Shown: piece after piece, positions 1 to 54,629 of the stretch | How the letters are laid out: every line of letters starts with the position of its first letter | How positions within the stretch are numbered: the stretch's first letter is position 1 | Assembly: GCA_027451505.1 (NCBI GenBank) | Contig: DAIDJD010000013.1 | Span: 1 to 54,629, forward strand | Reading direction: 5' to 3' | Source: a candidate division FCPU426 bacterium | Lineage (GTDB): Bacteria > Oederibacteriota > JAJYGY01 > DAIDJD01 | Length of the DNA: 54,629 bases | Notes under the pieces: generated by a model | Database searches by the model: none | What the model was told of the DNA's origin: nothing | Seen by the model: the letters and a program-made list of their open reading frames with translations, nothing else | Translations under genes and position numbers: made by a program

Positions 1-1
1 C

Positions 2-139
2 CCAGCCGGCGCCATGATGGCCGAGGCCGAGGTCTGGAAGCTCGTCTGGGCCGTCTCCACCGAACAGGAGATGCGCTGGGCCAACCGCCGCATCAAGGGC
101 GCCGCCAAGGAGGCCCACCGGCTCAAGGTCGCGGCCTAG
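2..139 (+). CDS. 3' end of an unidentified CDS entering from the left edge (46 codons, TAG at 137-139)
   Basis: The frame is open from the window edge and has GC-rich third positions (...AEAEVWKLVWAVSTEQEMRWANRRIKGAAKEAHRLKVAA*). It is too short for the ORF track and I recognise no family. Confidence 0.3.
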   Translation, partial: PAGAMMAEAEVWKLVWAVSTEQEMRWANRRIKGAAKEAHRLKVAA

Positions 140-369
140 CCCGCCGCCGACATCCCTACGCCAGGGAAATTACACCCAAGGTCGTTGCATGACCCCGTGG
201 ACTGTCGGTACTTGTCGAGCGAGAGCGCCTCACAAACAAGATTCTCAGTATAATCGGCGACTGGGTTGTTCGAGCTCGATGTGATGTTCTTGTATGCCAA
301 TTGGAACATCACATCGCTGTAGAGCTTGAGTATCTCGGTGACCGAGAGTTCTTCCAAATTGAACTTCAT
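136..369 (-). pseudogene. Possible truncated gene remnant (77-aa ORF)
   Basis: ATG at 369, in lower-GC DNA. The first ~55 aa (MKFNLEELSVTEILKLYSDVM...NNPVADYTENLVCEAL) look like the N-terminus of a longer protein; this rests on unverified memory of an NNPVxDYxE motif. The last ~20 aa run into the GC-rich end of the neighbouring CDS and look like read-through. Confidence 0.3.
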
Positions 370-383
370 GTCTTCCTCAGCAC

Positions 384-632
384 TCAGGCCGCTTTGACCA
401 CATAGTCGGCGATCACGTCCCGCACCATGCGGTTGTATTTGACGCCCTTCTTCTTGGCGACCTTCTTCACGAGATCCACCAGGTCCTTGGACATGCGGAT
501 GGTCATGGTGGCGTCCTTAGGGGCGAACTTGAAGTGGCTCTTCCGCCACTTGAGCGTGCTCAGGTAGCCCGTCAGGTCTTCTGCCAGCGGGTCGTCTTCT
601 ATCTCTTTGGCGGTTGGCTTAGCCTTTTTCAT
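384..632 (-). CDS. brnA: BrnA-type antitoxin (ribbon-helix-helix/CopG-like)
   Basis: 82 aa; ATG at 632, TGA at 384. Overlaps the upstream toxin gene by 14 nt. The C-terminal part (MTIRMSKDLVDLVKKVAKKKGVKYNRMVRDVIADYV) is typical of RHH antitoxins paired with BrnT. Confidence 0.8.
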   Translation of the reverse strand: MKKAKPTAKEIEDDPLAEDLTGYLSTLKWRKSHFKFAPKDATMTIRMSKDLVDLVKKVAKKKGVKYNRMVRDVIADYVVKAA

Positions 633-918
633 AGTCTCGAACCTCCTTGGCGTGCATGTATCTGGCGCTGATAGGGCGGATGAGGCTGCGCCCCTCCTTG
701 GTCCGAAGGGTGAAGGAGACCACCATCCAGCGGCCTTCTTGGGTCACACCCACGGCCAGTTGTCGCTTCTCATGCCTGGAATGCTTGGGATCCTCGGCAA
801 GGAACGGTTTGCCTTCAAAGAAGGCCTCTATTGTCTCCCTGCTGACGCCATGCTTGGCCAGGTTCTTGGTGGCGTTGCCCTGGTCCCAGTCGAAGTCGTC
901 ATAGTCGAGTTCAGCCAT
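619..918 (-). CDS. brnT: BrnT-type ribonuclease toxin (DUF497 family)
   Basis: 99 aa; ATG at 918. N-terminal FDWDQGNATKNLAKHGVSRETIEAFF matches the F-x-WD-x-x-K-x-x-x-N-x-x-KHGV signature of BrnT. Toxin-first gene order, overlapping brnA. Confidence 0.85.
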   Translation of the reverse strand: MAELDYDDFDWDQGNATKNLAKHGVSRETIEAFFEGKPFLAEDPKHSRHEKRQLAVGVTQEGRWMVVSFTLRTKEGRSLIRPISARYMHAKEVRDYEKG

Positions 919-941
919 GTGTTAAGTCTAAGTGGGGGATA

Positions 942-966
942 ATGTAATAACAACGTGTTATTACAT
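942..966. promoter_or_regulatory. Perfect 11-bp inverted repeat (ATGTAATAACA-acg-TGTTATTACAT), candidate brnTA operator
   Basis: Read directly from the sequence. It begins 24 nt upstream of the brnT ATG, in an AT-rich intergenic stretch. RHH antitoxins typically autoregulate through palindromic operators. Confidence 0.5.
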
Positions 967-1101
967 CCTTTTGGGCGAATCCCAGAATGCCATTTTGTCC
1001 ACCGCCCCAGGATTTCCTTGGACACTCCGTAAGGCCATTCTTTCCCGACGTAAGTATCCGATGAAGAGAAATCCGCGTGGGCGAAGTCGGGGCCTGCGGA
1101 C

Positions 1102-2283
1102 TCAGACCGCCCGGCCCGCTGCCGCGCCGCTGGCCCAGGCCCATTGGAAGTTGAAGCCGCCCAGCTGGCCGGTGATGTCCACACATTCCCCCACGAAATG
1201 GAGGCCGGGCACGTCGCGGCACGCCAGGGTCCTTTGGTCGAGTTGGCGGGTCGAGACCCCGCCCCGCGTGACCTCGGCTTTGTGCCATCCCACCGTGCCC
1301 GCCGGCACGAAACGTTCGTTGTGCACGGCCTCTGCGCACAGGCGCAGGAAACGGTCGCCCAAGCGGGTCAGGTCCATCGACGGCGGCTGGAGAAGGGAAA
1401 CCCACCGTTCGGCCAGGCGTTGGGGAAGGCGGGAGGCGAGCACGGAGAGGAGGGTGGCTCCCGCATGGCTTTTTTTTGCCTCGAGGAGCACGGTTTCAAG
1501 GTCATCGGACGGCCAGAAGTCCAGGACAACGGGCTCGCCCGGCCGCCACGGGAGAGAAGCCCGCAGGGCCGCGGGACCGCTCAGGCCCCTGTGGGTGAAC
1601 AAGACGGGCTCCGGGAAGGTCCTTCGGCCCACCGTGAGCCGGGCCTCGACGGCGAGCCCGGGCAGGTCCTTCCATCGCTCCAGTTCCCGTGGCGCGAAGA
1701 GAAAGCCGTCCAGGGCCGGGGCGGTCGCCTCCACGGACAACCCGAAGCTGCGGGCGATTCGGAAGGCTAGGTCGTTGGCGCCGAGGACCGGATAACTCTG
1801 GCCCCCGAGCGCGACGACCACCCGGCCACCGAGCTCCATCCAACCGTCCCCCGACACCTGGAACCGATCCGGACCGAACCGCTCCACGCGTTGGACCGAC
1901 CGGCCGAGCGCGATCGCCACCCCGGAGGCCTTGAGATCGGCTTCCAGGAGCTCGACGATCTCCAAGGCGCTCCGGTCGCAGAAAAGCTGGCCCGCCTTCT
2001 TTTCGTGGTAGGGGATGCCCGCGCGGGCCACCCAGTCCTCCACGTCGGCGGGCGGAAAGCCGGCCAATGCGGAGCGGGCGAAGCGGGGATTGGCGCCTTC
2101 GTAGTCGGCGTCGGTGGCGTGGCGGTTGGTGAAATTGCATCGACCGCCTCCGGAGATGGGGATCTTCCCTCCCACCCGGCGGCCCTGCTCCACCAGAAGG
2201 ACCTTTCGGCCCCGCTTACCGGCTTGGATGGCCGCCATGCAGCCGGCGGCTCCGGCCCCGAGGATGATCGCGTCATAGGACAT
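1102..2283 (-). CDS. HI0933/BaiN-family FAD-dependent flavoprotein (NAD(FAD)-utilizing dehydrogenase)
   Basis: 393 aa; ATG at 2283. N-terminal dinucleotide-binding motif YDAIILGAGAAGCMAAIQAGKRG, followed by GGKIPISGGGRCNFTN, which is characteristic of the HI0933-like family. Confidence 0.85.
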   Translation of the reverse strand: MSYDAIILGAGAAGCMAAIQAGKRGRKVLLVEQGRRVGGKIPISGGGRCNFTNRHATDADYEGANPRFARSALAGFPPADVEDWVARAGIPYHEKKAGQLFCDRSALEIVELLEADLKASGVAIALGRSVQRVERFGPDRFQVSGDGWMELGGRVVVALGGQSYPVLGANDLAFRIARSFGLSVEATAPALDGFLFAPRELERWKDLPGLAVEARLTVGRRTFPEPVLFTHRGLSGPAALRASLPWRPGEPVVLDFWPSDDLETVLLEAKKSHAGATLLSVLASRLPQRLAERWVSLLQPPSMDLTRLGDRFLRLCAEAVHNERFVPAGTVGWHKAEVTRGGVSTRQLDQRTLACRDVPGLHFVGECVDITGQLGGFNFQWAWASGAAAGRAV

Positions 2284-2495
2284 CGGGGCATCCTAGCGCC
2301 CACCCGGTCCTGCCACAATAGATCCGCCGGATTCAAAGGAGGGAACGTGGCCTCGCGACACGGCAAGCTTGTTTCGTTCCTCCATGTTGGCCACCGCCCG
2401 GTGGGCTACGGCTTCATCGGCTGCGGCAGTCCATCCAGGCCTTGGGCCTCGGAAGCGCGTCCCGCAATGCCTGGCTGGGGACCTGGGCGACCGAC

Positions 2496-2501
2496 TATAA
2501 T
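2496..2501 (+). promoter_or_regulatory. Candidate -10 box (TATAAT) for the methyltransferase gene
   Basis: A perfect TATAAT lies 37 nt upstream of ATG 2538, and GGAG lies 5 nt before the ATG. No convincing -35 element. Confidence 0.3.
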
Positions 2502-2537
2502 GAGCCCACCCCGTGCACACGCCGCTTTGGAGCTGTC

Positions 2538-3152
2538 ATGGCCGACAAAAAGTCCCATTGGGAAGGGGTCTATGCGGACCGCGGGCCCGATGAAGTGAGC
2601 TGGTTCCAAGCCGACCCCGCCAAGTCCCTGGAGTTCATCCGCCTCGCCGGCCTTCCCAAGGGCGGTGCCTTCATCGACGTGGGCGGCGGGGCTTCGGTGC
2701 TCGTAGACAGGCTCCAGGAGGCCGGCTTCGAGGATCTCAGCGTCCTTGATATCTCCGCCAAGTCCCTTTCCTACTCCAAGGAACGCCTGAGCGCCGGGGC
2801 CGGTCGGGTCCATTGGTTCGAGGCCGACGTGCTTTCCTTCGCGCCGGATCGGGAGTTCGCCCTCTGGCATGACCGGGCGGTGTTCCACTTTTTGACGGAA
2901 CCCGGGGAAAGGGCCCGATACACGGCCCTGATGGGGCGGGCGGTCAAGATCGGCGGTCATGCCATCCTGGCCACCTTCGCCCCGGACGGGCCCGCGAAGT
3001 GCAGCGGCCTCGAAGTCCGCCGCTACGATGCGGCCTTGATGAAGGCCGAACTTGGGCCCGGTTTTGAACTGGTGCGCCAGGACGCCGAAACCCATGTCAC
3101 TCCCTGGGACCAGGAGCAGAGGTTCGCCTACTTCCTGTTCCGGAGGGTCTGA
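2538..3152 (+). CDS. Class I SAM-dependent methyltransferase
   Basis: The internal ATG at 2538 (MADKKSHWEGVY...) is preferred over the track start at 2442. Motif I is FIDVGGGASVLVDRL. Length is about 204 aa. Confidence 0.8.
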   Translation: MADKKSHWEGVYADRGPDEVSWFQADPAKSLEFIRLAGLPKGGAFIDVGGGASVLVDRLQEAGFEDLSVLDISAKSLSYSKERLSAGAGRVHWFEADVLSFAPDREFALWHDRAVFHFLTEPGERARYTALMGRAVKIGGHAILATFAPDGPAKCSGLEVRRYDAALMKAELGPGFELVRQDAETHVTPWDQEQRFAYFLFRRV

Positions 3153-3242
3153 AGGGCGTCCGCCCCGGCTTCCGTTTTTCTCGGCGATATGGTCGAATGG
3201 CCCGGATGCGGGAACCTCCACGATGACGGTCCGGGAGCGGCC

Positions 3243-3581
3243 ATGATGACGGCACCTATAAAAGCACCCCAAAAAACGCCCGTGAAGGCGCCGACGACGA
3301 CGCCCACGGCCCCGACGACGGTGCTGGAGGGCATTGAGATGTCCTCCCTGACCGAGCGCTGTTGTGTCGAGGCCCTGAACAACGACGTCTCCACGGTGCA
3401 GGACGTGATCCGGGTTTTTGTCCGCGTCTGCGGATACGACTTGGCCAAGGCCAAGGCCTATACCTTGAAGATCCACGTGGAGGGCAGAGCGGTCTGCTTC
3501 TGGGGGAGCAAGGAGCGCTGCCAACGGGTCATCCGGGCCTTCCGCGTCATCGGGGTGGACTGCAACCTTCTGGAGAACTGA
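3243..3581 (+). CDS. clpS: ClpS-like ATP-dependent Clp protease adaptor
   Basis: The C-terminal 80 aa (VEALNNDVSTVQDVIRVFVRVCGYDLAKAKAYTLKIHVEGRAVCFWGSKERCQRVIRAF) follow the ClpS core pattern. The start is uncertain: ATG 3243 was chosen, and the track start is 3189. Confidence 0.7.
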   Translation: MMTAPIKAPQKTPVKAPTTTPTAPTTVLEGIEMSSLTERCCVEALNNDVSTVQDVIRVFVRVCGYDLAKAKAYTLKIHVEGRAVCFWGSKERCQRVIRAFRVIGVDCNLLEN

Positions 3582-3630
3582 CCCGCCGAGGGGTGGGGGG
3601 CCTCCGAAGTCTGCTCCGTCCGGGCACGGG

Positions 3631-3660
3631 AAAAAAAAGGCCCGGCCGAGAGGCCGGGCC
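3631..3660 (-). terminator. Rho-independent terminator of the repeat-protein gene
   Basis: On the minus strand, GGCCCGGCC-tctc-GGCCGGGCC is followed directly by T8. It lies 28 nt after the stop at 3688. Confidence 0.75.
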
Positions 3661-3687
3661 TTGGGGGAACGCGTCGGTTCTTGGCGC

Positions 3688-4290
3688 TTACGGGGTGGCC
3701 GTGGCCACCGGGGTGGGCACCGCGGTGGGAGCTGCGGTGACCGTGGGCATCGGGGTCGGCGCGGTGGTCGGCGCCGCCGTCGGGGCCGGGGTTTCGTCCC
3801 CGTCGCTGTCCGCGTCCACCGGGGTCGGCCAGGGGGTTCCGTTCCAGGTCGGCCAGGGGGTCAGGACAGGCGTCGGGAAGGGCGTGCCATTCCAGGTCGG
3901 CCAGGGCGTGATCGCCGGGGTCGGGAAGGGCGTGCCGTTCCAGGTCGGCCAGGGCGTGATCGCCGGGGTCGGCTCCGGGGTCTCGGCGCTTTCGTTCTCA
4001 GTCGGCCACGGGGTGATCGCCGGGGTCGGGAAGGGCGTGCCATTCCAGGTCGGCCAAGGCGTGACCGCCGGGGTCGGGAAGGGCGTGCCGTTCCAGGTCG
4101 GCCAAGGCGTGACCGCCGGGGTCGGCCAGGGTGTGCCGTTCCAGGTGGGGAACGGCGTCACGGTGACGTTGGGGTGCGGAACAAACCGATATCCGAAATA
4201 GTCGTACGCGTGGGACAGCGAAGGCATCAGGGCCACGATCAGCCCCGCTAAGCCCAGCCATCGCACGACTTTCTTGGTGCCTTCGCGCAT
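3688..4290 (-). CDS. Secreted Trp/Pro/Thr-rich tandem-repeat protein (unknown family)
   Basis: ATG at 4290 with GGAGG 5 nt upstream. Signal-peptide-like N-terminus [28 protein letters not shown]. Seven tandem units of [15 protein letters not shown](I/V), then a Pro/Thr/Ala tail. It has its own sigma-54 promoter and terminator. Confidence 0.75.
3814..4158 (-). repeat. Coding tandem repeat: 48-nt unit x6 plus one degenerate 57-nt unit
   Basis: Near-identical units (ggccagggcgtgatcgccggggtcgggaagggcgtgccRttccaggtc) are visible directly. They encode the 16-aa protein repeat. Confidence 0.9.
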
Positions 4291-4340
4291 GGCGACCTCC
4301 ATTTTGAAACTTATGGGTGCGTTCCCCGGCCAACCGTAAG

Positions 4341-4356
4341 TGCAAGCGCCGTGCCA
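4341..4356 (-). promoter_or_regulatory. Sigma-54 (-24/-12) promoter: TGGCAC-ggcgc-TTGCA
   Basis: The reverse complement of 4341-4356 is TGGCACGGCGCTTGCA, an exact match to TGGCAC-N5-TTGCW. It lies ~50 nt upstream of ATG 4290. An NtrC-family activator with a GAFTGA motif is encoded next door. Confidence 0.7.
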
Positions 4357-4477
4357 CGCTTTGACCCATATGCACCAAGGGTTTTCCAAGAAAATTTCCC
4401 GCGACGCGTACAAATTTTTGAACCGAATGCGCTAATTTTCGAACTTCCCGTGTATTGGAATCACGCTTCCTTCCGGA

Positions 4478-5131
4478 TCAGCGCGCCGCCAAAATCTCGG
4501 CGCGCAGGGTCCAGACCCGCGCCGCCAGACTCGGATCGGTGGAGGCCGTTTCCAGGGGCTTGAGGGCCTCCAGGGCGGCGCGCCGCTTGTGGGATCCGTG
4601 CCAAAAGGCCCAGGCCAGGGCGTAACGGGCCTCGGCCAAGCGCGGCTCAAGGCTCAGGACGCTCTCGAACTCGACGGCGGCGGCCCCCGGCTGGCTGTGG
4701 GCGAGGTACACCAGGCCCAGGTAGTAATGCACCAGGGGCAGGCTGCGGTCGAGGCGGTTGGCCAGCCGCAGTTCGTTGAACGCGCTTCCCAGCTGGCCTT
4801 GGTCATAGTCCAGGCGGCCGAGGTAGTAATGGGTCGCGGGCATGGCCGGGGCCTGGGCCGCGGCGGCCTCCAGAAGGGCGCGCGCCTCGGCCAGACGGCC
4901 GAGATGGTACAGGCATTCCCCCAGGTAAAAGCGGGCCTCCAGGCTCTTGGGATCGGCCGCCAAAGCGGCGCGCAGGCCGGCCTCGGCGGCGTTGAGGCGC
5001 CCCGCCCTGAGATCGCGCACGCCGCGCAGGAAGTCGGCGCGGCCCGCGGTCTGGGCCCCGCAAAGGGGGGCGGCCAGGCAGGCGCCCAGCAGCCCCAGGA
5101 TCAGCCAACGTTCAACCGGCCTCGGAACCAT
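4478..5131 (-). CDS. Secreted TPR-repeat protein
   Basis: 217 aa; ATG at 5131. Signal-like WLILGLLGACLAAPLCGAQT. Repeated TPR-like A-x-x-x-Y/F-x-L-G helices. Overlaps the response-regulator gene by 20 nt. Confidence 0.8.
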   Translation of the reverse strand: MVPRPVERWLILGLLGACLAAPLCGAQTAGRADFLRGVRDLRAGRLNAAEAGLRAALAADPKSLEARFYLGECLYHLGRLAEARALLEAAAAQAPAMPATHYYLGRLDYDQGQLGSAFNELRLANRLDRSLPLVHYYLGLVYLAHSQPGAAAVEFESVLSLEPRLAEARYALAWAFWHGSHKRRAALEALKPLETASTDPSLAARVWTLRAEILAAR

Positions 5132-6461
5132 CGCACAGGCCCTCCAACGCGTATTTCTGGATCTTGTACTGGATGCCCGAGCGCGACAGCCCGAGCCTAC
5201 GGGCCGCCCGCGAACGGACTCCGCCGCTCTCCACGAGGGCCCGGCGGATGAGTTCGGATTCGGTGCGCTCCATGGCCTCGGCCAGGGTGAGGCCGCCCAC
5301 GGAAACGGCCCCGGCGGCGGCGTCGGGCGGCCGGGGCGCGAGCGGCTCCCCCCGGTTGAAGACCACGGCCTGCTCCACCAAATTCTGGAGCTCGCGCACG
5401 TTCCCCGGCCAGTGGTACCGCTCCAGCCCGGGCAGGCACTCCGGGTCCAGGCCCGGCCAGGGCTTTCCCTGGGCCGCGCAGAACTGGCGGCCGAAGTGCT
5501 CGGCCAGAAGGCGCACGTCGCCGCGGCGCTCGCGCAGGGGCGGCAGATGGATCCCCACGACGCCGAGGCGGTAGTAGAGGTCCCCGCGGAAGGCCCCCTG
5601 CGCGGCCAGGGCGGCCAGGTCTCGGTTGGTCGCCGCCACCAGGCGGAAGTCGGCCCGCAGCGTGCGCACGCCGCCCACGCGCTCGAATTCGCGCTCCTGA
5701 AGCACGCGCAGGAGCTTCACCTGCACCTCGGGGGGGATCTCGCCCACCTCATCGAGGAAGAGCACCCCTCCCCGGGCCATTTCAAAGCGCCCGGCGCGGG
5801 CCGCCACCGCCCCGGTGAAGGCGCCCTTTTCGTGCCCGAACAGTTCGCTCTCGAGCACGCCCGGGGCCAGGGCCGCGCAATGGACGCTCACGAAGGGCCC
5901 ATCGCGCCGGGGTCCCAGCCGGTGGAGGGCGCGGGCGGCCAGCTCCTTGCCGGTCCCGGACTCGCCGGTCAGCAGCACCGTGCTGGGGGCGGGCGCGGCC
6001 TGGCGCAGGGCCTCCAGGACGGAGGCCAGGGCCGGGCTGGAGCCCAGAAGGGCCCGCGGGCCCAGGTCCTCCTCGAGGCTGCGGCGCTTGCCCTCCTGGG
6101 CCCTCCGCCCCAGGGCCTTGCCCAGCTTCAGTTCGAGCTCCTCCATCAGGAAGGGCTTCACCAGGAAGTCCTCGGCGCCCAGGCGCATGGCGCGCACCGC
6201 CTCCTCCACCCCGCCGTGGGCCGTCACCACGAACACGGGCAGGTCCGGGTCGTTGCGGTGGATCTCCTCGAGCAGGCCGAGGCCGTCGAGTCCCGGCATG
6301 CGCAGGTCGGTCACCACCGCGTCGGCTCCGCGCCGGCCGAGCCATTCCAGGGCGCCCCGCCCGTCCGCGGCCTCGGCCACCTCGTGCCCGGCGGCGCCGA
6401 GCCAACTGCTCAGGGTCGCCCGCATTCCGGGGTCGTCGTCCACCACCAAAAGGGTGCTCAC
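5112..6461 (-). CDS. Sigma-54-dependent response regulator (NtrC family: REC + AAA+ + Fis-type HTH)
   Basis: GTG at 6461 with AGGAGG 5 nt upstream. REC domain (LLVVDDDPGMR...DLRMPGLDG), Walker A GESGTGKE, GAFTGA motif (GHEKGAFTGA), and a C-terminal HTH (AARRLGLSRSGIQYKIQKY). Confidence 0.92.
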   Translation of the reverse strand: MSTLLVVDDDPGMRATLSSWLGAAGHEVAEAADGRGALEWLGRRGADAVVTDLRMPGLDGLGLLEEIHRNDPDLPVFVVTAHGGVEEAVRAMRLGAEDFLVKPFLMEELELKLGKALGRRAQEGKRRSLEEDLGPRALLGSSPALASVLEALRQAAPAPSTVLLTGESGTGKELAARALHRLGPRRDGPFVSVHCAALAPGVLESELFGHEKGAFTGAVAARAGRFEMARGGVLFLDEVGEIPPEVQVKLLRVLQEREFERVGGVRTLRADFRLVAATNRDLAALAAQGAFRGDLYYRLGVVGIHLPPLRERRGDVRLLAEHFGRQFCAAQGKPWPGLDPECLPGLERYHWPGNVRELQNLVEQAVVFNRGEPLAPRPPDAAAGAVSVGGLTLAEAMERTESELIRRALVESGGVRSRAARRLGLSRSGIQYKIQKYALEGLCDGSEAG

Positions 6462-6470
6462 GCGTCCTCC

Positions 6471-7937
6471 TTAGGTCCCGCCGCGGGGCAGCCGCATGCG
6501 GAAAAGGGCGCCCCCTCCGGGGGCCGCGTCCGCCTCGAGGTCCCCGCCGTGGGCCTGGGCCGCCCGGCGCGCCAGCGCCAAGCCCAACCCGGTGCCCGCG
6601 GCCTTGGTGGTGAAGAAGGGCTCGAAGAGGCGGCCCCGGGCCTCCGGGGCCACGCCCGGGCCCTGGTCGGCGACCTCCAGGAGCGCGTCGCCGCCCTCGT
6701 GGCGCAGCCTGAGTGAGACGCGCCCGCCCGCGGGCATGGCCTGCAGCGCGTTCAGGCCCAGGTTGAGCAGGGCGCCCTCCAGAAGGGCCGGGTCGCAGCG
6801 CAGGATCCGCGGTTCCTCCGACAACGCTTCGACTTCGTGCGCCGACCCGGCGGTTTGGCGCAGGTCCTGCGCCAGGCGCTCGAGCAGGGCCCCCAAGTCG
6901 GCCTCGCGCAGGTCGGGTTTGGGCACCCGGCCGAGTTCGAGGAAGCGGCTGACCATGCGCTCCAGGCGCGCGACCTGGGAACGGATGTGGCCCAGGGGCC
7001 CCTCCGCTTCCGGTCGGGGCCCCAGCGCGCGCTCCAGCAGGTCGGCCTGCCCCCGGATCACGGTGAGGGGATTGCGCACCTCGTGGGCGATGGCCGAGGC
7101 CACCCGGCGCATCTCCTCGCTCCGGCTTTCGGCATGGTCCTTCTCCAGGCGCGCCTCCAGGTTGGCCAAGGTGAGGCTGCGCAGCGAGGCCGCCGCCGCG
7201 CTCAAGGCGCGGCTGAGTTCGTGGCCGCCGGGCCCGGGCCGGCCGGGCGGGGGCCCCCCGCCAAGGGCGCCTTCGAGCCAGCCCAGGGGCGAAAGAAGCC
7301 AGGCCGCCAGCCCCGCGCCCAGCACTAGGCACAGACCCAGCCCCAGGGCCCCCGCGGCCAGGCTGGCCCTGCGGAAGCCCGCCAGGACCTGCAGGTACGC
7401 CGGGTCCACAAGCATCTGCAGGATGAGGCCCCGGCCCAGCGGGGTGAACACCGACTGGTCGCGGGTGCCGAAGCTGGTCGGCCGCGGCGGATGCACCAAG
7501 GTCCAGCCCGCGCGCAACCGGGCCCAGTCGTCCGGTCCCAGTTCCGGGGTGAGGAACCCCGGCACGCGGTCTCCGGTGGCGTCGATCAGCACCAGGCCGC
7601 GGGAGTCCAGCACGGCCAGATCCCGGGCCAGGCCGGCCGAACGCGAGCCGTCCAGCGCCGCCTCCAGGACGCGGTCGCGCGTCCCGGCGGGCCCGGGCGC
7701 CGTGGCCAGGGCCCCACCCAGGCGCGCGGCCAGGAGCCGCGCCTCCACGGCGAGTTGCCGGTCCATCGCCGCGCGCAGCCCCCGGGCCACGCGGAGGTAC
7801 ACCCAAACGCCGGCGCCCGCCGACAGAAGGGTCCACAGCCCGGCCAAGCCTATGGCCAACTGCCAGCGCAACGACAGCCACCAAGGCGCTCCGGCGCGGG
7901 CCCGGCGGGCCGTCCCAACGGCGCTCAGCGTCCCCAT
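6471..7937 (-). CDS. Sensor histidine kinase (two TM segments, periplasmic domain, HisKA + HATPase_c)
   Basis: ATG at 7937 is preferred; it overlaps the upstream stop by 13 nt (the track start is 8006). H-box ASAIAHEVRNPL; G-boxes DQGPGV and GTGLGLA. Confidence 0.85.
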   Translation of the reverse strand: MGTLSAVGTARRARAGAPWWLSLRWQLAIGLAGLWTLLSAGAGVWVYLRVARGLRAAMDRQLAVEARLLAARLGGALATAPGPAGTRDRVLEAALDGSRSAGLARDLAVLDSRGLVLIDATGDRVPGFLTPELGPDDWARLRAGWTLVHPPRPTSFGTRDQSVFTPLGRGLILQMLVDPAYLQVLAGFRRASLAAGALGLGLCLVLGAGLAAWLLSPLGWLEGALGGGPPPGRPGPGGHELSRALSAAAASLRSLTLANLEARLEKDHAESRSEEMRRVASAIAHEVRNPLTVIRGQADLLERALGPRPEAEGPLGHIRSQVARLERMVSRFLELGRVPKPDLREADLGALLERLAQDLRQTAGSAHEVEALSEEPRILRCDPALLEGALLNLGLNALQAMPAGGRVSLRLRHEGGDALLEVADQGPGVAPEARGRLFEPFFTTKAAGTGLGLALARRAAQAHGGDLEADAAPGGGALFRMRLPRGGT

Positions 7938-9811
7938 CCTATCCCCGCGTACCCCAGCATGGTGGCGTTGCTGAAGGCCTGGATGTTGCTGGTGTCGGCG
8001 GCCCACTGGGCGCCGACGAACACGGAGAAGCCGCCCGGCAGCCCGCGGTCGAGTTCCAGGTCGGCGTAGCCCTGCTCGTCAAGGCGCCCGCCCGCGGGCA
8101 GGTTGGGCGGCGAGGCCGGCCACCAGAGGTAGGCCTGGGGGGTCCACACCCCGGTGAAGGACACGTAAAAGCCCTTGGGCAGCATCAGGCGCGCGTTGAT
8201 CGAGGCGAAGGCGTTGTCGTAGCCCCACATCGTGTCCCCGGGCCACACGGGCCGGGCCAGGCGGCCGCCCAGGATCAGTCCGAGCAGGTCGCCCCGACGC
8301 GACATCCAGGTGGCCCCCAGGGTGGGCAGAAGGCTGTTGTCGTCGTAGGGCGCGTAGGTGGGGAAGCGCTCGGCCAAGGCCTGGATCCCCAGGGAAAACG
8401 GCTGCATCCCCAGGACGCGGCCGTCGAGCTCGGTGCGCGCGGAGACGACTTCGTAGTTGGCGGGCGCGTTGTTCCAATGGATGAAGTTCTGGCGCACCCC
8501 GCCGTTGCCGTCCAGGAGGGCGCTCCAGCGCGGATTGAAGGTGTAGCGCACCAGGGCGTCCAGGCTGGAAAGGGGTTGCCCGACGTTGAGGGGCTGGCCC
8601 GGGTACTGGTAGGGAACGATGAACATGCCGTAGGACAAGGTCGCGGCCACGCGCTTGCCCAAGGCCAGTCCGTAGCTGAGGTTGAGTTCGTCCTGGCTTC
8701 CCAGGGAGCGGGTCCGCACAACGCCGGCGGCGGTGTCGCTCTGGTTCACCTGGGGCCCGGCCATGAGGCGCACCGAGCCGTGCAGGCCCATGCCGGCCTG
8801 GGCCGGTACCTGGCCCAGCTCGGACTGGGCCAGGAGGCCGAACCCTCCGGCCGGCCCCAGCGCCGCGAGCGAGGCCAGGGTGTCCCGGGCCGCGGCGGCC
8901 TGGCCGGTGCGCTGCTGGTATTTGGCCTTGAGGTAGAGCCCTCCGGGATGGCGTGGATCCAGGGCCAGGCAACGTTCCAGCGCCCGGAGCATGCCCGGCC
9001 CGTCTTTGAGGCGGTAGCGGGCCAGGGCCAGGCTATACCAGCAGTCCGGCGCCTCGGGCGAGACCGCGCAGGCCCCGCGGAAACAGGCCTCGGCCCGTTT
9101 GGCGTCCCCGCGCTTGAGCCAGGCGTTGCCCCAGGCGATGTCCCGGGCGGCCTCCGGTCCCGGCGTCTGGATCCCGGGCCGGGCCAGGACACGCGCCAGG
9201 GAGGCGTCCTGGGGATCCAGGGCGCGGGCCCGGGCCAGGGCCTTGCGCGCCTCCTGGTCGCGTCCCAGGCGCTCCAGGCAGATGGCTTCGCCCTTCCATC
9301 CCAGGGGGCTGCGCGGATCCTGCCGCACCGCGGCGCCGAAGGCGGCCAACGCATAGGTGACTTGGCCGGCCTGGAGGCCCTGCTCGCCCACGGCCAGGGC
9401 ATAGGGCTCCCCCAACCTGAGCAGCAGCGCGGCGCTGGCGTGGTCGCTGGGCGAACGCTCCAGCGCCGCCTCGGCCCAGCGCCGCGCGGAGCGGCGCCGG
9501 CCCAAGACAAAGGCGCACGCGGCCACCCCGTAGTAGGCGGCGCCTTCGCCGGGTTCGCATTGCGCGGCCAGGACAAAGGCCCGCATGGCTTGGACATAGG
9601 CGTGGCGCAGGTACCAGGCGCGCCCCTGGGCCAGGAAGTCTTGGGCGCAAGGCGTCGCGGCCCGCGCGCTGCCTGAGAACACCAAAACCACCAGCACCCA
9701 AAACCACAATCGTTTGTATTTTTTAAGATAAAGCTCGCGCGCGCTTCTGAACTCAAAATCCTTTAAAAAACGATTGTCTGTGGCCTGCGCACCGCTGGGA
9801 CTTCCTGGCAA
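7925..9811 (-). CDS. TPR-repeat protein with a predicted C-terminal outer-membrane beta-barrel
   Basis: The N-terminal ~300 aa hold multiple TPR-like helical pairs after a signal-like KKYKRLWFWVLVVLVFSGSARA. The C-terminal ~300 aa have an alternating-hydrophobic strand pattern rich in G/Y/W/N and end ...MLGYAGIGWGR. The start is uncertain: TTG at 9811 in the track, with no in-frame ATG before the signal peptide. Confidence 0.65.
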   Translation of the reverse strand: MPGSPSGAQATDNRFLKDFEFRSARELYLKKYKRLWFWVLVVLVFSGSARAATPCAQDFLAQGRAWYLRHAYVQAMRAFVLAAQCEPGEGAAYYGVAACAFVLGRRRSARRWAEAALERSPSDHASAALLLRLGEPYALAVGEQGLQAGQVTYALAAFGAAVRQDPRSPLGWKGEAICLERLGRDQEARKALARARALDPQDASLARVLARPGIQTPGPEAARDIAWGNAWLKRGDAKRAEACFRGACAVSPEAPDCWYSLALARYRLKDGPGMLRALERCLALDPRHPGGLYLKAKYQQRTGQAAAARDTLASLAALGPAGGFGLLAQSELGQVPAQAGMGLHGSVRLMAGPQVNQSDTAAGVVRTRSLGSQDELNLSYGLALGKRVAATLSYGMFIVPYQYPGQPLNVGQPLSSLDALVRYTFNPRWSALLDGNGGVRQNFIHWNNAPANYEVVSARTELDGRVLGMQPFSLGIQALAERFPTYAPYDDNSLLPTLGATWMSRRGDLLGLILGGRLARPVWPGDTMWGYDNAFASINARLMLPKGFYVSFTGVWTPQAYLWWPASPPNLPAGGRLDEQGYADLELDRGLPGGFSVFVGAQWAADTSNIQAFSNATMLGYAGIGWGR

Positions 9812-9915
9812 CCGCCACCTCGAGGGCCGTCTTGGTCCGTACCCAAGGATACCTAATTTTCAAAGCGAAAGCGGCGTGGCGCCAAAAAAAGATTCCCCCC
9901 AAGACTCTGCGCGGC

Positions 9916-9982
9916 GCCGCGGGGCGAGAAAGGCGCCTCGCCCCGCGGCCAGAGCCGGGGGCCGATCCGATCCGGCCCCCGG
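9916..9982 (-). terminator. Two GC-rich hairpins downstream of the AT-hook gene
   Basis: Hairpin 9955-9982 has a 10-bp stem (CCGGGGGCCG/CGGCCCCCGG). Hairpin 9916-9949 has a 13-bp stem (GCCGCGGGGCGAG/CTCGCCCCGCGGC). A T7 run follows on the minus strand but is ~20 nt away, so this is not a textbook terminator. Confidence 0.45.
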
Positions 9983-9992
9983 GACGCGACCC

Positions 9993-10373
9993 CTACCTCA
10001 AAAGTTTTTTCAACTCACGGGTGATGAGCTTGGGCAGCTTGGCTTTGAACGCGGCCACCGCATCCTTGGCGATGCGTCGGGCTTCGCGCTGCTTCACATA
10101 ACCCTTCAAAGGAACCGCGGAGGCCGAGACGCCTTTGGGGCGGCCGGATCCACGCTTCGCGGCACCCTCCTTCGTCGGCCGGGGTCCCTTGGGCCGTCCC
10201 GGCTTGTTCTTGGATCCCTTGGGCCGACCTGGCTTGTTCTTGGATCCCTTGGGCCGACCCGGCTTGTTCTTGGATCCCTTGGGCCGTCCCGGCCCGCGCT
10301 TGCCGCGGCCACGACGCGGGCGTTCGGCGCCGACTTCGTGCTTGGGAGTGATTTCCGTGGACATTTCCGCCAT
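9993..10373 (-). CDS. AT-hook repeat DNA-binding protein (HMGA-like GRPKGSKNK repeats)
   Basis: 126 aa; ATG at 10373 with AGGAG 6 nt upstream. Contains RGRGKRGPGRPKGSKNKPGRPKGSKNKPGRPKGSKNKPGRPKGPRP...GSGRPKG, which gives five GRP cores. Basic helical C-terminus. Confidence 0.75.
   Translation of the reverse strand: MAEMSTEITPKHEVGAERPRRGRGKRGPGRPKGSKNKPGRPKGSKNKPGRPKGSKNKPGRPKGPRPTKEGAAKRGSGRPKGVSASAVPLKGYVKQREARRIAKDAVAAFKAKLPKLITRELKKLLR
10186..10295 (-). repeat. Coding 30-nt tandem repeat (3 full copies plus a partial one)
   Basis: The unit cccttgggccgNccYggcttgttcttggat is visible directly. It encodes KPGRPKGSKN. Confidence 0.85.
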
Positions 10374-10637
10374 CGAATCTCCTGAAGATAATGGTTCCGT
10401 CTAGATTCTTGGGGCATCCAGCCCGCGCCGCAAGGGAAATTCGGAGGCGTCCCGGTTCATCCCGGGGTCGACCGGGCCCGGAACGCACCCGCCGAATTGC
10501 GGCGGCAAGTGTTTCTGCGGGGCGGGATGGGGCGCGGGGGTTGATAAAAGGGGGCGCCAAGCCCAAGATCGGAAGGTCCGGCCGCGCCCCAGCGGGCGCC
10601 GCGGACCTCGCGGACGGTTCCCACTCCAAGGTGCCCC

Positions 10638-11198
10638 ATGCAGATCAACAGCCTCATCCCCGACTTCAAGGCCATGGCCTTCCACAACGGCGAATTCAAG
10701 GCCGTGACCCGCGCCGACCTCAAGGGCAAGTGGACGGTGTTCTTCTTCTACCCCGCCGACTTCACCTTCGTCTGCCCCACCGAACTGGGCGACCTCGCCG
10801 ACCAATACCCGGCCCTGAAGGCCCTGGGCGTGGAGGTGCTTTCCGTGAGCACGGACACCCACTTCACCCACAAGGCTTGGCACGACGCCTCCGAGACCAT
10901 CCGCAAGATCCGCTTCCCGATGCTGGGCGACCCGACCGGGCACCTGAGCCGGTCCTTCGGCGTCCACATCGAGGAGGAGGGGCTGGCGTACCGCGGCACC
11001 TTCGTGGTCGACCCGGAGGGGCGCCTGAAGATCTCCGAGGTCCACGACAACGGCATAGGCCGCAACGCCGAGGAGCTGCTGCGCAAGGTCCAGGCCGCCC
11101 AGTACGTGGCGACCCACGACGGCGAGGTCTGCCCGGCCAAATGGAAGCCCGGCGCCAAGACGCTGCGGCCCGGCCTGGATTTGGTGGGCAAGATCTGA
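10638..11198 (+). CDS. ahpC: Alkyl hydroperoxide reductase subunit C (typical 2-Cys peroxiredoxin)
   Basis: 186 aa. Near-colinear with E. coli AhpC as I remember it ([24 protein letters not shown]...[12 protein letters not shown]...[11 protein letters not shown]...LDLVGKI). Confidence 0.95.
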
Positions 11199-11208
11199 GC
11201 GCGGCCTC

Positions 11209-11805
11209 GTGAGCCGCTTCGACGACGCGTACCGCTCGGGCGCCGCGCCCTGGGACACGGGCCGGCCCCAGCCCGAGCTTCTGGGGCTGCTCCGGGAGGG
11301 GGCCCTGAAGGGCCGCATCCTCGACGCCGGCTGCGGCACCGGCGAGGCGGTGCTGCTGCTGCTGGCGCGCGGCCTGGACGCCCGCGGATACGACGCCTCG
11401 CCCCTGGCCGTGGAGCGGGCCCGCGCCAAGGCCGTGGAACGGGGCCTCGACCCCTCCCGCGTGGAGCTGCGGGATCTGCTCGACCCGGGCCACGGGGCCG
11501 GGCCCTTCGACACGGTGGTGGACCTGGCGGTCCTGCACACCTTCGACGACGCCCAGTGGCCCCGCTATGTCCGTTCCCTGGGCTCGCTGCTTACGCCCGG
11601 GGGCGCGTATTTCGGGCTGGCCTTCAGCGAGCGGGAACCCGCGGACTGGGGCGGACCGCGCCGGGTCACCCAGGAGCAGATCCGCGCCCTCTTCGCCGAA
11701 GGCTGGGACCTGGAATGGATCCGGGAGGCGAAGTATGAACTGGCGTTTAGGCCCGAGCCGGCCAAGGCGTGGATGGTGAAGGCGACGCTCCGGGGAATGC
11801 CTTGA
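11209..11805 (+). CDS. Class I SAM-dependent methyltransferase (TPMT/TehB-like)
   Basis: GTG at 11209. Motif I ILDAGCGTGEAVLLLL; N-terminal APWDTGRPQPEL is typical of this subgroup. Confidence 0.8.
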   Translation: MSRFDDAYRSGAAPWDTGRPQPELLGLLREGALKGRILDAGCGTGEAVLLLLARGLDARGYDASPLAVERARAKAVERGLDPSRVELRDLLDPGHGAGPFDTVVDLAVLHTFDDAQWPRYVRSLGSLLTPGGAYFGLAFSEREPADWGGPRRVTQEQIRALFAEGWDLEWIREAKYELAFRPEPAKAWMVKATLRGMP

Positions 11806-12377
11806 GGCGCGGGCGCGGGGCGCTGGCGTCCGCGGTCCTGGGCGCCTGGGCCGCGCTGGGGGCGGCCCAGGCAGGGGCCGGGGCTCCGGCCGGCGGGGCG
11901 CCGCCGGCGCTGGCCCTGAGGGACCTCGCCGGCGCCGCGGCGAACCTGGACGCCGTGGCGGTGGGGGCGCCTTGCGCCCTGATCTGCGGCTTCAGCCGGG
12001 CGTCCTCGGACCCCTGCCAGCGCCTGGAGGACCTCCTCTGGTCCCGCTACCCGGCGGGCTCGGCCTGCCGCGTCGTCGCGGTCCTGGAGCTGCAGGAGGC
12101 CCCGGGCTTCGTGGTCCCCTTCATCCGCTCCGGGGTGCGCTCCAAGACCCCCCGGGAGCGCTGGGGACGGGTCCTGATCGATCGCGGGGGGGAGTCCGCG
12201 CTCAAGGCCTGGATCGGCTACGATCCCAAGGACCCGGACGACACCTACGCCGCCGTGCTGGACGCCCGTGGCCGGCCCCTGTGGCGCGGCCACGCCCGCG
12301 GGGCCCCCGCGCTCCTAGCGGCGATGCGCGGCCTTCCCCGCCCGGCTCAGTCCCCGAGCTCCCCGAATTTGCGGTAG
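11802..12377 (+). CDS. Hypothetical secreted protein (possible thioredoxin-like fold)
   Basis: The TTG at 11802 overlaps the upstream TGA (TTGA). Signal-like RRGRGALASAVLGAWAALGAAQA. GC-rich third positions throughout. The 3' end overlaps the convergent aquaporin gene by 31 nt. I recognise no family. Confidence 0.5.
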   Translation: MRRGRGALASAVLGAWAALGAAQAGAGAPAGGAPPALALRDLAGAAANLDAVAVGAPCALICGFSRASSDPCQRLEDLLWSRYPAGSACRVVAVLELQEAPGFVVPFIRSGVRSKTPRERWGRVLIDRGGESALKAWIGYDPKDPDDTYAAVLDARGRPLWRGHARGAPALLAAMRGLPRPAQSPSSPNLR

Positions 12378-13033
12378 GCGGCCGCGGCGCCGGCCGCCCC
12401 CGCCAGGGGCCCGATCAGGTAGATCCACAGGCCGCTCATTTCCCAGGACGCCAGCGCCGGTCCCAGCGAACGGGCCGGGTTCATGGAGGCCCCGCTGAGG
12501 GGCCCGGCCCAGAACACGCCCCCGGCCAGGGCCGCGGCGGTGCCCAGCGCCGCGTGCATGGCCGGCACCCCGGGCTCCGTGACCGCGAGGTACACCCAGG
12601 TCAGCCAAAACGTCAGCGCGGCCTCGAGCAGAAGGGCGGCCGCCGGGTTCATCTGGGTGGAGCTCACCCCCAGAAGGCTGCTGCGCAGCAGCACCCTCAG
12701 AAGGACCCCCGCGGCCAGGGCCCCGATGCACTGGGCCCCGGCGTAGGGCAGGGCCAGGGACTTGGGGATGCGCCCGGCCAGCGCCATGCCTAAGCTCACG
12801 GCGGGGTTGAAGTGCCCCTGGGACACCGGCCCGAAAACCAGCATCAGGGCCATCAGGGTCAACCCCGAAGCCAGCCCCGCCTGCGTCCAATTGACCACGC
12901 CCCCGAACGCCCCGAAGGACGAGCCGGCCCCGGCCGAGACCAGGACCAGGACGCAGGTGCCCAGGGCCTCCGCGGCCAGCGCCTTCAGCGGCGCCGCCTT
13001 GGGCCGCCACTCTTCCACGAGTTCCTCGCGCAT
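12347..13033 (-). CDS. MIP-family channel (aquaporin/glycerol-facilitator-like)
   Basis: 228 aa; ATG at 13033 with GGAGG 7 nt upstream. Two NPA boxes (HFNPAVS, SMNPARS) and a six-TM pattern. Confidence 0.9.
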   Translation of the reverse strand: MREELVEEWRPKAAPLKALAAEALGTCVLVLVSAGAGSSFGAFGGVVNWTQAGLASGLTLMALMLVFGPVSQGHFNPAVSLGMALAGRIPKSLALPYAGAQCIGALAAGVLLRVLLRSSLLGVSSTQMNPAAALLLEAALTFWLTWVYLAVTEPGVPAMHAALGTAAALAGGVFWAGPLSGASMNPARSLGPALASWEMSGLWIYLIGPLAGAAGAAAAYRKFGELGD

Positions 13034-13063
13034 CCATATCCTCCCGGGCCCGGCGCGGGCCGT

Positions 13064-13954
13064 TCAACTCAGCAGTTCGCCCTGCTCGGCCGTGCCCGAG
13101 GCCTGCAGGGACCAATTCAGGATGGCCTGGCGCAGGCGCGAGCCGGGCCGGTAGTCGGCCTCGAACCATTCGTGGGCCCGTCCCTGCTCCACGGCGTAGG
13201 CCCGGGCGCGGGCCTCCGAGGCCGCGTCCCCGGGCGCGTGCACCGCGAAGGAGGTCCCCCCGAATTGGCGCAGCAGCGCGAAGGCGGCCACGTCGCTGTA
13301 CCCGTCGCCGAGGTAGAGCATGCGGCTGAAGGGCACCCTCAGGTCCCCGGGCTTGAGCTTGGCGTTGACGTCCGGCCGGCTGGGCAGGTAGGAGCCCTTG
13401 CTGATGGCGAAGAGCTTCTGGGTCTTCGCGGTGAACCCCACCGTCTCCTTGGGGAAGGACAGCCGGGGCCCCAGGCCGTCGCCGGGGTCCTCCTCATCCA
13501 TGCGGCACGCGAAGACGGCCTTGAAGCGGTCGGCCAGGCCGCGGGACTCCAGGCAGCCCTCGATGAGGGGCTGGATGCCGCCGGAGACGATGAAGGCCTC
13601 CAACCGCCCGGGTCCCAGCCGCGCCTGGAGCGCGGTGAAAAGCCCGGGCCCCTCCGGCCCGTCCGTGAGGCCGGGATAGAGGCGCACGTCCGAACCCAAT
13701 GCGCGCAGGCGTTCCCGCCCCAAGCGGCGGGACGCGTCGGCCCGGCCCATGTCGGCGAGCAGGGCCAGGTAGCTGTGCTCCAGGTCGTAGGGGTCCGGGC
13801 CCGCCTGGAGCCGCGCGCAGTCGCCCCAGAAGCGCTCCGGCGGGACGCCCCAGCGCCGCAGCACCGGCTCGATCATGATCTCGGGGGACAGCGTCAGGTC
13901 GAAGTCGAAGACCAGCGCCAGGCGCCGCGGCTCCGGCGCCGGGGAGGCCCTCAC
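13064..13954 (-). CDS. HAD-superfamily hydrolase
   Basis: The GTG at 13954 overlaps the nadE stop (GTGA). Motif I is LVFDFDLTLS and motif IV is YLGDGYSDVAAF. The track ORF 13064-14353 is over-extended. Confidence 0.75.
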   Translation of the reverse strand: MRASPAPEPRRLALVFDFDLTLSPEIMIEPVLRRWGVPPERFWGDCARLQAGPDPYDLEHSYLALLADMGRADASRRLGRERLRALGSDVRLYPGLTDGPEGPGLFTALQARLGPGRLEAFIVSGGIQPLIEGCLESRGLADRFKAVFACRMDEEDPGDGLGPRLSFPKETVGFTAKTQKLFAISKGSYLPSRPDVNAKLKPGDLRVPFSRMLYLGDGYSDVAAFALLRQFGGTSFAVHAPGDAASEARARAYAVEQGRAHEWFEADYRPGSRLRQAILNWSLQASGTAEQGELLS

Positions 13955-15885
13955 GCCCCGGACCCCGGTCCGAAGCCGCCGTTGAGGACGGGCCAGCGGC
14001 ACCAGGTGCGCGGATCGACGCTGTGGTCGTCCAGGTGCAGGGACACCGCCAGGCGCTCGCGCTTCCACTGGGAGCCCGACCACAGCGCGTAGAAGGAGCG
14101 CGTCCACTCCGCGAGGTCGTCCCCGGGTTCGCCGGGGAAGTCGCCGCGCAGGGCCTCCAGCGCGCCCTCGGGGGGCAGGCGCCGGACCACGGCGGAGCGC
14201 TCCAGCGCGTCGAGCACCGCGTAGGGCATCAGGTCGTCCTCGTCGGTCTGGCGGTCCTCCAGGGGCCGCAGCTCGGCGGTGGGAGCCTGGTCGTTGACCG
14301 CCTTGAGGGCCGGGACCGGCCCCAACTCCCGCGGACCCCGCTCCTCCATCCACCGCAGCCAGCCCCTGAGGAAGTCCTTGCCCACCCCGGCCACCGGGGC
14401 CAGGCCGCCGCTGGTGTCACCGTCCATGGAGGTGTACCCCGTGGCCGCCTCGCTGCGGTTGTTCGTCGCCAGCAGAAGCCGGCCCTCGGCGTTGGCCAGG
14501 GTCCACACCGCGGGGGACCGCACCCGGGCCTGGAGGTTCTGCAGCGTGAGGTCGTCCTCGGGCCAGCCCAAGGGCCGCCCCAGGACGCCTTCGGCCAGGC
14601 TCCGGTAGGCGTCGACGAGGTGTTGCACCTCCACGGCGGCGTGGGCCGAGCCCACGGCGCGGGCCACCCCCTCGGCCGCGGACCGGGTCGTGGCCGAGGA
14701 GTGCGCCGTGGCTTGGTAGAGGGTGCGCAGCAGCACGGGCATGGCCGCGGCTTGGCCGCCGGCGGCCGCGATCCCGGGAACGTCCGGAAGCCGCGCGGCG
14801 AAGCCCTCGAAGCCGAGCTCGTCGACGGCGAAAGCGGCCATCAGCCGGACCAGCAGCGCGCAGGCGGCCGAGTCCGCGCCCCCGGAAAGGCTCAGGCAGA
14901 ACCCGCGGGCCCGGCTTTTGCGGAGGTAGTCGAAGATCCCCAGGGCCCCGGCCCGCGCGAAGTCCTCGCGCGGATCGGCAGCCTCGTGGGCGGCCGGGTC
15001 GCCCAGGGACGGCGGGGGGGGGGAGGCCGGCAGGGCCGGCGGGAAGGGGTCCCGCACCAGACCCGCACCCTCCACCGGGGCGGCGCGCCGGACTTCGACG
15101 TCGGCGCAGACCAGCCCCACGTCGCGGTAGCTGAAGCGCGCTCCGCGGGCCGCCACCGCCCCGTCCGGGTGGAGGAGGAAGGCGCCCCCGTCGTAGACCG
15201 CGCGCCCGCTTTCGTTGCCCATGAGGTTGGCGTAGGCGTAGGCCAAGCCGTGGTCCGCGGCCGCCCCGACCCCCAGGCCCAGACGGACCGCCTGCTTTCC
15301 CGGGGCGTAGTGGCTCGCCGCCGGGCCGAAGATGAGGTTGGCCCCGCGCCGGGCCAGGCGCGGGGCGGGCCTTTCCGGCCCGCCCCAGGCGTCCTCGCAG
15401 ATCTCGAAACCCAGCACGGCCCCGCCGCAGGCGAAGAGCAGGTCCCCCACGGGGACCTCGCGCCCCAGAACCTCCGCGCGCTCCACCCGGCCCGGCTCCC
15501 AGGCCCGGAACCAGCGCGGCTCGTAGTGGATGCCGTCCCGGGCCAGGCGCTGCTTGGGCACCAGGCCCAAAAGGCGGCCGTCCGCGCACACCGCGACCGT
15601 GTTGTAGAGCGCCCCCCCCAGCTCGAAGGGCAGCCCAAAGGCCGTGCACAGCCCCTGGGTGCGCCCCACCAGGACGCCCAGTTCGGCCAGGGCCCTCTCC
15701 CGCAGGAACGGGGCGAGGAAGAGGTCTTCGCAGCCGTAACCCGTGACGGCCAGTTCGGGAAGGCAGAGGTGGGAGACGCCCGCGGCCCGGGCGAGGTCGA
15801 GGGCCCGGGCGAGGTTCCCCCGGTTGGCGGCCCAGGCCAGCGGCGTCTGGTTCACGAACGCCGCGCCCAAGCGCACGGTGCTCAC
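13951..15885 (-). CDS. nadE: Glutamine-dependent NAD+ synthetase (CN-hydrolase domain + NAD synthetase domain)
   Basis: The GTG at 15885 overlaps the upstream stop (GTGA); 644 aa. The N-terminal nitrilase-like domain has LCLPELAVTGY and FEICEDAW. The C-terminal domain has the PP-loop LSLSGGADSA. The 1370-aa track ORF is an artefactual upstream extension. Confidence 0.9.
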   Translation of the reverse strand: MSTVRLGAAFVNQTPLAWAANRGNLARALDLARAAGVSHLCLPELAVTGYGCEDLFLAPFLRERALAELGVLVGRTQGLCTAFGLPFELGGALYNTVAVCADGRLLGLVPKQRLARDGIHYEPRWFRAWEPGRVERAEVLGREVPVGDLLFACGGAVLGFEICEDAWGGPERPAPRLARRGANLIFGPAASHYAPGKQAVRLGLGVGAAADHGLAYAYANLMGNESGRAVYDGGAFLLHPDGAVAARGARFSYRDVGLVCADVEVRRAAPVEGAGLVRDPFPPALPASPPPPSLGDPAAHEAADPREDFARAGALGIFDYLRKSRARGFCLSLSGGADSAACALLVRLMAAFAVDELGFEGFAARLPDVPGIAAAGGQAAAMPVLLRTLYQATAHSSATTRSAAEGVARAVGSAHAAVEVQHLVDAYRSLAEGVLGRPLGWPEDDLTLQNLQARVRSPAVWTLANAEGRLLLATNNRSEAATGYTSMDGDTSGGLAPVAGVGKDFLRGWLRWMEERGPRELGPVPALKAVNDQAPTAELRPLEDRQTDEDDLMPYAVLDALERSAVVRRLPPEGALEALRGDFPGEPGDDLAEWTRSFYALWSGSQWKRERLAVSLHLDDHSVDPRTWCRWPVLNGGFGPGSGA

Positions 15886-17324
15886 CCCAGCCCCACCAGG
15901 GAAAGGGAGGAGATGGTGTCCCCCATGCCCACCAGCGTCACCGGCTTGTCGATGAGGATGGTGGGCACCGCCACCACATGGAAGTCCGCGCAGGAGCCCA
16001 TGCCGGTCTCGGCCAGGGCGTCCAGCCCGTGGGCCGCGGCCAGGTGCGCGGCCAGGGCCTTCAACTCGGACAGGCTGTGCTCCGACACTTCGCGCCCGTG
16101 CGCCCACAGGAGGTTTTCGGCGCGGTCCAGGCTTCCGGTGCCGGCCTTGGCCGCCGCCACCGTGGCCGCGAAGGCCATGCCGTCGCGGTTGGCGCGGGGC
16201 TCGAACACCGGGCCCCGGGCGGCCTCGGCGGGCCGGATCAGGGTGATGTAAAGGCCGAACATGTGCAGTTGGACGCGCTTGAGCCCGAGCGCCTGGTAGA
16301 CCTTGAGGAGCCCCTTGAACAGGTTCACCGCGCCCAGGGACTGGCACTCGCGCGCCAGGGACTGCTCGCCCAGGACCTCGAGGATGCCGATGAGCTCCTG
16401 CTCGTTGCAGCCCACGCTGTCGGCGCGGGGGGCCAGGAAGCGGGCCAGCTCCTCGCGGATCTTCAGGTCCTGGGTGCTGGCGAACTCGAAATGGACCACC
16501 GCGCCGGGGTGGGCCTCCTTCCACCTTGAGACCCGGGCCCACGAGTCCGCGATGCGCGCCAGCCCGGAGCCGGGGGCGCCGCCCGTTAGCGGCTCGGTGA
16601 GCATCTGATAGCCGCTGAGCAGGATGAAGTCGAGGGGGTGCCCCGGCCGGGAAAGCGCCGCGTCGAAGGCGTCGTCCAGTTCCAGGCGGAAGTTGAGGGG
16701 GTCGTAGGTGGCGATGAAGCGGTTGCTCTTGGGGCAGGTGAGTTTCAGGCCGCCCAGCTCCAGCTCCGCGCCCTTGTCGAACTCGAGGATCCAATGGATG
16801 AGCGGGCGGTCGCCGGGCCTGTCCACGCCCCGGGCCGGGACCAGGGCCCCCGCGGAGTCCGTGCTGACCAAGCTGTCGTGGTCCAGGAAGAGGCCGGCCT
16901 GCTGGGCGGGCAGGCTGGCGCAGTGCACATAGACCCTGCGGGCGCCGGCCACGGCCAGGACATTGGCGATGATGCCCCCCTGGCCGCCCATCTGCAGGCG
17001 GTCGTAGCCCAGGCGTGCGGCCATCCAATCGAAAGTGGACTCGCGGGCCACCAGCCATTCCTGGGCCACGCCCTTGGAGAAGCACTCCACGAAGCCGCGC
17101 AGCAGGTCCACGGGTTCGTCGATGCGCCGGGCCCCCTTGTTGAGGACCTGCCATTCGTCCGCGCCCAGGTCGCCCATCCATTCCACCACCCGCCCCGGGG
17201 CCACCTTGAGCACGGCGTCGATGTTGGCGTTGAAGACGCTGGCCACCCCGGAGACGCGCCGGAAGCGCTCCAGGTGTCCGGGCACGTGGGCGTAATGTTC
17301 CTTCCAGGCGCGCTTGAGATCCAT
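15882..17324 (-). CDS. ADP-dependent sugar kinase (ADP-dependent glucokinase/phosphofructokinase family)
   Basis: 480 aa; ATG at 17324. Block-by-block match to Pyrococcus ADP-GK as I remember it: FNANIDAV, RLQMGGQGGIIANVL, VHFEFASTQDLKIREE...VGCNEQELIGILEVLGE, RVQLHMFGLYITL, and the C-terminal VGMGDTISSLSLVG. Confidence 0.85.
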   Translation of the reverse strand: MDLKRAWKEHYAHVPGHLERFRRVSGVASVFNANIDAVLKVAPGRVVEWMGDLGADEWQVLNKGARRIDEPVDLLRGFVECFSKGVAQEWLVARESTFDWMAARLGYDRLQMGGQGGIIANVLAVAGARRVYVHCASLPAQQAGLFLDHDSLVSTDSAGALVPARGVDRPGDRPLIHWILEFDKGAELELGGLKLTCPKSNRFIATYDPLNFRLELDDAFDAALSRPGHPLDFILLSGYQMLTEPLTGGAPGSGLARIADSWARVSRWKEAHPGAVVHFEFASTQDLKIREELARFLAPRADSVGCNEQELIGILEVLGEQSLARECQSLGAVNLFKGLLKVYQALGLKRVQLHMFGLYITLIRPAEAARGPVFEPRANRDGMAFAATVAAAKAGTGSLDRAENLLWAHGREVSEHSLSELKALAAHLAAAHGLDALAETGMGSCADFHVVAVPTILIDKPVTLVGMGDTISSLSLVGLG

Positions 17325-17357
17325 AGGGTCCCTTCGGCTGCGGGGAGGGCGACGGCA

Positions 17358-18317
17358 TCAAGCCGCGGCCCGCTCCAGGCGGTCGGAGATGGCCAAGCCC
17401 AGCCCGGCGGTGGGCACGGGCTCGGCCTCGATGAGGTCCAGGTCCCGGGCGTCCAGGCGGTGCAGGCACTCGAACAGACGCGCGGCGGCCTCGGCAAGGT
17501 CCCCGGAGGGGCTCAGGATCTCGACGGCGGCGTGCCCCGGGTGGGTCGGGGCGGCGCGGAAGGCCAGCAATCCCACGCGCCCGGGCGCCCCGGGTCCCCC
17601 TTGGGAGGGTCCCGGGAGCAGCCGCAGACGGGTGCGGGGGGCGTAATGGCTTTTGAGCTGCCCGGGGGCCAGGGGACGGTCCTGGGAACCGCCAACGGCC
17701 TCCAGGGGGTGCCCCAGCAGGGCCTCGAGGCGCTCGACCGGGAGGCCCCCCGGGCGCAGCAGGCGGGGTTGGGGCCCGCTGAGGTCCACGATGGTCGACT
17801 CCACGCCGACGGAGCAGGGGCCCCCGTCCAGGACGCAGGCCACCCTCTCCCCCAGGGAGGCCTCGACATGCTCGGCCCGGGTGGGGCTGAGCCCGCCGAA
17901 GCGGTTGGCGCTGGGCGCGGCCAGGGGCCGGTCCACGAGGCGGAGCAGGGCCCGGGCCACGGGATGGGCCGGGACGCGCACGGCCACCGTGTCGAGCCCG
18001 GCCGTGACGATGCCCGGAACCGCGCGGCGGCGCGGCAGGACCAGGGTCAGGGGCCCCGGCCAAAAGGCCTCGGCCAGCCGGAGGGCCAGGGCGTTGGGTT
18101 CGGCCGCGTCCCCGAGCCGGGACGCGTCGGCCAGGTGCACGATGAGGGGATCGAAGGCGGGGCGGCCCTTGATCTCGAAGACCTTGGCGCAGGCCAGCGG
18201 GTTGAAGGCGTCGGCGGCCAAGCCGTACACGGTCTCGGTGGGCATGGCCACCACCGAACCCTCTCGGATCAGGCGGGCGGCCCGTTCCAGGCCCGGCCCG
18301 TCCGGGGCCAGGATCAA
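17358..18317 (-). CDS. sua5: L-threonylcarbamoyladenylate synthase, long form (Sua5/YwlC: YrdC domain + Sua5 C-terminal domain)
   Basis: The TTG at 18317 overlaps the upstream TGA (TTGA). Motifs VAMPTETVYGLAADA, KGRPAFDPLIVH, WPGPLTLVL and APSANRFG. Confidence 0.85.
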   Translation of the reverse strand: MILAPDGPGLERAARLIREGSVVAMPTETVYGLAADAFNPLACAKVFEIKGRPAFDPLIVHLADASRLGDAAEPNALALRLAEAFWPGPLTLVLPRRRAVPGIVTAGLDTVAVRVPAHPVARALLRLVDRPLAAPSANRFGGLSPTRAEHVEASLGERVACVLDGGPCSVGVESTIVDLSGPQPRLLRPGGLPVERLEALLGHPLEAVGGSQDRPLAPGQLKSHYAPRTRLRLLPGPSQGGPGAPGRVGLLAFRAAPTHPGHAAVEILSPSGDLAEAAARLFECLHRLDARDLDLIEAEPVPTAGLGLAISDRLERAAA

Positions 18318-18865
18318 GCCCGCCGTCCGGCGAACCAGAGGCCGGCGTAGATCTTGGGATCCAGCAGGCGGCCCTCCCGGCGGCGGGCCTCCAGCCACTC
18401 GGCGATGCCCCGCATCGGCACGACGTGGACCGTGATGTCCTCGTCCGCGTCGCCGCCGCCGGGGCCCACCCGCTCGAGCCCGGTGGCCAGGAAAAGCGTC
18501 ATGAGGGAGGCGCTCGAGCCGGCCGCGTTGGGGCCCTCGGTGAGCGGTTCAAGGCGGGCGGCCCGGAAGCCCGTCTCCTCCTCGAGCTCGCGCCGGGCGG
18601 CGTCCTCGAGGCTCTCCCCGGCCTGGCTTTCCTTGTCGCCGACCAGCCCGGCGGGCAGCTCCACCACGGGCGCGGCGCAGGGAACCCGGAACTGCTCGAC
18701 CAGGACCAGCTCGCCGGCGTCCGTCACGGGCACGATGCCCACGATGCCGGTGGTGCCCGGGCGCTCCACGTACTCCCAGGTCCCCTGGCGCACCAGCCTG
18801 AGGAAGCTCCCGGAATACAGGATCTCCCTCGGCAGCGCCGCGGCGCCGCGGGGACCCTGCCTCAA
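18314..18865 (-). CDS. NUDIX hydrolase, ADP-ribose pyrophosphatase-like
   Basis: The TTG at 18865 overlaps the upstream TGA (TTGA). NUDIX box GLVGDKESQAGESLEDAARRELEEETG. The N-terminal ILYSGSFLRL is typical of the NudF type. Confidence 0.8.
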   Translation of the reverse strand: MRQGPRGAAALPREILYSGSFLRLVRQGTWEYVERPGTTGIVGIVPVTDAGELVLVEQFRVPCAAPVVELPAGLVGDKESQAGESLEDAARRELEEETGFRAARLEPLTEGPNAAGSSASLMTLFLATGLERVGPGGGDADEDITVHVVPMRGIAEWLEARRREGRLLDPKIYAGLWFAGRRA

Positions 18866-19272
18866 GACCGGGCCTTGCGGCGCTCGGCCCCCGTGGGGCT
18901 GCGGCCCTCGGCCCTGCGGCGGTCCCGGCTGTAGAGCACGTAGGCTCCCGAGCGGAACTGGTAGACGGCGTTCTGGTCGGGGTCCCAGAACAGGCCGCCC
19001 TGGATGAGGCGCATGCGCCCGGTCTCGGCCTGCGCCGGGGTCATGCGCTGGGTGCGCCGGCGGTCGTGGCGCACGAAGACGTACTGGCTGCCGACGCGCC
19101 GCAGGATCTCGCGGGTCTGGGGGTCGAAATAGTATCCCACCTTGAGCTTGATCAGGCGGGACAGGCGCGCCCGCTCCTCCTCCAGGAGGGCGGCGCGGCG
19201 GCCCTTGAGTTGTTCGGCCAAGTCGCCGGAGGCCCGGTCCAAGTCCCTGCGGATGCTGAACAGGTCTGCCAT
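18862..19272 (-). CDS. Hypothetical protein with an internal duplication
   Basis: ATG at 19272 with GAGGTGG upstream (the track TTG at 19302 is less likely). Two related ~30-aa segments: GYYFDPQTREILRRVGSQYVFVRHDRRR and GLFWDPDQNAVYQFRSGAYVLYSRDRRR. It is the first gene of the NUDIX-sua5-kinase-nadE operon. Confidence 0.55.
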   Translation of the reverse strand: MADLFSIRRDLDRASGDLAEQLKGRRAALLEEERARLSRLIKLKVGYYFDPQTREILRRVGSQYVFVRHDRRRTQRMTPAQAETGRMRLIQGGLFWDPDQNAVYQFRSGAYVLYSRDRRRAEGRSPTGAERRKARS

Positions 19273-19368
19273 CGCCACCTCGCTGCGCGCGGGCCCCGAC
19301 AAGGGGTCCGAACCTCAAGTGTATGCAAAAGGCGGCGCCGCGTCGAGTTCACCGGCCGGCCCCGGCGC

Positions 19369-20643
19369 TCAGGCCCCCGCGCCCCAGCGGATGAGGGCCG
19401 CGGCGGCCCCCCCCGCCCCGGGGTCGGCGCGTACCCGCTGCGCCAGGGCCGCGGCGCCCTCGACGACGGGTTCGCCCAGCGCCGCGGCCACGGCCCGAGC
19501 CAGGGACCCCGGCCCCAGGCGCCGGGCCGGCAGCACCACCCCGGCCCCGGCGGCCCGCACCCGGCGCGCCCAGAACGGCTGGTCGGCGAACACCGGGCAC
19601 ACGACCTGGGGCAGCCCGGAGGCGGAGGCCGCGTGGGTCGTGCCGGCCCCGCCGTGGTGCACCACGGCGCAGCAGCGCTCGAAGAGCCATTCGTGGGAGC
19701 AGTCCTGCGCCACGGCCACGCCCTCGGGAAGGTCGCAGTCGGGCCCCTCCAGGTTGGTCCAACCCGCGCCCAGGACCACGCGCAGGTCCAGCGCTTCGGC
19801 CAGGTCCCCGGCGAGCTCCAGGAGCGCGGAGTCCGCGAACACGGGCATGGAGCCGAAGCCCAGGTACACCGGCGGGGGCCCGTCCTCGAGCCAGGCCGCG
19901 AAGCCCGGGTCCCCATGGTCCCCCTCGATCGCCAGGGCGTCTTCGGCCGACAGGCGCCAGGCGCCGGTGAGCGGGTCGCGCTCCGGGTCCCAGTCGGCGG
20001 GTTTAGGGAACAGGGCCGGGCTGTAGGCGTGGAGGGTGCGGGCGCCGGAACGCAGGGCCGCGGCGACCGGGGATCCCGAAGGGACCGGGACGCCCAGGAC
20101 CCGGGCCAGCTCGGCGCAGGCGGCGCGCTGGAGCAGCCACCAGGCGCGGCGTTCCCAGGCGTGGCTGGGGCCGTTGAAGGGGCCCAGGTTCCCGCCGCCC
20201 AAGGCGATGGAGGCGTAGCTCCGTGAGGGCGTGAAGGGCAGCAGTTCGCCGTAGACCACGGGCTTGCCCAAGACCCGGCCCAGCAGCGTGACGGCCTCGT
20301 CCGTGGTGGTGGCGCTCACGAGCACGTCGGCGCCTTCGGCGGCGGCGGCCCAGGCCCGGGCGACGCCCTCCCCGCGCTCCAGGAAGCCCTCCCGAAGCCT
20401 GCGGAAAAATCCCAGGGTGCGGCCCCGAAGCAGGCGCGAGCGCAGCAGCGGATCCGACTCGAGGGCGCTGCGGGTGTCCCAAGGCAGGGGGACCAGGTCC
20501 GGTCCGGCTTGCCCCAGGATGGAACCGAAATTCGAGGGCGCGCTGACGGTGACGGATTGCCCGCGGGCGGCGAGGGCGCGCGCCAGGGCGGCATAGGGCT
20601 GGACGTCGCCCCGGGAACCGAGGGTGAAGAGGGCGAAACGCAG
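19369..20643 (-). CDS. GT1-family (MGT/UDP-glycosyltransferase-like) glycosyltransferase
   Basis: N-terminal RFALFTLGSRGDVQPY and C-terminal VVHHGGAGTTHAASASGLPQVVCPVFADQPFWA are signature GT1 blocks. No ATG, GTG or TTG lies between the lpd stop and this conserved N-terminus, so a CTG at 20643 is proposed. The start is uncertain. Confidence 0.75.
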   Translation of the reverse strand: MRFALFTLGSRGDVQPYAALARALAARGQSVTVSAPSNFGSILGQAGPDLVPLPWDTRSALESDPLLRSRLLRGRTLGFFRRLREGFLERGEGVARAWAAAAEGADVLVSATTTDEAVTLLGRVLGKPVVYGELLPFTPSRSYASIALGGGNLGPFNGPSHAWERRAWWLLQRAACAELARVLGVPVPSGSPVAAALRSGARTLHAYSPALFPKPADWDPERDPLTGAWRLSAEDALAIEGDHGDPGFAAWLEDGPPPVYLGFGSMPVFADSALLELAGDLAEALDLRVVLGAGWTNLEGPDCDLPEGVAVAQDCSHEWLFERCCAVVHHGGAGTTHAASASGLPQVVCPVFADQPFWARRVRAAGAGVVLPARRLGPGSLARAVAAALGEPVVEGAAALAQRVRADPGAGGAAAALIRWGAGA

Positions 20644-20678
20644 GGAACCGTCCCCTTTCGCGGAGCGGCGGCCGGCCG

Positions 20679-22529
20679 CTACTTTCTCTTGGGCCTGAAG
20701 ATGTCGGTGGCGTGTCCGAGGTGGACGTCGACGGCGCCCAGCAGGGTCTCGTTGAGCGTGGGGTGGGGATGCACGGTCAGGCTGACGTCCTCGGCCAGGG
20801 CGCCCATCTCCACGGCCAGGGCGTATTCGCTGATGAGTGCGCCGGCCTCCCAGCCCACGGCCCCGGCCCCCAGGATGCGCCCGGTGGCCTTCTCCACGAT
20901 GACCTTGCTCAGGCCCTCGGTGCGGCCCAAGGCGTGGGCCTTGCCGTTGGCGGCCCAGGGGTAGCGGCCGATCCCGACGTCGAGGCCCTTCTGCTTGGCC
21001 TCCTCCTCGGTGACGCCCACCCACGCCAGCTCCGGGTCCGTGAAGACCACCGCGGGCATGGCCCGCACATCGTAGACGGTGCGGCGGCCGGCGATGGCCT
21101 CGACCGCCACGCGGGCCTCGGCGTGGGCTTTGTGCGCGAGCATGGGCTCGCCGGCGATGTCCCCGATCACGAAGATGGAGGGCTCCGCCGTGCGCATCTG
21201 GGCGTCGTGTTCGATGAAGCCCTTGGCGTCGACCCGCACCCGGGTGCGGTCCAGGCCCAGGGAATCCGAGACCGGCCGGCGGCCCACCGACACCAGCACC
21301 CGGTCGAAGACCTGGACCGGCTCCACGCCCTCCCCGGAGAGGGTCGCCGTGACGCCCCCCGGGCCGGGTTCGAGCTTCTCGACCTTGGTGTTGAGGTGGA
21401 TGGCCTTGAACTGCCCGCGCAGGTGGGCCTCCAACGGGCGCACCAGATCCCGGTCGGCGGCCATGAGCAGGCCGGGCATGAATTCGACGACCGTGACCTC
21501 GGAGCCCAGGGCCGCGTAGACGCAGGCCATCTCCAGGCCTATGTACCCGCCGCCCACGGCCAGCAGGCGCTTCGGCACGTCCCGGAGCTCCAGGGCCCCG
21601 GTGGAATCCATGATGCGCGGGTCGCCCAGGGCCTTCCAGGGCCCGGGCATGGCCGGGACGCTGCCCGTGGCGATGACGCAAAAGTCGAAGGCCACTTCGG
21701 TCCGCGCCGGGGCCTTGCCGCCCTCCCCGGGGGACACGGACAGGGTGTGCGCATCCTTGAAGCGCGCCTCCCCCTCGATGACCTCGACCTTGCGGGCCGC
21801 CGCCACCTGGGCGATGCCGGTCCCCAGGGTGCCGACGAACCCGTCCTTGTGGGCGCGCAGTCGGTCCAGGTCGATCTTGGGCGCGCCGAAGTCCACCCCG
21901 ATGGAGGGCGCGTGGCGCGCCTCGTTGATGAGCTTGGCGACGTGCAGCAGGCCCTTGCTGGGGATGCAGCCGCGCAGGGTGCACACGCCGCCCAGGCGCG
22001 TCTCCTTGTTGATCAAGGTGACCCGGAACCCGAGGTCCGCGGCGTAGAAGGCCGCCGCGTAGCCGCCCGGTCCGGCGCCGATGACGGCCACGCGCAGCTT
22101 GGAGGCCTCCTCAGGGCTGAGCCCGGCGTGGCCGTGGCCCGGGACGGGGGCCTCCTGGGTGGGCGCGGGAGCCGCCGCGATCGGAGCCGCCGCCGCCGGT
22201 GCCGGGGGCGCCGGAGAGGGCGCCGGTGCGGGGGAGGGAACGGGCGCGGAGGCCGCCGGCGCTGGGATGGCCTTCGGAGCCGCCGGGGCTTCGGCCGCGT
22301 CGGGCTCGTAGGACACGATGGGCTGGCCCGGCCGGACCTTGTCCCCGGGCTTGATGTGGACCACGGACACGCGCCCGGAAAAGTTCGCGGCCACGTCCAT
22401 CACGGCCTTGTTGGTCTCGATCTCGGCCAAGCTCTGGCCCTTGGAGACGGCCTCTCCCGCCTTCACCGAGACGCCGACCACCTCGCCGGAGTCCACCCCC
22501 TCGCCCAGGTTCGGTAGCTTGAAGTCCAT
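20679..22529 (-). CDS. lpdA: Dihydrolipoyl dehydrogenase (E3) with an N-terminal lipoyl domain
   Basis: 616 aa. Lipoyl domain (LAEIETNKAVMDV), an Ala/Pro linker, then the E3 core (VIGAGPGGYAAAF, GGVCTLRGCIPSK, C-terminal HPHPTLNE). Confidence 0.92.
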   Translation of the reverse strand: MDFKLPNLGEGVDSGEVVGVSVKAGEAVSKGQSLAEIETNKAVMDVAANFSGRVSVVHIKPGDKVRPGQPIVSYEPDAAEAPAAPKAIPAPAASAPVPSPAPAPSPAPPAPAAAAPIAAAPAPTQEAPVPGHGHAGLSPEEASKLRVAVIGAGPGGYAAAFYAADLGFRVTLINKETRLGGVCTLRGCIPSKGLLHVAKLINEARHAPSIGVDFGAPKIDLDRLRAHKDGFVGTLGTGIAQVAAARKVEVIEGEARFKDAHTLSVSPGEGGKAPARTEVAFDFCVIATGSVPAMPGPWKALGDPRIMDSTGALELRDVPKRLLAVGGGYIGLEMACVYAALGSEVTVVEFMPGLLMAADRDLVRPLEAHLRGQFKAIHLNTKVEKLEPGPGGVTATLSGEGVEPVQVFDRVLVSVGRRPVSDSLGLDRTRVRVDAKGFIEHDAQMRTAEPSIFVIGDIAGEPMLAHKAHAEARVAVEAIAGRRTVYDVRAMPAVVFTDPELAWVGVTEEEAKQKGLDVGIGRYPWAANGKAHALGRTEGLSKVIVEKATGRILGAGAVGWEAGALISEYALAVEMGALAEDVSLTVHPHPTLNETLLGAVDVHLGHATDIFRPKRK

Positions 22530-22532
22530 GGC

Positions 22533-23834
22533 TCAGTTCACCAGTTCGAACGGGTTGCCCAGCACCTCGCAGACGCGCTTCAGGAAGCGCGCCCCGTCGG
22601 CGCCGTCGATCACGCGGTGGTCGTAGCTCAACGAGAGCCCCAGCATCAAGCGCGCCTCGATCTTGCCGTCGACCATCTGCAGCTCCTCGCGCGCGCGGGA
22701 GATCCCCAGGATGGCCACCTCGGGCCAGTTGACGATGGGGGTGAAGAAGGTCCCCCCTATGCCGCCGAGGTTGCTGATGGTGAAGACCCCGCCCTGCATC
22801 TCCTCCAGGGAGATGCGGCGGCTGCGCACCTTCTCCGCGAGGCCCTCGAGGTCCCGGGCCAGCTCGACGATGCCCTTCTTGTCGGCGTCCCTCAGCACGG
22901 GGACCATCAGCCCGGACGGGCTGTCCACGGCGATTCCGATGTGGCGCCACGGCTTGGTGACGATCTCCCCGCGGGCCATGTCGACCGAGCTGGCGAAATG
23001 GGGGAACTCGTCCAGGACCCTGGTGACCGCCTTCACCGCCAGCACGGTCATGGTCACCTTGCCCGGCTGCCCCTTGCGGCCGTCGCTGAAGCGTTTGCGG
23101 GCCGATTCGGTGCCGGTGATGTCGGCCAGGTCGAATTGGGTGACCCTGGGGGACTGGGCCCAGGCCCTGGCCATGCCCTCGGCGGTGGCCCGGCGCACGC
23201 CCTTGAGCGGGCTGCGCTCGACGGCACCCCACTTCGAGAAGTCCGGCAGGGGGGGCGGAGCGGCCGACCCGGCCGCGGGACCCGCGGCGAGGGCCCGCTT
23301 GACGTGGGCCTTCACGTCGGCCTCCAGCACCCGCCCCTGGGGGCCCGAAGCCGCCACCAGGCTTAAGTCCACCCCCAGTTCGCGGGCGAATTTGCGCACC
23401 GCGGGCGAAGCGGGCACGACCCGCCCCGGGGCGGCCTCGGAAGCCGCGACCGGACGGGGCGGGTCCGGGGGAAGCGGCGCCGCGGCTGGGGGGCCGGCCG
23501 GCGCGGGGGCCGGTCGCGGAGCCCGCTCCGGGGGCGCCGCCGGCGCGGAAGCAGGGACAGGGGCGGGAGCCGGGGAGGAAGCCGGGGCCGCTCCGGAGGC
23601 GGGCTCGTAGGCCACCACGACCTGCCCGGGGCGCACCTTGTCGCCCGGCTTCACGGGCACGGACGTGATCACGCCGTCCTCGGGGGCGGGGACGTCCATG
23701 ACGGCCTTGTTGGTCTCCACCTCGAGCATGCCCTGCCCCTTGGCGACACGGTCCCCGGGCTTGACCGAAACCCCGACCACGTCCCCGGAATCGACGCCTT
23801 CGCCCAGGGCGGGCAGTTTGAATTCCTTGGCCAT
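22533..23834 (-). CDS. aceF: Dihydrolipoamide acetyltransferase (E2)
   Basis: 433 aa. One lipoyl domain (MLEVETNKAVMDV), an E3-binding domain (ASPAVRKFARELGVDLSLVAASGPQGRV) and a catalytic domain with SLSYDHRVIDGADGARFL. Confidence 0.92.
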   Translation of the reverse strand: MAKEFKLPALGEGVDSGDVVGVSVKPGDRVAKGQGMLEVETNKAVMDVPAPEDGVITSVPVKPGDKVRPGQVVVAYEPASGAAPASSPAPAPVPASAPAAPPERAPRPAPAPAGPPAAAPLPPDPPRPVAASEAAPGRVVPASPAVRKFARELGVDLSLVAASGPQGRVLEADVKAHVKRALAAGPAAGSAAPPPLPDFSKWGAVERSPLKGVRRATAEGMARAWAQSPRVTQFDLADITGTESARKRFSDGRKGQPGKVTMTVLAVKAVTRVLDEFPHFASSVDMARGEIVTKPWRHIGIAVDSPSGLMVPVLRDADKKGIVELARDLEGLAEKVRSRRISLEEMQGGVFTISNLGGIGGTFFTPIVNWPEVAILGISRAREELQMVDGKIEARLMLGLSLSYDHRVIDGADGARFLKRVCEVLGNPFELVN

Positions 23835-23843
23835 GCTCTGCTC

Positions 23844-26528
23844 CTAGTCCTTCAACGGGCTTTTGCGCGGCTCGGCCAGCCCCAGCTCGCGCACCGCGCC
23901 GGCGACCTCGGCGGCGTCCACCTTTCCGCGGCGCTGGAGGGCGCGCAGGGCCTCCAGGACGATGTTCTCGGCGTCCACCTCGAAGAAGCGGCGCAGCTCC
24001 TCGCGGCCCTCGCTGCGGCCGAAACCGTCGGTGCCCAGGGCCGTGAAGTCGCGGATCCAGGGCTTCACCTGCTCGGCCACCAGCCGCACGTAGTCGCTGC
24101 TGGCCACCACGGGGTGCTCCAGGCCCTGCGCCACCTGGTGCAGGTAGCTGGAGCGGGGCGCCTCCCCTGGGTGCAGCCGGTTCCAGCGCTCGGCCTCGAG
24201 GGCCTCCCAGCGCAGGGTCTTGTAGCTGGTGGCGGACCAGACGTCGGACCCGATGCCGTACTTCTCGGCCAGGATCGCGGAGGCCCGCAGGGCCTCGCGG
24301 AAGATGGAGCCGGACCCGAAGAGGTGGACCCTCCCCCGTTCCTTGCCCTTGGCCTGGACCGTGGCGTAACGGTAGAGGCCCCGGCGTATCCCCTCCTCGC
24401 AGCCCTCGGGCTTGGCCGGATGCTCGTAGTTCTCGTTGCACAGGGTCAGGTAGTAGAAGATCTGCTCGTCCTCGGCGTACATGCGCCGCAGGCCGTCCTG
24501 GAGGATGACGGCGATCTCGTAGAGGTAGGCCGGGTCGTAGGCCACCAGGTTCGGCACGGCCGAGGCGGCCAAGTGGCTGTGGCCGTCCTCGTGCTGGAGC
24601 CCCTCGCCGTTGAGCGTGGTCCGGCCGGCCGTCCCGCCGAGCAGGAAGCCCTTCACGCGGCTGTCGGCGGCCTGCCAGATCTGGTCCCCCACCCGCTGGA
24701 AGCCGAACATCGAGTAGTAGATGTAGAACGGGATGGTGTTGACGCCGTAGACGCTGTAGGCGGTCCCCGCCGCCAGGAAGCTGGCCATGGCCCCGGCCTC
24801 GTTGATGCCCTCCTGCAGGATTTGGCCGTTGCGGGCCTCGCGGTAGTAGGCCACGTTGTCGGCGTCCACGGGGTCGTAGAGCTGGCCCTGGCTGGCGTAG
24901 ATCCCGATCTGGGAGAAGAGCGGGTCGAGTCCGAAGGTGCGGGCCTCGTCCGGGATGATGGGCACGATGAGCTTGCCGATGTCCCGGTTCTTCAGCAGTT
25001 TGGCCAGGACCATGTTGAAGGCCATCGTGGTGCTGACCGCACGGCCCTTGGACCCGGAGAAGAACTCCGCGAACTCCTCCAGCGCCGGCGTCTTGAGGCG
25101 CCCCGCCATGGGAAGGCGCTGCGGCACGGGGCCGCCCAAGGCCTCGCGGCGCGCGCGCAGGTACCGCATTTCGGGGCTGTCCTCGGCGGGCTTGTAGAAG
25201 GGCAGGATGGCCACCTGCTCGTCGGACAGGGGGATCGAGAAGCGGGTGCGGAATTCCTTGAGCTGCTCCTCGTTGAGCTTCTTGCTGTTGTGGGCCACGT
25301 TGCGCCCCTCGCCGGCCTCGCCGAGGCCGTACCCCTTGATGGTCTTGGCCAGGATGACCGTGGGGCGGCCGGTCTCGGCCGCGGCCGCGGCGTAAGCGGC
25401 GTAGACCTTCTCCGGGTCGTGGCCGCCCCGCTTGATCTTGTGGATCTGCTCATCGGAGAGGTGCTCGACGAGCTTGCGCAGCTTGGGGCTGTTGAAGAAA
25501 TGCTCCCGCACCTCGGCGCCCTTGGCCACGGTGTACTTCTGGTACTGCCCGTCGACCACCTCGCCCATGCGCGCCACCAGCTCGCCGTCGTCGGCCGCCA
25601 GGATGGGGTCCCATTCGCCGCCCCAGATCACCTTGATCACGTTCCAACCGGCGCCGCGGAAGATGCGCTCGAGCTCCTGGATGATCTTCCCGTTGCCCCG
25701 CACCGGGCCGTCCAGGCGCTGCAGGTTGCAGTTGACCACCCACACCAAGTTGTCGAGGCGCTCGCGGACCGCGAGGTTGATCGCCCCCAAGGTCTCGGGC
25801 TCGTCGCTCTCGCCGTCGCCCACGAAGCTCCACACCTTCTCGCCGCCGGGCTGCTTGAGGCCCCGGTGCTCGAGGTAGCGCATGAAACGCGCCTGGTAGA
25901 TGCTGGAGATGGGGCCCAGCCCCATGCTCACCGTGGGGAACTGCCAGAATTCCGGCATGAGCCAAGGGTGCGGGTAGCTGCTCAGGCCCGGCGTCGCCTT
26001 GAGCTCGCGCCGGAAGTTGACGAGATGCTCCTCACCGAGGCGCCCCTCCAGGAAGGCGCGCGCGTAGATGCCGGGGGCGGCGTGCCCCTGGTAGTAGACG
26101 ATGTCCCCGGCGAAGCCCTTGGCGCGGTCCGGAGCCCTGAAGAAATGGTTGAATCCGATCTCGTAGAGGGTCGCCGAGCTGGCGAAGGTGCCGATGTGCC
26201 CGCCCGGAGCCGCGGGCTCGTGGTTCGCCCGGACGACCATCGCCATGGCGTTCCAGCGCACCGCGTTCTTGATGCGGCGCTCGAGCTCGCGGTCGCCCGG
26301 GAACGCGGTCTGCTTCTCCAGCGGGATGGTGTTGATGTAGGGGGTGTTGGCCGTGAAGGGCATGTGGATGCCCTCCTTGAAGGCCCGTTCCTGGAGATAG
26401 GCCAGGATGAGCCCGGCCCTCTCGGCGCCATAGCGCGCCTTGAGGTCGGCCAACGAATCGACCCATTCGCTGATCTCCTGCTGGTCCACGGAGGGGTCTT
26501 CGCTCAGCGTCCGAAGTATCTCGCCCAT
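23844..26528 (-). CDS. aceE: Pyruvate dehydrogenase E1 component, homodimeric type
   Basis: ATG at 26528 with GAGGAA upstream; 894 aa. Colinear with AceE-type E1 (GGHIGTFASSATLYEIGFNHFF, GDGESDEPE...). The track start at 26756 is over-extended. Confidence 0.92.
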   Translation of the reverse strand: MGEILRTLSEDPSVDQQEISEWVDSLADLKARYGAERAGLILAYLQERAFKEGIHMPFTANTPYINTIPLEKQTAFPGDRELERRIKNAVRWNAMAMVVRANHEPAAPGGHIGTFASSATLYEIGFNHFFRAPDRAKGFAGDIVYYQGHAAPGIYARAFLEGRLGEEHLVNFRRELKATPGLSSYPHPWLMPEFWQFPTVSMGLGPISSIYQARFMRYLEHRGLKQPGGEKVWSFVGDGESDEPETLGAINLAVRERLDNLVWVVNCNLQRLDGPVRGNGKIIQELERIFRGAGWNVIKVIWGGEWDPILAADDGELVARMGEVVDGQYQKYTVAKGAEVREHFFNSPKLRKLVEHLSDEQIHKIKRGGHDPEKVYAAYAAAAAETGRPTVILAKTIKGYGLGEAGEGRNVAHNSKKLNEEQLKEFRTRFSIPLSDEQVAILPFYKPAEDSPEMRYLRARREALGGPVPQRLPMAGRLKTPALEEFAEFFSGSKGRAVSTTMAFNMVLAKLLKNRDIGKLIVPIIPDEARTFGLDPLFSQIGIYASQGQLYDPVDADNVAYYREARNGQILQEGINEAGAMASFLAAGTAYSVYGVNTIPFYIYYSMFGFQRVGDQIWQAADSRVKGFLLGGTAGRTTLNGEGLQHEDGHSHLAASAVPNLVAYDPAYLYEIAVILQDGLRRMYAEDEQIFYYLTLCNENYEHPAKPEGCEEGIRRGLYRYATVQAKGKERGRVHLFGSGSIFREALRASAILAEKYGIGSDVWSATSYKTLRWEALEAERWNRLHPGEAPRSSYLHQVAQGLEHPVVASSDYVRLVAEQVKPWIRDFTALGTDGFGRSEGREELRRFFEVDAENIVLEALRALQRRGKVDAAEVAGAVRELGLAEPRKSPLKD

Positions 26529-26662
26529 GATTCCTCGCCGTCGCGGGACAGATGCCGCCTTCCCGGGAGGCCGCGGGCGGCTCCGGGAGTCCCAAAAGAA
26601 CATCATTTCAAGGATTTTTCGTCGCACCGGGCGGTCTCGGACCGGGCCCGGTGCAGCCCCAA

Positions 26663-26691
26663 ATTGTACCTTACCAGGGGGCCCTTGACCA
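26663..26691 (-). promoter_or_regulatory. Candidate sigma-70 promoter for aceE (TGGTCA-17 nt-TACAAT)
   Basis: Read on the minus strand. It sits ~135 nt upstream of the aceE ATG and just downstream of the preceding terminator. This is a hexamer match only. Confidence 0.35.
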
Positions 26692-26709
26692 CCCCCGTAG
26701 GCCCCCCAC

Positions 26710-26740
26710 AAAAAAACGGGGTCCCCCTTGGGGGACCCCG
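26710..26740 (-). terminator. Rho-independent terminator of the SpoVG-like gene
   Basis: On the minus strand, CGGGGTCCCCC-aa-GGGGGACCCCG is followed directly by T7. Confidence 0.8.
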
Positions 26741-26790
26741 CATGTCTGAACACCACCCATGGGGTCAGTACTCGTAGATTTTCGGATTCT

Positions 26791-27666
26791 TCACTCTTCT
26801 CCTTCGTCTCCTTGAGCTTTCGATGGTTGCGACGGCTCGGAGCCCGGCTTTTCGGGCTGCAACAGGCCGTCGATGCCTGTGTAGGGGTTGAACCGGCTGC
26901 TCAACGGCCGGTTGGCCAAGTTGGCTCCGGTGGGGAACCCGAAACCGTTGCGGCCATCGTCGTAGCCGCGGTAGCCGACCCGGTTGCCGAAGTCGTCGCC
27001 GCGGTTGCCGGCGGCGCCCCGGTCCCGGTACCCGCCGCCGCCGCCGTTGTTGCCGCCGCGGTACCCGCCTCCACCTCCGCCGCCGCGGTAGTCGTAGCCG
27101 TTGCCCATGGTCACCGGGCGGGATTCGTTGCGGAAAGGCTGACGCGTCTGCGGTTCGCGGGGTTCCCGCCCCTCGCGCGGCTCCCGCGGCTCCCGCGGCT
27201 GGCGGGGTTCCCTGGCGTCGCGTCCTTCCCGTCCCTCACGCCCGTCGCGTCCCTCCCTCGCTTCGCGCCCATCGCGCCCCTCCCGGGGCTCGCGGTGTTC
27301 GCGGAACTCGCGGTCCTCATCCTCGTCACCGCTGCCGTGCTGCCCGGGAGGCAAGGGCGCGCAGGCCTTCTCCGCGTCCACGCCGAGCTCCTCGCAGCGC
27401 TTCCTGAATTCCTCGATGGCGTTGGCCTGCACCAGTTCCTTCAGGCCGCGCTCCATGTAGTAATAGTCCTCGAAGCCCTTGACCGGCTGGCCCTCCCGCT
27501 TGCGGCTGGGAAAGCTGAGGTAGAGGCCGTTGGCGCCCCGCACCAGGGCCATGCTGTTCAGGAACAGCGCGCCGGCCTCGGTGATGATTTTGCAGCTGAC
27601 GAACGCCGCGGTCTTGCTGTTCTCCCCGTGCACCATGTGGATGCGGAGGTTTTCAAAAGCAGGCAT
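26791..27666 (-). CDS. SpoVG-like N-terminal domain fused to an RE-triplet/RGG-YG low-complexity tail
   Basis: ATG at 27666 with GGGAG upstream; 291 aa. The first ~95 aa follow the SpoVG pattern (…AFVSCKI…ALVRGANGLYLSFPSRK…). Residues ~119-172 are (R-E/D-x)n, and residues ~186-244 are GGGGGGGYRGG…GYRGYDDGRNGFGF. Confidence 0.6.
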   Translation of the reverse strand: MPAFENLRIHMVHGENSKTAAFVSCKIITEAGALFLNSMALVRGANGLYLSFPSRKREGQPVKGFEDYYYMERGLKELVQANAIEEFRKRCEELGVDAEKACAPLPPGQHGSGDEDEDREFREHREPREGRDGREAREGRDGREGREGRDAREPRQPREPREPREGREPREPQTRQPFRNESRPVTMGNGYDYRGGGGGGGYRGGNNGGGGGYRDRGAAGNRGDDFGNRVGYRGYDDGRNGFGFPTGANLANRPLSSRFNPYTGIDGLLQPEKPGSEPSQPSKAQGDEGEE

Positions 27667-27833
27667 GGCTGCTCCCAACAATGATGGACGCGTCCAGACA
27701 TAAGGTTCCGGACCCCACCGCCGCGAAAACCGCGGCGGGCCTTCCAAACGCCCCGGGCCACCGGCCCAGGGCGTGCCCACCGATCAACGCATGGATCGCC
27801 TCCTGGGGTCCCCTCCGCGGCCCGGATGGGCGC

Positions 27834-28223
27834 CTAAAGAGGGGCCCGGCCTTTGACGCCGGTGTCCAGCGGATGCCACCAGGCGATGTTGGGCTCCCCG
27901 TCCATCCAGCACAGGTACACCACCTCGTTCCCGCGGACGCTGCGGAAATCCACCAACCCCTTGTCGATATCCTTGAGTTCGCACCCCAGGCCCTGGAGCT
28001 CGTCGAGGGCCAGGTGGAACTCCCGCGTGGCCTCCTCCACCCGCGCCAAATGGCCGGAGGATCCGCCGGAGCCGGTGATCTCCTCCACATCCGAAAGGGC
28101 TTGGGCCGCGAACACGCCCTTGCGGGCCCCGCGCAGGCGGGACAGAAGTCCGCGCACCCGGGGAAGGAGGGCGTTCGCCTCGTCGAGGCTGAACAGGCGT
28201 ATGGGGTATCCGGGTTCGGACAT
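27834..28223 (-). CDS. DUF2203-family protein
   Basis: ATG at 28223; 129 aa. FSLDEANALLPRVRGLL…GCELKDIDKGLVDFRS…VYLCWMDGEPNIAWWH matches my memory of the DUF2203 pattern. Confidence 0.7.
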   Translation of the reverse strand: MSEPGYPIRLFSLDEANALLPRVRGLLSRLRGARKGVFAAQALSDVEEITGSGGSSGHLARVEEATREFHLALDELQGLGCELKDIDKGLVDFRSVRGNEVVYLCWMDGEPNIAWWHPLDTGVKGRAPL

Positions 28224-28237
28224 CGGCTGGCGGAAGA

Positions 28238-28654
28238 TCAGTTCTGGTCTGCCCTTTTCGCGAGGCGCCCCACCAGGTCGCGGTCGGCCTTGGGGAATTG
28301 ATAGTAGATGAGTTCGTTCGGGTGGACCCAACGAAAATCCTGAACCTCAAGCGCCTTCGGTTCGCCGCCTTCCAGGGTGCAGGAATAAAAGCGCAGCTCC
28401 AGGCGCCGATCCGGATAGCTGTAGCGGATGGTCTCCAGGTGGCCGCCCGCCTTGACTTCGATGCCGAGTTCCTCGCGCAGCTCGCGTTCGATGCAGGCCC
28501 GGTCATCCTCTTCGGGGCGCTTCTTGCCCCCGGGGAACTCCCAGACCCCACCCAAATGGTCGTCGTACCTGCGTTGGGTGATGAGGAGCTTGCCGCCCTT
28601 CTCCACCACCCCCACACCTACGATTTTGAAGCCGTCTTTGGTCTCTTCACTCAT
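28238..28654 (-). CDS. NUDIX hydrolase, MutT/(d)NTP pyrophosphohydrolase-like
   Basis: 138 aa. NUDIX box GGVWEFPGGKKRPEEDDRACIERELREELGI. Confidence 0.85.
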   Translation of the reverse strand: MSEETKDGFKIVGVGVVEKGGKLLITQRRYDDHLGGVWEFPGGKKRPEEDDRACIERELREELGIEVKAGGHLETIRYSYPDRRLELRFYSCTLEGGEPKALEVQDFRWVHPNELIYYQFPKADRDLVGRLAKRADQN

Positions 28655-28762
28655 AGCGGCACGCGTACCCCAAGGGACCCCCTATCTTGAGGCATGGCCG
28701 GGCCGCGGGCAAGGGCAATCTGGCCTCGGAATGCCTTCCTTCCGGCGCTTGGCCCCGGGGCC

Positions 28763-29872
28763 TCAACGCCCGGCTCCCCGGCCCGCCGGGGGCGGGGAGC
28801 GCTCCAACGCCAGCATGCGCTTCAAGATGGCGATGCGCTTGGCGATTTCCGCGGCCCTCCGGCTGGCCGGGAACAGCCGTTCATACTTCTCCCAATAGGC
28901 CAGGGCCTCCCGCTTGCGGTCGAGGCGTTCCAGGACCACGGCCGCGTTGACGTAGGCCGCCGCGTCCCAGGGCGCCACCTGCAGGGCGAGCTGGTACATG
29001 TTCAAGGCGTGCTCGATGCGGTCCTCCCGGTCGTAGATCAGCCCCAGGTTGAAGTAGGCGTTCTCGAGCGTGTCCTCGTCCTTGGGATGGCGGCGCACCA
29101 CCCAGGCGTTGAGCCGCTCGGCCGCCTTGAGCCGGCCCTCGAGGAAGTACACGGCCGCCAGGTTCTGGGCGGCCCCGAGGTCGTCGGGGTCGAGCTTCAG
29201 GACGCGGTGGTAGTCCTTCTCGGCCGCGCCGAGGTCCTTGAGCTTCAGGTAGACGCCGCCCCGGTTGAAGCGGGTGATGGTGTCGCGGGGGTTGATCTCA
29301 AGGGCGTCGGCGTACTGCTTCAGGGAGGCGTTCTCCTTGCCCTCGTCGTCGTAGACGTTCCCGAGGCTGGAATGCAGGCCCCCATGCCGGGGGGCCAGGG
29401 CCAACCCCTTGAGCGCCGCCTTCTCGGCCTGCGGCAGGCTGCCCTTCCAGCCCTCCACCACGCTGAGGTCGTAGAGGCTCTTGGTGTCCTTGGGATCACG
29501 GCGGATCGCGCTTTGGAAGCAGGAGATCGCGGCGTCGAAATCGTCGTCCAGGGCGTAGGACGAGCCGAGGTTGCGCCACAGGGTTGCGTTGGCGGGGTCC
29601 TTCTTCACCGCATCGGCCAGGAGCTGGATGCTGCGGCGGAAATCCCCGCGCCGGTAAAAATACGCGCCCCAAGCCGCCTCGCCCTGGGGAGCGGTCGCCG
29701 TCGGCGCCGCGCCGGGGGCCGTCCCGAAGCGCACGATGCGCTGGTCCGGCGCAGGGGCGGAGGGGCCCGCCGCCGCGGGGACGGGCCGCTGCAAGGTGGT
29801 GCACCCCGTCCCGACGAGGGCCACGCAACCCGCGGCGAACGCGGCTCCGGCGGCGCGCAGGGAAACCCTCAC
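28763..29872 (-). CDS. TPR-repeat lipoprotein
   Basis: The GTG at 29872 overlaps the upstream TGA (GTGA). Lipobox-like ALVGTGC. At least 7 TPR-like units (…A..Y..ALE.NP…). Confidence 0.75.
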   Translation of the reverse strand: MRVSLRAAGAAFAAGCVALVGTGCTTLQRPVPAAAGPSAPAPDQRIVRFGTAPGAAPTATAPQGEAAWGAYFYRRGDFRRSIQLLADAVKKDPANATLWRNLGSSYALDDDFDAAISCFQSAIRRDPKDTKSLYDLSVVEGWKGSLPQAEKAALKGLALAPRHGGLHSSLGNVYDDEGKENASLKQYADALEINPRDTITRFNRGGVYLKLKDLGAAEKDYHRVLKLDPDDLGAAQNLAAVYFLEGRLKAAERLNAWVVRRHPKDEDTLENAYFNLGLIYDREDRIEHALNMYQLALQVAPWDAAAYVNAAVVLERLDRKREALAYWEKYERLFPASRRAAEIAKRIAILKRMLALERSPPPAGRGAGR

Positions 29873-30405
29873 CTGGCCCCCTGTCCCGGCCCGCTTCGGC
29901 CCACTTCGGTGAGGGCCCCGATGAACCGGGAATGCATGTCGCGGCAACCGTCCAGGCAAAGGTGCACCAGGGCACGGTCGTCGGCGGCGCCGCACAGGCG
30001 CGTGAACGCATCGGCCACGGCGAGATGTGGGTCCTCCGGGTGGAGCCCTTCCCGGAGCGCTTTGGAATAGGCCTTCATGCGCCCTCCCAGGACCATCACC
30101 GCGGTCTCTCCCTCGGCGGCGAACCGCTCCAGGAGGCCCTCGGCCAGCCTACGCACGTAGAGAACATGGTACTGCTCCAGGCCTTCGGGCCTCAGTCCCA
30201 GGCGCTCCAGCATGCCGGTCCCGTACTCCAATCCGAGGGCCGCCTTCAGCATGAAGAACTCGTGCAGCACTCGGGCCGGGTCGAGCCCGCCGGCGGCGAA
30301 GGCCGCCGCGTCGCACCGGCGCACCTCCTCCTCGGAGGGGGGCAGCCAGGCCATGACGCCCTCGACCGCGTCCAGGGTGCTGAAATCATCCTTGAGAAAG
30401 CCCAT
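29869..30405 (-). CDS. Hypothetical helical protein
   Basis: I recognise no family. GC-rich third positions, embedded in the operon. The start is either ATG 30405 or GTG 30420. Confidence 0.5.
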   Translation of the reverse strand: MGFLKDDFSTLDAVEGVMAWLPPSEEEVRRCDAAAFAAGGLDPARVLHEFFMLKAALGLEYGTGMLERLGLRPEGLEQYHVLYVRRLAEGLLERFAAEGETAVMVLGGRMKAYSKALREGLHPEDPHLAVADAFTRLCGAADDRALVHLCLDGCRDMHSRFIGALTEVGRSGPGQGAR

Positions 30406-30413
30406 GCCACAGT

Positions 30414-31625
30414 CTACCACGCTCGGCGGCGCGCGCCAGCGAGCAGGGACCCCTCCAGCACCCGGACGTTCCGGTCCCAGTCGTAGGAGGAGCGCACGAG
30501 CGCCAAGGCCCTCCGGGCCAGGGCCGGTCCCGGGGATCCCGGCGCCATCAGCCTTAGGACCGCAGCCGCGAAGGCCTCCGGATCACGGGCCACCAGCAGG
30601 TGCCGCCCGTCGTCCGCCTCGGCACCCTCCGCGGCCAGGGGCGTGGCCACGCTGGGCAGGCCCGCGGCGAAGGCCTCGAGGAGCTTATTCTGGCGGCCGG
30701 CGCCCCCCAGAACCGGACACAAGCCCACCCCCGCCCCCCACAACAGCGGGCGGGTATCCGGGACAAACCCCAGGAAACGTACCCCGGGGCGTCCCGCCAG
30801 GCGGGCCAGGCGGGACGGCGCGCCGCCCCCGGCCACGGACAGACGCGCGCCGGGCTGGCCCCGAAGCACGCGCGGGAGAACCCGCTCGACGAACCACTCC
30901 ACGGCCTCGGAGTTGGGGCGGTAGGCCAGGTTCCCCACGAACACCATGGACCTCGGGTCGCGGCGGTTCGCCGGGGGCGGGGCGAAACCGGCCGCGTCGA
31001 CCCCGTTGGCGGCCACCAGCAGCCGGCCCGCCGCCTGCGGCGCCATCGCGGCCACCGCGTCCCGGTCGCCGCAGGCGTTGAAGAATCCCCCGTCGAACTG
31101 GACGGCGCAGAAGGCCTCCAACGCGGCCAGGCGGCGCGCCTGCGCCTGGGCGAAGGCCGCGGCCAGGGGCCTACCCGAGGCGACATGGGCCGCGGCCTCG
31201 CGTTCGGCGACCCGGGTCATGGAATCGGTGTAGTCGAGGAAGCGCGGACCCCTCCAGCGCAGGGCATAGGGCGCCATTTTCAGGCGGTAGGCCAGGACCG
31301 CGTCGAAGCGGGGCCCGTTCCGGGCCAACGCGTCGATCCAACGGCGCATCCCGGCGTCGGAATCCGCGGCCACCGACACGGGCCAGGGGCCGGCCAAGGC
31401 CAGCGCCGCGGCCAAGCGACGGTCCCAGACCCCGCGCGGGAAACGCCGGACCGAGGCCGTTCCGGCAGGAGGAACTGAGGAGGCCCCGGCCGCCCCGGAA
31501 ACGTCCAGGCAGGCGAGGTGGATTTCATGCCGATGCGACAGACGTTCCAACCAATGGAACAGGCGCAGCCTATCCCCATCGCTGGGAGCGTCCGGTACCA
31601 CCGGTGCCAGCACCAGGAGCCTCAT
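30414..31625 (-). CDS. GT4-family glycosyltransferase
   Basis: 403 aa. The N-terminal MRLLVLAPVVP…GDRLR and the C-terminal EAFAAGLPSVATPLAAEG (E-x7-E region) are typical of GT4. Confidence 0.85.
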   Translation of the reverse strand: MRLLVLAPVVPDAPSDGDRLRLFHWLERLSHRHEIHLACLDVSGAAGASSVPPAGTASVRRFPRGVWDRRLAAALALAGPWPVSVAADSDAGMRRWIDALARNGPRFDAVLAYRLKMAPYALRWRGPRFLDYTDSMTRVAEREAAAHVASGRPLAAAFAQAQARRLAALEAFCAVQFDGGFFNACGDRDAVAAMAPQAAGRLLVAANGVDAAGFAPPPANRRDPRSMVFVGNLAYRPNSEAVEWFVERVLPRVLRGQPGARLSVAGGGAPSRLARLAGRPGVRFLGFVPDTRPLLWGAGVGLCPVLGGAGRQNKLLEAFAAGLPSVATPLAAEGAEADDGRHLLVARDPEAFAAAVLRLMAPGSPGPALARRALALVRSSYDWDRNVRVLEGSLLAGARRRAW

Positions 31626-31658
31626 GCCCGCCCCCAGGATCGGACCGCGGACCCGGCC

Positions 31659-32792
31659 TCACCCACCGTACAGCTCCGCGCTGCGGCGGACCATGGCATC
31701 GTAGGAGAATTCCGGCGCCACACCGGCCCGGGCCGCGCGGCCCATGCGGCGCCTCAACCCGGAGTCGTCCAGAAGCTCACCCACGCGGTCGGCCAAGGCC
31801 TCGGGATCCCTGGGCTGGCAGAGGTAGCCATTGACGCCTTCGCGCACGATCTCCGCGGCCCCGTCGACCTGGGTGGCCACCACCGGGATGCCCAGGCTCA
31901 GCGCCTGGGGCAGGACGCACGGCAGCCCCTCGAACAGGGAACACAGCAGGAACACGTCGAAGCCCGCGGCCAGGCGCCGGGGATCGTCCCGCCAGCCCAG
32001 GAAGCGCACCCGGTCCCCCACGCCCAGGTCGACGGCCAGCGCCCGGGCCGCCTCCAGCAGCGGCCCGCCGCCCACGTACACGAAATCGACGTCCCGCCGG
32101 TCCGCGGCCACCAGGGCGGCCGTCCTCACGAAGTCGAGGGGGGCCTTCTGGGGCTTGAGGTTGGCCACCACGCCGACGACCCTGGGGCGCAGCCCCGGCA
32201 CCGCGGCGGCCAGGAACGCCCGGGAACGCCGGGTTCCGGACCAGGCCGCCAGGTCCACGCCCGCGCGCACCAGGGCGTAACGGTCGCTGCGCCCGATCCC
32301 GTGGAAGAGCCCTTTTTCACGCAGGCTCGCGGCCACCACCACCAGGACGTCCGTGGCCCGGGCCAGGACCCGCTCCAAGGCCACGAAGAAGCCGAACACG
32401 GGCGCGCTCTGGAAGTCGTTGAAGGACCATCCGTGGACCGTGTGCAGGACCTTGGGGGTCCGCGCGAGCCAGGCGGCGGCCCGTCCCAGAAGTCCGGCCT
32501 TGCTGGAATGGGTGTGCACGATCTCGATCCGGTGGCGGATGAGGTAGGCCCACAGCCACGCCGCCGCCAGGAAGTCCCTCAGCGGGGAGACCGGATGCAC
32601 CATCCACGGGACCGGCACCAGGCGCTTCCCCAGGGCGCCGGAGGCCCGGGCATCCAAGGCGCCCCCGCGGCCCGCCAGCAGGCGCACATCGAAGCGGCCC
32701 GGATCCAGGCGCAGGGCCGTTTCCAGGGCCGCCTCCTGGGCCCCGCCCAGGTCCAGACGGGTGACGATGATGGCGATGCGGATGGGGCTCAT
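31659..32792 (-). CDS. GT4-family glycosyltransferase
   Basis: ATG at 32792 (IRIAIIVTRLDLGGAQ…). C-terminal SLFEGLPCVLPQALSLGIPVVATQVDGAAEIV. The track start at 32993 is over-extended. Confidence 0.85.
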   Translation of the reverse strand: MSPIRIAIIVTRLDLGGAQEAALETALRLDPGRFDVRLLAGRGGALDARASGALGKRLVPVPWMVHPVSPLRDFLAAAWLWAYLIRHRIEIVHTHSSKAGLLGRAAAWLARTPKVLHTVHGWSFNDFQSAPVFGFFVALERVLARATDVLVVVAASLREKGLFHGIGRSDRYALVRAGVDLAAWSGTRRSRAFLAAAVPGLRPRVVGVVANLKPQKAPLDFVRTAALVAADRRDVDFVYVGGGPLLEAARALAVDLGVGDRVRFLGWRDDPRRLAAGFDVFLLCSLFEGLPCVLPQALSLGIPVVATQVDGAAEIVREGVNGYLCQPRDPEALADRVGELLDDSGLRRRMGRAARAGVAPEFSYDAMVRRSAELYGG

Positions 32793-33035
32793 CGGGACCT
32801 TGCCGACGAAAAGGGGGCCCGGAAGCTTGCCCGGAACAGGGGGGAGGTATAGGTTGGATGGGTCGCGGGAACTGGGGCCGGCGGAAGGTGGTCGTCCCCA
32901 GATTGCGCGAGCCGGGCCGGTTCCGCCAACCCCTCCCACCCGGCGGAGCCGGTCCGGTACCAATCGAGTTCCGTTGAATGGTACGGAATCCAAATTCGTC
33001 CATTCCTCGCTCTTTGATACCGCCTATTAAAATTC

Positions 33036-34340
33036 TTAGGCCCGGGCCGCAGCTTCGACTCCCTGCCAGATCGCGTCCTCCATGGCCGAATATTCCCAAC
33101 GCCCCCAGCGCCCCACGCTGAGAATGCCCTGGGATTTCAACCAAGCCTGGATCAGCCCCACGCTCGGCCCGCGGTCGGCGTCGTAGACGACGTAGGCATC
33201 GCGGATGTCGGCCACCCATTGGGCCGCGATCCGGTCCCCCGGCCGCAGCAATCCCATGCTCCGCAGGCCCCGAACCACCCTCCCGGGTGCCGCGGCCTTG
33301 TCGATGGGCCGGCCCGGGCCGTAGCTGATTTCGGCGTAGAGGCTGGAGCCGCCCCGGGGAGCCAGGGCCCGGCTGAAATTGTGGTAGAAGCCCACCCGGT
33401 AGAACGGCAAGCCGGGGTCGGGCACGTAGATCCACTGCTTCGAGCAGATGTCCCGGTTGGACACCCCCAGGTTCACGTTCAGCACGCTCGAGGCGCGCAG
33501 CCGGGCGGCCGCCCTGCGCACCGAGGCCGGGGCGCCCCGGACCATCGCCACCAGCCGCGGGAGCGGCATGGTGGAGACTAGGCGGCCGTAGCCGACCGTC
33601 CCGCCGTCGGCGAAATGGACGCGCCGCCGGGACGGGTCCACCCGGACCGCTTCGGTCCGGGTGCGCGTCTCCACGCGGTCGGCGAAGGCCCGCGCGAGCA
33701 CCTCGATGCCCGTGTGCCGGGGATAGAGAAAGTCCGCGTTGTAGCCAGTGGGCCGGGGCAGGTCGAACAAGGCCCCCTCGAAGATCTCCGAAAGCCCGGG
33801 GCGGGGCACGAAGCGCCCCATGAATTCGGTGGTCATGGCCGACGGGTGCACGCCCCAGAGCTTGGCGTTGTAGGGCTCCATGAAGCGGCGGTAGATGCCC
33901 TCGCCGAAGTGCTCCAGGTTGAACGCCTCGAAGCTTCCTTTGGGCCCCTCCGCGCGGGGCCCGGGAAGCGCCCGATGGGCGCGCAACGCGCCTTCCAGGC
34001 ACTCGCGGACCACGTCCGGTGGGAGCCCGTGGAGCCGGGACTGGAACGGGGCGCGGGTGGTGCGTCCGTGGGAATAGACCCACGCGTCCCTGCGGACCGG
34101 GACGAAATCGCGCCGCAGCCCCAGTTCGTCGAGGACCAGGGCCCGCGTCTCGGGCCTGCTCAGGTGCAAAAGATGGCCGGTGTAGTCGAAGCAGAATCCC
34201 CCGACCCGCTCGCTGCGCACCAGGCCGCCAGGACGGGATTCCTTCTCGAAGAGCAGGCAGGCCGTTCCGGCCTTGCGGGCGTGGTAGGCCGCGGACAGGC
34301 CGGCCAGTCCGGCGCCGAGCACGACCAAGGGACCGCGCAC
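33036..34340 (-). CDS. FAD-dependent oxidoreductase (amine-oxidase/protoporphyrinogen-oxidase/UDP-galactopyranose-mutase-like fold)
   Basis: GTG at 34340. VVLGAGLAGLSAAYHARKAG…EKESRPGGL dinucleotide-binding motif; 434 aa. The substrate cannot be inferred by eye. Confidence 0.75.
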   Translation of the reverse strand: MRGPLVVLGAGLAGLSAAYHARKAGTACLLFEKESRPGGLVRSERVGGFCFDYTGHLLHLSRPETRALVLDELGLRRDFVPVRRDAWVYSHGRTTRAPFQSRLHGLPPDVVRECLEGALRAHRALPGPRAEGPKGSFEAFNLEHFGEGIYRRFMEPYNAKLWGVHPSAMTTEFMGRFVPRPGLSEIFEGALFDLPRPTGYNADFLYPRHTGIEVLARAFADRVETRTRTEAVRVDPSRRRVHFADGGTVGYGRLVSTMPLPRLVAMVRGAPASVRRAAARLRASSVLNVNLGVSNRDICSKQWIYVPDPGLPFYRVGFYHNFSRALAPRGGSSLYAEISYGPGRPIDKAAAPGRVVRGLRSMGLLRPGDRIAAQWVADIRDAYVVYDADRGPSVGLIQAWLKSQGILSVGRWGRWEYSAMEDAIWQGVEAAARA

Positions 34341-34346
34341 AGGCGC

Positions 34347-35273
34347 CTAGGGCTTCGCCGGGCCGGGCGCCGGCGCAGGCTGGTCGGCGGGGGCCGGGGC
34401 CTCCTCCGCGTCCTGCATGCCCGGGGACAAAAGCCTGAGGCGCATGCCCACGATGGTGCCGGGGAAGTGCGCCACCCGGCTCTGCCTCAGCTCCCCGCCT
34501 CGAAGGGCCACCGAGGCGTCCCCGGAGAGGCACACCAGCTCCCCTCCCGTCTTGCTGGCGGTCGCCAACAGGGTGTTGAGCAGGCCCGGGCGCAGGGTGC
34601 CGTCGGGATTGCGCACCTTCAGCATCAGCGCCGCCACGATGGCGTCCGCGTCCCCCCGGATCGACTCGCGCACCCCCGGGAGCCGGGACAGGCTGGCGCG
34701 CACGCCCTGGCCGTAGTCGGCCACGGCCAACTCGACGACCCCGTTCTTCGGGAAGGCCTGGCCGCAGAGCATGGCCCCGCTGTGTCCCTTGGCGTGGCGG
34801 AAGACGTTGTCGCCCAGGCCGAGGAAGATCTGCATCACCCGTTCGAAGTCCGCCCGCGTGGCCGGGAGAACCCCGCGCAGCAGGTTCACCAGGCGCGGGA
34901 TGGCGCCCTCCAGTTCCTCGGGGCGCGCCACCAACCAGAGCTCCTGGGGGCGCTCGGCCATCTTCTCGCCGGTGAAGACGTTGACGCTGCCCTCCTGAAG
35001 CAGCCGGTACAGCCCCATGCGCATGAGGTCGTTGCTGACGCGGCCGTTCTCGGGGCGTCGGATGACGCTTCCCGAGGCCAGCCGCTGCCGGGACACGAGG
35101 TGGGCCAGGCAGGCACCCAAGCCGGCCACGCCGAACGCCGAAAGCTTCTGCGTGTCGGTCAGGTCCACCGTGAGGCTTTCCCCCTGCGGGACCGAGAGCA
35201 TGCGGGACAGGGCCTCGCTGACGAACCCTGGGTGCTCCATCGCCAACACCGACGGGAAATGGATCTCCTTCAT
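34347..35273 (-). CDS. GHKL-type (HATPase_c-like) ATP-binding protein with an uncharacterised N-terminal domain
   Basis: The ATG at 35273 (GGAG upstream) overlaps the upstream TGA (ATGA). N-box-like LGDNVFRHA, G1-like VADYGQGV; 308 aa with a Pro/Ala-rich tail. No His phospho-acceptor domain seen. Confidence 0.55.
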   Translation of the reverse strand: MKEIHFPSVLAMEHPGFVSEALSRMLSVPQGESLTVDLTDTQKLSAFGVAGLGACLAHLVSRQRLASGSVIRRPENGRVSNDLMRMGLYRLLQEGSVNVFTGEKMAERPQELWLVARPEELEGAIPRLVNLLRGVLPATRADFERVMQIFLGLGDNVFRHAKGHSGAMLCGQAFPKNGVVELAVADYGQGVRASLSRLPGVRESIRGDADAIVAALMLKVRNPDGTLRPGLLNTLLATASKTGGELVCLSGDASVALRGGELRQSRVAHFPGTIVGMRLRLLSPGMQDAEEAPAPADQPAPAPGPAKP

Positions 35274-36358
35274 AGGCTCCTCTTGGGTGCGCCCCGGACC
35301 GCGGCGGGCGGGGCGGCGTCGTGGGGCATGGGAATCCCCATGAGCCCGACGGCCGCCGCCAGGGCCGCCAGGCAAAGCAGGGACCACACCAGTGCGGCGG
35401 GTCCGGGGTCCAGGAACGAGGCCCCATAGACCAGCAGGCCGACGGACAGGGTGAGCGCCGACGACGCGACTGCCACGACCGGCACCGAAAGGCCCAGGGC
35501 CCGCAGCCTCAGGGCGGTGTGGTCCGGGCTCCCCTTCCAGGGGGGCAGCCCCCGCCGCGTCCGGATCACGATCATCAGCGCCAGGTCGAACAGCGGCAGG
35601 AACAGGATGGCCAGGGGGGACAGCACCGCCAGCACGTTCTGGTGGGAATAGCGCAGGTTCAGGCTGAGCGCGGCCAGGGTGAATCCGAGGAAGTGCGAAC
35701 CGGCGTCCCCCATGTAGATGCGCGCGGGCCTCCAGTTGTGCGGCAGGAACCCGAGGCAGGCCCCGGCCAGCGCCGCGGACGCCAGGGCGTCGTCGGCGCG
35801 CCCGGCGTGGAGCGCGAAGGCGAGCAGGGCCAGGGCCGCGGACAGGCAGACGCTGGCCGCCAGCCCGTCGAGGATGTCCACGAAATTGAGGGCATTGGTC
35901 ACCGTGACCACCCACAGCACCGTGAGCACGATGCTGAGCCAGCTCTGGTGCACGAAACGCACGCGCAATCCGCAGGCCGCCAGCACCAGGGCCCCCAGGA
36001 CCTGGCCCGCGAGCTTGGCCCCGGGCGTCAGGGCCCGCCGGTCGTCGAGCAGACCCAGCACCAGGGCCAGGCAGCCGCCCAGGCCTATGGCGTAGACGCC
36101 GCGGCCCCGCTCCAGGCCCAGGGGCCAGGGGGCGAAGCCCCGGCTTCGCGCGACCGTGAACTTCAACGCCAGCACCGCCGCCCCGAAGGCCGCGGCGATG
36201 GCCACCCCGCCGAGATAGGCCACCGGCTCGCGCTGCACCTTCAGCGGCGTGTTGGGGCGGTCCAGGAAGCCGGTGCGCCAAGCCACCCGGATGGCCACCG
36301 GGGTGAGGAGACCCGACAGCAGGGCCGCGGCGGCGAAGGCGGTCAGAGGGATGGGCAT
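35270..36358 (-). CDS. MraY/WecA-family polyprenyl-phosphate sugar-1-phosphate transferase
   Basis: ATG at 36358; 362 aa, multi-TM. Motifs LLDDRRAL, VTNALNFVDILDGLA and PARIYMGDAGSHFLGF. Confidence 0.85.
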   Translation of the reverse strand: MPIPLTAFAAAALLSGLLTPVAIRVAWRTGFLDRPNTPLKVQREPVAYLGGVAIAAAFGAAVLALKFTVARSRGFAPWPLGLERGRGVYAIGLGGCLALVLGLLDDRRALTPGAKLAGQVLGALVLAACGLRVRFVHQSWLSIVLTVLWVVTVTNALNFVDILDGLAASVCLSAALALLAFALHAGRADDALASAALAGACLGFLPHNWRPARIYMGDAGSHFLGFTLAALSLNLRYSHQNVLAVLSPLAILFLPLFDLALMIVIRTRRGLPPWKGSPDHTALRLRALGLSVPVVAVASSALTLSVGLLVYGASFLDPGPAALVWSLLCLAALAAAVGLMGIPMPHDAAPPAAVRGAPKRSL

Positions 36359-36393
36359 GCGGGGATCGCGGGCCTCCAGGTCGGCGTCGCGGC

Positions 36394-38406
36394 TCAGCGG
36401 ATGCGCGCCACGAAGGCGCCGCCGAGGTCGAGGCGTTGCGTCCGCGGCAGCGCGCGGAGCGCCGCGACCCACGCCATAAAGCGGGCCTCGGCTTGGGCGT
36501 CGCCGACGGGCCAGTAGGGTTGCTCGGATCCGGTTCGCAACTGGCCCATCCAGGGTCCGAAGTTGAAATACACGAAATCATACCCCTTCGCCCGCACCCT
36601 GGCATCCACCTCCTGGGGCGAGCGCGCCCGTCCCACCCACTCGGCGAGGGGATGCCGGTCGTAGACGCTGGCCGCCAGGCAATCCGGGGGCAGGTACGCC
36701 GTGCGTTCGTCCCCCAGGACCAGGACCCCGGCCCCTTCGGGTTTCTGCGCCAGGATCCAGGCCCCGACGGCGGCCTGGGGCACCCCCATGCGCCCGAGGT
36801 AAGCCTCCGGCGCCTCCAAGCCCAGGGCCACGGGCAGGGGATCGAAATCCTTCACCGCGATGGCCAAGGTCTGGGCCGCGGTGAACAGCAGGCCGGCCAC
36901 CACGAGCCCCTGCCAAAGGCGCGCCCATCCGCGGGAGGCGGCCCTGGTTTCGGCTTCCGAAACCCCATGCGCCGCCAAAAGCGCGGCCGCGGGAACCAGG
37001 CAGACGCCGTAACGCAGGACATGGGGACCGAGAAGCCAGCCCAGGCATCCCAGCCCAAGGTAGGCCAGGATCCAACGCAAGGGTCGGTCCAGCCGCCCCG
37101 TGAGGCAGGCCGGCGCCAGGGCCAACAGGAGCACCCCCAAGATGCCGTCCGCGCCGAGGCTGCCCGCGTCGAAAAACGCGGCCCAGGGGAGGCGCACCCA
37201 AGCCCACAACCCGCGCCCGCCGAAGCCGCCCACGTGCCGGAAGTAGGAGGCCGGCCCCCCGTCGAAGAACGTCAGCCCGAACAGGCGCAGGGGGAACGGA
37301 TAAAAGGGCTGCCCCTTGAGCGCCAGGCCCTGGGCCATCCAGGGGACCAAGGGCACCAGGAAAAGGCCGACCGCCGTGAACAGCAGGCCGGGACGGCGCC
37401 AGGACCGTTCCCGCCAGGCCAAGGTCCCCAGCAGCGCCAGCAACGCGGCGGCGTGGATGAGCGCCACGGGCTTGCACGCCACCGCGGCGCCGGCCAGCAG
37501 GGCGCTGAGCAGGATCCAGGAGTCCTGGGTCCGGCGGACCGGGTCCACCAACCCCAGCAGGAAGGCGTCCAGGGAGGCGAAGGCGAAGAACACGGACCAG
37601 GCGTCGGGGGAGAAGACCCCGAAGCTGAGGGCGAGGAGGGGCTGGGTCAGGGCCAGAGCCGGCGCCATCCAGATGCGTCGTTCCTGGAAGAGCCGCGCCG
37701 AGGCATCCACGAGCAGCAGGCCCAAGGCCCCATAAAGGGCCAGGTCCAGCAGCCCGGCGGCCTGGGCCGAGACCCTGGGGGAGCCGTCCACGGCGAGGGC
37801 CCAGGCCCACACCGGCGTGGGCAGGGAGGGCAGCCAGGTGAAAAGGACATGGTCCTGGGGCCTCAGCCAACCGGAAGCGGCCGCGTGCTGGGCCTGGGCC
37901 AGGTGGTAGACCAGCGCATCGAAGAATTTCGGGGGGGCCAGGCACATCGCCGCCACCGGAAGCGCGGCCAGGGCCAGGGCCAGGACGGTGGCCACCTCGA
38001 GGCTCGAGCCGGACCACGGGCGCTTGGAGCGCAGGCTGCGGCGCAGCGTCTCGCCCAGGGACTCGGCGTGGCCCCAGCACACCAGGCAGATGACGCCCAA
38101 CAGGGCCCGGCACAGCCACGGATAGAGGGCCCCGGCCGCGCCGATGGCCGAACCCAGCAGCGACAGCGCCAACAAACCCAGCGCCAGGCTGAGGACTGCC
38201 TCCTCCACGAGGGAACCGTGGAACAGCCGGAACCGGCGCAGGGCCAGGCGCCCCAGAAGCAGGGCCGTGAGCAGCACGCCCCCGGCGGAGGCGGCGGCGC
38301 CCGCCAACGCCGCGGCGCCGCCCAAGGGTACGGGATAGCGCCAAGCCTCCACGGCCAGGAGGCCCGCCAACCAGGCCAGCAGGATCAGGAATTTGAGCCG
38401 CCGCAT
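36394..38406 (-). CDS. Large polytopic membrane protein, GT-C-like, with a C-terminal soluble domain
   Basis: 670 aa; at least 12 predicted hydrophobic segments. Early-loop motif PPKFFDALVYHL. The C-terminal ~130 aa are soluble. The family assignment is tentative. Confidence 0.6.
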   Translation of the reverse strand: MRRLKFLILLAWLAGLLAVEAWRYPVPLGGAAALAGAAASAGGVLLTALLLGRLALRRFRLFHGSLVEEAVLSLALGLLALSLLGSAIGAAGALYPWLCRALLGVICLVCWGHAESLGETLRRSLRSKRPWSGSSLEVATVLALALAALPVAAMCLAPPKFFDALVYHLAQAQHAAASGWLRPQDHVLFTWLPSLPTPVWAWALAVDGSPRVSAQAAGLLDLALYGALGLLLVDASARLFQERRIWMAPALALTQPLLALSFGVFSPDAWSVFFAFASLDAFLLGLVDPVRRTQDSWILLSALLAGAAVACKPVALIHAAALLALLGTLAWRERSWRRPGLLFTAVGLFLVPLVPWMAQGLALKGQPFYPFPLRLFGLTFFDGGPASYFRHVGGFGGRGLWAWVRLPWAAFFDAGSLGADGILGVLLLALAPACLTGRLDRPLRWILAYLGLGCLGWLLGPHVLRYGVCLVPAAALLAAHGVSEAETRAASRGWARLWQGLVVAGLLFTAAQTLAIAVKDFDPLPVALGLEAPEAYLGRMGVPQAAVGAWILAQKPEGAGVLVLGDERTAYLPPDCLAASVYDRHPLAEWVGRARSPQEVDARVRAKGYDFVYFNFGPWMGQLRTGSEQPYWPVGDAQAEARFMAWVAALRALPRTQRLDLGGAFVARIR

Positions 38407-38418
38407 CGGGCCCCCGTT

Positions 38419-39633
38419 CTAGCCGCCGGCCCGGGCCGCGCGGACGTTGAGGACTTTGAGCCGGCGCCATTGGCCCGCCGACCAAGCCCACCATGCGAGA
38501 TTGGCCGCGGCCCACGCGAACATGAGGCCCGGGATCGGCCTGGGTGGGGCCCAGGCCGCGGAACCGGCCAGCACACCGGGCAGGACCAGCGCGTAGAAGC
38601 CGGCGGCCAGCGCCAGGGCCGGGACGCTCAACCGCAGGCACAGGCCCGGCGACCAAGCCAGGGCCAGGGCCGGCGCCCACAGCAGGTATTGCGGGGAAAG
38701 CCCGGGCGCCAGGAGCGCCAGGGTCAGCCCCGCCCAGGGGAGCGCCGCCGCCAGGCGCAGGTCGCGGGGGTGGGACACGGCCCAGGCGAAAGCCGCCGCG
38801 ATCAGCGCCAACGCCGCGTCCCGGTAGCCCGCGTCGGCGGCGCGCCACAAAGCCGGGTCCACCCTCAAGGCGAAGCAGGCGGCCCGCAGGGCCCCGGAGG
38901 GACCCAGGGCGTTGGCCCCGGTGTAGGCTAGGCGCTCCCACACCGGACGAAACCCGTCCGCGGCGATCCAGGGCAAAGGCAGCACCGCGGGCAGCGCCAG
39001 GGTCTTGGCTGCGAACCGCAGGCGGTCCCGCGGGGCCGGAAAGACGCCCATGAAGGCGGGCAGCAGGAGCGCGGGCCAAGTCTTGAGGGCCACCGCCAGG
39101 CCCAGGCACAGCGCCGCCCTCGACTCGCCGCGAGGATGGGGCGAATACTCCAGGAGCCAGGCCGCGGCCAGGACCAGGGCCAGGACCAGGGAGTCGAATT
39201 GCCCGTGGCCGGCGCCCACGATCCAGGCCAGGGGGTTGAGGACCCACACGGCGCCGGCGGCGAGCCCGGCGCGCCGGGGGTCGCCCATCGGCGTGGGGCC
39301 GGGAAGGCCCGCCCGGCGCGCCGCGAACAGATAGGCCAGGCAGGCCACGGCCGAATCCCCGGCCACCGCGGGAAGGCGGAACCAGACGCCCGGATCGCCC
39401 CCCCACCGGGAGGCCAGCCGGCCCAGGAGACGCACCAGGGCCCACCACGCCGGGAGGTAGGGATAGCGGCCCGCCAGGGCGGGCGAGACGTAGAGCCCGG
39501 CGGCGGGACAGGCCGCCACGCGGGCGTAGCTTTCCAGGTCGAACGGCGCGCCCCGGCTCAGGACCAACAACGGAAGGCGGACGCAGGCCGAGGCCAGGGC
39601 CAGCAGCGCGAGGTCGCGCGCCTTGGGACTCAC
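38419..39633 (-). CDS. Polytopic membrane glycosyltransferase-like protein (DUF2029/GT87-like)
   Basis: The GTG at 39633 overlaps the upstream TGA (GTGA). 404 aa, multi-TM, with an early acidic loop motif GAPFDLESYARV. Tentative. Confidence 0.6.
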   Translation of the reverse strand: MSPKARDLALLALASACVRLPLLVLSRGAPFDLESYARVAACPAAGLYVSPALAGRYPYLPAWWALVRLLGRLASRWGGDPGVWFRLPAVAGDSAVACLAYLFAARRAGLPGPTPMGDPRRAGLAAGAVWVLNPLAWIVGAGHGQFDSLVLALVLAAAWLLEYSPHPRGESRAALCLGLAVALKTWPALLLPAFMGVFPAPRDRLRFAAKTLALPAVLPLPWIAADGFRPVWERLAYTGANALGPSGALRAACFALRVDPALWRAADAGYRDAALALIAAAFAWAVSHPRDLRLAAALPWAGLTLALLAPGLSPQYLLWAPALALAWSPGLCLRLSVPALALAAGFYALVLPGVLAGSAAWAPPRPIPGLMFAWAAANLAWWAWSAGQWRRLKVLNVRAARAGG

Positions 39634-41141
39634 CTGCGTCGCGCCCCCAACAGGAACCCGGGCACCCCGGGGTCGGGGACGTACTGGGCCTCAAGCCCGT
39701 CCAAAAGGGCCTTTTGGAGCGGGACCTCACCCTTCAAGGGAAGGGTCAGCGCCGCCGCGCCCGTGGAGGGCGCCAGAAGCGAACCCAGCAGTTCCTCCTC
39801 CCCGCCGGGCCAGGGGGGCGCCTCGCCGGTGAAGGGATAGACGAACAGGAACCGATTGGCCGGCCGGCGCCGGGCGAGGTAATAGAGTTCCGCGTCGTCG
39901 CCCCAGAGGAACAGCGCCTTGTCCGCGGGGCACAGCCTCCGGATCCGGGCCGCGGCCTCCGGGGCGTTGGCGAAGCTGGTCACCCCGTAAAGCCGCAGGG
40001 TCCGTTGGGCGGCGCCGGGGCGCAGCCACAGGCCCGCGTCGCAATGCACATACCCGAGCACGGCCCAGGCCAACAGGCCCACCCGCAGGAACCTCGGGAA
40101 GCGCCGTGGGCTCCATCCCGGAAGCCCTTCGAGCAGACCGGCCAAGCCCAGACCGGCAAGCACGGCGACCGGAGGGGCCAGGGTGAGGGCGTAGTGCGGG
40201 TAAAAACGGCCCGAGGCGGCCAGGGAAACCAGTCCGACGCCCAGCCAGGCGGCCCAGGGTCCGCGCGGCGCGCCCGCGCGCCCGAGCGCGCGCCAGCCCA
40301 ACCAGGCCAGGGCGGCGAAAGCGCCCCACTCCGGGAGCAGCCAGCGGGCCAGCCCGAGGGCCCGGGGCAGGGCCCCGGAGATCCCCTGGAGCACGTACCC
40401 TCGGTCATAGACCAGCACGCAATCCAGGAAATCGGAGCCCGCCCCCCAGCGCTGGAGCAGGGCCCAGGCCGCGACCCAGGGCAGCAGGGCGCCCGCGGCG
40501 ATCCAAGCCGCGGCCCGGCCCCGGCCCCGGGGGCCCATGGCCCAAGGCAACAGGGCCACGCCGCAAAGGACGGGCTGCTTGAACAGCGAGGCGGCGCCCA
40601 GGCAGGCCCCCGCGCCCAGCAGCCGCACAGCCCCGGGGTCCGCATCCCCCGCGAAGGCCAGGGCGAAGGCCCCGGTCAGGGGCAGGGCCTGCCAGGATTC
40701 CGTGTTGGCGGCCAGGCCCTGGGCCCGGGCGCAGGAGAACAGCGCGCCCGCGGCCAAGGCCCCGAAACCGGCCGCGGCGGCGCGCGCACGCGGGTCCCGC
40801 GCCATCCGCTCCCCCAGGCGACCGCGCTCCCCCAGGCGCTCGACCAGCAGGAACAAGGCCACCGCGGCGGCCGCGGTCCAGCCCGCGGAAAGGATCCTCA
40901 GGCCGTGGACCCCGTCCCGGAACAGCGCCTGGGCCAGGGCGTACATGGCCGTGGCCAGCGGCGGTTTCTGCTCCAGGAAGTCCCGGTAGGGCACCCCCAG
41001 GCCCCTGCGCCAAAGCCACGCCAAGGTGGCGTATTCGCCCTCGTCGCGGTCCAGCAGCAGGTTCAACGACGGCAGGCGCAGGGCCAGCGCGAAGGCCGCC
41101 GCGGCCGCGGCCCAGACGAAACGCCGCAGGCGCGGGGTCAC
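39630..41141 (-). CDS. GT-C glycosyltransferase, ArnT/PMT (GT39/GT83)-like
   Basis: The GTG at 41141 overlaps the upstream TGA (GTGA). 503 aa, multi-TM. The first-loop motif LLDRDEGEYATLAW resembles the DE-x-x-Y motif of this superfamily. Confidence 0.72.
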   Translation of the reverse strand: MTPRLRRFVWAAAAAAFALALRLPSLNLLLDRDEGEYATLAWLWRRGLGVPYRDFLEQKPPLATAMYALAQALFRDGVHGLRILSAGWTAAAAVALFLLVERLGERGRLGERMARDPRARAAAAGFGALAAGALFSCARAQGLAANTESWQALPLTGAFALAFAGDADPGAVRLLGAGACLGAASLFKQPVLCGVALLPWAMGPRGRGRAAAWIAAGALLPWVAAWALLQRWGAGSDFLDCVLVYDRGYVLQGISGALPRALGLARWLLPEWGAFAALAWLGWRALGRAGAPRGPWAAWLGVGLVSLAASGRFYPHYALTLAPPVAVLAGLGLAGLLEGLPGWSPRRFPRFLRVGLLAWAVLGYVHCDAGLWLRPGAAQRTLRLYGVTSFANAPEAAARIRRLCPADKALFLWGDDAELYYLARRRPANRFLFVYPFTGEAPPWPGGEEELLGSLLAPSTGAAALTLPLKGEVPLQKALLDGLEAQYVPDPGVPGFLLGARRR

Positions 41142-42061
41142 GGCGCGCTTCCCCGCGGCTCCTGGCCCGGCCCGGGAAGCCCGGGCGCGTCCGGAAGGTA
41201 GGGGGCCGGGACCTCAATGCCCCGGGCCCGCCGCCCCAGATCCTCGCGGGTCTCCTCCGCGTCCCTGCGGCGCGCGGCTTGGAAATAACGGGCCAAGTCG
41301 CGGCGCGCGTCGTCCGGGCGGCCGAGGGCCGCGTCGGCCTTGCTCATCCCCCACCAGGCCTCGGGCCGCCAGGCCGGCAAGGCCAGGCAGCGGCGGTAGT
41401 CCCGCCGGGCGTCGCGGACCCGCCCCGAGTCCAGGAGCAGTTCGCCCCTGCGCAACAGGACTTCCCCGTTGTCCGGGTCGGCGGCGAGCGAACGCCCGTA
41501 ACAGATGAGCGCCCGGTCGTTCCTGCCGGCCAGCTCCCAGATCTGGCCGAGGTTCTCCCAGGCTCCGGCGTAATGCGGGTCCAGGCGCACGGCCTCACCG
41601 TAGCAGCGCCCGGCAAGTTCCAGCCGGCGGGCGTCCTCCTCCAGCATGCCCAAAAGGTTCCAGGCCCCGGCGTAGCGCGGCATCAGGCGCTCCCCCCGGC
41701 GGGCCGCCCACAGCGCCAGCGGGCGGTCGCCGCCTTGGCGTTCGTCCAGGGCGAGGGCGCAGTACGCCGGACCCAGACTGGGGTCGTGGCCCACCGCCAG
41801 GCGCTGGGCGTCCGCGGCGGCGCGGTAGTCCCCCAGCGCCGCCCGCGCCAGCCCCAGCCAATACCACGCCAGGGCCGAGGAGGGGGACCGCCGGGTGAGC
41901 GCCTCGAAGCGCTCCTGGGCAAGCTCCAGGCGTCCCGCGGCGAACAGGCGGGCTCCCTCCTCGCGCAGGGACCCGGCGGCGGGGCCGCGCCCCGCGCCGG
42001 GGGCGGCGGGAAGGGCGGCGCTGCCCAGCGCGGCCCATGCCAGCAACGCCCCGCGGATCAT
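41138..42061 (-). CDS. Secreted TPR-repeat protein
   Basis: 307 aa; ATG at 42061. Signal-like ALLAWAALGSAALPAAPG. Multiple TPR-like units (AWYWLGLARAALGDYRAA…, AGAWNLLGML…, AGAWENLGQIWE…). Confidence 0.75.
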   Translation of the reverse strand: MIRGALLAWAALGSAALPAAPGAGRGPAAGSLREEGARLFAAGRLELAQERFEALTRRSPSSALAWYWLGLARAALGDYRAAADAQRLAVGHDPSLGPAYCALALDERQGGDRPLALWAARRGERLMPRYAGAWNLLGMLEEDARRLELAGRCYGEAVRLDPHYAGAWENLGQIWELAGRNDRALICYGRSLAADPDNGEVLLRRGELLLDSGRVRDARRDYRRCLALPAWRPEAWWGMSKADAALGRPDDARRDLARYFQAARRRDAEETREDLGRRARGIEVPAPYLPDAPGLPGPGQEPRGSAP

Positions 42062-42405
42062 CAGCTTTTTTTGGATTGGGTCTGGTAGGCCTGCGCGGCC
42101 AGGCGTCCGAGCAGGGGCAGGTTGGGGTCTTCCTTGTCCAGGCCGGCCGCCTTGACGTAGCGCTCCTGGAGGTCCTTCAAAAGCGTGTCCAGGACGCGCT
42201 CCTCCTGGGGGCTGCGGCGGCCCTCGGTCTTGCGCTTGAGCCCGCTGAGCAGGTTGATGAACTGGCGGGCCCGGGGAAGGTTGACCGTGCCGTCGGGCTT
42301 GCCGGCCTTGCGTTCGCCCAATTCAGCGGCCGCCGTCGAGGCCACCAGGGTCACCAAGTTGATGAACTCGAGGTCTTCCGGTTCCTCGGGGACGGTCTCG
42401 GGCAT
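42061..42405 (-). CDS. DUF1844-family protein
   Basis: ATG at 42405 with GAGGG upstream; 114 aa. The pattern FINLVTLVASTAAAELG…ARQFINLLSGLKRKTEGRRSPQEERVLDTLLKDLQERY fits my memory of DUF1844. Confidence 0.65.
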   Translation of the reverse strand: MPETVPEEPEDLEFINLVTLVASTAAAELGERKAGKPDGTVNLPRARQFINLLSGLKRKTEGRRSPQEERVLDTLLKDLQERYVKAAGLDKEDPNLPLLGRLAAQAYQTQSKKS

Positions 42406-42491
42406 GGCACCCTCAGGGCTTCGGTTCCCGGCGCCCGGGACGCACCCGGACCGGCGGGGCCATGCTACCACAGCGACGCGGCCCCCAAAAG

Positions 42492-42527
42492 CCGGGGCGG
42501 GGGGGCCCTCCGGCCCCCCCGCCCCGG
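42492..42527 (-). terminator. GC-rich 16-bp hairpin downstream of cspA
   Basis: CCGGGGCGGGGGGGCC / GGCCCCCCCGCCCCGG arms, followed on the minus strand by CTTTTG (a short U-run). Confidence 0.55.
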
Positions 42528-42552
42528 AGATCGCCCGTGACGGGCGGCGAAA

Positions 42553-42762
42553 CTACTTGGCGGCCTCGACGTTGGCGGCCTGCGGACCCTTCTGCCCCTG
42601 CTCGATGTCGAAGGTGACCTCCTGCCCTTCGTTGAGCGTACGGAACCCCTGGCCCTTGATCGCCGAGAAGTGGACGAACACGTCCGGGCCCCCGTTCTGC
42701 TCCAGGAAGCCGAAGCCCTTCTTCTCGTTGAACCATTTGACCTTGCCCTTGACCGCGCCCAT
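42553..42762 (-). CDS. cspA: Cold-shock protein (CspA family)
   Basis: 69 aa. [15 protein letters not shown] (RNP1) and DVFVHFSAI (RNP2). Confidence 0.95.
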
Positions 42763-42908
42763 CGTGCCCTACCTCCTGCCGGTTGCCCCGCGTGCCGCTT
42801 TCGCGTCGCGCCCTGCCCCTATGGTCCCGGGCCCGCCGCGTGCCCGGTGAAAACCGGGACCCATTTTCACGCCCGGCGGGGCCTTTGGCAAAGCCAATTT
42901 TTGGGCCC

Positions 42909-44783
42909 TCAACGCCGCAGGCGGACCTCCGGAAGCAGGGCGTCCAGCACCTGGGCCACGCAGGCCTGGACCCCGGATTGGGCCGTGCGCAGGACCACCT
43001 CGGGCTCCTCGGGGGGTTCGTAAGGGCTGTCGATTCCGGTGAAGCGGGCGATCTCCCCGCGGCGCGCCTTGGCGTAGAGCCCCTTGGGGTCCCGGCCTTC
43101 GCAGACCTCCAGCGGGGCGTCGACGAAGACCTCCAGGAAGGGCACCCCGCGCTCGCGGGCCAACGCCCGCGCCCGCTGCCGGTCCTCCCGGAAGGGGGAG
43201 ATCAGGCTGGCGACCACCACGGTGGCGCTGTCGGCGAAGAGCAGGGCCACCTCGGCGGCCCGGCGGATGTTCTCCCGCCGGTCGGCGTCCCCGAAGGCCA
43301 GGTCGCGGTTGAGTCCGAAGCGCAGGTTGTCGCCGTCAAGCTGGTAGCAGTGCACCTGGCGCAGCGTCAACTCCCGCTCCAGGGCGTTGGCGATCGTGCT
43401 TTTGCCGCTGCCGCTGAGGCCCGTGAACCAGACCACGGCCCCGCGGTGGCCCTTGAGGGCCCAGCGTTCGGGGGCGCTCACCGACGCGGTGTTGTAGTGG
43501 AGGTCGGTGCTGGCGTGTTCGGCGTAGGCGTGCCCGATGACCACCCCGCCCCCCGCCATGTCGTTGCCGTCCACCAGCACGAAGCGCCCCGTGGCCGCGC
43601 AGGCGTCATGGTTGTCGAAGGCCACCGGCACCCGGGTGGCGAGGACCAGGTCCGCCACCTCGTTGCGCTGCACCGCCGAGGAGGGCCCGCGGGACTCCAG
43701 GGAGCCGGAGTCCAGGGTCGAACGCACCTCCTTGACCTGGACCTCCGCCTCCTGGGTGGCCAGCTTCAGCTTGTAGCGGCGCCCGGTTTCCAGGGGCCGT
43801 TTGCCCAGCCAGAACACGCGGGCGTGCACCTCGTGGGACTGGATCAGGGGCGTCTCGGCGCGGGTGGCGATGTGCCCGCGTTCCACGAAGATCTGCTCCG
43901 TCAACGTGAGCCCCACGCTCTCCCCGGCCGCCGCGCTGGTGGATTCGGGCGCGGACCAGCGCTCGATCGAGGCCACCCGGCTGCGCTTGCCCCCGGGCCA
44001 GAACACCAGCTCGTCGCCGACCTTGACGGAGCCGCTCTCGACCCTGCCGGCCAGGATGCGCCTGGCGTCGAACCGGTAGACGTCCTGGACCGGGAAGCGC
44101 AGCGCCGCCTCGGTGGGCGGGGCCGGGGCCTCGAAGCGGTCGAGCTGTTCGAGGACCGTGGGCCCCCGGTACCAGCCCAACCCCGGCTCCCCGGACGCGG
44201 GAGCGGCGACGTTGGCGCCCCCGCGCGCGCTCATGGGCAGGAAGGCCATGGGCTCCACGCCCAGGCCCTTCAGGAAAGCCCGGTACTCGCGCTCGATGCC
44301 CTCGAAGACGCCGCGGTCGTAGCCCACCAGGTCCATCTTGTTGACGAGCACCGCCACCTGCCGGATCCCCAGGAGGGACAGGAGGGTCCCGTGCCTGCGG
44401 CTCTGCTCCTGGACCCCCTCGTTGGCCGCGATCAACAGGAACGCCGCGTCGGCCTGGGCCGCGCCCGTGACCATGTTCTTGATGAATTCCTTGTGCCCCG
44501 GGGCGTCGATGATGACGTACTGGCGCTTGGGCGTGCGGAACCAGATCTGGGCCGTGTCGATGGTGATGTTCTGGTCGCGCTCGCTCTGGAGCGCGTCCAT
44601 GAGGAAGGCGAACTCGAAGTCCACCCCCCGGCGCCGGCAGCTCGCCTGGATGGCCTCAAGCTTGCCCTCGGGCAGGCTGCCCGTGTCGTGGAGCAGCCGG
44701 CCCACGAAGGTGGACTTGCCGTGGTCCACGTGGCCGACGATGACGATGCGGAGCTGGCGCTCCCCCTCCGCGAACGCGCTCAC
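42909..44783 (-). CDS. cysNC: Bifunctional sulfate adenylyltransferase subunit 1 / adenylylsulfate kinase (CysN-CysC fusion)
   Basis: The GTG at 44783 overlaps the cysD stop (GTGA); 624 aa. GTPase motifs [14 protein letters not shown] and NKMD. The C-terminal APS kinase has the P-loop GLSGSGKST. Confidence 0.92.
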
Positions 44784-45607
44784 ATGTACCCCTGCGCGCG
44801 CAGCTGCTCGAAGGCGTGCTCGCTCTCGGAGTCCTGGGCCCGGGTGCTGCGCTCGGCCACCTTGGTGTGGCGGAGCTCCTCCAGGATCTGGGGGATCGTC
44901 ACCGCGTGGCTCTCGACCGGGCTGGTGCAGGGCGCGCATCCGAGGCTGCGGTAGCGCCGACCGTCGCGGGCGAAATACAGGTCCGTGATGGGGATGCGCT
45001 CCCGTTCGATGTACTCCCAGATGTTGATCTCGGTCCAGTGCAGCAGGGGGTGGATGCGGATGTGCGTGCCCGGCTCGAAGTCGGTCTTGAACTGGTCCCA
45101 CAACTCCGGCGGCTGGTCCTTGAAGTCCCACTCGAAATTCTTGTCCCGCGGCGAGAAGTACCGTTCCTTGGCCCGGGTGCCCTCCTCGTCGCGGCGGATG
45201 CCCACGAAGACGGCCGTGTAGCCCTTGGCGTGCAGGGTTTCCTGGAGGGCGTCCTTCTTCAGGCGCCCGCAGCACTCGACCCGGGTCGCCTTGCCGTTGG
45301 GGAAGGTGAGCCCGGAGCGCAGCGCCTCGGTGTTCTGGCCGACGACCAGGTCGAGCCCCCATTCCTTGGCCATGCGGTCGCGGAATGCGATCATCTCGGG
45401 GATCTTGTAGCTGGTGTCCACGTGCACGCAGGGGAAGGGGACGCTCCCCAGGAAGGCCTTGCGCGCCAGCCAAAGGAGCACGCTGGAGTCCTTGCCGATG
45501 CTCCAGAGCATGGCCAGGTTCTCGAACTTGGCGAAGGCCTCGCGGATGATGTAGACGGACTGGGCCTCCAGTCGGTCCAGGTGCTCGTAACGGGGACTGG
45601 CGTTCAC
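44780..45607 (-). CDS. cysD: Sulfate adenylyltransferase subunit 2
   Basis: GTG at 45607 is proposed ([23 protein letters not shown]… aligns with the E. coli CysD N-terminus). [14 protein letters not shown]-loop; ends …LRAQGYM. The track start at 45868 is over-extended. Confidence 0.88.
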
Positions 45608-45690
45608 GGTAGGCGCGACCTCGAAAGGGTGGATGGCGCGCCGCGGAAGGGCGCTTAGACTCGTCGGCGCGGCGACGCAAGGCGCGGGAT

Positions 45691-46674
45691 TCAGGGCCGC
45701 GCCCCCGGCACCGCGGGCCGTTCCTCGAACAGGCCGCTGTAGAGCACGGTGCTGACGTAGCGGTCGCCGGCGTCCGGAAGCACCGCCACGATGCTGCGCC
45801 CGGCGAAGGCCGGTTCCGCGGCCAGGCGCGCCGCGGCCGCCACGGCGGCCCCGCTGCTGATCCCGCACAGCAGGCCCTCCTCGCGGGCCAGCCGCCGGGT
45901 CATGACCAGGGCGTCGCGGTCCTTGACCGTCTCGATCCGATCGATCACGGAGAAGTCGAGCACCTTGGGAACGAAGCCCGCCCCTATGCCCTGGATGAGG
46001 GTCCCGGCGGGCTCCAGGGGCCGCCCCTCCAGGTGCCGGGTCAGCGCGGGAAGGCTGGCGGGTTCCACGGCCACCACGGTCACGTCGGCCCCCCGGTCCC
46101 GCTTGAAGTAGGTCCCCAGCCCGGTGACCGTGCCCCCCGTGCCGACCGAGGCCACCACGGCGGCGGGGGGGCCGCCCAGGTCGGCCTCCAGCTCCGGCCC
46201 GGTGGTGCGGCGGTGGATGAGCGGGTTGGCCGGGTTCTCGAACTGGCGCGTGTAGTAGTAGGCCCCCGGGCGCTCCCGCTCCAGTCGCTCGGCCTCCTCC
46301 ACCGCCCCCTGCATGCCGCGCCCCGGGTCGGTGAGCGCCACCTCGGCCCCGAGCATGCGCAGGAGCTTCATGCGCTCCTCGCTCATGCCCTCCTGCATGA
46401 CCAGGGTCAGCTTGTATCCCTTGGCCGCGGCGACCGCCGCCAACCCGATGCCGGTGTTCCCGCTGCTGGCCTCGAGCAGCCGCATGCCGGGGCGCAGCAA
46501 CCCGGCCCGTTCGGCCTCCAGGACCATTCCGGCGGCCACGCGGTCCTTGAGGCTGTAGGCGGGGTTGCGCCCCTCCACCTTCCCGAACACCGCCGCGCCC
46601 CCGGGCGCCACGCGGTTGAGGCGCACCAGGGGCGTGCCGCCTATGGCCAGGGAGTTGTCCCCGAACATGCCCAT
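45691..46674 (-). CDS. cysK: Cysteine synthase (O-acetylserine sulfhydrylase; CysK versus CysM not distinguishable by eye)
   Basis: ATG at 46674; 327 aa. PLP-lysine region NPAYSLKDR, plus [10 protein letters not shown] and GTGGTVTG. Confidence 0.88.
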
Positions 46675-46685
46675 GCCCGGCACCC

Positions 46686-47330
46686 TCAGGCCTTGGCCGA
46701 CGGGTCCTTGACCAGGCGCAGGTAGGGCTTCACCACCTTGACCCCCCCGGGAAAGCGCCTCTGGATCTCGGCCTCGTCCTTGAGCGCGGGGACGATGATG
46801 ACGTCCTCGCCCTTCCTCCAGTTCACGGGCGTGGCGACCTTGTGCTGCTGGGTGAGCTGGAGGCTGTCGATCACCCGCAGGATCTCGTCGAAGTTCCTGC
46901 CCGTGCTGGCGGGATAGGTGATGATGGCCTTGACCTTCTTGTCGGGCCCGATGAAGAAGACGCTGCGCACCGTGGTCTTGTCGTCGGCGTTGGGGTGGAT
47001 CATGTCGTAGAGGGCGGCCACTTTGCGGTCCGGGTCCGCCAGGACGGGGAAGTTCACGGCCGTGCCCTGGGTCTCGGCGATGTCCGGGAGCCAGCCGTCG
47101 TGGCTCCGGCGGTCGTCCACGCTCAGGGCCAGGACCTTGACGTCGCGCTTGTCGAATTCCGGCTTCAGGCGCGCGGTGACGCCCAGCTCCGTGGTGCACA
47201 CCGGGGTGAAGTCGGCGGGGTGTGAGAACAGCAGCCCCCAGCTTTGGCCCAGGTATTCATGGAAGCGGATGCGTCCTTGGGTGGAATCCTGCTCGAAATC
47301 GGGGGCGATGTCCCCGAGGCGAAGCGCCAT
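46686..47330 (-). CDS. 1-Cys peroxiredoxin (Prx6 subfamily)
   Basis: ATG at 47330 with GGAGG 6 nt upstream; 214 aa. [13 protein letters not shown]…[20 protein letters not shown]. Confidence 0.9.
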
Positions 47331-47394
47331 GGCGACCTCCGGATCTTGGATGGCGGGGGCGTCCGCCGACGAAGGACCGTAGCTGTGTCCTTGC

Positions 47395-47513
47395 ACTAAT
47401 CTACGATATTTTTAAATATAAGTTTACTAAAAAAGTATGATTACTTTTAATTTTTATTTATTACCCAGTTGTACCAAGAAAATCCAATTTAAAATAAAAA
47501 TATTGTATTTTTG
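47395..47513 (-). promoter_or_regulatory. Extreme AT-rich island between tyrS and the prx-cys operon (probable promoter/regulatory region)
   Basis: By my count there are 20 G/C in the 120 nt 47401-47520, inside ~70% GC DNA. Several -35/-10-like hexamers occur on the minus strand (for example TTGGAT-17 nt-GTAATA). Contains the small dyad ATATTT-tt-AAATAT at 47406-47419. The exact promoter is not resolved. Confidence 0.4.
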
Positions 47514-48851
47514 TTAATTTATGGATTTGCTTTCAAACCGAAGGTATTGGCGCTTGCCTACCTTCACCACCTTGCCGGCCAAGTCTTCCGATGGCCGCAG
47601 AAGGGCCGCTTCCTCCATGGGGACATAGGCCTCCCCCTCCAGCACCTGGATCCCCTTCTGCTGGATGAGGCGGCGCACTTGGCTCGCGCTCTCGCCCGTG
47701 GCCGCGCGCAGCGCGTCCAGCACTTTGACCCCGGCTTCCAGACGCAGGGACCGGGTGTCGTCGGGCACCAGCACCTTGCGGGCGCCGAACTTCTGGTCAA
47801 AGGCCTCCTCGGCGTCGCGCGCGGCGGAGCGCTCACCGCGCGCGAAGAGCGTCGTGACCACCCTCGCCAGAAGGCGCTTGGCGTCCTTGGGATGGACGTC
47901 CCCGCGCTCGGCCGCGGCCCGTAGCTCCGCCAGCTCACCCGACCGGATCTCGGTGAGCTCGCGGTACCAGATCCACATCACCTCGTCGGGCACCGACAGC
48001 ACCTTGGCGTAGTGCTCGGCCGGGTCCGCCGCCACGGGGATGTGGTTGGCCCCGGTCTTGGACATCTTCTTGAGGCGGCCCTGGGCGTCGCGCTCCCCGG
48101 TCGTGCCGGGCAGCAGGTCGAAGCACACGAAGCTCTCAGGCCGCTGCCCGGCGGCCTCCATCATGCCCCGGCAAATGTGGAAATTCAGGAACTGGTCGAT
48201 GCCGCCGACCTCCACGTCGGTGCGCAGGGTCACCGAGTCGTAGCCCATCAGGAGCGGGTATTCCGCCTCGGCCAGGCTCAGGGCCGCCCCCGCATCCAGG
48301 CGCCGGCGGAAGTCCTCGCGCTGCAGAAGGGAGCCCATGCCGATCCCCCGCGTGACCTTGAGCCAGTCCGAGAGGGAAAGCTTGCCCAGCCAGGAGCTGT
48401 TGTAATGGACCGTCACCTGGGGGGAGGCCAGGTCCAGGACGCGGGCCGCTTGCCCCGTGAAGACCCCCGCGTTGGCCCGGACCTGAGCCTCGTCCAGCGC
48501 CGGGCGCTCCTCGACCCGGCCGCTGGGATCGCCCACCATGGCCGTGAAATCCCCGAAGATGAGGTCGAGCCGATGGCCCATGCGCAGGATGCGGCGCAGG
48601 TTGACCAGGGGAATGGCATGGCCCAGATGGATGGACGCGGCGGTGGCGTCGATGCCGAGCTTGAAGCGCAGCGGCCGCCCTTGGGCGCGGCTCTCCTTGA
48701 GGCGCTCCAGGAGGCCGGAGGGCGTGACGATGCTCTCCCCGGACCCGGCCTTCTCCCGGATCAGGTCGAACTGCTCCTGGGGCGAAAGGCCGGAAAGGTC
48801 GGGAAGGGGCGCCAGGAGGCGCTCCTCAAGGGCGGCGAGATCGAAGGCCAT
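47514..48851 (-). CDS. tyrS: Tyrosyl-tRNA synthetase
   Basis: ATG at 48851; 445 aa. HIGH motif (SIHLGHAIPL), KMSKS motif (KKMSKTG) and a C-terminal S4-like domain. Confidence 0.88.
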   Translation of the reverse strand: MAFDLAALEERLLAPLPDLSGLSPQEQFDLIREKAGSGESIVTPSGLLERLKESRAQGRPLRFKLGIDATAASIHLGHAIPLVNLRRILRMGHRLDLIFGDFTAMVGDPSGRVEERPALDEAQVRANAGVFTGQAARVLDLASPQVTVHYNSSWLGKLSLSDWLKVTRGIGMGSLLQREDFRRRLDAGAALSLAEAEYPLLMGYDSVTLRTDVEVGGIDQFLNFHICRGMMEAAGQRPESFVCFDLLPGTTGERDAQGRLKKMSKTGANHIPVAADPAEHYAKVLSVPDEVMWIWYRELTEIRSGELAELRAAAERGDVHPKDAKRLLARVVTTLFARGERSAARDAEEAFDQKFGARKVLVPDDTRSLRLEAGVKVLDALRAATGESASQVRRLIQQKGIQVLEGEAYVPMEEAALLRPSEDLAGKVVKVGKRQYLRFESKSIN

Positions 48852-48926
48852 GGGGGTCCGTATCGGCAAGGGTCGGGGAAGCACTTTGCCCAAGGCGCGG
48901 CGAAAACGCAAGGCCGGGGCGGCGGA

Positions 48927-49823
48927 TCAAAGGAGGTGGTTCAAAGCCTCGCCGATGTAGGGGTGCTCCCAATCGAAACCGGCCTCCCGCAGGCGGCGGG
49001 GAGCGGCCCGCTGGCCCGAAAGGAGCAGCGCATCGGCCATTTCGCCGAAGGCCGCCCTGAGCAGGGCGGCCGGCACGGGCAGCAGGGCCGGACGGCTGAG
49101 GGCCCGGCCAAGGCTTTGGGTGAGGACGCGGTTGGTGACCGGGTTCGGCGCGCAGAGGTTGTAGGGCCCGGCGGCCTCCGCGGACTCCAACAGGAAGAGC
49201 GCCGCGCGCACCGCGTCGGGCAGCGAGATCCAGCTCATCCACTGGCGCCCGGAGCCCAGGCGTCCGCCCAGACCCAGACGGAAAGCCGGTAGCATCCGCC
49301 CCAGCACCCCTCCCCCGGGGCCCAGCACCACCCCGAACCTGAGGTGGAGCACGCGGATCCCGGAATCCCCTGCGCGGGCGGCCTCGGCCTCCCAGCGACC
49401 GCACAACGAGGCCAGGAACCCGGCTCCGGCGGCGCTGGATTCGTCCAATTCCTCGTCGCCACGGTCGCCGTAGTAGCCCACGGCGGAGGCCGCCAGGAGA
49501 ACCCGCGGACGGGCCCTTGCGGCGGCGAGGGAATCCACCAGCAGGCGCGTGGCGCGGATGCGGCTGTGCTCGATGCGCAGCTTCACCGCCTCGCTCCACT
49601 TAGGTCCGGCGATGCCCTCCCCGGCCAGGTGGATGACGGCGTCCAAACCCTCCAGGGCCCCGGGATCGAGGCGCCCCTGCTGGGGGTCCCAGGACAGGAG
49701 CCGGGGATCGGAAGGGTCGAGAGGACCGCGGGTGAGGCGCAACACTTCGTGGCGCTTGCGCCCCAGGGCCGCCACCACGTGACGCCCCAGGAACCCGGTC
49801 GCCCCGGTCACCAAAATGCGCAT
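48927..49823 (-). CDS. TIGR01777-type SDR/epimerase-family protein (NAD-binding domain + DUF1731)
   Basis: ATG at 49823 with GGAGG 6 nt upstream. MRILVTGATGFLGRHVV…; the C-terminal part (…QRAAPRRLREAGFDWEHP) is typical of YfcH-like proteins. Confidence 0.85.
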   Translation of the reverse strand: MRILVTGATGFLGRHVVAALGRKRHEVLRLTRGPLDPSDPRLLSWDPQQGRLDPGALEGLDAVIHLAGEGIAGPKWSEAVKLRIEHSRIRATRLLVDSLAAARARPRVLLAASAVGYYGDRGDEELDESSAAGAGFLASLCGRWEAEAARAGDSGIRVLHLRFGVVLGPGGGVLGRMLPAFRLGLGGRLGSGRQWMSWISLPDAVRAALFLLESAEAAGPYNLCAPNPVTNRVLTQSLGRALSRPALLPVPAALLRAAFGEMADALLLSGQRAAPRRLREAGFDWEHPYIGEALNHLL

Positions 49824-49941
49824 GGGAGCCTCCGCGGGCGCGCCCACCCCCCGGGGCGCCCTTAGCGACCATGTTCCCACGCCGCATGTCCCCTGTCACC
49901 CCCGGCCCCGGACCCGGGTTCCGCAAGGCCCTGGTCGCGCC

Positions 49942-49947
49942 TATAAT
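49942..49947 (+). promoter_or_regulatory. Candidate -10 box (TATAAT) for tRNA-Ser
   Basis: A perfect TATAAT ends 11 nt before the tRNA 5' end. The -35 (TTCCGC) at 17-nt spacing is weak. Confidence 0.4.
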
Positions 49948-49958
49948 GGCGCCCTTAG

Positions 49959-50045
49959 GGAAGGGTGGCCGAGCGGTTTAAGGCAGCAGACTTGAAATCT
50001 GCCGTGGGGGCGACCCCACCGTGAGTTCGAATCTCACCCCTTCCG
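49959..50045 (+). tRNA. tRNA-Ser (anticodon UGA)
   Basis: The 7-bp acceptor stem GGAAGGG/CCCTTCC, anticodon loop CUUGAAA, long variable arm and T-arm GTGAG-TTCGAAT-CTCAC were all folded by eye. Very similar to E. coli tRNA-Ser(UGA). CCA is not encoded. Confidence 0.9.
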
Positions 50046-50097
50046 GACTTTTACGGACCCACGCCCGGGGCGGGCCGCGCCGGGGCGCCTTGGCCCC

Positions 50098-50781
50098 TCA
50101 GCCCCGCAGGCGGTAGCCCACCCCGGGTTCGGTGAGGATCCATTCGGGCTGGGCGGGATCGGCCTCAAGTTTCTTCCTCAAACTGGCGGCGTAGATGCGC
50201 AGATAGTGGCTGTGTTCGACCGCGTTCGGCCCCCAAACGCGCTTGAGCAGCTCGCGCTGGGTCACCACCTTGCCCAGGTTCAGCGCCAAGACCCTCAGGA
50301 AATCGAACTCCGTCGCGGTCAGCTTGACCGGCGCCCCGGAACGCTCCACCAAGTGCCCGGCTAGGTCGATGCGCAAGGGCCCCGCCTGGACCACGGGCTC
50401 GGGCCGCTCCCCCCGGCTGTGGCGCTCCAGTACCCTCAGCCGGGCCAGCAACTCGGGCACGCTGAAGGGCTTGGTCAGGTAGTCGTCGGCCCCCGCGTCC
50501 AAAAGGGCCACCTTGTCGGCCTCGGAATCCTGCACCGTGAGGATGAGCACGGGCACCTGGCTCCATTGGCGCAGGCGCTCGAGGACGCGCAGGCCGGGGG
50601 TGTCGGGCAGCCCCAGGTCCAGGACCACCAGTTCGGGGGCCTGGGTGGCGGCCTGGCGCAGGCCCGCCTCCCCGTCGGATGCCTCCACCACGGCGTAGCC
50701 GGCGCCCTCAAGGCCGGCGCGAAGGAGACGCCGTATGGCCGTCTCGTCGTCCACGACCAGCACCCTTCGGGCGTTCTTCAT
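50098..50781 (-). CDS. kdpE: KdpE response regulator (OmpR family)
   Basis: 227 aa. The ATG at 50781 overlaps the kdpD stop (ATGA). REC domain plus a winged helix (…LTEPGVGYRL). Confidence 0.9.
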   Translation of the reverse strand: MKNARRVLVVDDETAIRRLLRAGLEGAGYAVVEASDGEAGLRQAATQAPELVVLDLGLPDTPGLRVLERLRQWSQVPVLILTVQDSEADKVALLDAGADDYLTKPFSVPELLARLRVLERHSRGERPEPVVQAGPLRIDLAGHLVERSGAPVKLTATEFDFLRVLALNLGKVVTQRELLKRVWGPNAVEHSHYLRIYAASLRKKLEADPAQPEWILTEPGVGYRLRG

Positions 50782-53453
50782 GGCGCCTCCTCGACGGGCC
50801 CCGGTGGCGCCTGCTCCGCCGGCAGTTCCAGGGTGAAGACGGCCCCCCCACCCTCGCGGTTGGCGGCGTAGGCGTCGCCGCCGTGGGCCCGCGCCAAGCT
50901 GCGCGCGATGTGGAGGCCCAGGCCCGTCCCGCCGGCCGGCGACCCGGGCACCCGGTAGAACTTCTCGAAGACCCGCTCCAGGTCCGCGGCGGGCAGGCCC
51001 GGGCCGCGGTCCCCGACCGCCACGCGCAGCCGGCCGTCCCGCACCGCCAGGGACACCTCCACGGGGGTGCCCGGGGGGGTATAGGCCGCGGCGTTGAGCA
51101 GCAGGTTGGCCAGGGCCTGCTCCATGAGCCGAAAGTCGAAGCGCACCAGCGGGGGCTCCGGGGGGATGTCCAGCGCCACGCTGCGGCCCTCCAGCGCGGA
51201 TTTAAGGCCCCGGACCGTCAGGCGCACCCATTCACCGGGATCATTCCACTCCGGCCTGGGGGCCAGGACCCCGCTGTTGAGCCGGGCCATGTCCAGGAGG
51301 TTCTCCACCACCCGGTTGAGGCGCTCGCCCGCCTCGGCCACGGCCCGCAGGTGGGCGTCCCGCCTCCCGGTGTCCGCCACGGTGGCGGGATCCAGGAGCG
51401 CCTCGGCCGAGCCCAGCAGGGAGGTCAGCGGGGTGCGCAGCTCGTGGGACACGGAATTGAGCAGGGCCTGGTGCAGGGCCTCGCTTTCCCGCAGGCGGTC
51501 GGCCTCGCGGGAGCTGCGCTCCAGGTCCACCCGCTCCAAGGCTCGGGTGAGCTCGCGGGCGGCCTCCTTGAGCAAGGCCTCGTCCTCCACGCTCAAAGGG
51601 GCCTTGCGCCCGCGGCAGGCCAGGACCCCATAGCCCCCCCTGGGGCCCACCAGGGGCAGGAACAGGATGTCGCCGGAGGGCAGGCTGTCCGTGCCCCAGC
51701 CCGCGGGCTTCCCGCTGCGCAGCGCCCATTCTGCCACCGCCTCCTCCTTGGAGCCCAGCCCGAAGGATTGCCCCGAAACCTGCGGCAGGGGCTTGCCGTC
51801 CGCGCCCACCGGGAAGACCGCGCAGGGCCGGCCCAGGGCGTGCTCCAGGAGCCTCGCGGCCTCCCCCAGGCGGGCGTCGGCGTCCTCCCCCGACATGGCG
51901 TTCACCAGGCGGTAGAGCAATTCGGTGCGGCGTTCACGCTCCTCCAGGATGCGCTGGTTGGCGCGGACGCGCCGGGTGAGCAGGCCCGTGGTCACGGCGG
52001 CCAAGAAGTAGGCGAAGATCATGAGGTAGTCTTCGCCGCTGTTGATGGTGAAGGTGAACCGCGGGGGAATGAAAAAAAAGTCCCAAACCAAGGCGCTGGC
52101 CGAGGCCGCGAACAGGACCGGACCCAGCGAGGTGAACAGGCTCAGGGAGAGCAGGCCCAGAAGGAAGAGGAAACCCACGGAACGGTAGCCGAGGACCAGG
52201 TCCGCCGGGGCGCCCAAGGCGGCCATGCCCGCCACCAGCCAAAGGGCGACCCAGTACTGGGAGGGCGTCGCCTCGAAGCGCCCCCCGGTCCCACGAGGGG
52301 TTCCGCGCTCCTCCTCCAGACGCACCACATGCACGTCGAAATCCCCGGCCTCCCGGGCCAGGCGCGCCAGCAGGGAACCCCCAGCCAGCACGTTCCCGAG
52401 CAGGCCCCGGCTGGGGCGCCCCAGGACCACCTGGGAGACGTCGCGCTTCGCCGCCACCCTCCGCAGCCCGCGCACCAGGTCATCGTCCGAAACGGTCACG
52501 ACCTCGGCGCCCAACTCCTCGGCCAGGGCCAGGTTGCGCCGGAGCTGTTCGCGGCCCTTCGGGTCCAAATCCACGCCCCGGTTCACGTGCACGGCCAGCC
52601 AGGGGGCCCTGAGGCTGAAGGCCAGGCGCCGGGCGGTCCGGATCAGGCGCTCCCCGGAGGCCCGGTGGTCGACCGCGACCATGATGCGCTCGTTGGTGTT
52701 CCAGGCCCCCTTGCCCCCGGCCACGCTGCTGAAGGCCTGCAGGTCGCGGTCCACCCGTTCGGCCGTCACCCTCAGGGCGATCTCGCGCAAGGCGGTGAGG
52801 GGCCCGGGCTTGAAGAAGTTCTCTGCCGCGCGCTGGGCCTTCTCCCCCGGGTAGACCTTGCCCTCGGAGAGGCGCTGCAGCAGTTCGTCCGGGCTGATGT
52901 CGATGACCTCGACCTGGTCGGCGCGCTCCAGGATCGAGTCGGGGACGGTCTCGCGCACCCCGATCCCGGTGATGGCCTCGACGGACTCCTTGCGGCTCTC
53001 CAAGTGCTGGACGTTGACCGTGGTGAAGACATCGATGCCGTTGTCGAGAAGCTCCTCGACGTCCTGCCAGCGCTTGGGATGGCGCGAGCCCTCCACGTTG
53101 GTGTGGGCCAGCTCGTCGACCAGGACCAATTTGGGTCGGCGGGCCAGGATCGCGTCCAGGTCCATCTCCAGGAGGTCGACCCCGCGGTGCCTCCACGCGC
53201 GGCGGGGGATGACGGGCAGGCTGTCCACCAGGGCCGCGGTCTCGAAGCGGCCGTGGGTCTCGACCAGGCCGATGACCGCGTCGACGCCCTCCCAACGGGC
53301 CTTGGCGCCCGCCTCCAGCATGGCGTAGGTCTTGCCCACGCCCGCGCACATGCCCATGAAGACCCTCAGGCGCCCCTTGCCCAGGCGCGCCTCGTCGTGC
53401 TTGAGGGACGCCAAAAGGGCGTCCGGATCGGGCCGTTCGGTTCGTTCGGGCAC
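50778..53453 (-). CDS. kdpD: KdpD sensor kinase (KdpD N-terminal domain + USP-like + 4 TM + GAF-like + HisKA/HATPase)
   Basis: GTG at 53453; 891 aa. The N-terminal RPDPDALL…GRLRVFMGMCAGVGKTYAML is diagnostic. H-box SVSHELRTPLTS. Confidence 0.92.
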   Translation of the reverse strand: MPERTERPDPDALLASLKHDEARLGKGRLRVFMGMCAGVGKTYAMLEAGAKARWEGVDAVIGLVETHGRFETAALVDSLPVIPRRAWRHRGVDLLEMDLDAILARRPKLVLVDELAHTNVEGSRHPKRWQDVEELLDNGIDVFTTVNVQHLESRKESVEAITGIGVRETVPDSILERADQVEVIDISPDELLQRLSEGKVYPGEKAQRAAENFFKPGPLTALREIALRVTAERVDRDLQAFSSVAGGKGAWNTNERIMVAVDHRASGERLIRTARRLAFSLRAPWLAVHVNRGVDLDPKGREQLRRNLALAEELGAEVVTVSDDDLVRGLRRVAAKRDVSQVVLGRPSRGLLGNVLAGGSLLARLAREAGDFDVHVVRLEEERGTPRGTGGRFEATPSQYWVALWLVAGMAALGAPADLVLGYRSVGFLFLLGLLSLSLFTSLGPVLFAASASALVWDFFFIPPRFTFTINSGEDYLMIFAYFLAAVTTGLLTRRVRANQRILEERERRTELLYRLVNAMSGEDADARLGEAARLLEHALGRPCAVFPVGADGKPLPQVSGQSFGLGSKEEAVAEWALRSGKPAGWGTDSLPSGDILFLPLVGPRGGYGVLACRGRKAPLSVEDEALLKEAARELTRALERVDLERSSREADRLRESEALHQALLNSVSHELRTPLTSLLGSAEALLDPATVADTGRRDAHLRAVAEAGERLNRVVENLLDMARLNSGVLAPRPEWNDPGEWVRLTVRGLKSALEGRSVALDIPPEPPLVRFDFRLMEQALANLLLNAAAYTPPGTPVEVSLAVRDGRLRVAVGDRGPGLPAADLERVFEKFYRVPGSPAGGTGLGLHIARSLARAHGGDAYAANREGGGAVFTLELPAEQAPPGPVEEAP

Positions 53454-53587
53454 GTCGCGCGCTCCGTGAAAGTGGCCGAGCCCATCTTAAGGCAGCCAGG
53501 GCCGCGGCTGAAGCGCCCCGATGGCGGCTTCCCCGGGCCTCCGCGGCGCGCGACGGACCGGCGGGCGGCGCGGTGGGACCGAAAGGG

Positions 53588-54160
53588 TCAGGGCCTGTCC
53601 ATAGCGTCCAAGGCCAGGTTGAGCTTGAGCACGTTGACCCTGGGCTCCCCGAGAAGGCCCCACTGGGGGCCCTCCACGGCCGCCTCGACCAGGGTCCGGA
53701 GCCGGGCGGTCCGCGCGGGGCCAAAGCCGCGGGCCTGGGCCACCCGGTCCACCTGGTACAAGGCGGCCGCCGGGCTGATGTCGGGATCCAGGCCGCTGGC
53801 CGAGGCGAAGAGCAGGTCCTGGGGGGGCTCCCCCTCGCCGGGATCGGCCTTCTCCAGCGCCACCCGGCGCTGGTCCACGGCCTGCTTCAGGGCCGCCGAG
53901 GTCGGGCCCAGGTTCGAGCCGCCGGAGGGCTGGGGATTGTAGTCCACGGCCGAGGGACGTTCCCAGAAGTAGCGCTGGGAGGTGAATTTCTGCGCGATCA
54001 GCGCGGATCCCACCACGACGCCGCCGCGCTCGATGAGGCTTCCCTCGGCACTATCCCGGAACGCCCACCGGCTGGCCCCGGTCACGGCGAGAGTGTAGAG
54101 GCCCCCGCACAGCAGGGTCATCCAGGCGGTCATGCGCAAGGCGGCGGTGAGGTCCTTCAC
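53588..54160 (-). CDS. kdpC: Potassium-transporting ATPase subunit C
   Basis: GTG at 54160 with GGGAG upstream; 190 aa. One N-terminal TM segment; SGGSNLGPTS and ASGLDPDISP motifs. Confidence 0.9.
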   Translation of the reverse strand: MKDLTAALRMTAWMTLLCGGLYTLAVTGASRWAFRDSAEGSLIERGGVVVGSALIAQKFTSQRYFWERPSAVDYNPQPSGGSNLGPTSAALKQAVDQRRVALEKADPGEGEPPQDLLFASASGLDPDISPAAALYQVDRVAQARGFGPARTARLRTLVEAAVEGPQWGLLGEPRVNVLKLNLALDAMDRP

Positions 54161-54230
54161 GGCGTTCTCCCAGCTGGAATTCGGCGCGGCAGCGGAACCC
54201 AGCGCCTTTTAAAGGTTCCGGCGGCCGGCG

Positions 54231-54629
54231 TCAGGCCGCCCAATGCAAGGCCACGATGGCCATATCGAGAAGCTTGATCCCCACAAAGGGGGCGGCGACG
54301 CCCCCCAGACCGTACACGAGCAGGTTGCGGCGCAGCAGGGCGGAGGCCCCCAGGGCCTCGTACTTGACCCCCTTCAGGGCCAGGGGGATGAGCGCGACGA
54401 TGATGAGGGCGTTGAAGATCACCGCCGACAGGATGGCGCTCTGGGGGGAATGCAGGCCCATGACGTTGAGCGCGGCCAGGGGCCCGCCGGCGGCGCCCTT
54501 GGCTATGTAGAGGGCGCCGAACATGGCCGGGAGGATGGCGAAGTATTTGGCCACATCGTTGGCCACGCTGAAGGTGGTCAGGGCCCCCCGCGTCATCAGC
54601 AATTGCTTCCCCACCTCGACGATTTCGAT
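54231..54629 (-). CDS. kdpB: Potassium-transporting ATPase subunit B, C-terminal fragment (continues beyond the right edge)
   Basis: …[37 protein letters not shown]… matches the KdpB C-terminus. The frame is open to the window end. Confidence 0.9.

Follow-up and report, generated by a model that had tools for sequence, protein, structure and literature searches.

The window, i.e., the whole 54,629-nt stretch of DNA analysed here, comes from a candidate division FCPU426 bacterium and contains an array of DNA repeats over which long reading frames are open on both strands. The questions were whether this locus encodes a protein at all, what kind of protein this would be, and which system would control its synthesis.

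The Repeat Array Is Read from the Minus Strand as a Signal-Peptide Protein

The ORF list and the translation placed a coding sequence of 200 aa on the minus strand (3688..4290; ATG at 4290, stop at 3690..3688). The translation confirmed the secreted repeat protein that the sequence-only reading had described, with its signal-like N-terminus, seven units, acidic patch and Pro/Thr/Ala tail. All parts of the gene given here lie on the minus strand. The Sec-type signal peptide (residues 1–28; 4207..4290) has a basic n-region and a hydrophobic core at residues 8–26; it lacks a lipobox Cys, and its cleavage is predicted by the AxA rule after S-H-A. Then come an aromatic N-terminal segment of the mature protein (16 aa; 4159..4206), the array of six 16-aa units and one degenerate 19-aa unit (3814..4158; the degenerate unit at 4014..3958), the acidic patch DADSDGDE (3816..3793) and the Pro/Thr/Ala tail, which ends in ...VATATP (3792..3691). 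The mature protein has a mass of 18.5 kDa, consists of Pro and Thr to 51% and contains no Cys. As there is neither a Cys nor a hydrophobic segment besides the signal peptide, inspection of the sequence and a hydropathy scan found no LPXTG, PEP-CTERM or TM anchor in the protein, its tail included.

The ATG is preceded at a distance of 5 nt by the Shine-Dalgarno sequence GGAGG (4296..4300), and 25 nt past the stop lies an intrinsic terminator with an 11-bp GC-rich stem followed by a T-run (3637..3662). The GC3 of the frame is 0.886, like that of the neighbouring genes, while the overlapping plus-strand frames have values of 0.74 and 0.56. A related metagenomic locus, designated L126, encodes the one clear orthologue (63% identity over 147 aa), and its gene was called in the same orientation. 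In the 152 aligned codons, the nucleotide differences are distributed over the three codon positions of the minus frame as 33/33/86; 100 residues are identical, and among them 50 codons have changed synonymously. The differences between the units of the window array also fall mostly on the third codon position. The two orthologues differ in net charge (pI of 4.05 for the window protein vs 9.6 for L126), and the aromatic N-terminal segment is not conserved in L126.

It could still be argued that the ORF is an artefact of GC-rich repeated DNA or that the plus-strand frame 3362-4201, named earlier as the alternative, codes instead, given that both strands are open and that the product is not on record in the assemblies collection. 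However, the GC3, ribosome-binding site, signal peptide, promoter (see below) and terminator all match the minus frame, and so does the excess of third-position differences from L126. As the collection also lacks the proteins of five related loci, this absence is a property of the database. The chance that no gene is present here is negligible, and we conclude that the minus-strand ORF 4290..3688 is a genuine gene. With a sigma-54 promoter at its start and an intrinsic terminator at its end, it appears to form a single-gene transcription unit.

The Repeat Core Varies at the Putative Glycosylation Sites

Tandem Repeats Finder resolved the array into 6.6 copies of a 48-nt period (score 370), and the repetition is not a chance one. 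The unit pattern closes with (F/W)PTPxx, there are two T-P-x-P motifs per unit, and Lys and Arg are absent from the repeat region. W-P-T-W occurs five times, starting at residues 63, 79, 114, 130 and 146, and the protein has six N-G-T sequons as well as N-V-T and N-E-S. The 48-nt repeats had been described as almost identical. This holds for the central units W2–W4, the only ones that reach 46/48 identity, but not for the whole set, in which the pairwise identity ranges from 34 to 46 of 48 (71–96%). Similarly, the near-identity of the central units agrees with the proposed recent expansion or homogenisation, but the units of L126 are just 69% identical in DNA and yet keep the peptide motif, which therefore suggests long-term selection on the peptide.

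The sequence-only reading had also offered the protein as a glycoprotein substrate. According to this idea, the repeats exist for N-linked (N-G-T), C-mannosyl (W-x-x-W) or O-mannosyl (Thr) modification, with the membrane proteins encoded at 36.4-41.1 kb as the enzymes. The sequons and the five W-x-x-W motifs are indeed there, and T-P-x-P, present twice in each unit, is a favoured context of O-glycosylation in eukaryotes. In addition, the window has GT1 and GT4 genes at 30.4-33.0 kb, and the ORF 38419-39633 gave a weak GT87 match (E 0.0018, below the cut-off).

The comparison with the relatives speaks against this idea. Over 24 units from three relatives, with L126 and L119 among them, the position of the sequon Asn is occupied by Asn in 16, by Asp in two and by Ser in six. 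W-x-x-W is replaced by F-x-x-F throughout the locus L119 and by W-x-x-Y in one unit of L126. The core conserved across the relatives is P-T-aromatic-[N/D/S]-G-T-P. Because Asn varies to Asp or Ser and Trp to Phe or Tyr, this core seems to suit a turn-plus-extended-helix scaffold more readily than glycosylation of the N- or C-type. Bacterial N-glycosylation of the PglB type requires Asp or Glu at position −2 (D/E-x-N-x-S/T); this residue is Thr in every unit, and neither the extended sequon nor a conserved Asn was found. The membrane ORFs at 36.4-41.1 kb gave just sub-threshold matches to GT87 and LIC_10190 and no match to Dpy19. They lie 32 kb away, and in the fetched flanks of the relatives, which extend up to 8 kb from the regulator gene, no Pfam-recognisable counterpart of such an enzyme was found. 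The accessible text of a 2026 review lists C-mannosylation for eukaryotes only (PMC12990085).

The suggested link between the repeat protein and the GT-C genes is thus unsupported, and a glycoprotein acceptor seems to us improbable. Thr residues of the protein may be O-glycosylated, but none of the conserved features of the repeats appears to need glycosylation as its explanation. N-x-T and W-x-x-W in Pro-rich repeats should therefore not be taken as glycosylation sites without comparative data.

A Sigma-54 Promoter and Two Conserved Boxes Precede the Gene

The sigma-54 promoter TGGCACggcgcTTGCA (−24 GG/−12 GC; 4356..4341, minus strand) is a perfect TGGCAC-N5-TTGCA element that ends 50 nt before the ATG. 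TGGCAC-N5-TTGCW has a single exact match in the 54.6-kb window, against 0.04 expected. The element has the correct spacing and position and is conserved in orthologous loci, being found 3' of the small tetratricopeptide repeat (TPR) gene in seven of them (L119, L121, L122, L125, L126, L127 and L128).

Two further elements lie upstream on the same strand. The promoter-proximal box GAAAACCCTT (4377..4386), 20 nt upstream of the −24 element, is conserved: it is the best shared 10-mer over eight upstream regions, with 12 mismatches in total vs 16–19 in shuffled sequences, and six loci share its exact 20-nt spacing. One copy of the composite pattern was found in the window (0.01 expected) and one in each of five relatives; none of the remaining loci among the 128 fetched has it. 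The near-palindromic box GTTCAAAAATTTGTAC (4408..4423) was seen by eye in the promoter-aligned regions and is probably the site bound by the adjacent sigma-54 activator. A box of the type GTnCAAA...TTTGTAC also precedes a second sigma-54 promoter of L119.

The Upstream Operon Encodes a Two-Component System and Two TPR Proteins

Directly before the repeat gene, an operon on the same (minus) strand encodes a large TPR protein, a histidine kinase, an NtrC-type activator and a small TPR protein. The small exported TPR protein (217 aa; 4478..5131) has Pfam TPR matches, and its gene overlaps with the regulator gene at the latter's end. Ten loci conserve this protein (mean column identity 52%), and the identity among the relatives is 36–53%. 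The response regulator (5112..6461) is of the NtrC type and sigma-54-dependent, with receiver, AAA+ sigma-54 interaction (218 bits against Sigma54_activat) and Fis-type HTH domains; its orthologues are 54–72% identical. In the sensor histidine kinase (6471..8006; likely start ATG 7937), two hydrophobic segments flank a periplasmic loop of ~140 aa that belongs to no known family. Against NCBIfam, the regulator and the kinase scored high with AtoC/ZraR and AtoS/ZraS, respectively.

The large exported TPR protein (7925..9811) has TPR matches and a C-terminal domain of ~290 aa. In an alignment of six orthologues, this domain shows 16 partly overlapping amphipathic dyad segments (~12 distinct) and 12.5% Gly, and it looks like an outer-membrane beta-barrel. 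None of the six orthologues matched a Pfam family in this domain at E up to 10, and a profile search found no PDB sequence match for it. AlphaFold2 predicted helical repeats up to about residue 300 (pLDDT 66–96 over most blocks); the C-terminal domain had a pLDDT of ~22, which is uninformative on its fold.

Related Loci Keep the Cassette and Vary Its Cargo

As proposed in the sequence-only reading, the co-occurrence of the repeat protein with the kinase, regulator and TPR genes was checked across genomes, and its presence does correlate with theirs. Seven related metagenomic loci keep the regulator, the small TPR gene and the promoter, and also the kinase and the large TPR gene wherever the contig reaches them. 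The conserved cis-elements of the cassette in these uncultured relatives are the two upstream boxes and the −24/−12 element. In 1.67 Mb of fetched DNA, motif-rich ORFs were confined to the syntenic position.

The promoter-driven gene always encodes a signal-peptide protein, mostly of Pro-rich tandem-repeat types, and this cargo evolves very fast. L126 has eight units of the pattern TPWPTW[ND]GTP[YW]PT[PR]xx, L119 has PTF[NS]GTP units, and L121, L122 and L125 have xGTP/poly-Pro repeats; the comparison covers eight loci, and the Trp-rich type occurs in two of them only. In L128, the same promoter drives a serpin, and in L123 a gene for a kumamolisin-type peptidase comes after that of a small protein encoded where the other loci have the small TPR gene. 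Therefore, the cassette does not dictate the function of its cargo. New here are the sigma-54 promoter with its two conserved boxes, the upstream operon, the seven related loci and the variable signal-peptide cargo.

This variability bears on the possibility that the repeat protein remains in the periplasm, where it would serve as a feedback or stress-buffer protein by acting on the kinase in turn or by protecting proteins of the envelope. ZraP for ZraSR and CpxP for CpxAR are precedents. A sigma-54 two-component system with high AtoC/ZraR and AtoS/ZraS scores and, next to it, the gene of one small exported protein under its control would suit such a role; the two exported TPR proteins could mediate the interaction, and a serpin, as in L128, would make sense in a response to proteolytic stress. 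However, the protein has no similarity to ZraP, CpxP or Spy, and its hypervariability beside a conserved kinase and conserved TPR proteins means that a specific feedback partner is not to be expected. We regard this role as unlikely.

The Repeat Protein Matches No Described Family

The protein had been said to belong to no recognisable family, and the profile libraries agree: it had no match in Pfam (E up to 0.01) or NCBIfam (E up to 0.1), the Pfam PT repeat and other curated Pro-rich repeat families included, and five related cargo proteins had none in Pfam at E up to 0.1. A word-indexed search of 5.8 billion proteins with the repeat protein returned nothing, and an exhaustive phmmer search of 1.84 billion representatives returned generic PT linkers only, with E down to 6.5e-22. 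By exact look-up, the protein collection searched contains neither the window protein nor five related proteins, and there is no record of the product, in its 200-aa or its 204-aa form, or of the small TPR protein. The search nulls therefore do not prove orphan status, and the earlier statement is in part a blind spot of the database.

Scans of genomes and metagenomes were also carried out. The pattern WPTWNGTP[WF]PTP had no matches among one genome per species, although it is too strict and would miss units of the L126 type with Tyr or Arg. In JGI metagenomes, WPTWNGTP matched 38 times, each time singly, by chance and outside repeat ORFs. A genome scan with the kinase returned generic kinase cores only (≤40% identity) and no repeat protein. 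A literature search found neither the repeat motif nor the sample accessions in any paper; a paper on "proline-rich proteins" of Geobacter was irrelevant. The structure of the repeat protein was modelled by single-sequence AlphaFold2 with a mean pLDDT of 46 (32–39 in the repeat region), which is uninformative on the fold, and a PDB sequence search with the repeat region gave nothing meaningful.

Proposed Role of the Cassette

Taken as a whole, these results suggest that the repeat protein is probably an extended envelope or surface protein, exported and regulated by the sigma-54 cassette. An envelope or periplasmic signal would activate the kinase, and the phosphorylated activator would bind the upstream near-palindrome and open the sigma-54 promoter. 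The product would be exported by Sec and its signal peptide removed. The mature protein is probably not globular; it is likely to be an extended chain of the polyproline-II type with [N/D/S]-Gly turns at intervals, a reading taken from general knowledge of Pro-rich sequences and not from a model. The side chains of the aromatic residues at i and i+3 would form a row along one face of the chain. Judging by its composition, the protein could belong to a coat or matrix of the envelope or surface, or act there as an adhesive. It might cross the outer membrane via the co-encoded TPR protein with the putative barrel. No recognised signal for outer-membrane translocation was found in the repeat protein, so it could also stay in the periplasm.

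The tandem identical units, which pheromone polyproteins typically carry, could instead mark a multi-copy precursor that is cut into peptides of ~16 aa sensed by the TPR proteins and the kinase, leading to autoinduction. TPR receptors bind peptides in other systems, and the gene is controlled by the very system that would sense its product. On the other hand, no processing sites are recognisable between the units, the repeat region is without Lys and Arg, and the cassette has no peptidase or exporter gene. Unit length and sequence also vary widely among the relatives while the small TPR protein stays 36–53% identical. Such a precursor is very unlikely. Among the other candidates, a pilin under PilS/PilR-type control was ruled out by the absence of a class III signal peptide, a lipoprotein by the lack of Cys, and a RiPP precursor by the Sec signal and the lack of modifying enzymes nearby.

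If the regulated envelope or surface protein is the right reading, a compact conserved regulatory cassette in an almost unstudied lineage governs a secreted class that evolves too fast for sequence searches. This Pro-rich class is absent from at least one very large protein collection, and the promoter, activator site and cargo are now defined for testing. A more detailed version, which we hold only tentatively and consider doubtful, joins all the parts into an undescribed "sense-and-secrete" envelope cassette. Here, the outer-membrane TPR-barrel protein would be an export or anchoring device unrelated in sequence to DUF560, with the periplasm-sensing kinase, the sigma-54 activator and the small TPR protein in control. 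As cargo, one or two hypervariable Pro-rich proteins would form rigid polyproline-II rods, those of the Trp-rich type having an aromatic stripe (W at i and i+3, ~9 Å apart). Such a stripe could bind polysaccharide or polyphenol surfaces, which would make these rods an inducible bacterial counterpart of tannin-binding Pro-rich proteins or of planar carbohydrate-binding faces.

Comparison with Known Systems

The Pro/Thr linkers found by phmmer share the TPxPTxxx octad, i.e., the 8-residue half-period, and the T-P-x-P-T skeleton with the window units (TPKPTVTE, TPLPTATG, TPTPTVNV). However, they sit within multidomain proteins of 200–2900 aa, whereas the window repeats make up the whole protein. 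They also lack the Trp/Phe and N-G positions, and none of 117 matches has at least two W-P-x-W. The aromatic octads SPWPSPSA and TPYPTKKP look like convergent resemblances to the window units. The C-mannosylation sequon of thrombospondin repeats (DPY19) has the same W-x-x-W spacing, but the window protein, in spite of its five such motifs, lacks both a TSR domain and Cys; its Trp varies among the relatives, and no Dpy19 homologue was found.

In the ZraPSR and CpxP modules, a two-component system (sigma-54-dependent in Zra) likewise controls an adjacent small exported protein; the window cargo differs from ZraP and CpxP in sequence and is a hypervariable repeat protein. In Slam/type XI secretion, a DUF560 outer-membrane barrel carries an N-terminal TPR domain (PMC8406197). 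Similarly, the large TPR protein combines an exported TPR domain, supported by Pfam TPR matches and the helical repeats of AlphaFold2, with a barrel-like C-terminus and is encoded beside a candidate cargo. In contrast, it has no match to PF04575, the 14-strand DUF560 barrel, and the repeat protein is without the C-terminal eight-stranded barrel of known Slam cargo.

The closest logic appears to be that of the PEP-CTERM regulon, in which PrsK, PrsR and PrsT are the regulators, an activator box and a sigma-54 motif precede single-gene operons, and the targets are fast-evolving secreted proteins rich in Thr, Ser and Asn and poor in Cys (Haft et al. 2006, PMC1569441). Both systems have a histidine kinase, an NtrC-type sigma-54 activator and an exported TPR protein as regulators. 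Both have a single-gene target with an activator box, a spacer and a −24/−12 motif tens of nucleotides before the start codon, and the targets here are also fast-evolving signal-peptide proteins that are Thr/Asn-rich and Cys-poor. The window gene itself shows the signal peptide, single-gene operon, sigma-54 motif and upstream box of a PEP-CTERM gene. The likeness of the boxes is one of arrangement. Nevertheless, the window protein does not appear to be a member: its sole hydrophobic segment is the signal peptide, it has no PEP-CTERM tail, and no exosortase (EpsH/XrtA) was found among the subset of window ORFs scanned. The window kinase scored 87.9 bits against PrsK (TIGR02916; cut-off 300), the regulator 376.3 against PrsR (TIGR02915; cut-off 502.6) and the two TPR proteins 51.7 and 44.8 against PrsT (TIGR02917; cut-off 312.2), all below the cut-offs. 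The lineage is uncultured and does not belong to the Proteobacteria. The cassette would thus extend the logic of the PEP-CTERM regulon, with its sigma-54 activator, kinase and TPR protein, to fast-evolving secreted proteins without a sorting tail.

Layout and Coding Status of the Repeat Protein

The translation of the minus-strand ORF at 4290..3688 matched the protein described in the sequence-only reading: a signal-like N-terminus followed by a 16-residue segment, an array of seven units with one degenerate unit of 19 aa (4158..3814), and a DADSDGDE patch with a Pro/Thr/Ala tail at the end of the protein. A recount returned the same motif numbers (N-G-T, six; N-V-T and N-E-S, one each; W-P-T-W, five). 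Tandem Repeats Finder detected a 48-nt period in the array, with 6.6 copies and a score of 370. The description of these 48-nt units as almost identical holds only for the central ones, which agree at up to 46 of 48 positions, whereas the overall range of DNA identity is 71–96%.

The opposite strand had been named as an alternative coding frame. GC3 was 0.886 in the repeat-protein frame versus 0.74 and 0.56 in the two overlapping plus-strand ORFs, and confident neighbouring genes had values of 0.81–0.92. GGAGG stands 5 nt 5' of the repeat-gene ATG, a GC-rich hairpin of 11 bp, followed by a T-run, lies 3' of the stop codon, and the unit-to-unit differences in the array are mostly synonymous, third-position changes. 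In the comparison with the orthologue from the metagenomic locus L126, 100 of the 152 aligned codons encode identical residues, different codons are used at 50 conserved residues, and the nucleotide differences at codon positions 1, 2 and 3 number 33, 33 and 86. The GC3, the GGAGG, the hairpin and this third-position excess all favour the minus frame, and the L126 comparison is decisive: judged from the sequences, the minus-strand ORF is a real gene. A ClpS-like adaptor gene, convergent with it at 3189..3581 (plus strand), encodes an N-terminal extension of ~55 aa rich in Pro, Thr, Ala and Lys (APIKAPQKTPVKAPTTTPTAPTT).

Promoter and Regulatory Genes

A predicted sigma-54 promoter, TGGCACggcgcTTGCA (4356..4341, minus strand), ends 50 nt before the repeat-gene ATG and is the only exact copy of TGGCAC-N5-TTGCW in the window (0.04 expected). 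The directly upstream gene group, on the same strand, encodes a large TPR protein (9811..7925), a histidine kinase whose ~140-aa periplasmic loop is flanked by two membrane segments (8006..6471), an NtrC-type sigma-54 activator (6461..5112), and a small exported TPR protein (5131..4478), whose gene and the end of the activator gene overlap. A near-palindromic box of the GTnCAAA...TTTGTAC type, conserved in related loci, is located at 4423..4408 (minus strand). The distance from the GAAAACCCTT box to the -24 element is exactly 20 nt in five of the eight upstream regions and 19 nt in a sixth; the box shows 12 mismatches in total across the eight regions versus 16–19 for the best shuffle word. 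The window has a single match to the composite cis pattern (0.01 expected), as has each of five relatives, and the pattern is absent from all other fetched loci. Thus, the predicted cis-architecture upstream of the repeat gene is conserved across relatives.

The C-terminal domain of the large TPR protein (~290 aa; 7925..8800, minus strand) is conserved in six loci. It contains 16 amphipathic dyad segments, some overlapping and ~12 distinct, and its Gly content is 12.5%; with an alternating pattern and a Gly/aromatic content as in outer-membrane beta-barrels, it looks like a putative barrel of this kind. The TPR and barrel-like layout recalls the Slam, PgaA and BcsC architectures. As the domain had no match to Pfam (DUF560 included) or PDB sequences and AlphaFold2 without an alignment gave no usable model of it, we put forward only as a hypothesis that the large TPR protein may act as an exporter or anchor. 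In the relatives' flanks, weak Pfam matches to outer-membrane efflux proteins of the TolC type (OEP) and to families of outer-membrane beta-barrels suggest a diderm envelope.

Related Loci and Their Cargo

Since sequence searches with the repeat protein itself did not recover relatives, these were sought via the regulator, and the contigs of its closest relatives were read. In seven related loci, the regulator and small TPR genes are followed by a sigma-54 promoter and then a signal-peptide gene; every related locus with a long enough contig also has genes for the large TPR protein and the kinase. Five of the seven promoter-bearing loci (L119, L121, L122, L125 and L126) carry Pro-rich repeat genes encoding 185–282 aa. 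The regulator of L126 is 72% identical to that of the window, and its 185-aa cargo, with eight TPWPTW[ND]GTP[YW]PT[PR]xx units, is 63% identical to the repeat protein over 147 aa. The L119 cargo has PTF[NS]GTP units, TPFPTFNGTPLPTPEV among them, while those of L121, L122 and L125 have xGTP/poly-Pro repeats and a C-terminal motif in common. L127 encodes a 489-aa low-complexity repeat protein with TPFPTP followed by 25 GKSGTAP units. At the same position, L128 has a secreted serpin (2578-3960) behind the same sigma-54 promoter, and L123 a pro-kumamolisin-type peptidase that carries both a PT linker and a T9SS sorting tail (4080-6905). In the 1.67 Mb of DNA fetched, motif-rich ORFs were confined to the syntenic position.

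In L119 (4088-4702) and L121 (4149-4730), the cassette is preceded by a second gene for a secreted Pro-rich protein, with its own sigma-54 promoter in both and the same type of upstream box in L119; such a protein is also encoded upstream of the cassette in L120 (4438-4698), L122 (3-242) and L125 (~200-335). Its conserved C-terminal motif is PFPCLLC...WW[KR][KR][DN]..L.EL[ND]AAD. The window has no second Pro-rich gene upstream of the cassette. The position of this gene in L119 and L121, immediately before the large TPR gene, is occupied in the window by a 126-aa basic ORF (9993..10373, minus strand) without a Pfam match, in which four tandem KPGRPKGSKN units share an AT-hook-like GRP core.

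A collection of 15 billion protein sequences lacked the window repeat protein and five of its Pro-rich relatives but contained their neighbours, so such low-complexity proteins are invisible to searches of that collection.

Conservation of the Repeat Motif and Glycosylation

The core across 24 units of three aromatic-type proteins is P-T-[W/F/Y]-[N/D/S]-G-T-P. Asn, Asp and Ser before Gly favour tight turns. Residues i and i+3 lie on one face of a polyproline-II helix, where the two Trp of W-P-T-W would stand side by side. Unit DNA identity is 84% within the window and 74% between the window and L126 genomes. As the L126 units retain the peptide motif despite being only 69% identical among themselves in DNA, the motif is under long-term selection, and a recent DNA expansion does not account for it alone. 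Of the proposed recent expansion or homogenisation, what stands is that the central units of the window look recently homogenised. Net charge differs between the two proteins, the pI being 4.05 for that of the window versus 9.6 for that of L126, and is thus not a conserved property.

The protein had also been proposed, tentatively, as a glycoprotein substrate of GT-C-like membrane enzymes encoded at 36.4–41.1 kb. This inference found no support: the sequon position is Asn in 16 of 24 units, Asp in 2 and Ser in 6, and Phe replaces Trp in all units of L119. The bacterial PglB sequon requires Asp or Glu at -2, and the residue there is Thr. The membrane ORFs, 32 kb from the repeat gene, gave only a sub-threshold GT87 match (E 0.0018) and a weak LIC_10190 match, none matched Dpy19, and no Pfam-recognisable counterpart was found in the relatives' fetched flanks, which reach up to 8 kb to either side of the regulator gene. 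C-mannosylation is listed only for eukaryotes in the portion consulted of a 2026 review (PMC12990085). The conserved repeat features do not require glycosylation, and Thr O-glycosylation is possible.

The three polytopic membrane ORFs (36394..41141, minus strand; AT skew up to 0.5) are followed by a TPR gene (41138-42061). At 30.4–34.3 kb there are GT4/GT1 genes and a gene for an amine oxidase, and together these genes may form a surface-polysaccharide locus. Elsewhere in the window, the pyruvate dehydrogenase E1 has its best named relative, 77% identical, in candidate division FCPU426, the next named group being Planctomycetota (~65%); the source lineage was assigned from this one protein. 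A gene at 15882..17324 (minus strand) encodes a member of the ADP-dependent glucokinase/phosphofructokinase family (PF04587, E 1.3e-67), known mostly from archaea. As the GC content at 1..1000 falls to 0.57 versus ~0.72 elsewhere and a CopG-type antitoxin gene lies inside (384..632, minus strand), this stretch may be a small mobile or toxin–antitoxin insert.

Likely Nature of the Protein and the Closest Known System

The earlier view of a secreted protein without a known family has gained support and can be made more precise. New are the predicted sigma-54 control and the conserved cassette with hypervariable Pro-rich cargo. Most likely, the product is a non-globular Pro/Thr/aromatic repeat protein that is exported by Sec to the envelope or cell surface and whose expression depends on sigma-54 under the control of the kinase and activator. 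Membership in the PEP-CTERM regulon was rejected: the protein has no PEP-CTERM tail, the window regulators score below the PrsK/PrsR/PrsT family cut-offs, and no exosortase was found among the window ORFs scanned. The closest described logic is that of the PrsK/PrsR/PrsT regulon of PEP-CTERM proteins, in which an activator box is followed by a ~63-nt spacer and a sigma-54 motif, with a further ~71 nt to the start codon, the targets are single-gene operons, and the products are secreted, fast-evolving, Thr/Asn-rich and Cys-poor (PMC1569441).

Follow-up and report, generated by a model that had tools for sequence, protein, structure and literature searches.

A predicted sigma-54 promoter of a secreted repeat-protein gene and its adjacent NtrC-type activator in a candidate division FCPU426 bacterium

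What drives the expression of a gene for a secreted, proline-rich repeat protein that lies downstream of a two-component system? The first-pass annotation of the window (the whole stretch of 54,629 nt that was analysed here) proposed that this gene is served by a sigma-54 promoter under the control of the adjacent NtrC-type pair. The comparison described below supports the proposal, since an element of the same type occupies the same position and orientation in seven related loci. On the strength of such sequence comparisons, it is very probable that 4356..4341 is a functional sigma-54 promoter of the repeat gene and that it is driven by the adjacent activator. The promoter region and the gene that it faces contain the following features.

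4356..4341, minus strand: -24/-12 sigma-54 promoter element TGGCACGGCGCTTGCA, with the GG at 4355-4354 and the GC at 4343-4342
4330, minus strand: predicted transcription start, about 12 nt past the C of the -12 element, which leaves a 5' untranslated region of about 40 nt
4296..4300, minus strand: ribosome-binding site GGAGG, 5 nt before ATG 4290, read from the sequence
3688..4290, minus strand: target gene for a 200-aa secreted protein with a signal peptide, repeats and a Pro/Thr/Ala tail
3637..3662, minus strand: intrinsic terminator with an 11-bp stem (9 G-C pairs) and a T run, 25 nt past the stop codon

The element had been described as an exact copy of the -24/-12 consensus with the right GG/GC spacing. 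This was borne out: the minus strand reads TGGCACGGCGCTTGCA at 4356..4341, each of the 11 positions that the 16-nt pattern specifies agrees, and the GG and GC are exactly 10 nt apart. A search for TGGCAC-N5-TTGCW on both strands of the window returned this site as the sole exact match, in line with the earlier statement that no other TGCAA-N5-GTGCCA site is present. Sites with one mismatch were absent from both strands of the window, and those with two mismatches (n = 15) occurred at chance level, the 16 sites in all comparing with 18.9 expected. In dinucleotide shuffles of the window, the mean number of exact matches was 0.04, and at least one match was found in 4 of 100 shuffles.

The distance between the element and ATG 4290, given earlier as about 50 nt, was counted as 50 nt. 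The start codon is preceded by GAGG or GGAGG equivalents of the ribosome-binding site in all related loci, and a transcription start near 4330 would follow from the standard geometry of sigma-54 promoters. The promoter is housed in an intergenic gap of 187 nt (4477..4291), and this intergenic DNA is indeed richer in AT, as had been remarked, with a GC content of 51% in 4301-4500 vs 71% for the whole window. No sigma-70-like promoter was detected in 3100-5200. A terminator scan found none between the stop codon of the upstream small TPR gene (4478) and the promoter, so read-through transcription could also contribute. At the other end of the repeat gene, a strong terminator lies directly 3' of the coding sequence, from which the gene is taken to be monocistronic. 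A convergent ClpS-like gene (3189..3581, plus strand) is situated beyond this terminator.

The product of the repeat gene carries a signal peptide that ends in SLSHA, before YDY, followed by approximately seven 16-aa repeats, which correspond to a 48-nt tandem repeat of 6.6 copies within the gene. The mature protein consists of 27% Pro, 23% Thr and 8% Trp, and the GC3 of the gene frame is 0.89. It matched no Pfam or NCBIfam family. AlphaFold, run on the single sequence, returned a pLDDT of 45.9 and no fold past the signal helix. The closest relative is the equally placed gene of the related locus L089 (63% identity over 147 aa, E 2e-50), and this only true homologue was found via synteny. A word-indexed search of 5.8 billion proteins found no homologue; compositional filtering probably explains why protein searches miss the one in L089. 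Back-translated repeat patterns matched 600 stretches in species-representative genomes, of which none was confirmed, and a strict DNA pattern for PTWNGTPxPTP gave a single match, in Streptomyces, which is attributed to chance. Among metagenome contigs, the pattern WPTW(N/D)GTP gave 62 single matches and none with two or more repeats.

The first-pass annotation also placed four genes on the same strand upstream of the promoter, including an activator with a GAFTGA motif and a kinase. All four were found on the minus strand, as listed here.

4478..5131, minus strand: small TPR protein, 217 aa, with TPR_19, TPR_16 and TPR_11 Pfam matches
5112..6461, minus strand: sigma-54 enhancer-binding response regulator, 449 aa, with receiver, AAA+ and Fis-type HTH domains
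6471..8006, minus strand: sensor histidine kinase (HisKA 5.3e-13, HATPase_c 1.7e-22)
7925..9682, minus strand (frame open to 9811): large TPR envelope protein, 585 aa as called, with about eight TPRs and a predicted C-terminal beta-barrel of about 290 aa

The activator gene is situated approximately 760 nt from the promoter element. Its product has the composition of an NtrC-family protein: a receiver with a phospho-acceptor Asp, an AAA+ domain with a Walker A motif (GESGTGKE) and GAFTGA, and a C-terminal Fis-type HTH. The Pfam matches to Response_reg (2.4e-30), Sigma54_activat (5.5e-65) and HTH_8 (6.6e-13), together with AAA_lid_14, are all above their cut-offs. Among the activator orthologues, D52, T80, K102, the Walker A motif, GAFTGA and the HTH segment SRSxLQYKxxK are invariant. 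The protein misses the NCBIfam equivalog cut-offs for AtoC (443 vs 714 bits), NtrC (420 vs 559), ZraR (375 vs 760) and PrsR (376 vs 502.6), and it is therefore assigned to an unnamed subfamily. The true start of the kinase is probably near 7937, which gives a protein of about 488 aa; its orthologues measure 465-486 aa, and a transmembrane segment spans residues 220-238.

The two remaining genes of the cluster both encode TPR proteins. The small one, which has an N-terminal signal sequence or hydrophobic segment and in which LLGAC is a possible lipobox, is the product of the final gene of the regulatory operon and lies directly 3' of the activator in all related loci. In the large one, the TPR Pfam matches are confined to the N-terminal half; for the C-terminal 300 aa, Pfam gave no match even with the threshold relaxed to E = 10. 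A word-indexed search with this C-terminal domain found nothing, and an all-against-all HMMER search of 1.84 billion clustered proteins revealed nine representatives of it. An AlphaFold model built on a seven-sequence alignment (pLDDT 81.4) contains 17 helices followed by 15 long strands. Foldseek aligned the barrel with the E. coli porin 2x9k (target-normalised TM 0.60) and the whole model weakly with BcsC (9b8a/9b8h, TM 0.23-0.25). Based on the predicted strands and these alignments, the protein is most likely an outer-membrane protein that combines TPRs with a beta-barrel. Whether it senses, anchors or exports proline-rich proteins is a matter of conjecture. Neither a sigma-54 nor a sigma-70-like promoter was found before the large TPR gene in the window.

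To see how far this arrangement extends, related loci were compared. The activator belongs to an orthologue group (P0002-P0012) of 60-72% identity, all metagenomic, and the next-best proteins are at most 54% identical. The species-representative genomes gave, among the matches listed, a best identity of 49%, for a protein that is not an orthologue. For PDH E1, identity reaches at most 63%, with matches scattered across many phyla. Eight metagenomic loci were compared with the window, six closer (L082-L089) and two distant ones: L318, from an NCBI metagenome-assembled genome of 46% GC, and L319, of 56% GC, whose activators are both approximately 52-54% identical. Across all eight loci, the activator identity is 52-72% and the genome GC content 46-71%. 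In seven loci the same order is kept: kinase, activator, small TPR protein, a gap of 110-200 nt, and a secreted Pro-rich low-complexity protein. The sequence of the eighth, L083, ends past the small TPR gene. The exception is L086: directly after its small TPR gene, with no promoter in between, comes the gene of a 941-aa protein that includes a Thr/Ser/Pro-rich stretch. As for the large TPR gene, six loci have it upstream of the others, and L318 has it downstream.

The downstream protein itself diverges fast between loci. The repeats in L089 are the same 14-letter repeat as in the window, while the protein of L082 contains PTFNGTP/PTFSGTP repeats, those of L084, L085, L088 and L318 contain repeats of the GTPGxLPPPPPTP type, and that of L319 has PFPTP and APGKSGT repeats.

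The conservation of the -24/-12 element was assessed by searching both strands of the eight related loci with the relaxed pattern NGG[CT]A[CT]-N5-TTGCN. In L082-L089, matches occur in the cluster orientation only, and only before the downstream repeat gene or the first gene of the cluster. Before the downstream gene, the element is 40-46 nt from the start codon in L082, L084, L085, L088 and L089, 52 nt in L318 and 66 nt in L319; the distance is thus 40-52 nt in seven loci, the window included, and 66 nt in one. Two further relaxed-pattern matches in L318 lie inside or opposite genes and were left out of the count. A second -24/-12 element precedes the first gene of the cluster in five relatives (L082, L083, L084 and L086/L087). 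The consensus of the 12 sites (12 promoters from nine loci, including the window) is TGGCACGnGnCTTGCnTT, with no variation in GGCA and TTGC and a variable 5-nt spacer. Since the intergenic DNA around the element is otherwise unalignable between loci, the invariance of GGCA and TTGC points to recognition by sigma-54 rather than shared ancestry.

The second promoter of the relatives qualifies one earlier claim. The 'single secreted target' of the kinase and activator holds for the window, where a terminator lies 3' of the gene, but not for relatives in which a sigma-54 promoter also precedes the cluster. This cluster-upstream promoter usually precedes the gene of a paralogous secreted Pro-rich protein, and it probably drives the regulatory genes as well. 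The paralogue has a conserved tail, ...PFPCLLCP...WW(R/K)(R/K)DQxLMELNAADLE. In the window, the corresponding position is taken by a gene for a small AT-hook-repeat protein that has its own terminator-like hairpin.

If the adjacent activator acts at these promoters, binding sites for it are to be expected upstream of them. The 130 nt upstream of ten promoters were searched with a position-blind expectation-maximisation procedure, with 60 shuffled sets for comparison, and a corresponding search was made in the 50 nt before the promoter. The following elements were located in the window.

4408..4423, minus strand: proximal upstream activating site, predicted, GTTCAAAAATTTGTAC, with its centre about 85 nt ahead of the predicted start
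4429..4444, minus strand: weaker distal copy GTTCGAAAATTAGCGC, displaced from the proximal site by two helical turns (21 bp) and centred about 106 nt upstream
4376..4386, minus strand: conserved box GAAAACCCTTG, in the interval that separates the promoter from the upstream sites

The motif that emerged is an A/T-centred dyad of 16-18 bp, resembling GTCAAAAAAAnnGGAC, with an information content of 13.9 bits vs 10.88 ± 0.36 in the shuffles (maximum 11.81). It starts 66-69 nt upstream of the T of the -24 element at nine of the ten promoters, and at 11 of 12 after the distant loci were added, whereas the shuffles place at most 3 of 10 sites within 3 nt of each other. The site pair of L319 is displaced upstream by about two helical turns. 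In genomes of lower GC content the motif appears as a plain palindrome (TGTCCAAATTTTAGGCA, GCCAAAAATTTGGACA and TGTCAAAATTTTGGGCA). The tandem arrangement in the window was also picked up by a repeat finder, as a direct repeat (4413-4423/4434-4444) with a spacing of 21 nt, and most relatives have a second, weaker match to the position weight matrix 85-91 nt upstream of the -24 T. An 8-mer presence test alone was not significant in the upstream regions (the top word occurred in 8 of 10 regions, which 21 of 200 shuffles equalled). The support for the dyad comes from the information content of the 16-nt motif and its positional constancy, not from this test.

The same dyad is found at both types of promoter, the one before the repeat gene and the one upstream of the cluster. 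Taken together with the invariant HTH segment SRSxLQYKxxK, this fits a single activator for both. By guilt by association, the dyads are predicted sites to which the adjacent activator would bind. In Desulfovibrio vulgaris, the nearest activator site is less than 100 nt away from most sigma-54 promoters (PMC4641369), and the spacing between the predicted sites and the promoter is typical in this respect. A composite pattern of dyad plus promoter was also run against species-representative genomes and was discarded, because its 86 matches are about the number expected by chance and none of them has a Pro-rich downstream gene near an activator.

The box scored 9.07 bits vs 7.61 ± 0.30 in the shuffles (maximum 8.69). 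Its start lies 29-31 nt upstream of the -24 T at 9 of 12 promoters, and the shuffles reached a maximum of 5. Bending proteins often act at this position. The box GAAAACCCTTG agrees with only the 3' half of the IHF consensus; it could be an IHF-like site of DNA bending or else an extra half-site. The first-pass annotation had put forward a different candidate, a GGAA-N6-TTCC dyad. This sequence is present at 4470..4457, but it cannot be upheld as an enhancer or IHF site: it is absent from every related locus, and its mere 4+4 bp fall short of the length that the repeat finder reports. Conservation is instead seen, upstream of the promoter, at 4423..4408, 4444..4429 and 4386..4376.

Several other explanations of the element deserve consideration. 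One is that the match arose by chance, or is the site of an unrelated factor, and has no role in sigma-54 transcription. An exact match did occur in 4 of 100 shuffled windows, and an rpoN gene, recognised by its RpoN box, was found neither in the window nor in the related loci, so that the presence of RpoN in the organism rests on the intact activator. However, a relaxed match has a probability of only about 2e-3 per 150-nt region, as estimated from the degeneracy of the pattern, and such a match occurs in every complete downstream gap in which the repeat gene is retained (seven of seven) and in five gaps upstream of the cluster. The orientation is always right, GGCA and TTGC do not vary while the spacer does, and an intact sigma-54 activator is encoded about 760 nt away. 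A fortuitous match is therefore very improbable. It is scarcely more plausible that the repeat gene is transcribed mainly by read-through from the upstream operon, or from a promoter that escaped recognition, with the -24/-12 element contributing little. The missing terminator between 4478 and the promoter would allow this, as would the run of five genes on one strand with short gaps. Nevertheless, the gap of 110-190 bp holds three positionally conserved elements in DNA that is otherwise unalignable, for which an explanation other than promoter function is hard to find, and L318 keeps both the promoter and the dyad despite a different gene order downstream.

A third explanation accepts the promoter as real but assigns it to another enhancer-binding protein, encoded elsewhere, and leaves the adjacent pair to regulate something else. 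The link between dyad and activator comes from association, and such bacteria often carry many proteins of this type; the activator has thousands of homologues at E <= 1e-80. This explanation is nonetheless unlikely, as promoter, dyad and activator gene occur together in nine loci from genomes that range from 46 to 71% GC. In five relatives, moreover, this dyad is also found ahead of the cluster, an arrangement typical of autoregulation, and the recognition segment of the HTH is invariant within the group.

Under the preferred reading, in which the adjacent activator drives the promoter, sigma-54 RNA polymerase would bind to the -24 GG and the -12 GC and remain in a closed complex. The membrane histidine kinase (6471..8006) would sense an envelope or periplasmic signal, probably in concert with both operon-encoded TPR proteins, the small periplasmic one, possibly a lipoprotein, and the outer-membrane TPR/beta-barrel protein. 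The kinase would then phosphorylate Asp52 of the adjacent response regulator (5112..6461), and the phosphorylated activator would assemble on the tandem A/T-centred dyads at 4423..4408 and 4444..4429. Looping of the DNA, possibly helped by bending at the box 4386..4376, would bring the activator to the polymerase, where it would open the promoter by means of ATP and its GAFTGA loop. The resulting transcript would run from near 4330 to the hairpin at 3662..3637 and encode a Sec-exported protein. In this scheme we infer that the organism has RpoN and that the dyads are bound by this activator and not by another, as well as the nature of the signal, the roles played by both TPR proteins and what the secreted protein does.

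Among known systems, PrsK/PrsR/PrsT is by analogy the nearest in regulatory logic. PEP-CTERM genes form single-gene operons with an upstream motif and a sigma-54 site, and they are governed by the kinase/activator/TPR trio PrsK/PrsR/PrsT (Haft et al. 2006, PMC1569441). The likeness lies in the joint action of a TPR protein with a transmembrane kinase and an NtrC-type sigma-54 activator, in single-gene targets for secreted proteins of biased composition, and in extended intergenic DNA where an activator motif comes first and a -24/-12 element lies some tens of nt before the start codon. However, the proteins of the window score below the NCBIfam cut-offs for PrsR (376 vs 502.6 bits) and PrsK (87.9 vs 300 bits), and the two TPR proteins, with 44.8 and 51.7 bits, are below that for PrsT (312.2). 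The TPR partner is also represented here by two separate proteins, a small periplasmic one and one of the TPR/beta-barrel type. Unlike PEP-CTERM proteins, the targets carry neither a PEP motif nor a transmembrane helix nor an Arg cluster at the C-terminus; such a tail is absent from all targets that were read (the window, L082, L084, L085, L088, L089, L318 and L319), and no exosortase was seen in the cluster.

The second parallel is ZraSR-ZraP. In this envelope-stress system, a two-component pair with an NtrC-type activator controls one adjacent exported target, zraP, and regulates itself through a second sigma-54 promoter (PMC4987338). The locus described here resembles it in having one adjacent small exported target, and relatives of the window likewise have a second sigma-54 promoter for their own operon. 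It differs in that the genes are co-directional rather than divergent, that the target is a Pro-rich repeat protein and not a helical chaperone of the ZraP/CpxP type, that two TPR proteins are added, and that the activator scores 375 bits vs the 760 required for ZraR.

More generally, the activator shares its domain architecture with those of NtrB/NtrC at glnAp2 and of AtoS/AtoC. The tandem dyads about 80-110 nt upstream, spaced by whole helical turns, and the classic TGGCAC-N5-TTGCA form of the promoter are also reminiscent of NtrC and AtoC, but the dyad here is centred on A/T (GTC-N10-GAC), the target is unrelated and the activator scores below the respective cut-offs. The large TPR protein, with a predicted N-terminal TPR solenoid and C-terminal beta-barrel, recalls BcsC, PgaA and PelB as well as the Slam/type XI proteins. 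In contrast to BcsC-type proteins, its barrel matches no sequence family (Pfam, E = 10), the TM values of 0.23-0.25 are low, and no polysaccharide synthase is adjacent.

The type of regulation proposed here is ordinary for bacteria and adds nothing new on sigma-54 control as such. The arrangement agrees with a broad survey in which sigma-54 was found to govern mainly the cell exterior (PMC3162934). Nevertheless, a promoter validated by comparison and an enhancer motif predicted for a so far uncharacterised subfamily of activators are useful for the annotation of this lineage and for the prediction of regulons in it.

The target is of greater interest. It belongs to a fast-diverging family of secreted proteins rich in Pro and Thr (and Trp), which standard protein searches miss entirely, and its genes are linked to those of two TPR proteins, of which one is a predicted outer-membrane beta-barrel with almost no relatives. 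Tentatively, and with rather low confidence, the locus may represent an undescribed envelope module restricted to an uncultured lineage. In such a module, the outer-membrane TPR/beta-barrel protein, whose barrel domain would be limited to that lineage, and the periplasmic TPR protein would sense, and possibly export, hypervariable Pro-rich repeat proteins, the production of which would be set by the kinase and the sigma-54 activator. The conserved C-terminal tail of some Pro-rich proteins could then serve as a sorting signal. If true, this would be a parallel to PEP-CTERM/Prs and to Slam that is unrelated to them in sequence. With one promoter, one activator and one product, the locus offers a tractable handle on the function of these Pro-rich proteins.

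The repeat protein encoded at 3688..4290 on the minus strand is of low complexity, and it drew no match in a word-indexed search across 5.8 billion proteins, despite the existence of a homologue with 63% identity in L089, one of the closer related metagenomic loci. Such repeat proteins are effectively invisible to this search.

A C-terminal tail, ATPFPCLLCP...WW(R/K)(R/K)DQxLMELNAADLE (the CLLC-type tail), is common to the secreted Pro-rich proteins found at the head of the kinase/activator/small TPR cluster in four related loci:

L082, 3088..3702, Pro-rich protein with CLLC-type tail
L083, 3438..3698, Pro-rich protein with CLLC-type tail
L084, 3149..3730, Pro-rich protein with CLLC-type tail
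L085, 3..242, Pro-rich protein with CLLC-type tail

A weaker form of the tail was found in the repeat proteins encoded downstream in L084, L085 and L088, and reading the sequence of the window repeat protein revealed no CLLC-type C-terminal tail. Comparison of the loci showed that, where the relatives have a Pro-rich gene that is driven by sigma-54 and encodes the CLLC tail, the window has another gene:

9993..10373, minus strand, AT-hook-like repeat protein of 126 aa with four PGRPKGSKNK repeats and a basic helical tail

The product could be a nucleoid protein that binds AT-rich DNA, in a genome of 71% GC.

The exceptional relative is L086:

L086, 4080..6905 and 8140..9369, deviating cluster arrangement

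Here, the kinase and TPR domain are fused in one protein, and the small TPR gene is directly followed by the gene of a 941-aa protein that contains a long repeat region rich in Thr, Ser and Pro, with no sigma-54 site. A group II intron reverse transcriptase is encoded close by.

Other genes of the window are as follows:

3189..3581, plus strand, ClpS-like adaptor, convergent with the repeat-protein gene
15882..17324, minus strand, ADP-dependent phosphofructokinase/glucokinase family protein (PF04587, E 1.3e-67)
20679..26756, minus strand, complete pyruvate dehydrogenase E1-E2-E3 operon
50778..53453, minus strand, KdpD sensor kinase

The hairpin at 3637-3662 could be a terminator shared by the ClpS-like and repeat-protein genes. 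The PF04587 family is for the most part archaeal and eukaryotic. The pyruvate dehydrogenase operon and the KdpD gene are ordinary housekeeping context.

The large TPR protein of the cluster ends in a further predicted domain:

7925..8827, minus strand, predicted C-terminal beta-barrel domain (representatives P0121-P0129)

A Pfam search with this domain gave no match even at E = 10, and only nine representatives were found among 1.84 billion proteins, which argues that the predicted barrel is an outer-membrane domain restricted to one lineage.

Follow-up and report, generated by a model that had tools for sequence, protein, structure and literature searches.

A four-gene cassette of uncultured bacteria as a possible sigma-54-dependent envelope-signalling system

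Introduction

What is the function of a cassette in which a two-component system is encoded between two TPR proteins, next to the gene for a secreted repeat protein? The question is raised by a 54,629-nucleotide stretch of DNA from an uncultured bacterium (hereafter the window). An earlier note on this stretch proposed an undescribed signalling and export unit dedicated to the repeat protein. We therefore analyzed the four genes, their regulatory elements and their relatives in metagenomic loci.

Results

The cassette comprises genes for a large TPR/beta-barrel protein (7925-9811; defined by its open reading frame, homologues and family alignment), a sensor histidine kinase of 488 amino acids with an ATG start (6471-7937; open reading frame, Pfam), a sigma-54 activator with a GTG start (5112-6461; open reading frame, Pfam and NCBIfam) and a small TPR protein of 217 amino acids (4478-5131; open reading frame, Pfam). 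All four are co-directional on the minus strand, running from 9811 to 4478. As read in the sequence, the barrel and kinase genes overlap by 13 nt (ATGGGGACGCTGA), the kinase and activator genes are separated by a 9-nt gap with a GGAGG ribosome-binding site (TAAGGAGGACGCGTG), and the activator and small TPR genes overlap by 20 nt, such that the start of the latter lies over the activator stop codon (ATGGTTCCGAGGCCGGTTGA). The overlaps, gap and ribosome-binding site are exactly those previously described.

The longest open reading frame of the large protein encodes 628 amino acids. Its likely start is a TTG at 9709, ahead of the signal peptide LWFWVLVVLVFSGSARA; the database gene call begins at 9682 and gives 585 amino acids. 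The signal-peptide-like segment LWFWVLVVLVFSG has a Kyte-Doolittle value of 2.37. TPR families in Pfam match residues ~60-321 (TPR_19, TPR_16, TPR_2 and related families at 146-321), and a single-sequence structure model contains helices H49-H331; together they delimit a predicted periplasmic TPR domain of ~17 helices at residues ~49-331 (8819-9667, minus strand). The C-terminal half (residues ~342-628; 7928-8788, minus strand) is predicted to form a 14-stranded outer-membrane beta-barrel. It has no sequence match in Pfam, NCBIfam or PDB. AlphaFold2, supplied with an eight-sequence alignment, modeled it as 14 long antiparallel strands (mean pLDDT 80.3, pTM 0.73), and a Foldseek search of PDB with this model returned outer-membrane barrels exclusively, with top TM-scores of ~0.60-0.65 to the 14-stranded OmpG and CymA. 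Beta-amphipathic periodicity is also higher in this half than in the TPR half. These results bear out the barrel-like strand pattern reported in the earlier note, whereas the suggested HMM searches against outer-membrane protein families yielded no Pfam or NCBIfam family for the barrel, DUF560/Slam included; nine family members gave zero Pfam matches even at E = 10. The barrel family forms only eight clusters among 1.84 billion representative proteins. Homologues in L081-L083 are full-length with 35-40% identity (family alignment A1). The barrel has a conserved end, Y-x-G-[LIF]-x-[WY]-x-x, which reads YAGIGWGR in the window.

The kinase contains HisKA and HATPase_c domains and has no HAMP match in Pfam. 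A strong hydrophobic segment (residues 190-221, Kyte-Doolittle 2.2) and a borderline one (28-46, 1.6) make its description as a two-transmembrane protein reasonable, since both flank an uncharacterised domain of ~145 amino acids that would then be periplasmic. Kinase orthologues share 41-59% identity across their full length, sensor domain included (alignment A4). The activator combines REC, AAA+ (Sigma54_activat) and HTH_8 domains (Pfam, NCBIfam); its orthologue group shares 60-72% identity and the next relatives fall to 54%. The small TPR protein, present in all 10 loci (alignment A6), matches TPR families in Pfam, has a hydrophobic N-terminus and lacks a canonical lipobox by eye. It is predicted to carry a signal peptide and to be periplasmic.

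Downstream of the cassette lies the gene for the secreted repeat protein (3688-4290, minus strand; 200 amino acids), recognized by its sequence, tandem repeat and composition. It is preceded by a GGAGG ribosome-binding site and its signal peptide ends ...SLSHA. A 48-nt tandem repeat of 6.6 copies encodes ~7 copies of a 16-residue unit, the mature protein consists of 27% Pro, 23% Thr and 8% Trp, and no Pfam or NCBIfam family matches it. The unit is closed by an intrinsic terminator (3627-3662, minus strand), a G+C-rich stem of 11 pairs (3662-3637, nine of them G-C) followed by a T run (TTTTTTCCCG).

A sigma-54 promoter (TGGCACGGCGCTTGCA; 4341-4356, minus strand) lies in the intergenic region that follows the small TPR gene, ~50 nt before the start codon of the repeat-protein gene. 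It matches the -24/-12 consensus TGGCAC-N5-TTGCA exactly and is the sole such match on either strand of the window, where 0.14 are expected by chance. For 10 of 12 promoters, a Gibbs sampler run without positional information chose an enhancer-like site 68-69 nt ahead of the -24 element, and a later scan located an eleventh, weaker site at 67 nt. In the window this proximal site (GGTTCAAAAATTTGTACG; 4407-4424, minus strand) begins 68 nt upstream, follows the dyad pattern GTNC-A/T tract-GNAC and scores higher than any other position (25.1 vs <=17), having itself belonged to the training set; it is predicted to be bound by the activator. A position-weight-matrix scan identified a second site at 87-90 nt in most related promoters. 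Its counterpart here (AGTTCGAAAATTAGCGCA; 4428-4445, minus strand), 89 nt upstream, scores weakly (6.9). The promoter and both enhancer-like sites had been missed in the earlier note. Their position directly before the gene, with a perfect consensus and conserved sites, strengthens the proposed link between cassette and repeat protein.

The four genes occur in the same order in the window and in metagenomic loci L081, L082, L083, L084, L087, L094 and L095, with full-length homology between loci. Gene order, promoter and enhancer spacing (67-69 and 87-90 nt from the -24 element) recur in eight independent metagenomic loci. This is the neighbourhood conservation that had been proposed as a check, and since it extends across independent contigs, the arrangement is more than chance. 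Kinase, activator and small TPR protein are kept in 10/10 loci, including two without the barrel. The four-gene cassette is rare and known only from uncultured bacteria. Equivalent promoters stand at the same position after the small TPR gene in L081, L083, L084, L087, L094, L095 and L088, ahead of the operon in L081, L082 and L083, and ahead of a fused gene in L085/L086. In most related loci the same promoter-plus-enhancer unit also precedes the operon, fronting a second proline-rich protein. A search ahead of the window's own operon revealed no sigma-54 promoter, so that the case for self-activation comes from the relatives.

Targets differ between loci. Most are proline-rich repeat proteins, among them homologues of the window's protein after the cassette in L094 (same 10-letter unit) and L081 (35% identity). 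In L095 the target is a serpin, and in L085 it is a secreted peptidase bearing a type IX secretion sorting domain. Because of this variation, the cassette cannot be regarded as dedicated to one repeat protein, as had been suggested. That type IX domain aside, none of the target proteins matches a PEP-CTERM or other sorting-signal family. In six of the eight barrel-containing loci, the gene directly upstream of the barrel gene encodes a proline-rich protein, and in L084 the two genes overlap. Members of this upstream family end in the tag WW[KRN]x(5)[LM]x[LE][NDE][AP][AS]D[LVI], and several downstream proteins have a related terminal motif, ...L[GN]A[AGS]DL; the window's repeat protein has no clear C-terminal tag.

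One variant departs from this organization. In L085/L086 the barrel is absent and the TPR domain (63% identity to residues 2-285 of the protein P0126) is fused in frame to the kinase (72% identity to that of L095), just before its second membrane segment. The TPR domain hence takes the place of the kinase's own periplasmic sensor domain. The junction is identical in two differently assembled records, which represent one population and may come from the same reads.

Discussion

We tentatively interpret the locus, at somewhat under an even chance, as a compact sigma-54-dependent envelope-signalling cassette whose TPR proteins provide input to the kinase and which is self-activating in most relatives. 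Most likely, it switches on the neighbouring secreted proline-rich repeat-protein gene. The core circuit, from kinase to activator to sigma-54 promoter to repeat-protein gene, is well supported as a prediction from sequence. Gene anatomy, domains, barrel prediction, promoter, enhancer-like sites and conservation come directly from the analysis; from these we infer phosphotransfer, the identity of the enhancer-binding party and the function of the TPR proteins. The membrane kinase would phosphorylate the NtrC-type activator, which would bind the two A/T-tract dyad sites, whose starts precede the -24 element by 68 and 89 nt, and then open the promoter at 4356-4341. This promoter would drive a single gene, that of the Pro/Thr/Trp-rich repeat protein, ending at the strong terminator. 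In most relatives, the cassette would also activate its own operon through the upstream promoter-plus-enhancer unit.

On the periplasmic side, both TPR proteins may provide input to the kinase or modulate it. The large one would sit in the outer membrane through its 14-stranded barrel, with approximately nine TPRs reaching into the periplasm, and the small one would be soluble there. As the TPR proteins remain constant while targets vary, they appear to belong with the signalling core and not with any single cargo. The TPR-kinase fusion provides some evidence that the TPR domain has a signalling role. The same fusion could instead be a non-functional deletion, which would count against signalling. 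Also against it, the upstream proline-rich gene and the barrel gene look like a cargo-transporter pair, and exporters of the Slam / type XI secretion kind likewise combine a periplasmic TPR domain with a 14-stranded barrel (PMC8406197).

That the barrel exports the repeat proteins is a live rival, though one that we consider less likely than signalling. The TPR/barrel protein would act in the outer membrane (Slam / type XI or two-partner-like), translocating the neighbouring proline-rich proteins from periplasm to cell surface, with the small TPR protein as periplasmic chaperone and the two-component system regulating expression alone. In DUF560 proteins, reported from Proteobacteria, a periplasmic TPR domain at the N-terminus precedes an outer-membrane barrel of 14 strands (PMC8406197, PMC5449769), a description that our prediction fits, and their genes likewise adjoin those of secreted or surface proteins. 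In nearly all loci the barrel operon is flanked by genes whose proline-rich products carry signal peptides, the upstream gene being translationally close to that of the barrel, and the conserved tag or the ...L[GN]A[AGS]DL motif could serve as a recognition signal. However, 0/9 family members match DUF560, the TPR domain spans ~280 amino acids compared to ~140 in NilB, and the barrel gene forms a fixed part of a two-component operon. Disordered and proline-rich, the presumed cargo by eye does not resemble known type XI cargo, which has a C-terminal 8-stranded barrel domain (PMC8406197). Furthermore, the window's protein has no clear tag, L095 has the barrel yet targets a serpin without the motif, and in L085 the barrel is missing and the target is type IX-sorted, although TPR domain, kinase, activator and small TPR protein persist. 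It is very improbable that the large protein is a PgaA/BcsC/PelB-type porin for exopolysaccharide export, with the two-component system controlling matrix production. Such a porin would share the TPR domain and C-terminal barrel, and a glycosyltransferase cluster does occur 20-32 kb away in the window, but no synthase, deacetylase or other polysaccharide gene adjoins the cassette here or in eight related barrel-carrying loci. The predicted 14 strands also differ from the 16 described for PgaA homologues (PMC8406197), and on both counts the earlier comparison with these porins is weak. BcsC, the only one of the three present in NCBIfam, matches the small protein trivially through its TPRs (24 bits vs a cut-off of 858).

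Slightly less credible still is a divergent PrsK/PrsR/PrsT system with the repeat protein as a degenerate PEP-CTERM substrate. The shared logic is extensive: a transmembrane kinase, NtrC-type sigma-54 activator and TPR protein encoded together, single-gene target operons for secreted low-complexity proteins, and a -24/-12 promoter with an upstream activator motif before each target (PMC1569441). PrsT and an RpoN-dependent PEP-CTERM gene have been tested in Aquincola (PMC9850573). Both TPR proteins match the PrsT model TIGR02917 weakly. Nevertheless, all three models score far under their NCBIfam cut-offs (PrsK 87.9/300, PrsR 376.3/502.6, PrsT 44.8 or 51.7/312.2 bits), in line with the earlier placement of the module outside characterised systems, and AtoC and NtrC give the activator higher scores than PrsR does. 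The kinase here differs in its two hydrophobic segments and in its sensor domain. The description of PrsT is that of a TPR lipoprotein (PMC1569441), whereas the cassette has two TPR proteins, a small one without a canonical lipobox by eye and a large one with a barrel that is absent from that description. Targets match no PEP-CTERM family, the scanned window ORFs contain no exosortase match, and no exosortase or polysaccharide genes are adjacent, as the earlier note had observed.

The top-scoring named families are AtoS/AtoC and ZraS/ZraR (kinase core 159 and 136 bits; activator 443 and 375 bits), all far under curated cut-offs and with unrelated sensor domains. Zra drives an adjacent periplasmic-protein gene, zraP, from a sigma-54 promoter, and ZraP feeds back on the system; our cassette has no ZraP-like protein, but TPR partners and an outer-membrane component. 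Systems of the FecA-FecR-FecI type pair an outer-membrane barrel bearing a periplasmic extension with a co-encoded inner-membrane signalling protein and a dedicated activator for neighbouring genes. The resemblance is by analogy only: the cassette lacks a TonB-dependent receptor fold, anti-sigma factor and ECF sigma factor, and has a histidine kinase as inner-membrane partner and sigma-54 for output.

The wiring of the envelope-signalling cassette that we favour is familiar, while its barrel protein falls outside every described family. TPR domains typically bind extended peptides and the likeliest ligands would therefore be the periplasmic domain of the kinase, the proline-rich products, or both. 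If the proline-rich products are bound, the cassette would be subject to feedback from the proteins that it switches on.

Organization of the cassette

The cassette lies on the minus strand of the window and comprises genes for the large TPR/barrel protein (7925-9811; an ORF of 628 aa at its longest), a histidine kinase (6471-7937), a sigma-54 activator (5112-6461), and a small TPR protein of 217 aa (4478-5131). The first two genes overlap by 13 nt (ATGGGGACGCTGA), the kinase and activator genes are separated by a 9-nt gap with a GGAGG ribosome-binding site followed by a GTG start, and the activator and small TPR genes overlap by 20 nt. On inspection of the sequence, this four-gene layout and its three junctions are exactly as the earlier note described. 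The G+C content of the window is about 70%, and third-codon-position G+C of 0.87-0.92 backs the ORFs of the large protein, kinase, and activator on the minus strand. The small TPR ORF lay outside this screen and is backed instead by its Pfam TPR hits and by conservation in ten loci.

Domain assignments with Pfam and NCBIfam support the kinase and activator ORFs. The activator contains REC, Sigma54_activat (AAA+), and HTH_8 domains (105, 219, and 49 bits in Pfam), and the kinase contains HisKA and HATPase_c domains (49 and 80 bits). With these three domains, an adjacent kinase gene, and a sigma-54 promoter at 4341-4356, the pair classifies as an NtrC-type enhancer-binding protein and its cognate HisKA kinase. 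The kinase has a strong hydrophobic segment at residues 190-221 and a borderline one at 28-46; the approximately 145 residues between them match no Pfam family. Both Pfam and NCBIfam detect TPR repeats in the large protein (residues about 60-321) and in the small protein. As potential paralogues, these two proteins share just generic TPR similarity (E = 0.003).

The region from 9682 to about 9760 (minus strand) is unusually A+T-rich for the genome, and A/T-tract sequences within it give weak scores with the enhancer matrix described below (16.5 at 9711-9728). It is therefore probable that the 628-aa ORF begins with 34 codons of regulatory DNA rather than coding sequence. The database gene call (585 aa) begins within the signal peptide and is probably too short. 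Just upstream of the cassette (9993-10373, minus strand) is a gene for a basic protein of 126 aa. Its four GRPKGSKNKP repeats resemble AT-hooks and are encoded by a 30-nt tandem repeat (3.6 copies, 94% matches); this protein has no Pfam match. A hairpin-like G+C-rich stretch lies between this gene and the start of the cassette.

Conservation across related loci

Related loci were collected from the contigs of activator orthologues, which form a group at 60-72% identity with the next step down at 54%, and from those of two barrel homologues. After merging duplicates (L083 with L091, L087 with L092), the order TPR/barrel protein, kinase, activator, small TPR protein was found in eight independent loci, namely the window and the metagenomic loci L081, L082, L083, L084, L087, L094, and L095/L096. 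The gene-order conservation on which the earlier note had made its proposal depend is thus borne out. All four proteins are homologous to those of the window over their full length, identity being 35-40% in the large protein (barrel included), 52-60% in the kinase (sensor domain included), and 37-57% in the small TPR protein. A more distant variant, L088, encodes an activator 54% identical to that of the window and a kinase with a HAMP domain; it retains the small TPR protein, which is present in every variant, and the promoter. No barrel was detected when the large proteins encoded downstream in L088 and in another variant, L085, were searched with a profile.

All relatives are metagenomic. 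The organism's pyruvate dehydrogenase E1 reaches no more than 63% identity, with matches scattered across many phyla, and gave no taxonomic placement. Searches of the genome collection with the kinase returned only generic kinase/activator pairs, none accompanied by TPR genes. One such locus, L006, was rejected as a relative: its kinase matches over the full length at 31% identity, but its neighbors are an aldehyde dehydrogenase gene and unrelated genes. We found no paper describing this arrangement.

A sigma-54 promoter and candidate enhancer sites

An exact -24/-12 consensus promoter, TGGCACGGCGCTTGCA, is located between the small TPR and repeat-protein genes (4356-4341, minus strand). It is the sole consensus match on either strand of the 54.6-kb window, where 0.14 would be expected by chance. 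About 50 nt past it are a GGAGG ribosome-binding site and an ATG at 4290, so the true repeat-protein gene spans 4290-3688 (minus strand); a strong intrinsic terminator follows at 3662-3627. The earlier note had linked the cassette to the repeat protein, and this promoter, which it had missed, considerably strengthens the link on the regulatory side. The same arrangement recurs in every locus that extends far enough: the small TPR gene is followed directly by a sigma-54 promoter, with 41-51 nt (80 nt in L095) from promoter to next start codon; L082, whose contig ends at the small TPR gene, is left out of this count. In L081, L082, and L083, a sigma-54 promoter also precedes the operon, ahead of a gene for a proline-rich, CxxC-containing secreted protein. 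No sigma-54 promoter was found upstream of the operon in the window, nor was any sigma-70-like site found between 3500 and 10500.

A Gibbs sampler was given the 180 nt upstream of twelve sigma-54 promoters, with no positional information. It returned a dyad of 18 nt built around an A/T tract (opposite-strand consensus TGTACAAATTTTTTGACG), positioned 68-69 nt from the -24 element at ten of the twelve promoters. A later matrix scan added a weaker eleventh site in L095, 67 nt from the -24 element, and, for most promoters, a second and weaker copy of the dyad 87-90 nt from that element. The two sites of the window fall at 4407-4424 (proximal) and 4428-4445; the proximal site is the top-scoring match in the whole window, although it had itself been part of the training set. 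Such fixed spacing is the layout expected of tandem activator-binding sites, and we cannot account for it by chance. Most simply, the activator encoded in the cassette would bind these sites, in which case self-activation would be expected in the loci with an upstream promoter.

Target and flanking secreted proteins

The repeat protein of the window combines a signal peptide with about seven copies of a 16-aa unit, encoded by a 48-nt tandem repeat. Pro makes up 27% of its mature form, Thr 23%, and Trp 8%. The targets of the window and L094 have a common 10-letter repeat type, that of L081 has a related PTF[NS]GTP unit, and those of L083, L084, and L087 have repeats of the type GTPG-x-LPPPPP. 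Other targets are of different kinds. Behind the cassette's sigma-54 promoter in L095 is a secreted serpin (11136-12518; Pfam Serpin, 343 bits) rather than a proline-rich repeat protein, and the L085 target is a peptidase of the pro-kumamolisin type that contains a linker rich in Thr and Pro as well as a sorting domain for type IX secretion. The view that the unit is dedicated to the repeat protein, as first put forward, is therefore too narrow.

In several loci, a family of secreted proline-rich proteins is encoded directly upstream of the barrel gene (L081 6088-6702; L083 6149-6730; L082 about 6130-6698; L084 3-242; L087 1-335; L094 about 1933-2560), although public gene calls miss or truncate several members. 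The family has a conserved FPCLLCP (CxxC) motif, with extra CxxC pairs in some members, and a C-terminal tag of the form WW[KRN]x5[LM]x[LE][NDE][AP][AS]D[LVI] (e.g. WWRRDQHLMELDAADLE). It is not present in the window or L095. Several downstream proteins terminate in a related sequence, ...L[GN]A[AGS]DL; the window's own repeat protein has no clear copy of the tag. The repeat protein and seven related target proteins have no NCBIfam match and hence carry no known sorting signal.

Three other features of the window were recorded. Two large, apparently multi-pass membrane proteins with no Pfam match (36394-38418 and 39630-41213, both minus strand) are encoded inside a glycosyltransferase cluster (GT1, GT4, and WecA-like Glycos_transf_4 genes), in a region where the AT skew is very strong, reaching +0.42. 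Judged by eye, the two look similar to glycosyltransferases of the GT-C/PMT kind (e.g. ...LLDRDEGEY...); if this likeness holds, glycosylation of Thr-rich secreted proteins could follow as a candidate function. A gene at 15882-17357 (minus strand) belongs to the ADP-dependent phosphofructokinase/glucokinase family (PF04587, 229 bits), which is mostly archaeal and so unusual in a bacterium. An ORF at 26791-27783 (minus strand), with no Pfam match, has an N-terminal part that appears SpoVG-like by eye and a long low-complexity tail rich in Arg/Glu/Pro and Gly (REGRDGREAREGRDGREG...).

A predicted outer-membrane barrel family

The C-terminal half of the large protein matches no Pfam family up to E = 10 in the window or in any of the nine family members, and neither single-sequence nor profile searches identified a relative among solved structures. 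Its beta-amphipathic periodicity is greater than that of the TPR half. AlphaFold2 modeled the barrel half with pLDDT below 40 from the single full-length sequence; when supplied with an alignment from eight clusters, it predicted 14 long antiparallel strands (mean pLDDT 80.3, pTM 0.73). Foldseek searches of the PDB with the C-terminal model matched outer-membrane barrels only, the best TM-scores (0.60-0.65) being to the 14-stranded OmpG and CymA. On the basis of these predictions from a shallow alignment, the C-terminal half is modeled as a 14-stranded outer-membrane barrel, in agreement with the earlier note's reading of the strand pattern. Comparison with outer-membrane protein families by HMM, which that note had also suggested, gave no Pfam match, DUF560 included, and pointed to no described family.

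The barrel family is very rare: across 1.84 billion representative proteins, an exhaustive search with HMMER placed the domain in just these eight clusters. Two pattern-based scans of 185,579 species-representative genomes (GTDB), using the single large protein and a five-sequence profile, found no member of the barrel family; the profile gave only TPR matches in Halobacteria. A word-indexed search with the barrel half, as a single sequence or a nine-sequence profile, returned nothing, not even the window's own protein. We take this as a limit of the tool rather than as absence, since the exhaustive search and context look-ups place family members in the same collection. The TPR protein with its predicted 14-stranded barrel thus represents a predicted outer-membrane family matched by no Pfam or NCBIfam model.

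A natural TPR-kinase fusion

In L085 and L086, variants that encode no barrel, the TPR domain and the kinase are fused in frame (L085 388-2070; L086 247-2070; 607-aa product). The N-terminal part comprises the entire TPR domain typical of the barrel family and is 63% identical to residues 2-285 of P0126. The C-terminal part is a kinase starting just before the second membrane segment, 72% identical to residues 141-483 of the L095 kinase. The product lacks the barrel and, on the kinase side, both the first membrane segment and the native periplasmic domain; the TPR domain consequently occupies the usual place of the sensor domain. A sigma-54 promoter and the enhancer motif precede the fused gene, and the activator of these loci is 62% identical to that of the window. 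The junction is present in two records from different pipelines (JGI and Logan assemblies), which may derive from the same underlying reads. This arrangement is an argument for a TPR domain that would be periplasmic and would work together with the input side of the kinase.

Comparison with known systems

In logic, the nearest system is PrsK/PrsR/PrsT (PMC1569441, PMC9850573), and the layouts are alike in having a -24/-12 promoter and a conserved upstream motif before single-gene target operons. The cassette falls outside each of the three families. The PrsK model (TIGR02916), the full length of which includes an N-terminal multi-pass sensor region, scores 87.9 bits against a cut-off of 300, with the catalytic core alone aligning (model positions 513-679). 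PrsR (TIGR02915) reaches 376.3 bits against 502.6, lower than AtoC (443.2) and NtrC (419.8). For PrsT (TIGR02917), a TPR lipoprotein of about 900 aa with a cut-off of 312.2, the large and small proteins score 44.8 and 51.7 bits through short generic TPR stretches only, and no canonical lipobox was seen by eye in the signal peptide of either. Membership of a PEP-CTERM/exosortase system is likewise rejected, as the target proteins have no PEP-CTERM signal and none of the window ORFs scanned matches exosortase (EpsH). AtoS/AtoC and ZraS/ZraR are the best-scoring families for the kinase and activator cores, yet these scores are far below the cut-offs.

For the large protein, the nearest architecture is that of Slam/type XI secretion (DUF560), which also combines an N-terminal periplasmic TPR domain with a 14-stranded outer-membrane barrel, here by prediction (pLDDT 80). 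The sequence and cargo differ: the barrel matches no Pfam model in the window protein or the nine family members, and the flanking proteins are low-complexity, Pro/Thr-rich, and NCBIfam-negative, and judged by eye from their sequences do not resemble cargo with a TbpB-like C-terminal 8-stranded barrel domain. The exopolysaccharide porins PgaA, BcsC, and PelB were rejected as counterparts. No synthase is adjacent in any of nine loci, the BcsC model matches the small TPR protein only (24.3 bits against 858), and 14 strands are predicted versus the 16 described for the barrel of PgaA homologues (PMC8406197).

Proposed mechanism

In the proposed circuit, the kinase would act on the activator, which would bind the enhancer sites and drive the sigma-54 promoter of the secreted-protein gene; where an upstream promoter is present, the cassette would also activate itself. 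Anatomy and conservation support this circuit well, and we regard it as very probable. The whole model, in which both TPR proteins also have a signaling or modulating role, is put forward tentatively, at slightly worse than an even chance. Three observations favor such a role: targets differ from locus to locus, yet the TPR proteins stay with the kinase and activator; every variant has kept the small TPR protein; and in the fusion the sensor position is taken by the TPR domain.

The main rival is the export function that the earlier note had proposed, under which the barrel would export the proline-rich proteins. The large protein has the architecture of Slam/type XI secretion proteins, genes for proline-rich proteins sit tightly beside the barrel gene, and the common C-terminal tag could serve as a recognition signal. 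We nevertheless consider this explanation rather unlikely and favor the signaling role as the better supported of the two. They are compatible: one device might both handle or export proline-rich surface proteins and report their flux, or an external cue, directly to the kinase through the periplasmic TPR arm. Such a dual device seems improbable. If real, it would represent an undescribed form of trans-envelope signaling, a two-component counterpart of FecA-type cell-surface signaling; the small TPR protein would be a competing or bridging partner and the natural TPR-kinase fusion a short-circuited version of the same device.

Significance

Sigma-54 two-component systems of the PrsK/PrsR/PrsT type, which include a TPR partner, have been recognized since 2006, and this partner is not known to have an assigned role. 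The cassette provides a compact entry to the question of that role, as a stretch of about 6 kb contains the kinase and activator, the two TPR proteins, the promoter, the enhancer-like sites, and the target. A clear DNA site is predicted for the activator, and the fusion hints at action of the TPR domain at the sensing end of the kinase. Practical impact is modest for now, given that the organisms are uncultured and we infer all function. The cassette also draws attention to a rapidly evolving set of secreted, proline-rich proteins, which may belong to the cell surface in an uncultured lineage.

Follow-up and report, generated by a model that had tools for sequence, protein, structure and literature searches.

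A five-hook gene in a GC-rich window

The window, by which we mean the whole 54,629-nt stretch of DNA analysed, has a GC content of 71.3%. Its source is an uncultured, very GC-rich, mine-drainage bacterium, whose PDH E1 reaches only ~63% identity, to many phyla, and whose TyrRS is 70% identical to that of an unclassified soil MAG and 52% identical to that of candidate division FCPU426; its placement near that division is tentative. On the minus strand lies a gene for a small, strongly basic protein (23 K, 17 R; pI ~11.9) with five AT-hooks (Table 1). The translation is identical to the 126-aa protein proposed in the original prediction, and the gene diverges from ahpC as proposed there, across a spacer of 264 bp in which a consensus scan found no sigma-70-like promoter. 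Directly past the stop codon are two perfect inverted repeats (arms 9955-9964/9973-9982 and 9916-9928/9937-9949), the region of which folds as RNA at -77.7 kcal/mol (z = -2.1); no U-run adjoins them, a U7 run following later at 9884-9890, and we regard them as candidate 3'-end or terminator structures. AT tracts had been described as scarce and conspicuous here, and those named in the original prediction exist (Table 1); they are scarce and clustered within a window of 71% GC, runs of at least six W number 40 against ~22 expected, and the brnTA islet has a GC content of 57%.

Table 1. Features of the hook gene and its surroundings in the window.
Feature	Position	Strand	Basis and remarks
AT-hook protein CDS, 126 aa	9993..10373	(-)	ORF list and translation; ATG 10373-10371, stop TAG 9995-9993
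Shine-Dalgarno AGGAG	10379..10383	(-)	5 nt spacer before ATG; direct sequence reading
N-terminal segment, residues 1-24 (MAEMSTEITPKHEVGAERPRRGRG)	10302..10373	(-)	predicted disordered, AF2 pLDDT 50-52; alignment A1
AT-hook array, residues 25-81	10131..10301	(-)	translation; predicted disordered, AF2 pLDDT 54-63
GRPKG cores	10275-10289, 10245-10259, 10215-10229, 10185-10199, 10131-10145	(-)	translation
30-nt in-frame tandem repeat coding for hooks	10185..10293	.	TRF: 3.6 copies, 94% matches, no indels
Family-defining C-terminal module, residues 90-126 (KGYVKQREARRIAKDAVAAFKAKLPKLITRELKKLLR)	9996..10106	(-)	alignments A1, A2; AF2; profile
Two perfect GC-rich inverted repeats, candidate 3'-end/terminator structures	9916..9982	(-)	repeat search
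Intergenic region common to hook gene and divergent ahpC, 264 bp	10374..10637	.	ORFs and Pfam
ahpC (PF00578)	10638-11198	+	ORF and Pfam; divergent from hook gene
AT-rich tract, 73% AT	47375-47556
AT-rich tracts, 56-60% AT	9683-9789, 4358-4472, 908-998

The open reading frame at 9993-10373 is a real gene. One might suspect it of having arisen by chance, in GC-rich DNA that carries a 30-nt tandem repeat, as long spurious ORFs overlap it in other frames and its GC3 is just 0.75 vs ~0.9 in neighbouring genes, but this reading is extremely improbable and is effectively refuted by a protein-level family whose start and C-terminus are invariant across DNA of widely differing GC content, by the Shine-Dalgarno sequence upstream of the ATG, and by mostly synonymous strain variation (of 10 differences listed for a diverged strain contig over 9992-10139, eight fall at third codon positions and nine are synonymous). 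Since M1-A2 is invariant across the family (alignment A1), the annotated ATG is also supported as the start. The codon adaptation of the gene, 0.512, is the minimum of the window (range 0.589-0.845) and suggests a mobile accessory gene, the codon-usage signal being inflated because the repeat duplicates the same rare Gly codons. Three metatranscriptomes from the same study yielded no contig over the gene, an uninformative absence given that the organism has only ~4-5x DNA depth.

Three of the five hooks reproduce HMGA hook 2 except for one arginine

AT-hooks are generally seen as a eukaryotic chromatin device. They are defined by a GRP core with flanking K/R and often a proximal Pro (PMC11354804), and type-I hooks by a Gly-Ser-Lys-Asn-Lys extension after the core (PMC4209074). 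The GRP tripeptide of this definition (SMART SM00384 / Pfam PF02178) is present five times in the window protein (residues 29, 39, 49, 59 and 77), each time within a GRPKG core (residues 29-33, 39-43, 49-53, 59-63 and 77-81) and with basic flanks and Pro: KRGP-GRP-KGSKNK, NKP-GRP-KGSKNK (twice), NKP-GRP-KGPRP and KRGS-GRP-KGV. Units 1-3, (G/K)PGRPKGSKNK, contain the exact GRPKGSKNK and hence the type-I GSKNK extension, while unit 4 (KPGRPKG, then PRPT) keeps the core only and unit 5 (GSGRPKGV) is an isolated core; thus, of the four near-perfect tandem units plus a fifth core originally described, the five cores stand but the fourth unit does not extend beyond its core. Hooks 1-4 are spaced 10 residues apart and, as anticipated, are encoded by a DNA repeat with a period of 30 nt, units 1-3 of which differ solely at synonymous third positions (GGA/GGT, CCG/CCA); an X1 contig covers 9919-10388, repeat included, without indels. 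Pfam AT_hook gave no match at E <= 10, nor did it for control bacterial proteins with RGRPKGSKNK, which argues that the scan does not report this 13-residue model. A PDB search with the hook region alone also returned no matches, probably through bias filtering.

The GRPKGSKNK of hooks 1-3 is identical at 9/9 residues to AT-hook 2 of mammalian HMGA1/HMGA2, the hook sequences of which are printed as KRPRGRPKGSKNKGAA for HMGA1 (PMC11947522) and KRPRGRPKGSKNKSP for HMGA2 (PMC13192832). The equation of this motif with an HMGA hook in the original prediction is exact for the 9-mer but fails at the residue before it: the HMGA proteins have R-G-R-P and the window protein P/S-G-R-P, the palindromic R-G-R core being absent from all five hooks and the pre-Gly residue being P in four and S in one. 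As one of the two groove-inserting HMGA arginines is missing, AT selectivity could be weak. RGRP hooks do occur in some family members (GKRGRPKGSKNK in P0003, P0008 and P0014).

In its general build the window protein resembles HMGA1/HMGA2 (~100 aa): it is small, very basic, predicted to be disordered and multi-hook, with five hooks in 126 aa rather than the three of HMGA, at a comparable spacing of 10-18 residues. A polar/basic module following hook 2 of HMGA1 raises its affinity (PMC11354804), and hooks 1-3 carry this type of extension. A highly acidic flanking region, a hallmark of HMGA (PMC2919716), is lacking in the window protein, which has only four Glu in residues 1-17 and a strongly basic C-terminus; also unlike HMGA, it ends in a conserved basic helix predicted to be amphipathic. 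Outside the hook motif, PDB sequence searches revealed no homology to HMGA or any other chromatin protein.

The missing arginine also bears on whether DNA is the ligand at all. AT-hooks, and extended ones especially, bind RNA, at times better than DNA (PMC11354804), and in CarD the HMGA-like domain and an H1-like domain can stand in for each other functionally (PMC2919716), so that the protein might have an RNA preference like that of extended hooks or act as a histone-H1-like counter-ion without AT specificity. A weak compositional likeness to ribosomal protein eL29 points the same way. We nevertheless consider an RNA or unspecific polyanion binder very unlikely, because nine residues in each of three hooks are exactly those of the DNA-binding type-I/HMGA hook 2 form, the layout differs from that of eAT-hooks, whose basic patches sit ~12 residues away, and no RNA-related neighbours recur. 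The eL29 matches (E 0.014-0.028) are below significance and, together with Piwi matches, were all that the full-length protein retrieved from the PDB by sequence (all at E >= 0.014); both were rejected as compositional and low-complexity.

A C-terminal module defines a very rare family

Residues 1-94 are predicted to be disordered (AF2 pLDDT 50-63). The N-terminal segment is weakly acidic at its start (family consensus MAExxKExxAKEAA), and in the relative P0007 AF2 places a low-confidence helix at 5-21. The C-terminal module that follows the hooks comprises ~37 aa and is amphipathic as well as basic and predicted to be helical, the last two as the original prediction had held: AF2 models helices at 95-112 and 115-125 with pLDDT 83-91 over residues 95-125, and both are amphipathic, with hydrophobic moments of 0.53 and 0.79. 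Residues K90, G91, A98, R100, K110, A111, P114, L121, K123, L124 and L125 are invariant (A1, A2). The predicted fold is not robust and varies among AF2 models, from a hairpin in the window protein (P0001) to a single helix in P0007. These models are compatible with self-association through one or two amphipathic helices.

The window protein is one of ~20 sequences, in 1.84 billion representatives, of a family that is very rare and has no name. When 1.84e9 representatives were searched with the C-terminal profile, 14 proteins came up at E <= 1e-3; 12 were judged genuine, and the window protein was the top match (E = 5e-19). The KGYVK...LKKLL module is invariably located at the extreme C-terminus, after one to five GRP hooks, in proteins of 78-176 aa, and the window protein conforms to the family definition of a ~37-aa C-terminal module preceded by at least one GRP hook. 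No families were detected in Pfam, NCBIfam and PHROGs scans of the window protein and four relatives, the C-terminal profile gave noise only against the PDB, and a Foldseek search of the AF2 model against the PDB gave nothing at E < 6. The module was absent from 185,579 GTDB species representatives, from IMG/VR, and from PLSDB plasmids and INPHARED phages (tblastn), and JGI metagenome contigs added none beyond those already known. Two Planctomycetia loci (L005, L036) were rejected as members, being different proteins with hooks alone in common.

All relatives are bacterial or metagenomic, on contigs of 45-47%, 57-64% and 68-71% GC. Hook number, whose variation had been proposed for examination, ranges from one to five within the family. 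Its scattered occurrence and apparent mobility set the family apart from H-NS and Lsr2, which are core genes throughout their lineages.

Neighbourhoods differ from member to member

Gene neighbourhoods are not conserved in the family. The divergent pairing with ahpC was absent from every other member's locus examined, and, since no other member has a peroxiredoxin neighbour, any functional tie to ahpC or to oxidative stress was rejected as unsupported. One member locus has SEFIR-TIR, Fic, DUF3800 and integrase neighbours, another SIR2_2, an N6_N4 methyltransferase and an integrase, and further loci, one each, AbiTii, DUF5615, ISL3 and IS21 transposases, and a group II intron RT. When two island-borne loci were compared for a common backbone, DNA similarity ended at the gene.

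Defence, toxin or transposon genes adjoin the family gene in 5/9 informative contexts, which raises the possibility that the protein is a local regulator or accessory of mobile and defence islands, tethered by its hooks to the AT-rich control regions of the element, its own promoter included, and governing how adjacent cargo is expressed or maintained instead of acting across the genome; on this view the window copy would be a stranded remnant, in line with its poor codon adaptation. At two loci the family gene lies 78-79 bp downstream of a same-strand neighbour (the SEFIR-TIR gene and a 152-aa ORF after SIR2_2), and a dense AT-rich palindromic cluster is located directly upstream of the P0004 gene on a 64% GC contig, both consistent with such a role. 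We consider it unlikely, however, since the partner genes are different at each locus, which argues against a defined system, the window and P0007 copies lie among housekeeping genes with no adjoining mobile or defence gene, and neither PHROG matches nor occurrences in IMG/VR, PLSDB or INPHARED were found.

GRPKGSKNK hooks are widespread in bacteria

CarD and its orthologue were termed the only prokaryotic HMGA-like proteins in 2010 (PMC2919716), and in the bacterial literature searched hooks appear only as the C-terminal domain of CarD and, singly, on WhiB7 and SufR. The statement in the original prediction that few bacterial examples exist no longer holds: of 51 hook-bearing loci in GTDB species from many phyla, 39 contain GRPKGSKNK as an exact 9-mer. 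These KRGPGRPKGSKNK hooks are located at protein termini, often in two to five tandem copies, and their carriers include DDE_Tnp_1 transposases, AAA_15/AAA_21 ATPases, proteins with a HARE-HTH-like domain and small stand-alone proteins. They share the hook sequence of the window protein but not its C-terminal module, as none of these other hook-bearing proteins contains KGYVK...LKKLL.

A described parallel in architecture is Myxococcus xanthus CarD, likewise from a high-GC bacterium and likewise combining several canonical hooks with a second, non-hook module. CarD consists of a 179-aa N-terminal CarD_CdnL_TRCF domain that binds RNAP and CarG, an acidic region, and four C-terminal hooks that serve DNA binding (PMC2919716). 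The window protein, in contrast, has no acidic block and the order is reversed, hooks first and then helix; CarD_CdnL_TRCF (PF02559) is absent from it, as is any Pfam/NCBIfam family at E <= 10. Canonical hooks in a high-GC bacterium are also a feature of the actinobacterial WhiB7/SufR-like regulators, in which the hook reads AT-rich promoter DNA through the minor groove (PMC3905903 for WhiB7; bioRxiv 10.64898/2025.12.26.696629 for SufR). There, a folded Fe-S or HTH domain bears a single hook, and the protein acts at specific promoters with a sigma factor or as a repressor, whereas the window protein has five hooks and lacks any folded domain for DNA binding or sensing. These precedents favour the targeting of AT islands put forward in the original prediction, but the 45-71% GC range of family contigs weighs against it.

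A putative multivalent AT-tract binder

H-NS, Lsr2, MvaT and Rok read DNA through Q/RGR 'AT-hook-like' loops in folded domains or an 'AT-pincer', and carry N-terminal oligomerisation domains. The window protein would resemble them in its proposed logic, an AT minor-groove reader joined to a helical module that may self-associate, and in occasional carriage on genomic islands. The original prediction of a xenogeneic-silencer-like factor extends this likeness: oligomers formed through the C-terminal helix would coat or bridge AT-rich foreign DNA and AT-rich promoters and repress them, making the protein a functional analogue of H-NS, Lsr2, MvaT and Rok with inverted domain order. The AT-reading motifs and candidate oligomerisation helix fit this reading, as do the AT islands of the window, namely the brnTA islet and intergenic tracts. 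H-NS-type proteins are reported often to reside on islands and plasmids as 'stealth' silencers (PMC7074111), and members inside defence/integrase islands fit such carriage.

We nonetheless consider the silencer reading, one of several, unlikely. Known silencers are abundant core genes of their own lineages, whereas this family is sporadic and has no member among the GTDB species representatives searched; members on 45-47% GC contigs reside where AT tracts are not distinctive; and Pfam, NCBIfam, PDB sequence and profile, and Foldseek searches gave no homology to H-NS, Lsr2, MvaT or Rok. Of the original argument, then, the GRP-core type-I hooks, the basic helical C-terminus and the scarce AT tracts stand, but its GC rationale does not apply family-wide, the hooks lack the first Arg of R-G-R, and neighbourhoods are not conserved. 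An extended version, in which the family is a hitherto unrecognised fifth kind of bacterial chromatin or xenogeneic-silencing protein, is quite unlikely in our estimation. Such a protein would join genuine eukaryote-type hooks, in place of a folded 'AT-hook-like' domain, to a short oligomerising helix, would spread horizontally on defence and integrative islands as a 'stealth' silencer that any host could acquire, and would have its hook number tuned to host genome composition by slippage of the 30-nt repeat.

The interpretation that we favour, with moderate confidence, is that the window protein is an HMGA-like multivalent binder of AT-tract minor grooves, acting as an accessory nucleoid-associated or architectural protein; the scarcity and clustering of AT tracts in a 71% GC window make such binding a natural inference. 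As a small, strongly basic protein that is predicted to be disordered, it would act in the manner of eukaryotic HMGA, and the GSKNK extension of three hooks would boost affinity as in HMGA1 hook 2. Because hooks 1-4 are 10 residues apart, several could bind simultaneously to a single long AT tract or to adjacent ones, and this would confer avidity for AT-rich regions, intergenic and promoter DNA among them. The role of the conserved C-terminal helix, whether hairpin or kinked, is probably to let the protein self-associate or dock onto a partner or surface; what would otherwise be a monovalent reader could thereby bridge DNA or act architecturally. All of these properties, from AT-tract binding and multivalency to self-association and a possible effect on transcription, are conjectural, and the protein would be a horizontally mobile accessory nucleoid-associated protein rather than a lineage-wide core silencer.

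The great rarity of the family and its confinement to uncultured organisms limit its importance. The window protein, which stands alone, is about the size of HMGA and combines five hooks with a conserved tail of its own, nevertheless indicates that bacteria also make stand-alone hook proteins, and the scatter of the exact HMGA hook 2 across transposases, ATPases and small proteins in many phyla points to this hook as a DNA tether that is common and portable in bacteria. Should the family turn out to be AT-selective and bridging, it would represent a new class of nucleoid-associated protein or silencer and offer a simple model for the tuning of avidity by hook number.

A gene encoding five AT-hooks

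The hook gene is a minus-strand ORF of 126 codons with an ATG start and a TAG stop, and its product (MAEMSTEITPKHEVGAERPRRGRGKRGPGRPKGSKNKPGRPKGSKNKPGRPKGSKNKPGRPKGPRPTKEGAAKRGSGRPKGVSASAVPLKGYVKQREARRIAKDAVAAFKAKLPKLITRELKKLLR; 17 Arg, 23 Lys, pI 11.9) carries the five GRPKG cores originally predicted, at residues 29, 39, 49, 59 and 77. That prediction described four near-perfect tandem units and a fifth core; the 30-nt period (3.6 copies, 94% matches, no indels; Tandem Repeats Finder) and the isolated fifth core stand, but the GSKNK continuation is confined to hooks 1–3, hook 4 being KPGRPKG alone. All differences among units 1–3 are synonymous third positions, and the array has therefore been recently expanded or homogenised.

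This ORF is a real gene, a spurious origin being effectively excluded. A Shine-Dalgarno-like AGGAG lies 5 nt 5' of the ATG, and Met1-Ala2 and the final residues are invariant in the alignment of homologues, which at the protein level come from contigs of 45% to 71% GC, so that their similarity is not explicable by common nucleotide composition. Where a mine-drainage metagenome contig of a diverged strain overlaps the gene, eight of the ten listed differences from the window fall at third codon positions and nine are synonymous, the sole nonsynonymous change being Q95K; a second contig covers the entire gene without indels, and repeat number is therefore identical. Beyond the hairpins downstream of the stop, a T-run follows only after ~25 nt, with none nearer.

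Features of the window and surroundings of family members
Feature	Position	Strand	Details
BrnT toxin (PF04365)/CopG-type antitoxin (PF12441) pair	384–918	−	Islet GC 57%
Inverted repeats	9916–9982		Two, perfect and GC-rich, 13-bp and 10-bp stems; directly 3' of hook-gene stop
Strain-contig overlap with hook gene	9992–10139
Hook gene	9993–10373	−	Flanked by TPR/sigma-54 two-component cluster and ahpC-methyltransferase
30-nt repeat	10185–10293
ahpC (PF00578)	10638–11198		Divergent from hook gene
ADP-dependent phosphofructokinase/glucokinase family gene	15882–17324	−	PF04587, E 1e-67
PDH E1	23844–26756	−
Second peroxiredoxin gene	46686–47396	−
AT island	47375–47556		182 bp, 73% AT; W-runs of 16, 19 and 19 nt
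TyrRS(-like) gene	47514–48911	−	Stop at 47514
A/T-run cluster upstream of P0004 (family member)	L141 2679–2834		Contig GC 64%
P0007 (family member) neighbours			che, GDT1, ICMT, OmdA genes
Family locus neighbours			SEFIR-TIR, Fic, DUF3800, integrase
Family locus neighbours			SIR2_2, N6_N4 methyltransferase, integrase
Family locus neighbour			AbiTii
Family locus neighbour			DUF5615
Family locus neighbours			ISL3 transposase, IS21 transposase, Imm5-like gene
Family locus neighbour			Group II intron RT

Relation to HMGA and to other bacterial hooks

All five motifs satisfy the published AT-hook definition (GRP core, K/R on the flanks, often a proximal P; PMC11354804); hooks bearing the GSKNK extension are termed 'type-I' (PMC4209074). 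In line with the original prediction, GRPKGSKNK recurs letter-for-letter in hook 2 of HMGA1 (KRPRGRPKGSKNKGAA; PMC11947522) and of HMGA2 (PMC13192832), the higher affinity of which is attributed to polar/basic residues after the hook (PMC11354804). One difference is of consequence: in HMGA the hook core is a palindromic R-G-R whose two arginines both enter the groove (PMC11354804, PMC4209074), whereas the hook protein has Pro or Ser in place of the first Arg. A Pfam scan returned no AT_hook match for the hook protein, but it also missed the textbook RGRPKGSKNK hooks of bacterial control proteins, so that it counts neither for nor against the assignment.

The premise that bacterial AT-hooks are few reflects older literature (PMC2919716) and is outdated at the sequence level: a scan for KRGPGRPKG in a single genome of each GTDB species confirmed 51 loci, spread over Proteobacteria, Firmicutes, Bacteroidota, Myxococcota, Planctomycetota, Desulfobacterota, Actinomycetota and others, 39 with exact GRPKGSKNK. 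Among the carriers are DDE_Tnp_1 transposases, AAA_15/AAA_21 ATPases, a HARE-HTH-like protein and small stand-alone peptides. On the transposases and ATPases (loci L001, L003, L033 and others) GRPKGSKNK hooks are C-terminal and often repeated (GRPKGSKNKKTLEREA), in hosts including Sutterella, Desulfovibrio, Anaerobiospirillum, Lachnospiraceae and Myxococcota genomes. Bacterial mobile-element proteins seem commonly to use AT-hooks as a portable tether to DNA.

A rare family with a conserved C-terminal module

A word-indexed search across 5.8 billion clusters yielded nine relatives judged genuine (98–154 aa), all annotated 'hypothetical protein [bacterium]', which share a short MAExxKE... N-terminus, hooks in variable number and a C-terminal module (consensus KGYVKxxEAKRIAKxAVxxFKAKLPxLIRKELKKLL). 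When 1.84 billion representatives were searched without prefilter, a profile built from the final 45 residues matched just 14 proteins at E ≤ 1e-3, 12 of which look genuine; in every genuine match the module is the extreme C-terminus, after 1–5 GRP hooks. It was absent from all 51 hook-bearing GTDB loci, from a dedicated scan of GTDB, and from IMG/VR, PLSDB and INPHARED; the family is therefore very rare and uncharacterised.

AlphaFold2, given the family alignment, predicted residues 1–94 at pLDDT 50–63, read as disordered, and helices at 95–112 and 115–125 (pLDDT 83–91) broken at invariant Pro114; for the relative P0007 it predicted a single continuous C-terminal helix instead. The basic helical C-terminus of the original prediction recurs in the models, where the only robust feature is a helical stretch of ~30 residues, basic and amphipathic. 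Its hydrophobic moments come to 0.53 and 0.79, and 1.7% of shuffles reach the higher value. Because so small an amphipathic element could not bury its hydrophobic face alone, it may self-associate, or else dock to a partner or membrane. Neither fold nor sequence of the hook protein or its module had a match in the PDB.

Genomic setting and mobility

Gene neighbourhoods of family members are not conserved, several have island-type neighbours, DNA similarity between two island-borne loci is confined to the hook gene itself, and codon adaptation of the hook gene (0.512, a signal inflated by the repeat) is the lowest among 33 window genes (range 0.589–0.845) and on par with brnT (0.510); together these suggest a mobile accessory gene. 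That it acts as a local regulator of the island that carries it is a reading we consider unlikely. One metagenome (JGI sample 3300050821) yields four members (P0003, P0008, P0014 and P0016; L052/L053/L143, L054/L142) adjoining differing defence-type genes: SEFIR-TIR, SIR2_2, AbiTii, Fic and DUF3800. Directly 5' of P0004 lie eight A/T runs of at least 6 nt, including the palindrome ATATTTTTAAAAATAT, possibly a candidate autoregulatory target.

The window occurs in mine-drainage metagenomes at ~4–5x depth. Against GTDB species representatives its PDH E1 reaches at most 63% identity, to many phyla, whereas its TyrRS shares 70% identity with a soil MAG that is unclassified and 52% with a MAG of candidate division FCPU426, values that point to a poorly sampled deep lineage, tentatively placed near candidate division FCPU426, the nearest named one. 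The ADP-dependent phosphofructokinase/glucokinase family encoded in the window is mostly archaeal and unusual in a bacterium.

Proposed function

The original prediction envisaged a xenogeneic silencer aimed at AT-rich tracts. Those tracts and the brnTA islet exist in this 71.3% GC window, the AT island being the strongest and the only place with 16–19-nt W-runs; it lies between the TyrRS-like stop and the start of the second peroxiredoxin gene, and the final TyrRS-like codons extend into it. The multi-AT-hook gene is real and the original interpretation finds partial support, but a silencer role is weakened by members in 45–47% GC contigs, by the family's sporadic distribution and by the hypothetical nature of the oligomerisation it would need; we regard such a role as unlikely. 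Binding of RNA or of polyanions non-specifically seems more improbable still.

We lean towards an HMGA-like protein whose hooks would bind the minor groove of A/T tracts multivalently, hooks 1–4, spaced 10 residues, perhaps filling one long AT tract or adjoining tracts, while the C-terminal helix would contribute self-association or docking; the protein would be accessory, either nucleoid-associated or architectural. Its functional roles are all inferred; what is new here is a stand-alone multi-AT-hook protein from a bacterium, with a conserved tail that is itself novel.
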